Below, one piece after another: positions 1-32,000 of a DNA stretch of 32,000 nt (positions are counted from its first letter, which is position 1; the number at the start of each line of letters is the position of its first letter). The DNA lies in the NCBI RefSeq assembly GCF_001997385.1, contig NZ_CP019633.1:2460001-2492000 (forward strand). The letters run 5' to 3'. The notes below the pieces were generated by a model that saw only the letters and a program-made list of their open reading frames with translations, searched no databases and had not been told where the DNA came from. Both the position numbers and the translations under genes were made by a program. The stretch is from Sedimentisphaera cyanobacteriorum (GTDB taxonomy: Bacteria; Planctomycetota; Phycisphaerae; Sedimentisphaerales; Sedimentisphaeraceae).

Positions 1-1059
1 ATAGCAAACCAGCTTTCTGAGAGCGGCTTTGAGTATTTCGCAGGAGGCGGGATGAAGGGGGCGAAGGTTAGAAACGGCAAGCGCGTTTATATGCCCGGAG
101 AAAAAAAGGCATCGCCCGAGAACAACCCAGTGGAAAAGGCGCGCAAAGCAGGCTACAGTATCGCACACAGCAAAGCAGAGCTTAAGGCAGTGAACCCGGG
201 GGAGAAGGTTTACGCATTCGAGCCGGACACCCTTGACGGAAGTATGGCAATGCCTTACGAGATCGACAGGCCTGAAGGAGCTATGTCTATAGCGGATTAT
301 ACAAGAGAGGGGATTCGCCTTCTGGACAATCCGAGCGGTTTTTTTCTGATGGTTGAAGGCGGAAAGATAGACTGGTCCTGCCATGCCAACGACGGCTTTA
401 CAGCTCTCAGAGATGTGATTGCATTGGACGAGGCTGTTGGAGAGGCTGCTGAATTTATGAAAGCCCATCCGGAAGAAACGCTTATCGTTGTAACCGGAGA
501 CCACGAAACAGGCGGAATGACTATGGGCTGGGCAGGCACCGGCTATAAAACCGCTTGCAGCAGGCTTAATTCTCAAACCGCATCATACCAGAAGTTTAAC
601 AAAGCGTTCCTATCTGAACACAAGAGAAAAAGGCTCGAACAGACAGGCGGGAAGTGGGAAACTTCTCTTAATATGAACGCAGATATAAAGGAAGCTTTGA
701 AGGAAGTATTCGGGCTGGCATATTCAGACCTTTCCGACTACGAAAAACAGAAGCTCGAAGATGCTTACGATGCCACAATGGGGAAAAGCAATCTGCACAG
801 GCAGGAAGCCAGACTCCGCTACGGAGGATACAAGCCGCTCACGGTAGCGGTTACACATATGTTCAATCAGAAGGCAGGGCTCACATGGACGACATTCAGC
901 CATACTGCAATCCCAGTTCCGATTTATGCATCCGGGGCCGGAGCAGAAAAGTTCGGCGAATATATGGACAACACCAACCTGCCCGTAAAGATTGCTGAAG
1001 CTGCGGGTATAGAAGATTTCCCTGCCGCAGAGAAAAAGATTACAAAACTGGCAAAATGA
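1..1059 (+). CDS. Alkaline phosphatase (PhoA/ALP superfamily), C-terminal ~350 aa; 5' end lies upstream of the window
   Basis: Frame 1 is open from base 1, with no stop before the ORF-track Met at 52. Metal-site motifs IDWSCHANDG (D-x3-H), VVTGDHETGG (DH) and TTFSHTAIPVPIYASGAGA (H) are present. The nucleophile-Ser N-terminal region is absent, which fits truncation by the window edge. Confidence 0.85.
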   Translation: MANQLSESGFEYFAGGGMKGAKVRNGKRVYMPGEKKASPENNPVEKARKAGYSIAHSKAELKAVNPGEKVYAFEPDTLDGSMAMPYEIDRPEGAMSIADYTREGIRLLDNPSGFFLMVEGGKIDWSCHANDGFTALRDVIALDEAVGEAAEFMKAHPEETLIVVTGDHETGGMTMGWAGTGYKTACSRLNSQTASYQKFNKAFLSEHKRKRLEQTGGKWETSLNMNADIKEALKEVFGLAYSDLSDYEKQKLEDAYDATMGKSNLHRQEARLRYGGYKPLTVAVTHMFNQKAGLTWTTFSHTAIPVPIYASGAGAEKFGEYMDNTNLPVKIAEAAGIEDFPAAEKKITKLAK

Positions 1060-1106
1060 TTCGCAGAAAGGTTTCCAGCCACTGAAATATCGGCATATAA
1101 AGGCCT

Positions 1107-2273
1107 TTACGGGCGGTATCTGTTGCGGTAATCGGCAGGATTCAGCCCCTTTACTGAGCGGAAAAAGGAGGCGATATGGTCTGAGCTTCCGAAACCCAGC
1201 ATTTTTGAGATCTGAGTTATGTTCATATCCGAGTAGAGAAGGAGCTTTTCAATCTCGCCGACGCGTACATTTTTTATGTATCGGTATATGCTTGTTCCAA
1301 GATACAAATTAAACTTCATATAGAGGCTTCTCTTTGAAACAGCTGCAGCCTGAACAACATCGCAGACCTGCACAGGCCTCATTTTGTTATCCAGAATAAA
1401 CCGAACTGCCAATGAAACGTCCGGATCGGGCACAGCAACCGCATCTGAAGAGGTTCTCTCCACTACCTTCATCGGCTCTATGATAATCGTTTTGGGATTT
1501 CTGTTTTCCGATTTGATCATATTGTCGAGGTGTCCGGCGGCCTCGAAGCCCGCCTTTTCCAGGGAAAGAGAAATGCTGGAGAGCTGAGGGTATGCGAGTT
1601 TGCAGATAAATTCATCATTATCAACTCCAAGCACAGCAATCTCGCTTGGAATTGTAATCCGTTCCTGCCTGCAGAGCGAAATAATCTGACTCGCCCTGTC
1701 GTCGTTGCACGCCATTACTGCAGCGGGCTTTTTGAGCTTGCGGAGCCAGTCTGCCAGGAAAAACTGCTCATTGTCCCAAAGCCGGCCGTCCTCGTCCTGA
1801 GGCTGAACGTAGTAAATCACCTCGCATCCGCTTGAAGCGGCCTTCGCCCTGAATCCTTCAAATCGTCTCTGAGACCAGTACATTCCGTCGAAGCCGGCAA
1901 AAGCCAGCCTTTTATGCCCTTTGCTAATAAAGTGTTCAGCTGCCATAACTCCGATTTGATAGTCATCTGTGAGAATAACAGACTTTCCCTCCTTGCCGCC
2001 GCTGTGGAAGCAGCTCTGAATTACAGGCAAATCAACCGGCAGTCTTCTTTCTTCATTCTCCCATGTTTCTCTTATAATAGCCCCGTCTGAGAGCCATTTG
2101 AGAGGCTGTGAGGTTTCCTTTGCGGGGTGTTCTCTGCCCAGATAAAACAGCGGCTCGAGCTGGATAGACCACGGCCCGTGAAGTGATGCATAGCGAGAGA
2201 TGCCCCTCAAAAGACCTCTTCCGAATTCTCGTGAGGTTTCAAGCAAAAGGAGTATCTGCGGGCAGTGAAACAT
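1107..2273 (-). CDS. XylR-type transcriptional regulator (periplasmic-binding-protein-like sugar sensor domain + C-terminal AraC/XylS HTH)
   Basis: 388 aa, the size and architecture of E. coli XylR. The N-terminal ~270 aa are PBP1/LacI-like (VLGVDNDEFICKLAYPQLSSI). The C-terminal ~100 aa are an AraC double HTH (ITQISKMLGFGSSDHIASFFRSVKGLNPADYRNRY). ATG at 2273 follows a GGGGA SD-like element. It lies next to a GH2 gene. Confidence 0.8.
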   Translation of the reverse strand: MFHCPQILLLLETSREFGRGLLRGISRYASLHGPWSIQLEPLFYLGREHPAKETSQPLKWLSDGAIIRETWENEERRLPVDLPVIQSCFHSGGKEGKSVILTDDYQIGVMAAEHFISKGHKRLAFAGFDGMYWSQRRFEGFRAKAASSGCEVIYYVQPQDEDGRLWDNEQFFLADWLRKLKKPAAVMACNDDRASQIISLCRQERITIPSEIAVLGVDNDEFICKLAYPQLSSISLSLEKAGFEAAGHLDNMIKSENRNPKTIIIEPMKVVERTSSDAVAVPDPDVSLAVRFILDNKMRPVQVCDVVQAAAVSKRSLYMKFNLYLGTSIYRYIKNVRVGEIEKLLLYSDMNITQISKMLGFGSSDHIASFFRSVKGLNPADYRNRYRP

Positions 2274-2365
2274 ATCTATCCCCGATTTGAACAGCTAAAG
2301 CCTAATACTAAGCTTTTCTTTAAGTTTGGTCAAGCAGGTTTTCTGTTTTAGAAGGCTAAAGCAGG

Positions 2366-2405
2366 AAGGGCAAAGCCGGAATCTGCGGCCTTGCCCTTTT
2401 ATATT
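2366..2405. terminator. GC-rich hairpin 30 nt downstream of the GH2 stop; the T-tract lies on the + strand side
   Basis: Arms AAGGGCAAAGCCG (2366-2378) and CGGCCTTGCCCTT (2386-2398) pair at 12 of 13 positions around a 7-nt loop, followed by TTATATTTTT on the + strand. The position suits termination of the minus-strand GH2 gene (stop at 2429). The U-tract orientation favours + strand termination, so the strand is left undefined. Confidence 0.45.
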
Positions 2406-2428
2406 TTTCATCTGGAAATAAGCTTTGA

Positions 2429-5400
2429 TTACTCCGCAGGCAGGAGCTCAATTTCGGCTATTGAGCTGTACTGATCATCTGCAAAGCCTTCCTCTGATAC
2501 TATCCTGAAATGCTTTGCCTTTACGGGTTTATCGAAGCTTACAGACTTTTCGTCCATATTCCTTTCGAAGCTTCCCTGCCATACCGGCTTGCCCCAGCTG
2601 CCGCTGAGCTTTGCATAAATACTGCATTTTTTGATCAGCCCGTTTTTGTTGCCGTCCTGACGAGGAAGGATTTTAAGGCCTTTCACCTTAGCGGGGTAAT
2701 CTATCTTGAGATGTATCTCGTGGGGATGCGGTATCTTGCCTTGTCCCCAAGAGGTGTGCCAAATCGTGTTTGGATTCCCGTCAAGAACGTTTGCACCGCC
2801 TCTGCCAGAATGAGCGGAGTTTGTCTTTACAACCTCAGCTCCAGCCATGTCCATAAAGCCTGGCTCTCTGAAGAGCTTCTGGATCTGTTCTGCTGAGACG
2901 CTTGTATCAGGGGAGAACTTGTCCGAATTCATATACGAAAGCAGAGACGCCTTCAGCTGCCTGCTCGGAAGCCTCCGGAGCATATCTTCCTTCATATCGA
3001 TGCTTACAGCGAGAAGGCTGCCCCCGCCCACTTTCGCCTCGAAAGCAAGCCCGAGCTTCTCAGGGGCAAACCAGTCCGGTACAACCTGAACGATTGGGTC
3101 GATACCGTCCGGGAGCCTTTCGAGCTTCATAGCTGCTGCGTGGCGAATCGGGTCAGACCACTGCCAATTGCTGTGGTATTCTGTTGGGAAATGCTTTAGA
3201 GCTGGGTGCTCGGGGTCGCAGAGTATGCCCAGCGTATGCGGGGCCTGCCCCTGTGTCCATGCGGTATTCCAGAAGATTGAGGAGAAGCCAAGCTCCACAT
3301 CTGTTTTTACAAGGCTCGGGTCTATCTCCAGCAGAACATCTCCGCCTCTGCTGAGGTGCTTGAGAACTTCTGGATTAAGCGAGGAGGCTTCAAGAACCTT
3401 GCCCTTTTCCATATTAACTTCTTCCGGATAAACCCATATATCCCAGCTGTTTTTCGCATTGGTCTCTTCAATTTCAGTTTTGAGGGTGTATTTAGCGGGC
3501 GCGGGCAGACCGGAAAGCTCAAATGAGATATCTCCAAGGGTGTAAAGTCCGCCTGCGGGCATTGAATATTTCCACATAAGCCCCTTCTTAAAGACTTTAC
3601 CATTCTGGTTTTCAAGGCTCCAGTGAAGCTTTGCATTATTGAGATTTTCAGGCCCGAAATGGCTTACATCAATCTGAGCGTTAAACGTGCCTGATGTAGT
3701 GAAGGTTCTTTTGGCCATTCTTGCAAGAGGGACAATCGCACCGGAAAATTGTTTGTACTCCTCTGGAGATACATAAGGCTTGCTGTCCCAGAACGGGTCC
3801 AAAACGCCTATCAGAGCCGTTCCCTGCCCGGGGAAATCGTGGAGGTCGAGAAGCTGGAAGCCTCCGAAACCTTCTGTTCTCAGGGCGGATTCTATATCTT
3901 CCTTGTAGCAGAGGGTTTGGAGCTTGCCAGAGGCCATCAGGAAATCTTCTGCCTGATCGAGCATACCCTTATCCTTGAGCAGATCCCTGAACACTTCGAA
4001 ATTTTTCGGCTTGAGGTATCCGTCGTACTTTTTGATTTCATCGAAATTCGGATAAACGCACCACTGCCCTATCTCATGTGAGATAATCGGTGTATTGCTG
4101 TATTTGCTTACCGGCGAGGAATAGTCTGTCTGAGTTTCCGGCGGCTTGCTGTTTATGCGGCTGTTGAGCTCTTCGCCCCAGCCCTGAATACGCACGTTGT
4201 GATGGGTAACGTGGAACTGATTCTGCTCTATAACAGGCCAGCCTGCTGCGCTTGTAACAAGGCGTCTTGAATCTTTGTGTTTGTAATGATTCACCCAGTC
4301 TTTGAGGAACTTTCCGCCACGCTGAGGGCCTCCGGGTTCGTTGCCGTAGGCAAAGAGGACGAACGAGGGGTGGTTGCCGTATTCTTTGAGCACGGCATCT
4401 GCCTCATCGTATATCCATTCATCTATCGGCAGCCCCACTCCGAGCTTGGTGCTCTGATTTGCCCAAGACGAGCATTCCACCTGATAATAGAAGCCCAGCC
4501 TGTCTGCGGCCTCGAAAGCGGCCTCCGGCGGGCACCACGAATGAAAACGGATGTGGTTCAGACCGTGAGCCTTGCAGATTTTGATAATCCGCTCCCACTC
4601 ATCCACGCTGGTTGGCGGGTAGCCTGTTTTCGGGAATATGCAGCATTCGAGGGTGCCGCGGAAGAATATATGCCTTCCGTTGAGGTAAAATTTGCTGCCT
4701 CTTGTTTCAATCTCACGCATACCGAAATGGTCATCAGCTTTTGAAATAAACTTGCCTGCTTTGAGCTCTGCTTCAACCCTGTAAAGGTTTGGACTGAATT
4801 CATCCCAGCGTTCTTCCAGACCGCTCAAGACAAATTCGGCCGAGGCTGTTTTGCCCTCGAGCTCAAGCTTTTTACTCTCCGAACAGGCAAGTTTATTATC
4901 GGAAAATGCTTTCACGATAAGCCTGGTTTCCCTGTTGCCGCCGTCATTGTTGTTTATTTTAATCTTCACTTTAGCTGAGCTGGCTTCAATATTCGGATAA
5001 ACCTGCATATCATCAATGAATACCGGGTCTTCAGCGCAAAGCTTGAGACTGCCTACAATCCCGTTCCAGTTGGACTGGGTATGGTCTGTTACGCTGTGGG
5101 AATTGTGTCCCACATCCACAATCATCCTGTTGTCCACGCGGATTGTGATGCGGTGTCTGCCCGGGGTGAGCAGATCTGAGAGGTCGTATCTATGCGGGGT
5201 GGATAGGTAGTCGCAGCTGCCTGCCTTTTTGGAATCAACCCATACAGTTGTTTCCCAGTGCGGGCGTTCGAGGGTGAGAGTAATATGCTTTCCCTGCCAA
5301 TCTTGGGGGATAGTAACTGTCTTCTGCTGCCAAGCGGGGCCTTTATAGTACTTATCGGGCTGGAGGAAGAACGGAAACTTGAAATTCTCTTCCGTGCGGT

Positions 5401-5671
5401 ATGGCTCGTATTTAGGGGCATCCCAAACATCCTGCCTTACATCACCAACCCACTCGGTATCGGGGCCGGGTTCTTCTCCGTAGCCTTGGCTTTGAATTGC
5501 ACCCGGGAGCCTGAGTGTGTCATCTCCGGGAAGTTCGCCTGAGAACCACTCTTTGGAAACGCCAACATCTTTTTCATCCAGAGAAAATCTCCACTGTCCG
5601 GATAAATCAATAGTCTGGGCGTTTATACACACAGCAGCCAGTAGAACTGCGGCAGCACTGTAAAACTTCAT
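2429..5671 (-). CDS. Secreted glycoside hydrolase family 2 (GH2) enzyme with C-terminal F5/8 type C (discoidin/CBM32-like) domain
   Basis: Signal peptide MKFYSAAAVLLAAVCINAQ. GH2 sugar-binding N-domain (IDLSGQWRFSLDE...LPGAIQSQGYG). TIM barrel with acid/base FAYGNEPGG and nucleophile-type ISHEIGQW. The last ~150 aa are discoidin-like (NVLDGNPNTIWHTSW...KHFRIVSEEGFADDQYSSIAEIELL). SD AAAGAGAGG lies before the ATG. It is a paralog of 26280-29162. Confidence 0.8.
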   Translation of the reverse strand: MKFYSAAAVLLAAVCINAQTIDLSGQWRFSLDEKDVGVSKEWFSGELPGDDTLRLPGAIQSQGYGEEPGPDTEWVGDVRQDVWDAPKYEPYRTEENFKFPFFLQPDKYYKGPAWQQKTVTIPQDWQGKHITLTLERPHWETTVWVDSKKAGSCDYLSTPHRYDLSDLLTPGRHRITIRVDNRMIVDVGHNSHSVTDHTQSNWNGIVGSLKLCAEDPVFIDDMQVYPNIEASSAKVKIKINNNDGGNRETRLIVKAFSDNKLACSESKKLELEGKTASAEFVLSGLEERWDEFSPNLYRVEAELKAGKFISKADDHFGMREIETRGSKFYLNGRHIFFRGTLECCIFPKTGYPPTSVDEWERIIKICKAHGLNHIRFHSWCPPEAAFEAADRLGFYYQVECSSWANQSTKLGVGLPIDEWIYDEADAVLKEYGNHPSFVLFAYGNEPGGPQRGGKFLKDWVNHYKHKDSRRLVTSAAGWPVIEQNQFHVTHHNVRIQGWGEELNSRINSKPPETQTDYSSPVSKYSNTPIISHEIGQWCVYPNFDEIKKYDGYLKPKNFEVFRDLLKDKGMLDQAEDFLMASGKLQTLCYKEDIESALRTEGFGGFQLLDLHDFPGQGTALIGVLDPFWDSKPYVSPEEYKQFSGAIVPLARMAKRTFTTSGTFNAQIDVSHFGPENLNNAKLHWSLENQNGKVFKKGLMWKYSMPAGGLYTLGDISFELSGLPAPAKYTLKTEIEETNAKNSWDIWVYPEEVNMEKGKVLEASSLNPEVLKHLSRGGDVLLEIDPSLVKTDVELGFSSIFWNTAWTQGQAPHTLGILCDPEHPALKHFPTEYHSNWQWSDPIRHAAAMKLERLPDGIDPIVQVVPDWFAPEKLGLAFEAKVGGGSLLAVSIDMKEDMLRRLPSRQLKASLLSYMNSDKFSPDTSVSAEQIQKLFREPGFMDMAGAEVVKTNSAHSGRGGANVLDGNPNTIWHTSWGQGKIPHPHEIHLKIDYPAKVKGLKILPRQDGNKNGLIKKCSIYAKLSGSWGKPVWQGSFERNMDEKSVSFDKPVKAKHFRIVSEEGFADDQYSSIAEIELLPAE

Positions 5672-5749
5672 AAAAACCTCTCTTTAATTACTTTTGCATT
5701 AACGACTTCTGCTTCAGATTCTTTATTGTATCAATAAAGAGAGGGTTTT

Positions 5750-5791
5750 CTACGCAGTATTGTATAAAAAAACCGCAAATTTGCGCAAACT
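5750..5791 (-). promoter_or_regulatory. Candidate promoter/operator block of GH2 gene (copy A of a conserved 42-bp element)
   Basis: The minus strand reads GTTTGCGCAAATTTGCGGTTTTTTTATACAATACTGCGTAG. It offers a -35-like TTGCGC, then 16 nt to TATACA or 18 nt to TACAAT. It contains the perfect 12-bp palindrome CGCAAATTTGCG and GCAA direct repeats 10 bp apart. It matches 29243-29284 at 32/42 positions (25/28 in the core), and the core starts 90 nt from the start codon versus 92 nt for the other copy. Confidence 0.55.
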
Positions 5792-5954
5792 GTCTTCCAA
5801 ACCTTCCGCTGGACGTACATTTCTGAGCGCAAAAGATTCTCAGGGCTGTATCGAAAAGGCAATTAAAGCCCCGCACCATCAATGAAGAGCAATCCGCAGC
5901 CCTGTATATTCAGGGCAGTGCATTGCATAACGTCAATTGCAGAATTTTCCGAGC

Positions 5955-8900
5955 CTATTCGTATGATGATGAGCCTGTAAGGCCTACGTAGGTTCTTGAA
6001 CCTACAGCAAGCTCTTTAACGCCCTGAGGCCATATACTCACGGTAATCGAGCTTGAATCAAGCGACTCATCGACACTGTAGCCGAGGCTGTAGAGCAGTC
6101 TGCGGTATCTGCGGATAAGCACAATCTCGCTTCGAACGCTCTGTCCGAAATCGAAATCGTATTCCTGCGCAGCGGTTATTGTGTATCTGGGATTGAGCTT
6201 GTAGCTCATTGCGGTGCGGAAGGAATTCGAACCGTGTTCGTAGTAATAGTCCTGATTATTTGCAGGGGTTTTGTCTATGTCTGTGAGGATAATGTTTTTC
6301 AGGTGCCGGATTCCGAAATACCAGCTCAAATCCGGCCAGCAGTATCTTGCAAGCCCTGCATCAAAACGCTGGAGCTCGCTGGTCTCTAAGTCGTAGTTTG
6401 CGTAGCTGCTGAAGGCGAAGGTGTCCGAGATATTCCAGAGGTAATCAGCATCCACGGTATCTCTCTGGAGAGCGAAGTCTGCCGAGCCTGAACGCCTGTA
6501 GAAGGGTTCATAAGGGCTGCTGAAGATGTATCTGCCCGGGAGGATATTGTCCTGTTCGTCTCTATCGTCTGAGAGAAGAGTTGCGTTTACATCGAGCCTC
6601 ATAAGGTCTTCAGTTCTCAGGTTTTCCTGAGAACCCCGCCTTGTCTGCCATCTCTGGGAGAGGCCGAGATTCAACATATTACGCATTTCCAGCCCGTCTT
6701 CATCGCTCTGGAATACTGCCGCCTCCATGTGCGGTCGGATGTAATGGCGTATTCCGTTAATATCCCAGAAATCGCTTTTCACGAACTGATCTGTCTTCCA
6801 GAACTGCGAGGATAGCCTTATTCCGGCCTCCCCGAGGAAAGCGCCGTTTTCAGGGTCGCTTATCTGGCTTCCGTCCAAATCGGTATCGAAGCCGGTATAG
6901 TCGTTATAGGCATACGTGCCTGCGGCATAGGGTACATACTTCGTTTTGCCCCAGATAAACGGATAGTCTATCTCGTGCCTTGTGCTTGCAGCAGAGAAGA
7001 AACCGCTGCCAACCACAGCAGAATCGCTGTCGTATCTCTGCCTTGCCCGAGAGAGGATGGTATCGCCGTAGTAGGTGAAATTATCATCAAGAATGCTCTG
7101 GCCGGTGCGATGGTATTCAAACGTTGGAAGCTCTTCGAGCTGGTTTTGGAAGTCATTCACGCGTACCTTCCCAAGCACAGAAAATGCCCTGTTGCCCGTG
7201 GAATTTTTGAGGTAGAGCACGCTCTCGGGCTCCTTATCAGTAAAACGTTCACGCCTGTAGAAGCTCTCGAGGAAGTTTCTGTCGGAGAGATAATTCAGCT
7301 CTGCTGAGAACTGCCATCCATCCTCGAGGTATTCTCTGTGCTGGAATTTGAATCTGCCTCGGAGCTCATCTTCCGGCTCGAGGTCTTTGCGCCAGAAACG
7401 GTCTCCCAATCTGTCCTCGCCTGTATCGTGGATTACGTATGATTCAATGCTGCCGAAATAGCTGTCCGATTCGTATTCTGCATCTATCCCGCCTGCGGGG
7501 CCGCGTTTGCTGTAGTAATCGAGATTCAGCGTGGTATCCAGCCCTTCGGGCTCTTTAAAACCAAGCACCCTTGATAGATACCAGTCTGTCTCGAGCGATG
7601 TCCCGAATGCAGTGGAATCGCCTATGTTAATACTCTTTACTGCTAGCTCCGGCCTTTCAAGCCCTGTAATCATTTGGTCTGTTTTCAGCAGGGTATTATC
7701 GTAGTATTTCAGAGAAACGTCTTTCAGCTCAGCGGAAAAGCCGCTGGATGAGGATTTGGCATCCACGTTTGAGTTGTCTGTTATAACAACCGAGGAGGCA
7801 TTAACAGATAGCTGAGGCACTGCAAATTCATCGCTGGAAATCTCCACCCCTTTTGCAGTAAAAACGGAATCGCTCTTTTTCTCAAGCCTCTCAGCTCGTA
7901 TGAAGATTGGGATATTTCGCTCAGGATCGTAGCGTGTCATCTCACTGTTTACCACAAGGGCCTGGGAATTGCGGAAATTGTAGTAGAGCCTGTCTGCCCG
8001 GATTGTGCGAAGGCCTTCGGTGAAAACAATATTGCCTTCGATGTACGCCGATTTGATATCGCCGGTAGCGAGGAGATCTTTTCTGCCTGTTTCCTCCGCT
8101 CCTGCCTTAACTTCTTCCTTCCCGAGAAACAGCACCGCCCTGTCCGCCTGGAACTCGAGTATCCTCCCTGAATCGTCCATCTTGCGCCAGATGTAGAATC
8201 TGCCCATAACGGTTATCACAGACTCACCTTCCGAAATCCTGCTTCTCTCTATTACAGGGGCAGGTTTCCAAAGGGCGGCAACATTTACAGGATAATCTTT
8301 CTCTTCCTGCTGTTTCGCAGATTCATCCGAACCTGCTGCGGCTTCAGCGCTCTTTTCGCTGGCTCTTGATTTCCCGAGAAGCCTTCCAATAATTGATCCG
8401 CCCTTACCCTGTTCTGAAGGCTGCCCGCTTGTTTTCGCTCTTTGAGGTCCTGGGGGAAGGGCTTCACGCTTTAGCTTCAAGCCTTCACGTCTGCCCTTTC
8501 CCGCCTCTGCAGCATTTCTGTAGAGAGCTATCTCAGACGCATTTACTTGCCTGCGCTTACTGCAATCGAGAAACACCTTTCCAGAAACGAAGAAATCAGC
8601 AATCATAGATTTGCCCCGCTCTACAAGGAAATTGTGCACATCTCCAATATTGTGTTTGCCTTCCCTGCCCGCCTTGATCTGGTCTTCAAGATAGCAGCGG
8701 AGCCTGTAGGAATGCGATTCCCTGCCGCGTACCAATTCAGTTTCTTTACGAACCCATACAACCGCCTTCTCGCTGTGGAAGGTGCTGGAGGAATATTCTA
8801 AATCGAAACCCTGCTCGAATATCAGTATCTGGTTTCCATCCTCTGTACGGCTCATCTTTACCGAATCAGAGGATATGTAAATATTCTGACCCGCATTTTC

Positions 8901-8966
8901 TATCTGCCCGTATGCCGAGCAGAATACGAGTAATGAAATTGTCAAAAGTCTCAAATGCAGCAACAT
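5955..8966 (-). CDS. LptD/OstA-like outer-membrane beta-barrel protein (putative LPS-assembly protein)
   Basis: 1003 aa with signal peptide MLLHLRLLTISLLVFCSAYGQ. N-terminal OstA/LptA-like segments are present (e.g. IEGNIVFTEGLRTIRADRLYYNFRNSQALV). A long C-terminal region rich in alternating aromatic/Gly/Asp residues is typical of a large beta-barrel. SD GCAGGAG lies before the ATG. The family call comes from motif pattern only. Confidence 0.55.
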   Translation of the reverse strand: MLLHLRLLTISLLVFCSAYGQIENAGQNIYISSDSVKMSRTEDGNQILIFEQGFDLEYSSSTFHSEKAVVWVRKETELVRGRESHSYRLRCYLEDQIKAGREGKHNIGDVHNFLVERGKSMIADFFVSGKVFLDCSKRRQVNASEIALYRNAAEAGKGRREGLKLKREALPPGPQRAKTSGQPSEQGKGGSIIGRLLGKSRASEKSAEAAAGSDESAKQQEEKDYPVNVAALWKPAPVIERSRISEGESVITVMGRFYIWRKMDDSGRILEFQADRAVLFLGKEEVKAGAEETGRKDLLATGDIKSAYIEGNIVFTEGLRTIRADRLYYNFRNSQALVVNSEMTRYDPERNIPIFIRAERLEKKSDSVFTAKGVEISSDEFAVPQLSVNASSVVITDNSNVDAKSSSSGFSAELKDVSLKYYDNTLLKTDQMITGLERPELAVKSINIGDSTAFGTSLETDWYLSRVLGFKEPEGLDTTLNLDYYSKRGPAGGIDAEYESDSYFGSIESYVIHDTGEDRLGDRFWRKDLEPEDELRGRFKFQHREYLEDGWQFSAELNYLSDRNFLESFYRRERFTDKEPESVLYLKNSTGNRAFSVLGKVRVNDFQNQLEELPTFEYHRTGQSILDDNFTYYGDTILSRARQRYDSDSAVVGSGFFSAASTRHEIDYPFIWGKTKYVPYAAGTYAYNDYTGFDTDLDGSQISDPENGAFLGEAGIRLSSQFWKTDQFVKSDFWDINGIRHYIRPHMEAAVFQSDEDGLEMRNMLNLGLSQRWQTRRGSQENLRTEDLMRLDVNATLLSDDRDEQDNILPGRYIFSSPYEPFYRRSGSADFALQRDTVDADYLWNISDTFAFSSYANYDLETSELQRFDAGLARYCWPDLSWYFGIRHLKNIILTDIDKTPANNQDYYYEHGSNSFRTAMSYKLNPRYTITAAQEYDFDFGQSVRSEIVLIRRYRRLLYSLGYSVDESLDSSSITVSIWPQGVKELAVGSRTYVGLTGSSSYE

Positions 8967-9012
8967 ATAACTCCTGCAGCTTATTTAACCTTTATAATAC
9001 ATTAACAAGCAG

Positions 9013-9042
9013 ATTATATTTATAACCCGCTGAAAATTCCAA
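9013..9042 (-). promoter_or_regulatory. Candidate sigma70-type promoter for the LptD-like gene
   Basis: Minus strand TTGGAA (9037-9042), an 18-nt spacer, then TATAAT (9013-9018), about 50 nt upstream of the ATG at 8966. Confidence 0.35.
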
Positions 9043-9186
9043 CAAAAAACAGCTCAGTCAATTTATCGTATGCGGCAATATCTGCCGTCAAAGCAAAACT
9101 GGGCGTTCGTACTGATTGGCTCCAGCACTTGAATAATGCTTTTGAAAGAATTTGTCTAATTATTTCTGTTCAAAGACAGGGGAGAG

Positions 9187-9442
9187 GCACGAAAAACCAC
9201 GAAGTGCAAGAAAGGCACGGAGATTTTTGTAGATTTATTTATAGCAAGGGCTTACATTCATAAAAATTATCTGTGCCATCCATGTGCAATCTGTGGATAA
9301 AAAACTTCAATGCGGAATAAGTCCGTTTCATCGTTTACCTGCCAAACTTCTTTGATTAAATCAAAACCATATCCCCTTCGTGTGTTTCGCGCTCTTAGTG
9401 GTAAAAAAACATAAAATCTGTGGATAATAAATTTCGCTGCGG
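9187..9442. repeat. Cluster of short degenerate repeats in a 480-bp non-coding gap
   Basis: A 28-nt direct repeat occurs at 9288-9315 (AATCTGTGGATAAAAAACTTCAATGCGG) and 9415-9442 (AATCTGTGGATAATAAATTTCGCTGCGG), with 24/28 identical. CACGAA-type motifs at 9187-9204 (GCACGAAAAACCACGAAG) recur inverted at 9376-9392 (CTTCGTGTGTTTCGCGC). A perfect 15-bp palindrome TTTGATTAAATCAAA lies at 9351-9365. Confidence 0.6.
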
Positions 9443-9447
9443 CTTAA

Positions 9448-10269
9448 TCAGGCGTTGTTTAGGCGTCCGTTCATAGCTATTTGCCGGAATGGTCCTGAGG
9501 CATCGTAGTACTGCTGCGATGTGTCGATTTTGTTGATCATCATCCCGGGCTTGTCGAATTGGAGCTGGGCTTCAATTTTGCCGTCCGGTCGAATAAAAGC
9601 GGACGGATACGGGCTTATCGGGGCGGATGAATTTGTCATACTCACCCAGAAGTAGTTCGTGGCCGCTCTGCACTGCATTGTCTGACGCATTATATCGGTG
9701 TGTACGGAGGCCTTCCGCTGCCGGGCATTGTAAAACGACTGGAATATACACTCCACGCCCATCGATTTTAGCTTTCGATACACCTCCGGGAATCTGAGAT
9801 CGTAGCATACAAGCGAGGAGCATACCACTCCGTTAATCTCATACTTCACGTATTCTGTGCCGGGCTGGTAAAATTGAATGCCCTTTGGCGTGCAGAAACA
9901 CTTATCATAAACGCTCAGTGTACAGCCGGCCTTATCAATCACGACAAGGCTGTTGAAGGGTTTCTCGCCGGTTTCATTCTGCCTGCTTGTTCCATAGATA
10001 ACGTAAATTTCGTTTTCCTCTGCGGCCTTTGAAACCTTCTCAGCAGCCTCGCTGAGCAGAGCCCAGTCGAAATTTTTCCACGTTTTGAAATCTACGGAAG
10101 CATACCCGCTCAGGCAGCATTCGGGAAAATGCACAACATCACAGCTTTTCTCACCTGCCTTCCTGATAAACGAAACCATCCATTCCAAATTTGCGGAAAT
10201 ATCCGCAGATACAGGGAACTGACATGTTGCAGCTGTTATCACTCTTGCCATACAGCACCGCTCCGGCAT
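9448..10269 (-). CDS. Carbon-nitrogen hydrolase (nitrilase superfamily) protein
   Basis: The Glu-Lys-Cys triad context is present: VHFPECCLSGY (E), VYDKCFC (K), LVCYDLRFPEVY (C). The alternative start at 10251 (MARVITAAT) has a better-spaced GGAG. It lies 10 nt downstream of the glmS stop on the same strand. Confidence 0.8.
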   Translation of the reverse strand: MPERCCMARVITAATCQFPVSADISANLEWMVSFIRKAGEKSCDVVHFPECCLSGYASVDFKTWKNFDWALLSEAAEKVSKAAEENEIYVIYGTSRQNETGEKPFNSLVVIDKAGCTLSVYDKCFCTPKGIQFYQPGTEYVKYEINGVVCSSLVCYDLRFPEVYRKLKSMGVECIFQSFYNARQRKASVHTDIMRQTMQCRAATNYFWVSMTNSSAPISPYPSAFIRPDGKIEAQLQFDKPGMMINKIDTSQQYYDASGPFRQIAMNGRLNNA

Positions 10270-10278
10270 CCTGCCGGC

Positions 10279-12126
10279 TTACTCCACAGTAACGCTCTTT
10301 GCGAGGTTGCGGGGCTTGTCCACATCCAGCCCGCGCAGAACTGCGCAGTGGTAGGCGAGAAGCTGAAGCGGAATCGCCGCAACGAGAGGCTCAAGGGCAT
10401 CATCCACGTTCGGAATCCGGATCAGATAATCTGCGTATCTCTCTATCTCCTCATCGCCTTCGTTTGCAATAATGATGGTTTTCCCGCCCCTTGCACGCAC
10501 TTCCTCAATATTGCTGATTATCTTGTCGTAGTTTGAGCAGCGCGTGGCGATGAATACAGCCGGCATACCGTCGTTTATAAGGGCGATAGGCCCGTGCTTC
10601 ATCTCCGCTGCGGGGAGTCCTTCAGCGTGGATATAGCTTATCTCCTTGAGCTTCAGGGCGCCTTCGAGGGCTGTTGGATAGTTGTAGCCTCTGCCGAGGA
10701 AGAGCCAGTTTTCACGGTCGCCGCATTCCTTGGAGATATCCTTTATCATATCCGAATATTTGAGCACATCGTTTATGATGTTCGGTATTCTGTCGAGGTC
10801 TTTAATGAGCTGTTCGGTTCTTGAATTGTCCAGATGGCGTCTTCTGCCCAGCTCGATTGCCATCATAGTAAGCACGGCCACCTGCGCTGTGAAGGCCTTC
10901 GTGCTTGCAACGCCGATCTCCGGCCCAACCCTGAGGTAAACGCCTGCATCAGTTGTACGGGCGATCGTAGAGCCCACCACATTAACAACGCCGAGTACAG
11001 TAGCGCCTCGCTCCTTGCACATCTCAATAGCTGCGAGCGTATCGGCTGTCTCGCCGGACTGGCTTACCGCTATCACCACCGTTCCCTCCTCGATAATCGG
11101 ATTTCTGTATCTCAGCTCGCTTGCATACTCCACTTCCACGGGGGTTCTCGCAAGCCTTTCAATGAGATACTCGCCCACTAAACACGCATGCCATGCTGTT
11201 CCACAGCCTGTAAGGATGAAGCGTTTGGCTGTTGTGAGATGGCGGGACAGGTTCTGAATTCCGCCTAAGATTATTTTATAGTTGTTCAAGTCCAGTCGGC
11301 CTTTCAGGCAGGTGGAAAGGGCGTCAGGCTGTTCGAATATTTCCTTGAGCATATAATGCTCGTAGCCGCCGAGTTCGATCTCTTCTATGGAGAAATCAAT
11401 CTCCTTGAGCTCTCTTTCGATACGCTTGTTGTGTATGGTTTTGATGGTAACGTCGTCTTTTTCAACGATCGCCATCTCATCATCTTCAAGGTATATCACC
11501 TGCTTTGTATGCTCGACAATCGCAGAGGCATCCGAGGCTATAAGGTTCTCCCCGCTGCCCACCCCGATAAGCAGAGGCGAGCCCTTCTTCGCTGCAACAA
11601 TTACATCTGGATAATCACTGCACATAACAGCAAGGCCGTATGTCCCGTAAACCTGATTGAGCGCCTTCTGCACAGACCACTCGAAGCAGTCCTGTTCGCA
11701 GTCGTGTTCCTGTTCGTAAAAGTAGCCGATAAGATTGGCTATCACCTCGGTATCGGTATCGCTCTTAAATTCACAGCCCTTCTCGATGAGAAATTTCTTC
11801 AAAGCGCCGTAATTTTCAATGATCCCGTTATGCACAACTGAAATTTTGCCCGAATAATCCATATGGGGGTGCGAGTTTACAGTGTTCGGCTCGCCGTGAG
11901 TAGCCCATCTTGTGTGGCCAATGCCCACAGTTTCGAGGGGATTATCCTGAGGCAGAGAATCGCTGAGCCCTGCAATTCGGCCTTTCTGCTTGGTTATTTT
12001 GATTTTCGTTCCGCCGTGCAGGCCGATTCCTGCTGAATCATAACCGCGGTATTCAAGCCTTTTAAGCCCGTCTATAAGAATCTGCTGGGCAGGCTTGCCG
12101 CCAATATATCCTACTATTCCGCACAT
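10279..12126 (-). CDS. glmS: Glutamine--fructose-6-phosphate aminotransferase (isomerizing)
   Basis: Ntn-amidotransferase start MCGIVGYIG (ATG at 12124-12126). The 9 extra ORF-track codons upstream are rejected because Cys must be residue 2. It has two SIS domains and the canonical C-terminus ...NLAKSVTVE. Confidence 0.95.
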   Translation of the reverse strand: MCGIVGYIGGKPAQQILIDGLKRLEYRGYDSAGIGLHGGTKIKITKQKGRIAGLSDSLPQDNPLETVGIGHTRWATHGEPNTVNSHPHMDYSGKISVVHNGIIENYGALKKFLIEKGCEFKSDTDTEVIANLIGYFYEQEHDCEQDCFEWSVQKALNQVYGTYGLAVMCSDYPDVIVAAKKGSPLLIGVGSGENLIASDASAIVEHTKQVIYLEDDEMAIVEKDDVTIKTIHNKRIERELKEIDFSIEEIELGGYEHYMLKEIFEQPDALSTCLKGRLDLNNYKIILGGIQNLSRHLTTAKRFILTGCGTAWHACLVGEYLIERLARTPVEVEYASELRYRNPIIEEGTVVIAVSQSGETADTLAAIEMCKERGATVLGVVNVVGSTIARTTDAGVYLRVGPEIGVASTKAFTAQVAVLTMMAIELGRRRHLDNSRTEQLIKDLDRIPNIINDVLKYSDMIKDISKECGDRENWLFLGRGYNYPTALEGALKLKEISYIHAEGLPAAEMKHGPIALINDGMPAVFIATRCSNYDKIISNIEEVRARGGKTIIIANEGDEEIERYADYLIRIPNVDDALEPLVAAIPLQLLAYHCAVLRGLDVDKPRNLAKSVTVE

Positions 12127-12173
12127 ATCTGTTTCCCGAAATAAAATGAACAAGTATTCATAACGCAGTAAGC

Positions 12174-12200
12174 ATTATAATCATTAATGCGAAATTTCAA
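12174..12200 (-). promoter_or_regulatory. Candidate glmS promoter
   Basis: Minus strand TTGAAA (12195-12200), a 15-nt spacer, then a perfect TATAAT (12174-12179), about 50 nt upstream of the glmS ATG. The short spacer lowers confidence. Confidence 0.35.
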
Positions 12201-12226
12201 TCCCTTAAAGTGATTCTCTAATCAAT

Positions 12227-12547
12227 TCAGAAGTGTATAGCGAGCCATATCGTCTTCTCCTCGTGCGATGTATCCGCTACTCTGTGCCTTGAGCCTGCGG
12301 GAATAAAACAATAATCTCCCCGCTTAAGCCTTACCTGCCCTGCGTGCTGGAATTCAAGGACTCCCTCTCCCTTGAGCACAAAAACCCATTCGTTTTTCTC
12401 GCTGCAGAGCCATTTTCCTTCGGCTGTTTTATGCCCCTGGGAGATAATTCGCTCTATAGTAACGCCGGCTTTGGAGCACAGCTGGTCAAACTGCTCACCT
12501 TCCGGAAAGTCCTCCGGGAGGTTTTCAAATATATTCTCCGGCTGCAA
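12227..12547 (-). CDS. Small cupin-domain protein
   Basis: 106 aa with a single cupin barrel pattern (EWVFVLKGEGVLEF...GDYCFIPAGSRHRV). It starts with TTG at 12545-12547, only 2 nt after the ACT gene stop, which implies translational coupling. Confidence 0.65.
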   Translation of the reverse strand: MQPENIFENLPEDFPEGEQFDQLCSKAGVTIERIISQGHKTAEGKWLCSEKNEWVFVLKGEGVLEFQHAGQVRLKRGDYCFIPAGSRHRVADTSHEEKTIWLAIHF

Positions 12548-12549
12548 GA

Positions 12550-12843
12550 TTAAACCCTGTGCATTTGTGTGAAAATTTTCTCATCCTGACAGTTGATTCG
12601 AAGGTCGAGCTGCTGACCGACCTCTGCAAGACGCTGCTTTAATTCGCTCATAGCAGCCTTGCTGGAGGCCATATCGCAGGCCATTGTCATTACGAACAGT
12701 TCCTCGCTCATAATCTTCTGGTTTACGTCTATAATGTTCACGCCCAGCTCGGCAAGCTCCCTGCTTATGCGGGCGATAATCCCCACCTGATCCCTGCCGG
12801 TTACTGTGATTATGCAGATCCGTGAATGGTTTTCGTTTTTCAT
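12550..12843 (-). CDS. ACT-domain protein (UPF0237-like small-ligand-binding regulator)
   Basis: 97 aa. ICIITVTGRDQVGIIARISRELAELGVNIIDVNQ is a classic ACT beta-alpha-beta start. GAGGA SD lies 7 nt before the ATG. Confidence 0.8.
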   Translation of the reverse strand: MKNENHSRICIITVTGRDQVGIIARISRELAELGVNIIDVNQKIMSEELFVMTMACDMASSKAAMSELKQRLAEVGQQLDLRINCQDEKIFTQMHRV

Positions 12844-13010
12844 ATCAATCCTCAGCTCAATTAGCTTTTCTTACCTGCCGCCGGGGCAAACCGCCCGGCT
12901 TTTATTCGTTGCAACTGAAATTATATCCGTTAATCTTTGCGGAAAAAGAACTTTCTCCGGCTGTTCGCTGAGAGATTTCAATATAGCTTATGGAATATCT
13001 CAAGAGTGAA

Positions 13011-13038
13011 TTGAAAAAGCAGCGGGCAGATATATAAT
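13011..13038 (+). promoter_or_regulatory. Candidate sigma70-type promoter for ruvX
   Basis: TTGAAA (13011-13016), a 16-nt spacer, then a perfect TATAAT (13033-13038), immediately upstream of the GGAAGGA SD. Confidence 0.5.
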
Positions 13039-13058
13039 CATCGCTGGAAGGAATGATT

Positions 13059-13478
13059 ATGATTATTTTAGCAGTAGATTACGGGCTCAAGCGAACGGGG
13101 CTGGCAGTTTGCGACAGGGATGAGATTATCTGCTCGCCTCTGGAAGTTGTGGAGCTCAAGGGCGAAGGGCTTGCTGAAAGAATAGCCCAAACAGCAGAAG
13201 AATACAATGCGGAAGCTCTTGTTTTCGGTCTTCCATACAATATGGACGGCTCGGAAGGACATCAGGCGAGAAAGGTGCGAAGCTTCGCAGAGAAGGCGGC
13301 AAGGCTGGCCGAACTGGAGGTTTACTTTCAGGATGAACGGCTCTCAAGCGAATTTGCCTCCGATATGCTCCGCCCTGCAGAGCTCACTCGAAAAAAGAAA
13401 AAGCAGAGGCTGGATGCGGTTGCTGCAGCGGCAATCCTCAAAGCCTTTATCGAAAAGAGAAAACTTGAAAAACAATGA
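13059..13478 (+). CDS. ruvX: Putative pre-16S rRNA nuclease / Holliday junction resolvase-like protein YqgF
   Basis: The N-terminus MIILAVDYGLKRTGLAVCD matches the YqgF/RuvX signature (acidic D in LxxDxG, then GxA). ATG 13059 is preferred over the ORF-track start at 13053, because the GGAAGGA SD (13046-13052) abuts 13053 but lies about 6 nt from 13059. Confidence 0.85.
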   Translation: MIILAVDYGLKRTGLAVCDRDEIICSPLEVVELKGEGLAERIAQTAEEYNAEALVFGLPYNMDGSEGHQARKVRSFAEKAARLAELEVYFQDERLSSEFASDMLRPAELTRKKKKQRLDAVAAAAILKAFIEKRKLEKQ

Positions 13479-13518
13479 AAAAAGCCGCAGAGAAAAGCTC
13501 CCTGCGGCCTTGTTTTTT
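13478..13518. terminator. Bidirectional intrinsic terminator between convergent ruvX and acyl-CoA dehydrogenase
   Basis: Stem GCCGCAG (13484-13490) pairs with CTGCGGC (13502-13508). It is flanked by an A-run upstream (13477-13483) and CTTGTTTTTT downstream (13509-13518), so both strands read hairpin followed by a U-tract. Confidence 0.7.
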
Positions 13519-13535
13519 AAGCATTCAGCATAAAA

Positions 13536-15326
13536 TCATACGAGCTCAGGCACAGGGCCTGCAATTTCTTCGTAATCTTCGAAGGTGGACTTATCACCCT
13601 GAAGGATCTGCTCAGCAAGAGCCTTGATCACTGCTGCATTCCTGTTTATATATCTTTTTGCAATAACTGCCTTGCGTTTTTTCATACTTACAGTTTCGCC
13701 CTCTTTGGCGGTAGGAATCTCCATATCGGCCGCACCGCTCGCCTGACGGCAGAACAGATACCCGCAGATAATCTTAATCGCTATATCCACGATCCTGCGT
13801 CCGTAAAGGTCCATATATTCCATGCTCTGCTGCTTTATATGCTTTATACATTCATCCATCGTTTCCCTGTTCTGCTTGAGGATATCAAGCATTTCTTGAA
13901 GCTCGGGGTCGAACTGGAAGTCTGCAAGCTCTTCGATATATTTCTGGGCAGTTCCGTTGCAAACGCCGCGAACGCAGGCCACAATCTGAAGCTGCGTAGT
14001 ACCTTCGTATATCGTTGTGATTCTCGCATCGCGGTAGTACTGCTCGGTGGGATAGTCCCGCATAAAGCCCGAGCCCGCAAGAACCTGAATCGAATCGTAT
14101 GCCACCTTGTTTGACATCTCTGTTGAGAGATACTTGCTCATAGGCGTAAGCATAGCAGCGTAGCGTTTTATCATACGCAGCTGCTTTTTGGCATCTTTCT
14201 GCTCTTCTTTGCTGAAATCATCGCTCTCGGTTATTCTGGTGAGCCCGATTTCCATATCCACCACGCGGCAGGTTTCATAGAGCAGAGCCCTGCTCTCTTC
14301 CACGTCTATCTTCATCTCGACAACCATATCCCGAACTGCCGGAAGGTGTTCGATAGGCCCGCCGAACTGCTCTCTGCTCGCTGCATAATCTCTGGCAACG
14401 CGGTAAGCCGCTTCGCCTATCCCAACAGACTGAGCGGAAATCCCGATCCTGGCTCCGTTCATAAGAGCCATTACGTAAGTTACAAGTCCCCGGCGGGTTT
14501 CCCCTATAAGCTTGCACGGGGTGTTGTCGAAGTATATCTCGCAGGTTGGCGAGGCATGGATGCCCATCTTATCCTCTATCCTGCGGATTTTAACGGTAGG
14601 CCCGCTGTGGCAGACGAAGAGGCTCAGGCCAAGGCCGTCTTTGCGGTCGTGCTCGCTCCTTGCCATTACAAGAAGAACCTCGCCGCAGCCGTTGGTAATA
14701 AACCGCTTCACACCGTGAAGATACCACTGCCCGCTGGAATCCTGAAACGCCTTCACCTTGCAAACCTGCAAGTCTGAGCCGGCATCAGGCTCTGTCAGAA
14801 CCATTGCTCCGGTTTTTCTGCCTGCTGCAAGGTCGTGCAGGTATTCCTGCTTAATCTCTTCAGAGGCGAATGAGTTTATAGTTTCGGCAATGCCCTGGAG
14901 CCCGAAAATATTCATCAGCGAGGCATCAGCTCGAGATATCATCTCGTTTGCAACCGAGAGAATCGTAGTTGGGAAATTCAGCCCGCCGAAACGGTAAGGC
15001 AGGGTCATCCCCATCACATCCGCCTTGGCGAGTTTATCGAGTATTTCATCCATCGCTTCAGGCCTCTCCACCCTTCCGTCTTCAGTGAGAGTGTTGCCCT
15101 GTCTGTCCATCTCTTCGCTTCTTGGAGCAATAAAATCTGAACAGAGCTGCCCGAGAGATTCCATTACCATATTGTAGTTCTGGATTGCCTCCTCGGCGCT
15201 GGCCGGGGCATAATCGAATTTGTCTGCGAATTTATACCCCTGCTCTGTGAGGCTGGATAAACCTCTCAGATCCATATTGTTTAATACAAAGCGAAGGTCG
15301 TCGTTATCTGTAAAAAAGTTGCCCAT
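13536..15326 (-). CDS. Long-form acyl-CoA dehydrogenase (596 aa, with extra C-terminal helical domain)
   Basis: ACAD motifs are GAMVLTEPDAGSD and the catalytic-base context TTIYEGTTQLQIV. About 200 aa extend beyond a canonical ~380-aa Bcd/MCAD. SD AAGGAAAAG. It lies immediately downstream of etfBA on the same strand. Confidence 0.85.
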   Translation of the reverse strand: MGNFFTDNDDLRFVLNNMDLRGLSSLTEQGYKFADKFDYAPASAEEAIQNYNMVMESLGQLCSDFIAPRSEEMDRQGNTLTEDGRVERPEAMDEILDKLAKADVMGMTLPYRFGGLNFPTTILSVANEMISRADASLMNIFGLQGIAETINSFASEEIKQEYLHDLAAGRKTGAMVLTEPDAGSDLQVCKVKAFQDSSGQWYLHGVKRFITNGCGEVLLVMARSEHDRKDGLGLSLFVCHSGPTVKIRRIEDKMGIHASPTCEIYFDNTPCKLIGETRRGLVTYVMALMNGARIGISAQSVGIGEAAYRVARDYAASREQFGGPIEHLPAVRDMVVEMKIDVEESRALLYETCRVVDMEIGLTRITESDDFSKEEQKDAKKQLRMIKRYAAMLTPMSKYLSTEMSNKVAYDSIQVLAGSGFMRDYPTEQYYRDARITTIYEGTTQLQIVACVRGVCNGTAQKYIEELADFQFDPELQEMLDILKQNRETMDECIKHIKQQSMEYMDLYGRRIVDIAIKIICGYLFCRQASGAADMEIPTAKEGETVSMKKRKAVIAKRYINRNAAVIKALAEQILQGDKSTFEDYEEIAGPVPELV

Positions 15327-15356
15327 AATCTTTTCCTTATCTTTCTGTTCCGGCCT

Positions 15357-16385
15357 TTAAACCTTCTCTTTAACCGCCTTAATCATCTGCGGCACAACTT
15401 CGTTGAGATCCCCGCAGACCTTATAATGTGCCACGTCAAATATCGGTGCGTCTGGGTCGTTGTTCACAGCGATAATCTTCTTCGATTCGCTCATACCCGC
15501 CTGATGCTGTATAGCGCCGCTCAGGCCGATAGCTATATAGAGGCTCGGGCGAACGGTAGTTCCAGTCTGGCCTACCTGATAGTCCTTCCCGATATATCCG
15601 AGGTCCGCTGCTGCTCTTGTTGCTGCGGGCACGCCTCCGAGGGCGTTTGCAAGATCCCATATCATACGGAAGTTTTCCTTGCTGCCTACTCCTGCCCCGC
15701 CTGCTACAATAATTCTCGAAGCCTTCAGATTAACCGACTTCTCCCTGCGCACTTCCTCAATAATCTCAATCGGCAAATCTTCAGCTGAAAGGCTCACGCT
15801 TTCGTCAATCACCTCGCCTTTGCGTTTTGAATCCGGCTCGGGCATTGGCATAACGCCTTCACGAACGGTTGCCATCTGAGGCCAGCGGTCGTAGTTGATA
15901 ATTGTTGCGATGATATTTCCGCCGAAAGCCGGACGAATCTGGAGGAGCAGATTTTCGTGCTTTTCGCCGGTCTTCTTTATCTCATGGTTTCCGATCTGCA
16001 GGTCAGTACAGTCTGCTGTGAGTCCTGCTTTCATCTTGCTGGCCACCCTCGGGGCAAGGTCCCTGCCTACAGGGGAAGCTCCGTAAAGGACAATCTGGGG
16101 CTTATGCTTCTCGATCAGTGCGCATAAAACTTTAGTGTATGAATTGGTCTGGTAGTGTTCAAGAAGGTTGTTTTCAACTGTATAAACCTTATCTGCGCCG
16201 TACTGTATGAGCTCCTCGCAGACAGATTTAATGCTGTCGCCTGCTATCACAGCCCCCACTTTCACTCCGAGTTTGTCTGCAAGCTCTCTGGCTCTTCCAA
16301 GCAGTTCGAAGGCTATATCCTCAACCTTCCCAAGATGCTGCTCGGCAAAAACCCAAACCTCGCCTTGTCTGTTTACTTCTATCAT
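15357..16385 (-). CDS. etfA: Electron transfer flavoprotein subunit alpha (large subunit)
   Basis: It has a clostridial-type N-terminus (VWVFAEQHLGKVEDIAFELLG) and the FAD-binding signature PSLYIAIGLSGAIQHQAGM. Confidence 0.9.
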   Translation of the reverse strand: MIEVNRQGEVWVFAEQHLGKVEDIAFELLGRARELADKLGVKVGAVIAGDSIKSVCEELIQYGADKVYTVENNLLEHYQTNSYTKVLCALIEKHKPQIVLYGASPVGRDLAPRVASKMKAGLTADCTDLQIGNHEIKKTGEKHENLLLQIRPAFGGNIIATIINYDRWPQMATVREGVMPMPEPDSKRKGEVIDESVSLSAEDLPIEIIEEVRREKSVNLKASRIIVAGGAGVGSKENFRMIWDLANALGGVPAATRAAADLGYIGKDYQVGQTGTTVRPSLYIAIGLSGAIQHQAGMSESKKIIAVNNDPDAPIFDVAHYKVCGDLNEVVPQMIKAVKEKV

Positions 16386-16448
16386 TTATATTTCCCTTGC
16401 AAATAAGCAGGCTTGAAGAAACAAGGCCTGCGTAAACATCATTTTTAA

Positions 16449-17318
16449 TCAGCCTATTGTATGGTCTTCTATCAGCTCGTGCACCATATCATTGATGCCC
16501 TGAGCTGAAGAATCTACTTCTTTACTCTCTTTGGCAGTGAGCACAACGCTCATAATCCGATGCACTTTGGTGGGAGACCCGTCTCTGCCGCACCACTGCA
16601 AATCGGCCTGAACATCATCCAAATTAAGCTGCCCGATAAGAAGCCCCTTATTCTTCATTTCGCGGATGTCTTCATCGCTGCCGCCTTCTTTGCTTATCTC
16701 GGCAGGTGTCTTGGCATTCTTATACTTCATTATCCTTCTTGCAGCGCCTATTCTCGGCTCATTTGCCTGATCGGTAACGGTAAGAAGAACGGGCAGCTTG
16801 CAGGCTGTTCTCTGCCAGCCGTTGCCCATATTTCGCCTGCATACAATCCTGCTCGGGGTGAGCTCGTGAACCTCTTCTACATAAGTTATCTGCGGCATAT
16901 CAAGCTTTTCGGCCATCTGAGGCCCAACTTGCGCAGTATCTCCGTCTATTGCCTGCCTTCCGCAGAGCACGAGGTCGCAGCCGATTTTTTCAGCAGCTCT
17001 TGTGAGTATGTAGCTGGTAGCGAGGGTATCGCTCGCAGCGCAGCGCCGGTCGGTAACCAGAACCGCATCATCAGCACCCATAAACAGAGCCTCTCGCAGA
17101 ACCTCTGATGCCGAGGGCAGGCCCATCGTTACAGCGGTAACTGATCCGCCGTATTTTTCCTTTATCTCAAGGGCAAGCTCAAGGGCGTTGAGGTCTTCAG
17201 GATTGAAGATAGCCGGAAGCGCCCCGCGGTTGACCGTTCCGTCCTCGTTCATCGCTTCGCCCGTGATACGGCTGGTATCAGGGACTTGCTTAATAAGAAC
17301 TATGCACTTATAAGCCAC
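16449..17318 (-). CDS. etfB: Electron transfer flavoprotein subunit beta (small subunit)
   Basis: GTG start with AGGAGAAAA SD. It has the N-terminal IVLIKQVPD signature, NPEDLNALELALE, and the C-terminal arm CGRDGSPTKVHRI. Confidence 0.9.
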   Translation of the reverse strand: MAYKCIVLIKQVPDTSRITGEAMNEDGTVNRGALPAIFNPEDLNALELALEIKEKYGGSVTAVTMGLPSASEVLREALFMGADDAVLVTDRRCAASDTLATSYILTRAAEKIGCDLVLCGRQAIDGDTAQVGPQMAEKLDMPQITYVEEVHELTPSRIVCRRNMGNGWQRTACKLPVLLTVTDQANEPRIGAARRIMKYKNAKTPAEISKEGGSDEDIREMKNKGLLIGQLNLDDVQADLQWCGRDGSPTKVHRIMSVVLTAKESKEVDSSAQGINDMVHELIEDHTIG

Positions 17319-17372
17319 AAATTTTCTCCTAATATTATTAATTTCTGTTTTAACTCAGTGAAAATCCGTATC

Positions 17373-17400
17373 AGTCTATTAAAAAGCGGTTTGAAGTCAA
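17373..17400 (-). promoter_or_regulatory. Candidate promoter of etfB-etfA-acd operon
   Basis: Minus strand TTGACT (17395-17400), a 16-nt spacer, then TAGACT (17373-17378). Confidence 0.4.
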
Positions 17401-17460
17401 TATCTCCGAGGCTGCGCTGCAGGATAAAGGGCGAAAAAATTGGCCGCATTTTCATCAAAA

Positions 17461-17488
17461 TTGACTTTTTAATTTTAACTGGTAGTAT
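17461..17488 (+). promoter_or_regulatory. Candidate promoter of the inositol-monophosphatase-family gene
   Basis: TTGACT (17461-17466), a 16-nt spacer, then TAGTAT (17483-17488), about 40 nt upstream of the GTG start. It is divergent from the etf promoter. Confidence 0.45.
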
Positions 17489-17531
17489 CTTGTTTCGGTA
17501 AAATTATTATTCATACTCTTAAAGGAAACCT

Positions 17532-18326
17532 GTGTATTCTAAAGACGTAAAAATCGCCAAAAAAGCAGCGACGCTTGCAGGGGACAAGGCCTTGAGCGAG
17601 CTTGCAAATATCAAAACGAGCTTCAAAAACGGCAGTGAAGTTGTAACGCAGGCAGACCCGCTCTGCCAGCAGATTATTATTGATGAGATAAAAAAACACT
17701 GCCCTGAAGACGGTATTGTAGCTGAAGAAGGCGAAAAGGGAAAAGTTCTTGTTTTGCCTCCGCAAGGCTCGCAGAGATGGTGGATAATCGACCCTATAGA
17801 CGGGACGAATAATTACAGCAAAAAGATTATGCTTTTCAGTGTCTCAATTGCTCTTTTTGAAGACAGCATGCCGGTGGCGGGAGTGGTTTACTGCCCTGGC
17901 AGCGGCGAGATGTTTGAGGCAAGCCTAAACGGCGGGATGTTCCTTAACGGAATCAGAAGTTTCTGCAGCGAAGATCAAATCAAGCCTCAGTCTATGGTTG
18001 CTATTGACAGCGCTTGGCCGAATGGCATACCAGAAGGGATTATCGAGCTCTGCAAAAGCTGCAAACTCCGAAATTTCGGCTCAACAGCGCTACACCTTGC
18101 TTACGTGGCTTCGGGGTCTATGAATGCATGCATCGTAAACAAAAACAGAATATGGGATTTCGCCGCAGGGGCAATGCTGATTCAGGAAGCAGGAGGGAAA
18201 ATCACCTATCAGGACGGAACAGATATAACACCTCTCAATCCTCAGGCCGCTTCGGAAAAGAATTTCGAACTTACAGCCTCAAATAATGTAGTACATAACA
18301 TAGTATTAGATGCTTTAATAAGTTAA
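17532..18326 (+). CDS. Inositol monophosphatase family protein (SuhB/CysQ-like phosphatase)
   Basis: IMPase signatures are present: VAEEGEKG (metal Glu), WIIDPIDGTNNY (DPxDGT) and WDFAAGAMLIQEAGG (WDxAAG). GTG start with AAGGAAA SD. Confidence 0.85.
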   Translation: MYSKDVKIAKKAATLAGDKALSELANIKTSFKNGSEVVTQADPLCQQIIIDEIKKHCPEDGIVAEEGEKGKVLVLPPQGSQRWWIIDPIDGTNNYSKKIMLFSVSIALFEDSMPVAGVVYCPGSGEMFEASLNGGMFLNGIRSFCSEDQIKPQSMVAIDSAWPNGIPEGIIELCKSCKLRNFGSTALHLAYVASGSMNACIVNKNRIWDFAAGAMLIQEAGGKITYQDGTDITPLNPQAASEKNFELTASNNVVHNIVLDALIS

Positions 18327-18344
18327 AACACTCCGGAACAGCTT

Positions 18345-18467
18345 TTAGCTTAGCTTCTTGCCCCTAAGCCTTTTTATGTTAAAATAAATGAAATAGGCAG
18401 CAGGAGATTGTTAAGCCTTATTAAGTTAGCCTTATGTTAGCTCATTATTAGCAAAGCTGACGTTAGG
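18345..18467 (+). repeat. TTAGC pentamer array (five exact copies, three in an exact 11-bp register) upstream of the glycosyltransferase operon
   Basis: Exact TTAGC occurs at 18345, 18350, 18426, 18437 and 18448. Variants are TTAAGC at 18411 and TTAGG at 18463. The units TTAGCCTTATG / TTAGCTCATTA / TTAGCAAAGCT are contiguous 11-mers. A weak promoter candidate follows directly: CTGACA (18468-18473), 17 nt, TAATTA (18491-18496). Confidence 0.6.
18348..18376 (+). terminator. Weak terminator-like hairpin after the IMPase-family gene
   Basis: GCTTAG (18348-18353) and CTAAGC (18364-18369) form a 6-bp stem with a 10-nt loop, followed by CTTTTTAT. Confidence 0.3.
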
Positions 18468-18555
18468 CTGACAAACAACTAATTTTTTCCTAATTAAACG
18501 CTTATAGAAGTTTGGTTTAATAGGGGCATAAAAATAAATTTTCGAGGGAAAAGAG

Positions 18556-19662
18556 ATGGCCAGAATACTATATGGAGTGGCCGGTGAAGGCTTCGGCCAC
18601 AGCAGCAGAGCACATATCACAGGCAAGATGCTCATAGAATCAGGGCATGAGGTTCTGTTTGCAGCTTCCAACAAATCTCTGGAATACCTTAACAGGTATT
18701 TCCCCGGGAGGGTATGCAAAATTCACGGCCTAACATTCCACTACGAAAATTCTACCGTGAATCTTCCCAAGACCTTCTTCTCGAATTTCTCTCAGCTTCC
18801 CGAAATGCTTGAAATTAACAATAAAACGTTCAACGGAGCGGTAAAAGATTTTGCTCCGGATGTAGTAATAACAGATTTCGACCCTTTCACCTCCAACTGG
18901 GCCTGCAAAAACGAGGTGCCCTGCATAAGCATAGACCACGAACATCTGATGTGCAAATTTGAATTCGACCGTCCTGAAACAGGCTGGTTCGAGAGGCTTA
19001 TGAGCGATACTGTAACGAAAATCTATCTAAAGGACATATCGGCGTATATAGTTTTGAACTTCTTTAATGCCCATCCGCTTGCAGATAACGCCCATCTCGC
19101 TCCGCCTGTGATACGGGATGAGGCAGCAAAGCACAAGCCCACCAGCGAGGACGACCACGTAATATGTTATGCAACTACAGAGAGCTGTCTTGATGATTTC
19201 TACAGGGTTTTCAAGAAATTCCCGCAGCAGAAGTTCCTCCTTTACGGATTTGGAATTGAAGGGGTAGAAGGGAACTGCATATTCAGGCAGCGAAACACCG
19301 AAGAATTCCTCAGAGACCTTGCAAGCTGCAGGGGCGTAATCGCCTCGGGCGGTTTCTCGCTTATAAGCGAATGCCTGCATTTCAAAAAGAGGATGCTGGT
19401 TAAGCCGATTCATAATCAGGTTGAACAGATGATAAACGCCTACCACATCGACAGAATGGGGGCAGGGGCGTATGTGGATAAGATTGACGAAAATGTATTG
19501 GACAACTACCTTGAATGGCTCAAGGAAACGCCTTCATTCGGGCATAAGGATATGCTCCGCCCGAACAACGACGCATATTTCAGCATTCTGGCCGGCGTGC
19601 TGGCCGATGTTACAGGCGGAAAGGCAAGGTTGCCAAAATACGAAAGAAGTGTTGAGCTCTAA
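18556..19662 (+). CDS. GT-B fold glycosyltransferase (MurG/UGT-like, MJ1255/Glyco_trans_1_3-type)
   Basis: The N-terminal Gly-rich loop is ILYGVAGEGFGHSSRAHITG. The C-terminal nucleotide-sugar-binding region is GVIASGGFSLISECLHFKKRMLVKP. SD GAGGGAAAAGAG. The stop lies 5 nt before the next start. Confidence 0.7.
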   Translation: MARILYGVAGEGFGHSSRAHITGKMLIESGHEVLFAASNKSLEYLNRYFPGRVCKIHGLTFHYENSTVNLPKTFFSNFSQLPEMLEINNKTFNGAVKDFAPDVVITDFDPFTSNWACKNEVPCISIDHEHLMCKFEFDRPETGWFERLMSDTVTKIYLKDISAYIVLNFFNAHPLADNAHLAPPVIRDEAAKHKPTSEDDHVICYATTESCLDDFYRVFKKFPQQKFLLYGFGIEGVEGNCIFRQRNTEEFLRDLASCRGVIASGGFSLISECLHFKKRMLVKPIHNQVEQMINAYHIDRMGAGAYVDKIDENVLDNYLEWLKETPSFGHKDMLRPNNDAYFSILAGVLADVTGGKARLPKYERSVEL

Positions 19663-19667
19663 GGCCT

Positions 19668-20531
19668 ATGAAAAAATTTAGAAAAAGAGATGTCCCGCTT
19701 TACATAGTCAGTGATCTTCATATCGGCTCGGGCAAGAGCAGAGACAACTTCTCCTGTCCGGATAAGCTTTCTGAATTTCACCGCTTTCTCAATGAAGTTG
19801 ACAAAGAGAACGGCCAGATTATCATCCTCGGAGATTTTATGGATCTCTGGAGATTCAGCTTCAAGAGCATAATCAGAAAACACGACGAGCTGATCTCCCG
19901 CCTCGGCGAGATGGACTGCTATCTCATCCCGGGCAACCACGACCTCTCACTGAACAACCCTGAATACCACGGAAGCAAATATCCGCTGTTTAACAACATC
20001 ACTTATCCGTTCTCAATGAAAATCGGCGATAGAGATATCGCCTTCTGGCACGGCCACGAGATGGATATGCTCAACAAATACATCAGACCGTCTTTCGGGA
20101 AAACGCTCGGGCATTCTGTGCTGCCGGTGGAATATTTTGCTAAAGGGCAAATTTTCAATTCAGATGTGCTTGTGGAAGGATTCTTAAAGTTTGAAGCGTT
20201 TGTGCTGGCAATATGGAATACGGTAGTGGATACGTTTATTGATGCGGAAACCGGACTGGAAAAGATCTCGCCGGATATCATTTTCAATCTCCTTGCTAGA
20301 AAACACAACGCAAAAAGAATTAGAAAATTTGAGCATCAGTCTTCACAGCAGGGCAAAACTGTGATCTCAGCACATACACATCAGGCGGGAATGTTCGGCA
20401 ACTGGTATTTCAACAGCGGCTCTTGGACAACATCAAAATCTGATTTTCTGAAAATATGGCCGACAGGTGTTGTCGATGTGCTCAAATGGGACAGCGGCTC
20501 GCAGGCTGTAAACAACAGAATCCTAGCATAA
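19668..20531 (+). CDS. Calcineurin-like metallophosphoesterase, LpxH/YbbF-like (UDP-2,3-diacylglucosamine pyrophosphatase family)
   Basis: The ordered MPE motifs are VSDLHIG, ILGDFMDLW (which resembles the LpxH GDLFxxW), IPGNHD, WHGHE and SAHTHQ. Confidence 0.7.
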   Translation: MKKFRKRDVPLYIVSDLHIGSGKSRDNFSCPDKLSEFHRFLNEVDKENGQIIILGDFMDLWRFSFKSIIRKHDELISRLGEMDCYLIPGNHDLSLNNPEYHGSKYPLFNNITYPFSMKIGDRDIAFWHGHEMDMLNKYIRPSFGKTLGHSVLPVEYFAKGQIFNSDVLVEGFLKFEAFVLAIWNTVVDTFIDAETGLEKISPDIIFNLLARKHNAKRIRKFEHQSSQQGKTVISAHTHQAGMFGNWYFNSGSWTTSKSDFLKIWPTGVVDVLKWDSGSQAVNNRILA

Positions 20532-20551
20532 AAAAAACCCCAAAAAATTCA

Positions 20552-20561
20552 CCCCCCCCCC
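20552..20561 (+). repeat. Poly-C homopolymer (C10) within a G-free A/C-rich stretch
   Basis: 20532-20565 reads AAAAAAACCCCAAAAAATTCACCCCCCCCCCAAA. It begins directly after the metallophosphoesterase stop codon. Confidence 0.9.
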
Positions 20562-20623
20562 AAATCGCTCTGGGCTTTGAGCAAAGGTCATTTTGCATTT
20601 TAACCAAAATTCAGCAAAACAGA

Positions 20624-20651
20624 TTGACATTTGACCCGCTTTCTATATATT
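20624..20651 (+). promoter_or_regulatory. Candidate promoter for tRNA-Gly
   Basis: Perfect TTGACA (20624-20629), a 16-nt spacer, then TATATT (20646-20651). The tRNA 5' end is 18 nt downstream. Confidence 0.55.
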
Positions 20652-20668
20652 TATCCATCTGCTCGAAT

Positions 20669-20739
20669 GCGGGTGTAGCTCAATGGTAGAGCCCCAGCCT
20701 TCCAAGCTGGCTATGTGGGTTCGATTCCCATCACCCGCT
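20669..20739 (+). tRNA. tRNA-Gly (anticodon UCC)
   Basis: Hand-folded cloverleaf: acceptor GCGGGTG/CACCCGC, D arm GCTC-AATGGTA-GAGC, anticodon arm CCAGC-CTTCCAA-GCTGG, 4-nt variable loop, T arm GTGGG-TTCGATT-CCCAT, discriminator T. No encoded CCA. Confidence 0.95.
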
Positions 20740-20752
20740 TTTAAACAAATCT

Positions 20753-20789
20753 CCCGTCTGTGGAACACGCAGGCGGGTTATTTTATTTA
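20753..20789 (+). terminator. Intrinsic terminator after tRNA-Gly
   Basis: Stem CCCGTCTG (20753-20760) pairs with CAGGCGGG (20770-20777), with one G.U pair and a 9-nt loop, followed by TTATTTTATTT. Confidence 0.6.
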
Positions 20790-21132
20790 CTCACAAGCAC
20801 TTATGAAACATATCCGCCATTTCAATCCCCGCCCTTGAATATGAAATTCAAAACATTAAAACAAAAAAAATCGTGCAATCGTACAGTTTATGTGGATTAA
20901 AGCCATTAGATTCGTGTAATAGTCGGATTGAATGCCGGCTTAGTTCAGAGTGCAGATTCTAAAGCTTATACTAATTCTTATTCTGAACCGTATACTAAAG
21001 CGTATATGCAGGGTAATGAACAGAGTTGCAATTAATTACAAACAGCGATTGATATAATATCTAAGTACTCTCAAAATAACGCTTTATGCGAGAAAATGCT
21101 TCGCAGTGCGTTTGCCTGCAAAAGTGGAAAAA

Positions 21133-21206
21133 TGGGCCGTGCAGGACTTGAACCTGCGACCCCCTGCTTGTAAGGCAGGTGCTCTAGCCAACTGAGCTAA
21201 CAGCCC
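21133..21206 (-). tRNA. tRNA-Val (anticodon UAC)
   Basis: The reverse complement folds as acceptor GGGCTGT/ACGGCCC, D arm GCTC-AGTTGGCTA-GAGC, anticodon arm CCTGC-CTTACAA-GCAGG, variable GGGTC, T arm GCAGG-TTCAAGT-CCTGC, discriminator A. No encoded CCA. Confidence 0.95.
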
Positions 21207-21220
21207 TTTGAGAGAGAGGT

Positions 21221-21248
21221 ATAATATGGAAAGCTTTGAAAGAGTCAA
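21221..21248 (-). promoter_or_regulatory. Candidate promoter for tRNA-Val
   Basis: Minus strand TTGACT (21243-21248), a 16-nt spacer, then TATTAT (21221-21226). An A9 tract just upstream is UP-element-like. The tRNA 5' end is 14 nt downstream of the -10. Confidence 0.55.
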
Positions 21249-21344
21249 CTTTTTTTTTGGGAAAGTTTGCCCTATTCGAGAATTTTTCTAATCTTGAAGC
21301 TCTTAATCTGGCAAGCTCCCGTCATGCAAGGGTTTAAGAGGAGT

Positions 21345-23627
21345 TTACATCTGAATCTCGCACAGGGCAAGAGAATAAGGCGGAAGCGAATAATATACTG
21401 AATTTGCCGCTTGCAATATTTCCGCTGTTTGAAGGGATGAGCTGTCTCTGGATACATCGCCGTCCTGAGCCTTGAGCAACTTCACATTCGCCGATTGTAT
21501 GGGCGAGCTGTTTTCGATAAGCACCTTTTTCTCCGAGGCGGTTTTATTGAGCAGAACATTGAAGAGCTTGCTTTCATCTTCACTGAAGGCAGAGATGCAC
21601 GGAAGAGCCGAATCGGACGAATCAGATTCCAGAAGCATCTTGCCTAAAACATTATTGAAAAACTTCATCGCCTTGAGAACAGGTCTCGGCTGGAGGGTAT
21701 CGGGGTCTATAAATGCCCTGTCGCCCTGCACAGCAGCCCAAGAGCCCGGCCATCTTGTAGCCATAAACACATTGCCCTTAATAAACTGCATCATCATCTC
21801 GCTTTGAATAAGTGCGGCCTGATAATGAGATCTTTCGATTCTGTTCCATAGAGGCCCGGCATTCCATTCTGAGATTATAACGTCTATCCCATACTCAGAA
21901 TACCGGCTGCGGAAATTGTTTATCTCCTGGTTATAGGGCAGATGTTCGCCCGCCCATTGGGTGTGCTCTGCAGTAATTGGAACATCATTAATGAAATTCT
22001 CCCACGTAGCAAGGTCTTCTGCCGGCGAATCCTTATCGCCCCATCTCCAGTAGCAGTGGAGGTCTGCGTAGTCAACGTTGTGCCCTGCAAGCTCGAAAAA
22101 TTCGTCCCATCTGGGAGCCGAATAAGGGGTATTGAAATGGTTAGACGTGTTTACGATAATCTCAATAGTAGGGTCTATCTGCTTCATGGCGGGAACGAAC
22201 ATATTAACAATATCTGCTAGCTCTTGAGCTGTCATATCGAATGGCTCGTTGCCTATTCGCCAGTATTTGATGTTATAACTGCTGTTTTTGCAGTGCTGCA
22301 CAAGAGCAAGCGTTTCGTCCAATGAATCCTGAATCCGGTTGTATCTCCAGCCGGACTGGAAATTTATCGTAATAAAAGGCTCTGCATCCAGCACATAGCA
22401 CCAGTACCGATAATCATCAATATCCATGGTATGCTCAGACTGGCAAACGCTTTTATCCTCAAAGTAGTAAAATGAATCCGGATCGGTCTCCCAAGAATCT
22501 CTCCAAACAGGTGCGCCGGGGCATTCCTGCCAGTGCCAGCCGGCCTTTGCTGTATCCGGATATCGCAGCACCTCAGCACCCAGCTCGGAAATCCGCTGAG
22601 GGATAATCCCGTCTGACCAGCGCTGGTCATTATCGTAGCAGGTGTTCACGCAAGTCCCGTTGAGGTATGGGCTTATCTGATGGAGCTGATTATCTTTATC
22701 CAGCGTAATTTCTACATCCGATTTCAGGCTCAGCCAGCTCTCAGCAAGCTGCTTTAAGTCTTGAGCTGTAATACTCCCTGAGGCTTCCAAGTCAGCAGTT
22801 TCGGAGAAATTATCGTTATCGTAATCTGCAAGCCAGCATTCGCCTAAATCTGAAAAATCTTCTAAATTAACAGCAAAATCCGCATTCAGATCCGATGGGA
22901 AAGTGTTGATGCTCGTATCGATTATTGTTTTGCCGTTTTCAAGACGAACCTGCACCTCGGCAAGCGGATGGCCTCCATAGGCCGTGATAAAGCCCTCAGC
23001 CTTGAGCTGATTTGCCAAATTCTGCTGATCAGCGTTTATTGTAAGACTGCCTCCTGCAATATTTATCCTGCCCGAGCTGAGCTGTGAATTATCCACCCTG
23101 AGCCAGTTCACCTCTACCGCAGAATCTGCAATAAAAAGATGTCCTGAAGCCTGAGCATCATTTTCGCTTCTGGCAATCCAAAAGGTGCTTCTTATTCTAA
23201 CTGAAGAGCCGTTTTTAACAATCATCCTTCCCGTTTGAGAATTACCGATGTAAAATTTGCCTGCTGCATTGAGTGTGCTGTCTGAAAGCACAAGCTCGGC
23301 GGTTCCGCCTGCCCAGCTTCCTGCGCCTCCCCAGCCGTTAATTTGCAGTGAAGCTGAATTCAGCTGCATTTTGCCATTCTTGAACTTGAAAGCATTGCAG
23401 CAGAGCTCATCTCCGGGTTCTGTTACAGGGCTGGCTGAACCGGCCTGCACATCAATTGAAATATCCTCGCTGCAAATCGGGACGCTGTTTTGTCCCCAGT
23501 TTGCGGGGGTTGTCCATTTATGTCCGCTGCCGCTGTCAGACCACCAGTTATCTGCCAATCCGCCGGCAGGTAAAACCCAAAAGAAAAATGAAATAAAAAA
23601 TATAAATCCGGCACTCTGTTTTTTCAT
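21345..23627 (-). CDS. Secreted multidomain glycoside hydrolase: signal peptide + N-terminal beta-helix-like module + two dockerin-like repeats + clan GH-A (beta/alpha)8 domain (family not assignable by eye)
   Basis: Signal peptide MKKQSAGFIFFISFFFWVLPAGGLA. Residues ~26-240 are homologous to the N-terminus of the adjacent 810-aa ORF. Residues ~245-300 carry two D-x-N/E-x-D/S...D Ca-loop repeats (DLNADFAVNLEDFSDLGECW, DLEASGSITAQDLKQLAESW). The catalytic-type motifs YWRIGNEPF (acid/base) and VIISEWNAGP (nucleophile) are 126 aa apart, followed by a C-terminal beta-sandwich-like tail. Confidence 0.7.
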   Translation of the reverse strand: MKKQSAGFIFFISFFFWVLPAGGLADNWWSDSGSGHKWTTPANWGQNSVPICSEDISIDVQAGSASPVTEPGDELCCNAFKFKNGKMQLNSASLQINGWGGAGSWAGGTAELVLSDSTLNAAGKFYIGNSQTGRMIVKNGSSVRIRSTFWIARSENDAQASGHLFIADSAVEVNWLRVDNSQLSSGRINIAGGSLTINADQQNLANQLKAEGFITAYGGHPLAEVQVRLENGKTIIDTSINTFPSDLNADFAVNLEDFSDLGECWLADYDNDNFSETADLEASGSITAQDLKQLAESWLSLKSDVEITLDKDNQLHQISPYLNGTCVNTCYDNDQRWSDGIIPQRISELGAEVLRYPDTAKAGWHWQECPGAPVWRDSWETDPDSFYYFEDKSVCQSEHTMDIDDYRYWCYVLDAEPFITINFQSGWRYNRIQDSLDETLALVQHCKNSSYNIKYWRIGNEPFDMTAQELADIVNMFVPAMKQIDPTIEIIVNTSNHFNTPYSAPRWDEFFELAGHNVDYADLHCYWRWGDKDSPAEDLATWENFINDVPITAEHTQWAGEHLPYNQEINNFRSRYSEYGIDVIISEWNAGPLWNRIERSHYQAALIQSEMMMQFIKGNVFMATRWPGSWAAVQGDRAFIDPDTLQPRPVLKAMKFFNNVLGKMLLESDSSDSALPCISAFSEDESKLFNVLLNKTASEKKVLIENSSPIQSANVKLLKAQDGDVSRDSSSLQTAEILQAANSVYYSLPPYSLALCEIQM

Positions 23628-23664
23628 AAAAACCCTGAATTAAACGTGAAGCCAGTAATTAATA

Positions 23665-23703
23665 CAAAAAACCTGCACGCCCTGTTTGAAGAAGCGTGCA
23701 AGT
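23665..23703 (-). terminator. Intrinsic terminator between the 810-aa and 760-aa genes
   Basis: The minus strand reads ACTTGCACGC-(13 nt)-GCGTGCAGGT: a 10-bp stem with one G.U pair, running into TTTTTT. It starts about 27 nt after the 810-aa ORF stop. Confidence 0.65.
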
Positions 23704-23729
23704 TTATAAATCAAAATTTGGTTATTTAA

Positions 23730-26162
23730 TCAGTCTTCAAACGGCCAGAGTTTTTCTTCAATCCAGCAGCCGAACATATTGCTCAAATCTGTCAGGTCAA
23801 CTGAATTGTCGTGGTTTTTATCCGCCCAAGAACGAACAGACTGATATACCGAGCTCACTTTTGCAAGATACAGAATTTCCTCATGGCTCAGCGCCCGGTT
23901 ATAGAATCTCAGATCATCTATCCTGCCGCTCCAGCCGGGAATAAGCTCCCAGTTTGTAACATCAATCGGGGTCAGCGGGAAGTAGGCCTGCCTTGCCATC
24001 ATCTCGCCGTTTCTGTATATAAACATCTCGCCAAGATCAGCATTTTTCACAAAGGCATAATGATTCCAGCTTCCCTGCCAGTCTTCAGGGCCTGCCCAGC
24101 CCCAATTGAGCTTGTCGGAGTTCAGGGCAAACTCAACTATATTACCTTCCTTCTGATAAGGCCCAGGCAGAAAAACCCCGCCTGCCCAGCTCGGATTCCT
24201 GAACTTCATAAGATTATTGGCCGATGTCCGGGCTCCTGTATTCCCGTTTACCCAGAGCGAAACAGTAACTTCATCTGTTCCTGCAGCGTTTGGGTCTGAG
24301 AGTCTTTCGGGAACTAATGCCTCTCCGGGGAATTGGAACCATCCGCTTGAAATTGCAGAAAGATCCAAACAGCCCCCTTCCCGGCCGCTTTCCGGGTTCC
24401 AAGCACCAGCTGGCATACTTGTGCCTTTGAATTCTCCGTCTAGCTGATTTGCTGAGGAATCAGAAACGATTTCGCCTTCTGTTTCGTTAAACTTGTATCT
24501 TGCTGTAAGACCTGCCGGCTCGCTTTCAGAAGCTGTTACGATCTGCCCTGTCATTCCCCAGTCGTTAGCAATTACTGAATAATCGCCAAGGTCTGCGATG
24601 CAGTCTGTCCCGCGGAAATCTCCAAGGGCGTATCTGCCAACGCAGCGTTTGGGGTAAACTTGCAGGTCATCAAGGAATATGCTTCCCTCGCCGCATCCGG
24701 TGGCATCAATACCGAGAGTAACGGTTTGAACATCTGTGATATCAACGCCTTCATTTGCAAAGTCAGAGAGCTTTGCATCAAATCCTTTCCACTGATTTGC
24801 CCTGTCTGCGAGCGATGGGCTGTAATGAACTGTTGCTGAGTTGGAGCTGCTGTCTGTTAGAGTTGTTGAAAGCTGAGCGTTCATAGGCAGCTCGCCAAAG
24901 AAGCTTACAGTTATCACTTCACCCTCTCCGAAGGAAAGGCTGCTGAAAGGCAGAACTCTGGATGTCTCAGCGATGCCGTTATTGTACTTCAGCTCAATTG
25001 ACTGCTGGTTTTCTGCAATTACAGAATTAGGGTCTGGGCTGCCAGTCCATACATCTCCCACGGGCGAGCCCTCGTCGTAGCTCTCGAAGTCATCGATAAG
25101 ATTTGATTCAGGAGTGCTGAAGCTCCATACATCCCCCTTCCAAACTTCAGAGGTGTCAGTGTTCACTGAATCCACTCTCCAGAAGTATTCTTCATCAAGG
25201 CTCAGGCCGGACATAGGCCCGTAAGAATAAACAAGATTTGGGTCTGAGTCTGGAGTTTCGAATCTTCCCTGATAAATGTCCATACTTGAAGGGGTGGCCG
25301 CAAATACGTCTTCGTAGTCTGTTCCGAAGTAAACGTCGTGATGTGTTTCGAATTCTCCCGGCTGCCAGTAAAGGGTTAACGGTGAGGTGTAGCTGGAAAG
25401 CAGTTTGGTATCAGCAGGAAGAGGATTGAATACATTCTCCTCAGGCAGCATTGAAGCGGTAATCACAGTGTATGTCCCGTTTTCCACTATGCTGATAGAC
25501 CCTCTCGGATCGCCGCCGTAAGCTGTGAGCAGGCCGTCTTCTATATACTGCTCGAACTTGCTCTTTTTGTAGCCTGAAATTTGAAGCGTGCCTCCGGTGA
25601 CATCCACTGTCCCGCCGTCCTGAATGACGATATCATCCGCTGTTACTGTGCCTCCGTATGCGTTGAGCTCTGCGGTGCCTCCCGAGCTGCTCCAGTCGCC
25701 CGGGACATAAAGACTCCAGTTTACCTCAACTGTTCCGGAATTAACATTCAGCACGCCTCTTGTATCGGCGGACCGGCCAAGGAACAGGGCTTTCTCTGCG
25801 ATGAATGAACCCCCTTGGCTGACTTCGATAGTCCCGTCTGCATCGCTTCCCCAGTTGCCGGCAGTTACGTTGTCGTATGCCTTCAAGCTGCCCTTTACTA
25901 CAAGATAACTCGGCCCCCAGTTTTTCCCGACTAACAAACTTCCGCATTCGAAATCGCCTTCCGGACTCACTTGAGCCCTTGTTTCCCAGCCGGATTTATT
26001 TATTTCCACGGCAGCAGATGAAAAGTCGGGGACTGTGCTTTGCCCCCAGTTATTCGCATTGCCCCAAGACCAGTCATTGTACTCTGCATTAGTCCACCAG
26101 TTGGCCGCATGAACGCTCAAGGCAAAGCAAACAAGCAATGAAAAACTCAAAAAACGTTTCAT
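23730..26162 (-). CDS. Secreted LamG (Laminin_G_3/concanavalin-like) domain protein with shared N-terminal module, Fn3/PKD-like and CBM-like regions and dockerin-like loops; no catalytic motif recognised
   Basis: Signal peptide MKRFLSFSLLVCFALSVHA. Residues 20-237 form the shared module (NWWTNAEYNDWSWGNANNWGQSTVP ... EDGLLTAYGGDP). Residues 255-350 carry the YWQPGE..HDVYFGTD...YFWRVDSV...VWSFST module. Residues 552-765 are LamG-type (LTARYKFNETEGEIVSDSSANQLDGEF...VTVSLWV...HYAFVKN...GRIDDLRFYNRALSHEEI). The Ca-loops are DFRGTDCIADLGDYSVIANDW (aa 515-535) and DKNHDNSVDLTDLSNMFGCW (aa 781-800). Strong AAGGAG SD. Confidence 0.75.
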   Translation of the reverse strand: MKRFLSFSLLVCFALSVHAANWWTNAEYNDWSWGNANNWGQSTVPDFSSAAVEINKSGWETRAQVSPEGDFECGSLLVGKNWGPSYLVVKGSLKAYDNVTAGNWGSDADGTIEVSQGGSFIAEKALFLGRSADTRGVLNVNSGTVEVNWSLYVPGDWSSSGGTAELNAYGGTVTADDIVIQDGGTVDVTGGTLQISGYKKSKFEQYIEDGLLTAYGGDPRGSISIVENGTYTVITASMLPEENVFNPLPADTKLLSSYTSPLTLYWQPGEFETHHDVYFGTDYEDVFAATPSSMDIYQGRFETPDSDPNLVYSYGPMSGLSLDEEYFWRVDSVNTDTSEVWKGDVWSFSTPESNLIDDFESYDEGSPVGDVWTGSPDPNSVIAENQQSIELKYNNGIAETSRVLPFSSLSFGEGEVITVSFFGELPMNAQLSTTLTDSSSNSATVHYSPSLADRANQWKGFDAKLSDFANEGVDITDVQTVTLGIDATGCGEGSIFLDDLQVYPKRCVGRYALGDFRGTDCIADLGDYSVIANDWGMTGQIVTASESEPAGLTARYKFNETEGEIVSDSSANQLDGEFKGTSMPAGAWNPESGREGGCLDLSAISSGWFQFPGEALVPERLSDPNAAGTDEVTVSLWVNGNTGARTSANNLMKFRNPSWAGGVFLPGPYQKEGNIVEFALNSDKLNWGWAGPEDWQGSWNHYAFVKNADLGEMFIYRNGEMMARQAYFPLTPIDVTNWELIPGWSGRIDDLRFYNRALSHEEILYLAKVSSVYQSVRSWADKNHDNSVDLTDLSNMFGCWIEEKLWPFED

Positions 26163-26206
26163 AATATTACTCCTTAAAAAACATTAAATTAAAGATATAT
26201 CTTAAT

Positions 26207-26236
26207 ATTATACCGCCTTAGTGTGCTTTTAAGCAC
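26207..26236 (-). promoter_or_regulatory. Candidate promoter of the 810-aa gene with overlapping inverted repeat
   Basis: A perfect TATAAT lies on the minus strand (26207-26212), paired with a weak -35 TGCTTA (26230-35). The inverted repeat GTGCTT-TT-AAGCAC (26223-26236) overlaps the -35 position. Confidence 0.35.
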
Positions 26237-26279
26237 TGATTTGTTTTTGCTTTCTGCCAATATGTAAATAAATTCGCTT

Positions 26280-29162
26280 TCAATTATGATTAAAAACTGT
26301 CTTCAGCTGTTCAGCAGATAGCTTTTTCTCCGGAGCAAAATTTTCGCTCTGCATATAGTTGAAGATGCTTCTCTTCAGCTGCCTTGCCACAGGCCTTTGC
26401 TCAAGTTCGGAGTTTATATCCATGCAGCATACCAGCACACTGCCTTTTCCTATTTGAGCCTCAAACAGCAGCCCGAGCTTTCTGTTTCTGTGCCAGTCGT
26501 CTATCATCTGGATTGTCGGGAGGAAATCTTGAGGAAGGCCGCTGAGAATCATCGGCTCGCAGTCATTCATCAATTCCCACCACTGCCAGTTTGTATGCAT
26601 GTCTGTGGGAAAATCATTAAAGACAGGATGTTCCGGTCTGCAGAGCATTCCCATTGTGTCTGATTCCCCGCCGTCTGTCCAAGGGCAGTTCCAGTATATG
26701 CTCGGGAAGCACGGTTTCACATCGCCCTTGATATAATCTTTCTTCGCAAGCAGAAGCAGTTTTCCGCCTTCAAGCAGATAGTCCAAATTATCCGAATCAA
26801 GCCTGTTCGTTATTTTGAAATCTTCCGCTTCGGGGATTTGCGGGTTTTCAGGATAAACCCAGAAATCCCAGTTATTGCTTGCCTCAGCTTCAGGTATTCT
26901 AACGCAGATATTGTATTTTGCGGGGGCTTTCAGGCTGGAAAGATCAAGCCTTACTCTCCCAGCCCAGTGGCCATTGCCAACCGGCAGGTCAACCTCCTGA
27001 CACTCTCCGCTTTTGACCATATCGCCCGATTCATTATTTATTTCCCATTTAAGCCGGGTGCTGGATATTGGGTTAGGGCTGAAGTTTGCAGCCTCAAGCT
27101 TTGCATCAAATTTTTCTCCCGTTGTGAACACCCGCTTTTCCATTCTCAGAAGCGGAACAACCGGCGAGCAGAATTTTCGGAATTCTTTTCCGCTGACATA
27201 GCCTTTGGAATCCCAGAAACCGTCGAGAATGCCCACTAACGCCGTGCCCTGGCCGAGGAAATCGTGAATATCCAGAAGCTGGAAGCCCCCGAAATCTTTA
27301 GTTCTAAGGCCTGCTTCGATCTCTTCCTTAAACTGCTTAACCTGCCACTTTCCTGAGGCTTGAACAAAATCATCATTCAGCTCAAGCATACCGCTCTGTT
27401 TGAGCTGGTCTCGAGCGATAATCAAATAGCCCGGCGTAAGGCTGCCGGTGAATTTATCGATGTCATCCACATCAGGATAGCTGCACCTCTGGACAGTTTC
27501 ATGCTGAATAAGCGGTTTGGGATAGAGCGAGGCGATAGTGCTGTAGTCCAGATTGGTATCGGGTTTTCTTGAGGTGAAAAAGCTCGACCCGGGAAGCGGA
27601 GGCCAGCCGCACTGGTATCTGATTCGGAATCGCCGCAGTTCTTCAAGTTCTTGCCATCCGCCTGTGCTTACCGATTTGCCTATATAGTAATCAGTATTAT
27701 CTGAGTTGAATCCGTTGGCATAACCGGTATATAGCCGTCTGCTGTCTTTACGCTTAGACTCCTCCATCAGCTCTTCCATTATCTCTGCCTTCATCCAGCC
27801 CTCATTGCCAACCCCGTAAAAAGTGAATGAGGCGTGATTGCCGTATTCCTTGAGGATCCTTTCCCATTCGGCTTTGATATAAGCTGCTATGTCTGAATCT
27901 CTTCTTTTTATCCCTGCCCAGATATTGCATTCGGGCTGGAGGTATATCCCCGCACGGTCTGCCGCCTTGAAAGCTGCTTCAGGAGGGCACCAAGAATGAA
28001 ATCTTATATGATTGAGGCCGTAGCTTTTGCATTGAGCCATAATCTTATTCCAGTACTCAATATCCATAGACGGATACCCTGTTTTCGGGAAGATGCAGCA
28101 TTCAAGAGTTCCTCGAAGGAAGGTCTTTCTCCCGTTAACGAGGAAACTGCTTCCCTCTGTCTCGATTTTTCTCATCCCGAAAACAACTGTATCGGTTATT
28201 TCTCGACGGCTTTCAAATTTGAGGCTCAATTTCATTCTGTAAAGACTCGGGCTGAATTCATCCCAGAGCAAAACCTCTTCACCCATCGGGAAGCTTACGG
28301 TAATCTCCGGATTTATACTGCCTGCGTTTACAGGGAATGAATGCTGGCCTGTCTTATGTTTTTTTCCTGTATTGAAAGATGATGCGCTGATTTTCAGTTT
28401 GCCATACTCGGATTCCTCAATGCCTGAGACTTTAAGCTTAACCTTGGCGGATTTGTCTTCAACATTCGGATAAACCTGCAAGTCGCTTATCCTCAGCTCC
28501 GGCTTGGCAGAAAGCTCAATAGACCCGATAATCCCGTTCCAGGGGGTTTGGGTGTGATTTGTGATTGAATGGGAGTTTTTGCCTATTGGGTAGAGCATCC
28601 TGTTATCAACTGCTATAGTAATCTGATGCCTTCCTGGGCTCAATTGCTTTGTGCAGTTGTACTTATGGCTCGCTGCAAGGCTGTCGAACTGGCCGAGCTT
28701 CTCAGAATCAATCCATACATGAGAGCGCCAGTGTACCCTTTCGAGATTGAGGAAAATCTCTTTATCTGCCCAGCTCTCGGGGATATCAACCTCTCTTTTG
28801 AACCAAGCCAGCCCCATGTAATGGCGGTCTGGATTGAGGAAATACGGGATCACAATATTCCCCGGCTCGGAATATGCCTCATACATCGGATCGTCCGGCC
28901 ATTTGGGGTAATTCTCGAAATTTACAGATTTGCGCCAGACGAAATCGGTGTCTAAACTGATCTGCTCGCCGTAACCCTGCTCCTGAATAGAGCCGGGCAG
29001 ATGGATTTTCCCTTCAAAGCTTTGATTAAACCAATTTTGTTCTCGGCCTTCATCCTGAGGGTCTAATTTGAACTGCCACTTCCCGCTTAAGTCGATAGAA
29101 GATGCTAAAACTGAAGAAGTTAGCAACAGGGTTGTTAGAATTGAAAAAGTCTTTAAACGCAT
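26280..29162 (-). CDS. Secreted glycoside hydrolase family 2 (GH2) enzyme, paralog of 2429-5671 lacking the discoidin domain
   Basis: Signal peptide MRLKTFSILTTLLLTSSVLAS. It is collinear with the 1080-aa GH2 (IDLSGKWQFKLDPQDEG, LPGSIQEQGYGE, RGTLECCIFPKTGYP, GLNHIRFHSWCPPEAAF, GVGNEGW, IQHETVQR, GGFQLLDIHDF.GQGTAL.GILD.FWDSKGYV). It ends just where the other paralog's CBM32 begins. Confidence 0.8.
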   Translation of the reverse strand: MRLKTFSILTTLLLTSSVLASSIDLSGKWQFKLDPQDEGREQNWFNQSFEGKIHLPGSIQEQGYGEQISLDTDFVWRKSVNFENYPKWPDDPMYEAYSEPGNIVIPYFLNPDRHYMGLAWFKREVDIPESWADKEIFLNLERVHWRSHVWIDSEKLGQFDSLAASHKYNCTKQLSPGRHQITIAVDNRMLYPIGKNSHSITNHTQTPWNGIIGSIELSAKPELRISDLQVYPNVEDKSAKVKLKVSGIEESEYGKLKISASSFNTGKKHKTGQHSFPVNAGSINPEITVSFPMGEEVLLWDEFSPSLYRMKLSLKFESRREITDTVVFGMRKIETEGSSFLVNGRKTFLRGTLECCIFPKTGYPSMDIEYWNKIMAQCKSYGLNHIRFHSWCPPEAAFKAADRAGIYLQPECNIWAGIKRRDSDIAAYIKAEWERILKEYGNHASFTFYGVGNEGWMKAEIMEELMEESKRKDSRRLYTGYANGFNSDNTDYYIGKSVSTGGWQELEELRRFRIRYQCGWPPLPGSSFFTSRKPDTNLDYSTIASLYPKPLIQHETVQRCSYPDVDDIDKFTGSLTPGYLIIARDQLKQSGMLELNDDFVQASGKWQVKQFKEEIEAGLRTKDFGGFQLLDIHDFLGQGTALVGILDGFWDSKGYVSGKEFRKFCSPVVPLLRMEKRVFTTGEKFDAKLEAANFSPNPISSTRLKWEINNESGDMVKSGECQEVDLPVGNGHWAGRVRLDLSSLKAPAKYNICVRIPEAEASNNWDFWVYPENPQIPEAEDFKITNRLDSDNLDYLLEGGKLLLLAKKDYIKGDVKPCFPSIYWNCPWTDGGESDTMGMLCRPEHPVFNDFPTDMHTNWQWWELMNDCEPMILSGLPQDFLPTIQMIDDWHRNRKLGLLFEAQIGKGSVLVCCMDINSELEQRPVARQLKRSIFNYMQSENFAPEKKLSAEQLKTVFNHN

Positions 29163-29242
29163 ACTTGTCTCTCAATAATTGCTTATTATAAGTGTGTATA
29201 TAAACACACCATCTTTCTTTATAACACATTTTCTGAAACTGA

Positions 29243-29284
29243 CAACGCAAATATGTATAAAAACACCGCAATTTTGTGCAACTT
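29243..29284 (-). promoter_or_regulatory. Candidate promoter/operator block of second GH2 gene (copy B of the conserved 42-bp element)
   Basis: The minus strand reads AAGTTGCACAAAATTGCGGTGTTTTTATACATATTTGCGTTG. The core 29254-29281 matches 5761-5788 at 25/28 positions. It starts 92 nt upstream of the ATG at 29162. Confidence 0.55.
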
Positions 29285-29352
29285 CACAAGCTGACTGGTC
29301 ATCAGAACAGCCTTAAAGAGAGACAGTAAGTTGAGACAGTTAGCGGAATCTG

Positions 29353-30462
29353 TTATTTTCCGGCCTCTAAAACCGCTTCAAAAGCGGGTTTGGGCTTGCA
29401 GTTTCTATTGAAAAGAAGCGGATAATCCGTTCTGCCCCGCACAGGCCAGTTGTTACGCCATGAGCAGCCGTCGTGTACTCCCCAGAAAGTTATCCGGCTG
29501 AGCTTCCCCGAATTCCGGCTGAACAGTACGAAAAGCTGCTTATACCGCTTCGCGAGCTTTCTGTGCATATTTGCAGGCAGGCCGTTCGGGAAGGGATTGA
29601 TCTCATTTCTCAGCTCATAATTTTGGCTTATATCTGCGCCTCTATGCTCCCAAGCGCTCGGCAGTACAGTCAAATCCAGCTCTGTAATCATAACCTTCAG
29701 CCCGAGGTTCGAAAAGGCATCAATGCTTTTTTGGATTTCAGCAGAAGGTGGATGGCTGAGCCCCCAGTGCCCCTGTATGCCGATGCCGTCTATTCGAATG
29801 CCCTTGCTTTGCAGCTTCTTTGCAAGCTCTGCGGCGGCCTTTCTCTTTTTGCCTCGATACATATTATAATCATTGTAATACAGCTCCGCCTCGGGCGCTG
29901 CCTGATGAGCATATTCAAATGCCTTGGCGATATAATCATCGCCTATAATCTCACGCCATTTCGTATTTCTGAGCGAGCCGTTATCCTCAATCGCCTCGTT
30001 CACGACATCCCAGCCATGCACTTTCCCCTTATACCTGCCTGCAGCCTTGAATATATGCTCCTTCATCCTTTTGAGCAGTTCTTCGCGGCTAACCTCGCTT
30101 CCATCTGCATTTTTGAACACCCAGTCCGGCGTCTGATTATGCCAGATTAGCGTATGGCCCACAACGAACATCGAATTTTCAGCCCCGATGGATGCGTATT
30201 TATCTGCCGGCTCAAAATTGTACTCATCAGGCTCCGGATGTATGCTGCTCCATTTCATCACATTCTCAGGCGTGATGGAATTGAATTGTTCGCGAAGAAG
30301 GCTTACTGCTTTTGGGGAGCGGCCGTAAATCTGGCTTCTGTTTACAGTAGCGCCGATATGAAAATCATCTTTGAAAACGTCTTTCAGACTTGTTAAAGAA
30401 TTTTCCTCAGCTGCAAAGCATAAAGATACTGCTGCAAATAATGCTGCAAACCACAATCTCAT
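29353..30462 (-). CDS. Secreted GH10 endo-1,4-beta-xylanase
   Basis: Signal peptide MRLWFAALFAAVSLCFA. GH10 acid/base motif HGWDVVNEAIED and nucleophile motif KVMITELDLTVL. SD AAGGGAG. Confidence 0.9.
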   Translation of the reverse strand: MRLWFAALFAAVSLCFAAEENSLTSLKDVFKDDFHIGATVNRSQIYGRSPKAVSLLREQFNSITPENVMKWSSIHPEPDEYNFEPADKYASIGAENSMFVVGHTLIWHNQTPDWVFKNADGSEVSREELLKRMKEHIFKAAGRYKGKVHGWDVVNEAIEDNGSLRNTKWREIIGDDYIAKAFEYAHQAAPEAELYYNDYNMYRGKKRKAAAELAKKLQSKGIRIDGIGIQGHWGLSHPPSAEIQKSIDAFSNLGLKVMITELDLTVLPSAWEHRGADISQNYELRNEINPFPNGLPANMHRKLAKRYKQLFVLFSRNSGKLSRITFWGVHDGCSWRNNWPVRGRTDYPLLFNRNCKPKPAFEAVLEAGK

Positions 30463-30506
30463 AAATTCTCCCTTAATTCAAACCGCAGGAATTTTACCGC
30501 TGCACG

Positions 30507-30535
30507 ATGATATTCAAATTTGATTTAATTTGCAA
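30507..30535 (-). promoter_or_regulatory. Candidate promoter of GH10 gene
   Basis: Minus strand TTGCAA (30530-30535), a 17-nt spacer, then TATCAT (30507-30512). The -35 context TTTGCAAATT loosely resembles the GH2 blocks. Confidence 0.4.
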
Positions 30536-30570
30536 ATACCATCTAACGGCTCTTCTGCATTTAGGCGAAT

Positions 30571-32000
30571 TTATTCGGTTTCGATTTTGGCTTCGAGGAT
30601 TCCTGCGCAGGAGGTCTTTTTCGGGTTTACCACAATCCTCATTGCCTCGCACTCTTTTACCTCTGCTGGATGGACTGTGTTGAATGAATCCTCAATCACG
30701 CTGTAGGAATCTGTCAGGTACGGCTCCATCTTCTCCCAGCTTCCGCTGATTTTTCGCTCGATATGCCAGCTTGCAGGAAGCTGCACGCCGCCGCCGCCGT
30801 TGTAGAAATAAAGCCCAGCAGACGAAACTTTCTGGGTCTCATCGAAGCTGTAGGTGATTGTCTGGGACTTACCCCTTCTCGGCCAGCTCGTCCAGCGCGG
30901 GATGCTTCTGTCGCTTGAAGACTCTGGAATCTTCCCGTCGCTAACAGCTTCCGCTTCATCTCCGCGATACGTATAGCTCGCTTCGATAATGCCCATATTG
31001 CTTATAAAGGCGTTTTCGCTCATTGCGGCCTTCCTTGCTCCCTGCTTGGTCTGGGCGAACCATACAGTCATACTCGTTCTCGGATTGCGGTTGTTCCAAA
31101 CGTTGTAAGGAGTAAGCACCACCTGCCTGATATCAGGGCTATTGTATTTGCGAGCAGGCAAGACGATCTTCTTATTGCCCGCAAGCATTCCGTTTTTAAT
31201 CTCAAGCACCTTCCCGGCAGCGCTGGTTTGGGTCAGATAGAAATTCTGAACCTTGCCTTTGCCGTTATCCGGCTCTTCGGCGCAGTAAACTATCGGGCCG
31301 CGCTCCACGGCCGCCTTGCCGATATTCGCTTCCACCTTATCTATGCAGTCAACGTATCGCACGGGCATATCCATAAACAGCTCCACGCTGTCTCCCCTTT
31401 GCCATTTGCGCTTTATAACTGCATATCCCTTCTGCATTTCCGGCTCAATTACCCTGCCGTTTACTGATATATTCCAGCTTGGCTTGATATTGTCTATGTA
31501 GCTGTAGAGTCCGCCCGGGGCGGGCTTGTTTCTGCACCAGCCCGGGATGCGAACCATAAGCCTGAATTCTCTCTGCTGCTCCGGCGAAACCTCTATCTCC
31601 ACTTCGCCGTTCCATGGGTATTCTGTTTTCTGCTTCAGCTCCACATCCACTGAATCAAGCGATACATTCGCATCGCTCTTGCCAAACAGATTCACATACA
31701 AATCATCGTTTCGCACTGCATATACATACCCGGGGACTGATGCCATAAAGCGGGTTATGTTTGTAGGGCAGCATGCGCAGCCGAACCAAGGCGAACGGGA
31801 GTAGCTGCCCTGCGATTCGAGCGGGTTTGGATAGAAGAATTCGTCGCCGTCAAGCGATACCCCGCTCACTGTACTGTTGTACAGCGTTCGCTCAAGCACG
31901 TCTATATATTTCGAATCTCCGTGCAGGAGGAACATCCTGTGATTGAGCATTACAAACGCCACCTGCGCGCAGGTTTCGCAGTACGCGCTTTCGTTGGGCA
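30571..32000 (-). CDS. GH127 beta-L-arabinofuranosidase-like protein (DUF1680), C-terminal ~475 aa with extra discoidin-like C-terminal domain; N-terminus beyond window
   Basis: The reading frame stays open to base 32000 (...PNESAYCETCAQVAFVMLNH...). The Cys-rich GH127 signatures YCETCA and WFGCACCPTNITRF are present. The last ~130 aa are jelly-roll/discoidin-like (IPRWTSWPRRGKSQTITYSF...AMRIVVNPKKTSCAGILEAKIE). Confidence 0.8.
   Translation of the reverse strand, partial: PNESAYCETCAQVAFVMLNHRMFLLHGDSKYIDVLERTLYNSTVSGVSLDGDEFFYPNPLESQGSYSRSPWFGCACCPTNITRFMASVPGYVYAVRNDDLYVNLFGKSDANVSLDSVDVELKQKTEYPWNGEVEIEVSPEQQREFRLMVRIPGWCRNKPAPGGLYSYIDNIKPSWNISVNGRVIEPEMQKGYAVIKRKWQRGDSVELFMDMPVRYVDCIDKVEANIGKAAVERGPIVYCAEEPDNGKGKVQNFYLTQTSAAGKVLEIKNGMLAGNKKIVLPARKYNSPDIRQVVLTPYNVWNNRNPRTSMTVWFAQTKQGARKAAMSENAFISNMGIIEASYTYRGDEAEAVSDGKIPESSSDRSIPRWTSWPRRGKSQTITYSFDETQKVSSAGLYFYNGGGGVQLPASWHIERKISGSWEKMEPYLTDSYSVIEDSFNTVHPAEVKECEAMRIVVNPKKTSCAGILEAKIETE

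Follow-up and report, generated by a model that had tools for sequence, protein, structure and literature searches.

The question raised by this locus is whether two adjacent genes of Sedimentisphaera cyanobacteriorum (Phycisphaerae, Planctomycetota) encode a dedicated two-component system, as a preliminary description had proposed in reading them as an enzyme and a binding partner that share one private module for targeting or anchoring at the cell surface. The window (the whole stretch of DNA that was analysed, 32,000 nucleotides) does contain the two open reading frames of 760 and 810 aa on which that description was built, here called ORF760 and ORF810, which are both 100% identical to S. 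cyanobacteriorum proteins, together with three further genes for carbohydrate-active enzymes:

21345-23627, minus strand: ORF760, 760 aa
23730-26162, minus strand: ORF810, 810 aa
26280-29162, minus strand: GH2-like gene, upstream of ORF810 on the same strand (Pfam)
29353-30462, minus strand: GH10 gene, upstream on the same strand (Pfam)
30571-31962, minus strand: GH127 gene, upstream on the same strand, its ORF cut by the window end (Pfam)

The cluster order is GH127, GH10, GH2-like, ORF810, ORF760, such that the two proteins of interest are encoded by the final two genes, and the identical five-gene order in S. salicampi indicates that the cluster is kept within the genus. The GH2-like protein scores 982 bits, below the cutoff, against the NCBIfam model for BT4151-type exo-beta-1,4-galactosidases, and degradation of xylan, pectin, beta-galactan and arabinan is commonly predicted for Sedimentisphaerales (PMC11266412). 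The locus had been placed outside the Sus paradigm, and we agree, as no TonB-dependent receptor or SusD family protein accompanies the CAZymes in any window ORF scanned. Among the large window ORFs scanned against Pfam, there was likewise no cohesin match.

The features of ORF760 are as follows:

23556..23627, minus strand: signal peptide, aa 1-24, MKKQSAGFIFFISFFFWVLPAGGLA followed by D, read by eye from the translation
22908..23555, minus strand: capped beta-solenoid module, aa 25-240 (family HMM envelope aa 28-235)
22728..22895, minus strand: contiguous dockerin-like module, aa 245-300, two F-hand loops (Pfam Dockerin_1)
21708..22610, minus strand: predicted GH51-like (clan GH-A) catalytic barrel, aa ~340-640 (phmmer against PDB)
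21348..21707, minus strand: C-terminal region, aa 641-760, presumed to fold as a beta-sandwich as in GH51

Those of ORF810 are:

26106..26162, minus strand: signal peptide, aa 1-19, MKRFLSFSLLVCFALSVHA followed by A, read by eye from the translation
25452..26105, minus strand: capped beta-solenoid module, aa 20-237 (HMM envelope aa 22-232)
24648..25415, minus strand: Fn3-like region (aa 250-352, HDVYFGT...YFWRVD) and CBM-like beta-sandwich (aa 353-505, DDFESY...)
24552..24647, minus strand: dockerin half 1, aa 506-537, RC507..D515FRGTDC521IADLGD527YSVIANDW (alignment A3)
23847..24521, minus strand: LamG, aa ~548-772, between the dockerin halves (Pfam, Foldseek)
23733..23831, minus strand: dockerin half 2, aa 778-810, D781KNHDNSVDLTD792LSNMFGCWIEEKLWP, at the extreme C-terminus

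Both N-termini look to the eye like the Sec signal peptides described for them, with MKK/MKR starts, a hydrophobic core, and GLA and VHA ends (followed by D and A, respectively); in ORF760, the n-region is charged, the site is A-x-A-like, and there is no lipobox Cys. Pfam and NCBIfam scans found neither a PEP-CTERM signal nor a translocator beta-barrel in either protein, the latter as the preliminary description had stated, and the known envelope-binding motifs (SLH, LysM, PEP-CTERM, lipobox, barrel) are absent from both.

The shared N-terminal module of ~215 aa that had been noticed is clearly homologous between the two proteins. BLASTP with compositional adjustment aligns ORF760 aa 11-246 with ORF810 aa 4-251 at 25% identity (E=3e-11), and the Smith-Waterman score of ORF760 aa 26-240 against ORF810 aa 20-237 is 151, versus 40 ± 7 (maximum 69) for 1000 composition-preserving shuffles (z=15.6). 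Downstream of the module, the two proteins have nothing in common by BLASTP, so the claim of complete divergence beyond this point also holds. The module opens directly after the signal peptide with a Trp-rich N-cap (W-x8-W-x4-NW-x4-VP), continues through four or five coils of ~24 aa each of the type G-x-G-x-L-x-M-x-GG-x-V, includes one helix, and has an "ITAYGG...TVTA" hairpin cap; both caps are in register across 15 aligned module sequences. The AlphaFold2 model of the ORF760 module is an all-beta solenoid (pLDDT 94.6, pTM 0.90) with ~17 strands, one helix and a terminal hairpin, in agreement with its earlier characterization as beta-helix-like.

Foldseek returned no significant match of the module model in the PDB (best E=0.36, TM<=0.42), and 4peu is absent from its top 50 matches. 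In an hmmsearch, positions 68-199 of the module profile match PDB 4peu/4phb, which we take to be Cthe_2159, at E=3.9e-7 and 33 bits (bias 9.4), and hhalign gives a probability of 94.8% over 82 columns for 4peu. Cthe_2159 binds cellulosic and pectic substrates (PMC6712302; PMC8746771). Homology to 4peu is nevertheless not proven, because the matching region is repetitive: the likeness is confined to three or four coils, themselves repetitive and compositionally biased, and could reflect convergence. Pfam matches to module members are faint (PF14262, AIDA and G8), with PF14262 found in 2 of 15 at E>=0.012. The W-rich start had also been likened to that of PATR proteins, a likeness that the profiles do not support, since PF12951 has no match at E<=1 in ORF760, ORF810 or the 15 module members, and TIGR02601 matches one of the 15 at E=0.17.

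Nor is the module private to this pair, as had been supposed. The two copies are 22-25% identical and no closer to each other than to copies from other organisms, and profile A1 matches 15,434, 4,468 and 446 cluster representatives at E<=1e-3, 1e-10 and 1e-30, respectively, where the largest count takes in generic long beta-helix repeat proteins with 10-28 partial stretches per protein. All named family members belong to Phycisphaerae or other Planctomycetota, and in a subfamily scan, which yielded 58 loci and several per genome, nearly every title names Sedimentisphaerales, Phycisphaerae or other Planctomycetota. The module lacks a Pfam or NCBIfam model and, judged by sequence profiles, forms a very large, still unnamed family centred on Planctomycetota. 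At least one complete capped copy is present in 89 of the 159 module-bearing proteins fetched; the module also occurs internally and in tandem, as a complete stand-alone protein of 273 aa, and in fusions with LamG, Fn3-like, CBM_4_9, GH16, GxGYxYP, peptidase M60, F5/8-C, Calx-beta, BNR/sialidase and Metallophos domains.

Turning to the parts that differ, ORF760 had been assigned a clan GH-A catalytic domain, and its PDB matches support this, being exclusively GH51 arabinofuranosidases (phmmer, nine sequences, E 4e-7 to 7e-3, and 4e-7 to 8e-7 for the matches over aa ~343-607), with "RIGNE" of ORF760 aligned on the GH51 acid/base "LGNE" ("ikywriGNE" vs "ikvwclGNE"). The candidate nucleophile, in IISEWN, is assigned by motif only because the GH51 alignment is out of register there, "FDEWNVW" of AbfA being offset from "ISEWNAG" of ORF760 in the 1pz3 alignment. 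The GenBank name is alpha-L-arabinofuranosidase, the NCBIfam ArfA score of 33.5 bits is far below the 625-bit cutoff, and an indexed search returned only one homologue. Between the two Sedimentisphaera species, the GH region is 92% identical, and the C-terminal region (aa 641-760), which matches no Pfam profile, is the least conserved part (67%). Homology makes ORF760 a GH51-like alpha-L-arabinofuranosidase, though a very divergent one.

ORF810 is a non-catalytic lectin-type protein made up of Fn3-like, beta-sandwich and LamG domains, in accord with the initial view, which saw no catalytic motif in it. The LamG domain proposed for it stands: aa 621-763 match Laminin_G_3 (PF13385) with 50.7 bits against a cutoff of 27.6, and Foldseek matches it to AbnA domain 4, a trans-sialidase lectin and neurotoxin Hc-N domains (E 1e-9 to 1e-6), with E 8e-9, a TM-score of 0.74 normalised to the target and 22% identity for AbnA domain 4 (5hon_A). 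The Fn3-like and CBM-like labels, however, come from the secondary structure of the model and from the Pfam labels of homologues (PF16656 and PF02018), as aa 250-505 of ORF810 itself have no Pfam match; these regions show beta-sandwich secondary structure at pLDDT ~70-90 in a medium-confidence model (whole-protein AF2 pLDDT 69, pTM 0.49), and are exactly shared by most of the 488 homologues.

The dockerin repeats ascribed to both proteins are borne out as Ca loops in each, with a borderline profile match in ORF760. The two F-hand loops of ORF760 fit D/N at positions 1, 3, 5, 9 and 12, the first canonical (D246-L-N-A-D-F-A-V-N-L-E-D257) and the second partly degenerate (D279-L-E-A-S-G-S-I-T-A-Q-D290). 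Dockerin_1 (PF00404; gathering score 22.9 bits) scores 19.7 bits (E 1e-3) against the whole protein and 25.0 bits (E 2.2e-5, profile 2-52 of 57) against aa 237-309 scanned alone, and phmmer gives weak matches to the PDB dockerins 2b59_B, 3kcp_A and 2y3n_B. In ORF810, the loops D515..D527 and D781-x-N-x-D-x3-D-x2-D792 lie ~244 aa apart and, as previously observed, flank the LamG domain; Dockerin_1 matches neither the full protein nor its artificially spliced halves. Splicing the halves of ORF810-type homologues does give matches to Dockerin_1 (positions 2-52, 16.2-32.5 bits).

The conserved half-1 segment (RCV..D[FL]x[GD][DN]CxV[DN]xxD..A..WL in alignment A3) corresponds to F-hand 1 in those relatives of ORF810 whose C-terminal dockerin is contiguous, and the half-2 segment, ..(I/V)NFxDYAxLxxxWLxExLWP, ends <=10 aa from the C-terminus in 53 of 62 proteins. 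The spacing of the halves among these relatives is bimodal, either 3-19 aa or 198-261 aa with a LamG in between, and a LamG of ~200-260 aa is nested in this way in ORF810 and ~41 relatives; alignment A3 also reveals a conserved extra Cys pair. At the level of the family, the LamG-split dockerin is real, and we found no description of such an architecture in the literature. In ORF810, the two segments and their helices (aa 525-534 and aa 790-804) are present in the model, and their joining into one dockerin fold is putative.

ORF760 and ORF810 are, then, modular glycan-degrading proteins of a kind ordinary among planctomycetes, and two of their details are undescribed: the large unnamed beta-helix module family and the LamG-interrupted dockerin. 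As an explanation of the whole, we lean towards the pair being a product of domain shuffling with a non-catalytic binding or adhesion module, and not a dedicated two-component system. The beta-helix module would most likely be an autonomous unit whose binding, to a polysaccharide or to the glycan surface of the cell itself, would hold the attached domains on substrate or cell. Capture of an arabinose- or galactose-rich polymer would fall to ORF810, with its LamG and beta-sandwich domains, and the trimming of arabinofuranosyl side chains to ORF760; further breakdown would be the work of the GH10, GH2-like and GH127 enzymes. The dockerin modules may dock to some partner or act as Ca-stabilised clasps. 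We note that the N-terminal bias of the module and its association with dockerins would also fit an anchoring role.

It is unlikely, by comparison, that the module is a targeting device or cell-surface anchor common to an enzyme and its binding partner, making the two a dedicated surface pair for glycan capture and degradation. This reading draws on the fact that the module immediately follows the signal peptide in ORF760 and ORF810 alike, a position that recurs among complete family copies (75 of 129 start <=60 aa from the N-terminus), on the adjacency of the two genes, which is kept within the genus, and on the statistical association of the module with dockerin-like segments (11/13 vs 21/107 in the ORF810 set, Fisher p=6e-6), although the latter is confounded by shared architecture. 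The module is also highly conserved between S. cyanobacteriorum and S. salicampi, at 84% identity in ORF760 and 91% in ORF810, where it is the most conserved domain; these values are similar to or above those of most other domains, with only the ORF760 GH region higher. A tag that links this enzyme to this partner is, however, hard to reconcile with a widespread family whose members are as close to either copy as the copies are to each other, with the internal, tandem and stand-alone copies, and with the lack of any known envelope-binding motif. Moreover, the pairing is not kept outside Sedimentisphaera: adjacent module genes occur in only 2 of the 58 related loci, and P0005, the nearest full-length ORF810 relative outside the genus, has no GH51 neighbour.

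We consider it improbable that the module descends from the beta-helix stalks of T5SS or PEP-CTERM surface adhesins as a short, capped remnant, serving mainly as a rigid spacer or an autochaperone-like folding nucleus in secreted multidomain proteins and binding no ligand. TIGR04393 weakly matches 6 of the 15 module members (best E=1e-4; 15.8 bits and E 0.011 for the ORF760 module), the top, non-significant Foldseek matches are autotransporter passengers and the IcsA autochaperone, the family search collects giant proteins with 10-28 partial matches, and the positions conserved best (Trp cap, Gly turns, ITAYGG) suggest a structural role more than a binding site. All TIGR04393 scores are, however, sub-threshold (below the 23-bit cutoff), and neither protein has the barrel or PEP-CTERM signal of such adhesins, while the existence of stand-alone module proteins and the 84-91% interspecies conservation argue for a function of the module's own.

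Very doubtful, too, is a docking system peculiar to Phycisphaerae, in which dockerin-type modules, including the LamG-nested form, would bind a non-cohesin receptor, possibly the beta-helix module; if true, enzyme-lectin complexes would self-assemble on the cell surface as a "planctosome" for polysaccharides. The specific version in which the module itself is the dockerin receptor, a functional analogue of cohesin that builds head-to-tail or "planctosome"-like complexes, is highly improbable. A dockerin-like segment accompanies the module in 40 of 144 proteins, besides the enrichment in the ORF810 set, none of 51 scanned module proteins has a cohesin domain, and a cohesin/dockerin "planctosome" has been proposed for freshwater planctomycetes, the Nemodlikiaceae (PMC6461901). 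This evidence is purely correlative, however, 72% of module proteins have no dockerin-like segment, and real cohesins exist in the same order, in the Coh2-Doc1-Coh1 protein of Limihaloglobus sulfuriphilus, the sole PVC-superphylum case named in a survey of 305,693 genomes (PMC11557425). Finally, an origin of the N-terminal similarity in chance or low complexity, as the repetitive Gly/Thr/Ser-rich composition and the HMMER bias term in the PDB match might suggest, is refuted for practical purposes by the compositionally adjusted BLASTP and shuffle results, the caps in register in 15 sequences and the confident fold prediction.

Compared with known systems, the Cthe_2159 family (PF14262; polysaccharide-lyase-like beta-helix), marked by a right-handed three-faced beta-helix fold and Ca-dependent binding of cellulose and pectate, provides the solved structure closest to the module by sequence. 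Both have "GG-x-(I/V)" coil repeats, and both are found in proteins that polysaccharide degraders secrete (PMC6712302). The module, at ~215 aa, is the shorter of the two and is centred on Planctomycetota; nothing in the aligned region corresponds to its Trp-rich N-cap or its ITAYGG/TVTA C-cap. TIGR04393, PATR and autotransporter passengers have a similar coil repeat, and giant multi-coil surface proteins are also collected by the module family search, but instead of an open-ended repeat array the module forms a short unit bounded by defined caps, and ORF760 and ORF810 differ from autotransporters in their missing barrel and PEP-CTERM signal and in profile scores that are all below cutoff.

With type I dockerins (PF00404), ORF760 and ORF810 share two F-hand loops that read D-x-[ND]-x-[DN]-x3-[DN]-x2-D, with a helix that ends in W-L after each, and relatives of ORF810 carry the same halves contiguously at the C-terminus, one of them (P0091) labelled PF00404. 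Unlike cellulosomal dockerins, these occur in a Gram-negative-type planctomycete without a known scaffoldin, that of ORF760 sitting between beta-helix and catalytic domain and that of ORF810 enclosing a LamG and carrying the extra Cys pair. The "planctosome" and Limihaloglobus proteins are likewise dockerin-bearing, secreted, planctomycetal and outside the cellulosome model, but those proposals rest on identified cohesins, with peptidases or non-CAZymes as partners. A Sus-like PUL of Bacteroidota is defined by a SusC/SusD pair next to the CAZymes, and none of the scanned window ORFs encodes one.

The GH51 enzymes AbfA (1pz3) and Araf51 (2c7f) share with ORF760 the aligned acid/base GNE and the clan GH-A style motif of a hydrophobic strand plus EWN, at a best E of only ~4e-7 and an ArfA score far below cutoff; unlike ORF760, an extracellular protein of several domains, the top GH51 matches are named "intracellular" in their PDB entries. 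For the ORF810 LamG, modelled with medium confidence, the single domain that matches best in structure is domain 4 of the GH43 arabinanase AbnA (5hon), a likeness that fits the arabinose-oriented gene cluster. In AbnA this domain belongs to the enzyme, whereas in ORF810 the LamG sits inside a dockerin in a separate non-catalytic protein.

The window comes from the Sedimentisphaera cyanobacteriorum chromosome (Phycisphaerae, Planctomycetota), and the two ORFs of interest lie where the preliminary description had placed them. The 760-aa protein (ORF760) and the 810-aa protein (ORF810) are 100% identical to the S. cyanobacteriorum proteins annotated as "Alpha-L-arabinofuranosidase" and "hypothetical protein L21SP3_01987 / LamG-like", respectively, and each begins, as judged by eye, with a type-I Sec signal peptide without a lipobox. 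Their genes are the final two of a same-strand run, the five-gene order of which (GH127, GH10, GH2-like, ORF810, ORF760) is also present in S. salicampi, and the end of this glycoside-hydrolase cluster is marked by two tRNA genes:

30571-31962 (-), GH127 gene, cut by the window end; first of the run
29353-30462 (-), GH10 gene; second of the run
26280-29162 (-), GH2-like gene; third of the run
23730-26162 (-), ORF810; one of the final two genes of the run
21345-23627 (-), ORF760; the other of the final two genes
21708-22610 (-), glycoside hydrolase (GH) domain of ORF760, with nearest solved relatives in GH51
21133-21206 (-), tRNA-Val(tac), in the 0.8-kb gap directly downstream of ORF760
20669-20739 (+), tRNA-Gly(tcc), in the same gap

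The best NCBIfam match of the GH2-like gene is NF049890 (BT4151-type exo-beta-1,4-galactosidase), at 982 bits, below the cutoff of 1500. The same model is the best match (1096 bits vs the 1500 cutoff) of a paralogous second GH2-like gene at 2429-5671(-), which additionally carries a C-terminal F5/8-type-C domain and adjoins a candidate glycan-gene regulator at 1107-2273(-), comprising a periplasmic-binding-protein-like sugar sensor and an AraC-type HTH. We note also a 1003-aa ORF at 5955-8966(-), which has a signal-peptide-like N-terminus, no Pfam, NCBIfam or PDB-sequence match, and a long C-terminal part that appears beta-rich by eye; it could be an LptD-like outer-membrane protein. Upstream of the five conserved cluster genes, S. 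salicampi has a gene (locus L059, 1-218(-)) with a faint PEP-CTERM (PF07589) match, and PEP-CTERM sorting may therefore operate in the genus. Promoter and terminator scans were uninformative (13 terminators found vs 10.8 expected).

ORF760 and ORF810 had been described as sharing an N-terminal module of about 215 aa and diverging completely beyond it, and both points hold: BLASTP aligns ORF760 aa 11-246 with ORF810 aa 4-251 (25% identity, E=3e-11) and no other part of the two proteins, which are the only ORFs in the window with the module. In an alignment of 15 module sequences, the ORF760 copy is 22% identical to that of ORF810, and shares 27% and 26% identity with two copies found in other organisms. 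As copies elsewhere are as close or closer, the pair does not stem from a recent local duplication, and we reject recent tandem duplication as an explanation for the shared module (at 22-25% identity, its two copies are not more similar than unrelated family members). Between the two Sedimentisphaera species the module is 84% (ORF760) and 91% (ORF810) identical and is thus under purifying selection; it is the best-conserved domain of ORF810, and in ORF760 only the GH region (92%) exceeds it.

The 15-sequence alignment delimits a conserved N-cap (W-x8-W-x4-NW-x4-VP), coils with Gly-rich turns (G-x-G-x-L-x-M-x-GG-x-V) and a C-terminal element (ITAYGG ... T-V-T-A), and no Pfam or NCBIfam model covers the module in ORF760, ORF810 or any of the 15 members. 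Among the ORF810 homologues, 15 proteins carry the module, some of them with one to three additional internal coils (module length then 220-320 aa), which is typical solenoid behavior. In agreement with the beta-helix-like nature proposed earlier, AlphaFold2 predicts an all-beta repeat structure for the ORF760 module (pLDDT 94.6, pTM 0.90), in which the beta repeats give way to a single helix (module residues 178-186) and then to a hairpin at the end. The module had been considered private to the two proteins, which is clearly not the case, since a profile built from this alignment matches 15,434 of 1.84 billion cluster representatives at E<=1e-3, 4,468 at E<=1e-10 and 446 at E<=1e-30. The weaker matches include giant proteins with 10-28 partial matches each, which are generic beta-helix repeat proteins. 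When the ORF760 module alone was the query, a word-indexed search for homologues returned no match, which reflects a limit of the index rather than absence, and a scan of genome contigs with the alignment of the two modules yielded 67 matching stretches, all of them unrelated. The named module proteins belong to Sedimentisphaerales, Phycisphaerae or other Planctomycetota; likewise, the titles of nearly all 58 loci found by a subfamily scan of species-representative genomes (up to three per genome) read Sedimentisphaerales, Phycisphaerae, Planctomycetota or "Pirellulales". Of 159 fetched module proteins, 89 contain one or more complete capped copies, and 31 contain two to four. Fusion partners in the 51 members scanned comprise LamG (13), Fn3-like Pur_ac_phosph_N, CBM_4_9, F5/8-type-C, GH16, GxGYxYP, peptidase M60, Calx-beta, BNR/sialidase, Metallophos, PKD and one T9SS tail.

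Behind the module, the catalytic domain proposed for ORF760 is supported by aa 343-607, the sole PDB matches of which are GH51 arabinofuranosidases (E about 4e-7). Their acid/base motif aligns with "RIGNE", and "IISEWN" is the presumed nucleophile by motif alone, the GH51 alignment being out of register there. An indexed search of 5.8 billion proteins returned a single homologue of ORF760, the S. salicampi orthologue, so that ORF760 represents a very divergent lineage; a pattern scan of metagenomes for the GH domain gave no match. The domain may represent either a deep subfamily of GH51 or a lineage sister to it. ORF810 instead carries predicted beta-sandwiches at aa 250-505, a region common to hundreds of planctomycete proteins, and a Laminin_G_3 domain, the best single-domain structural match of which is domain 4 of the GH43 arabinanase AbnA (5hon_A, E 8e-9, TM 0.74, from a medium-confidence ORF810 model with pLDDT 69).

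Both proteins also carry dockerin-type segments. In ORF760, two F-hand loops lie at aa 245-300, and the Dockerin_1 score rises from 19.7 bits for the full-length protein to 25.0 when this region is scanned alone (cutoff 22.9). In ORF810 the loops are indeed split around LamG: one F-hand lies directly behind the beta-sandwich (aa 506-537), the other at the very C-terminus (aa 778-810), and a helix is predicted after each. When spliced in silico, the ORF810 halves do not match Dockerin_1; the spliced halves of five homologues of the same architecture cover Dockerin_1 positions 2-52 at 16 to 32.5 bits. Half-specific HMMs find both halves in 62 proteins, with a bimodal gap between them: about 10 of the 62 have gaps of 3-19 aa and are ordinary contiguous C-terminal dockerins (e.g., P0060, P0076, P0091 and P0159) carrying the same "RCV...NCVVD...WL" and "...DLKDYA...WL.E.LWP" sequences, and 41 have gaps of 198-261 aa occupied by LamG. 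The second half ends 10 residues or fewer from the C-terminus in 53 of these proteins. The simplest reading of these sequences is that a LamG domain would have been inserted in the linker of a C-terminal dockerin, and such an insertion would be feasible, as the two ends of a LamG domain are near each other. We also observe a Cys pair, C507 and C521 in ORF810 (24552-24647(-)), which is conserved in nearly all dockerin first halves of this family, with "RC" behind the beta-sandwich and "[DN]C" within the first Ca loop; it probably forms a disulfide that has no counterpart in classical dockerins.

As to the proposed pair of enzyme and binding partner, adjacency is kept within the genus (S. salicampi) and lost beyond it. 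We reject a conserved two-gene system outside the genus, as module genes stand side by side at only 2 of the 58 subfamily loci, and the closest full-length ORF810 relative outside the genus lies between genes for a sulfatase and a pseudopilin-like protein. As a system, the gene pair is ordinary.

ORF760 and ORF810 are a modular enzyme and lectin-type protein of a glycan-degradation cluster, signal-peptide-bearing by eye, and each combines a beta-solenoid of a large unnamed family with a dockerin-type module. Foldseek found no significant PDB match for the module model; the sole solved structure matched by the module profile is 4peu/4phb (E=3.9e-7; 94.8% probability in hhalign), which we take to be Cthe_2159, in agreement with the faint PF14262 matches of the module family and with the papers on this protein. 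They describe Cthe_2159 as a beta-helical protein that has cellulosic and pectic substrates as ligands and requires Ca2+ to recognize them (PMC6712302, PMC8746771). We consider the chances somewhat better than even that the module serves binding or adhesion as an autonomous domain without catalytic activity, and that ORF810 would bind an arabinose- or galactose-rich polymer, which ORF760 would debranch and the GH10, GH2-like and GH127 enzymes would break down further.

The preliminary description had the module as a cell-surface anchor, which we regard as unlikely. The N-terminal position of the module would fit this role, 75 of 129 complete copies beginning within the first 60 residues; against it, a stand-alone module exists as a complete 273-aa gene (2254-3096(-) of its locus, L060; HMM E=5e-13 over its full length), on the strand opposite to the gene for an ORF810-like protein, P0005, and about 2 kb away from it. 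That the module is a structural spacer, or a folding nucleus, descended from the stalks of adhesins seems quite improbable. Of the 15 members of the module alignment, 6 give sub-threshold matches to the T5SS/PEP-CTERM-associated repeat TIGR04393; the suggested resemblance to PATR repeats was not borne out (no PF12951 match, TIGR02601 once at E=0.17). That the module is a cohesin-analogue receptor for the dockerins we judge very improbable. In its favor, module and dockerin-like segments co-occur above expectation in an ORF810-derived set (11/13 vs 21/107, Fisher p=6e-6), and no cohesin occurs among the 51 scanned module proteins; against it, that set is biased by overall architecture, and 28% of proteins found via the module alone have a dockerin-like segment. 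Finally, chance similarity is refuted by a composition-preserving shuffle control (n=1000), in which aa 26-240 of ORF760 and 20-237 of ORF810 give a Smith-Waterman score of 151 vs 40 ± 7 (maximum 69, z=15.6).

Apart from its proposed binding role, the module is a delimited, capped beta-solenoid of about 215 aa with a confident predicted fold and thousands of clusters by profile. Planctomycetota, and Phycisphaerae especially, are major anaerobic polysaccharide degraders, most large secreted proteins of which are annotated just "LamG domain-containing" or "hypothetical", and a family model for the module would improve the annotation of many proteins. To our knowledge, the role of planctomycete dockerins has long been unexplained, and it would become approachable by experiment if the ORF810 halves still form a dockerin.

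In a survey of 305,693 genomes, the sole PVC organism named with a multi-cohesin protein is Limihaloglobus sulfuriphilus, of the same order (PMC11557425), and for a different group of planctomycetes, the Nemodlikiaceae, a cohesin/dockerin "planctosome" has been put forward (PMC6461901). The genes described here are already in public annotation, and their general nature is that of ordinary modular planctomycete carbohydrate-active proteins. A full-text literature search found no report of split or interrupted dockerins or of the LamG-nested arrangement, and, within the resources searched, both this arrangement and the beta-solenoid family appear undescribed; should its halves still form a dockerin, the former would be a new way to present a lectin domain on a docking module.
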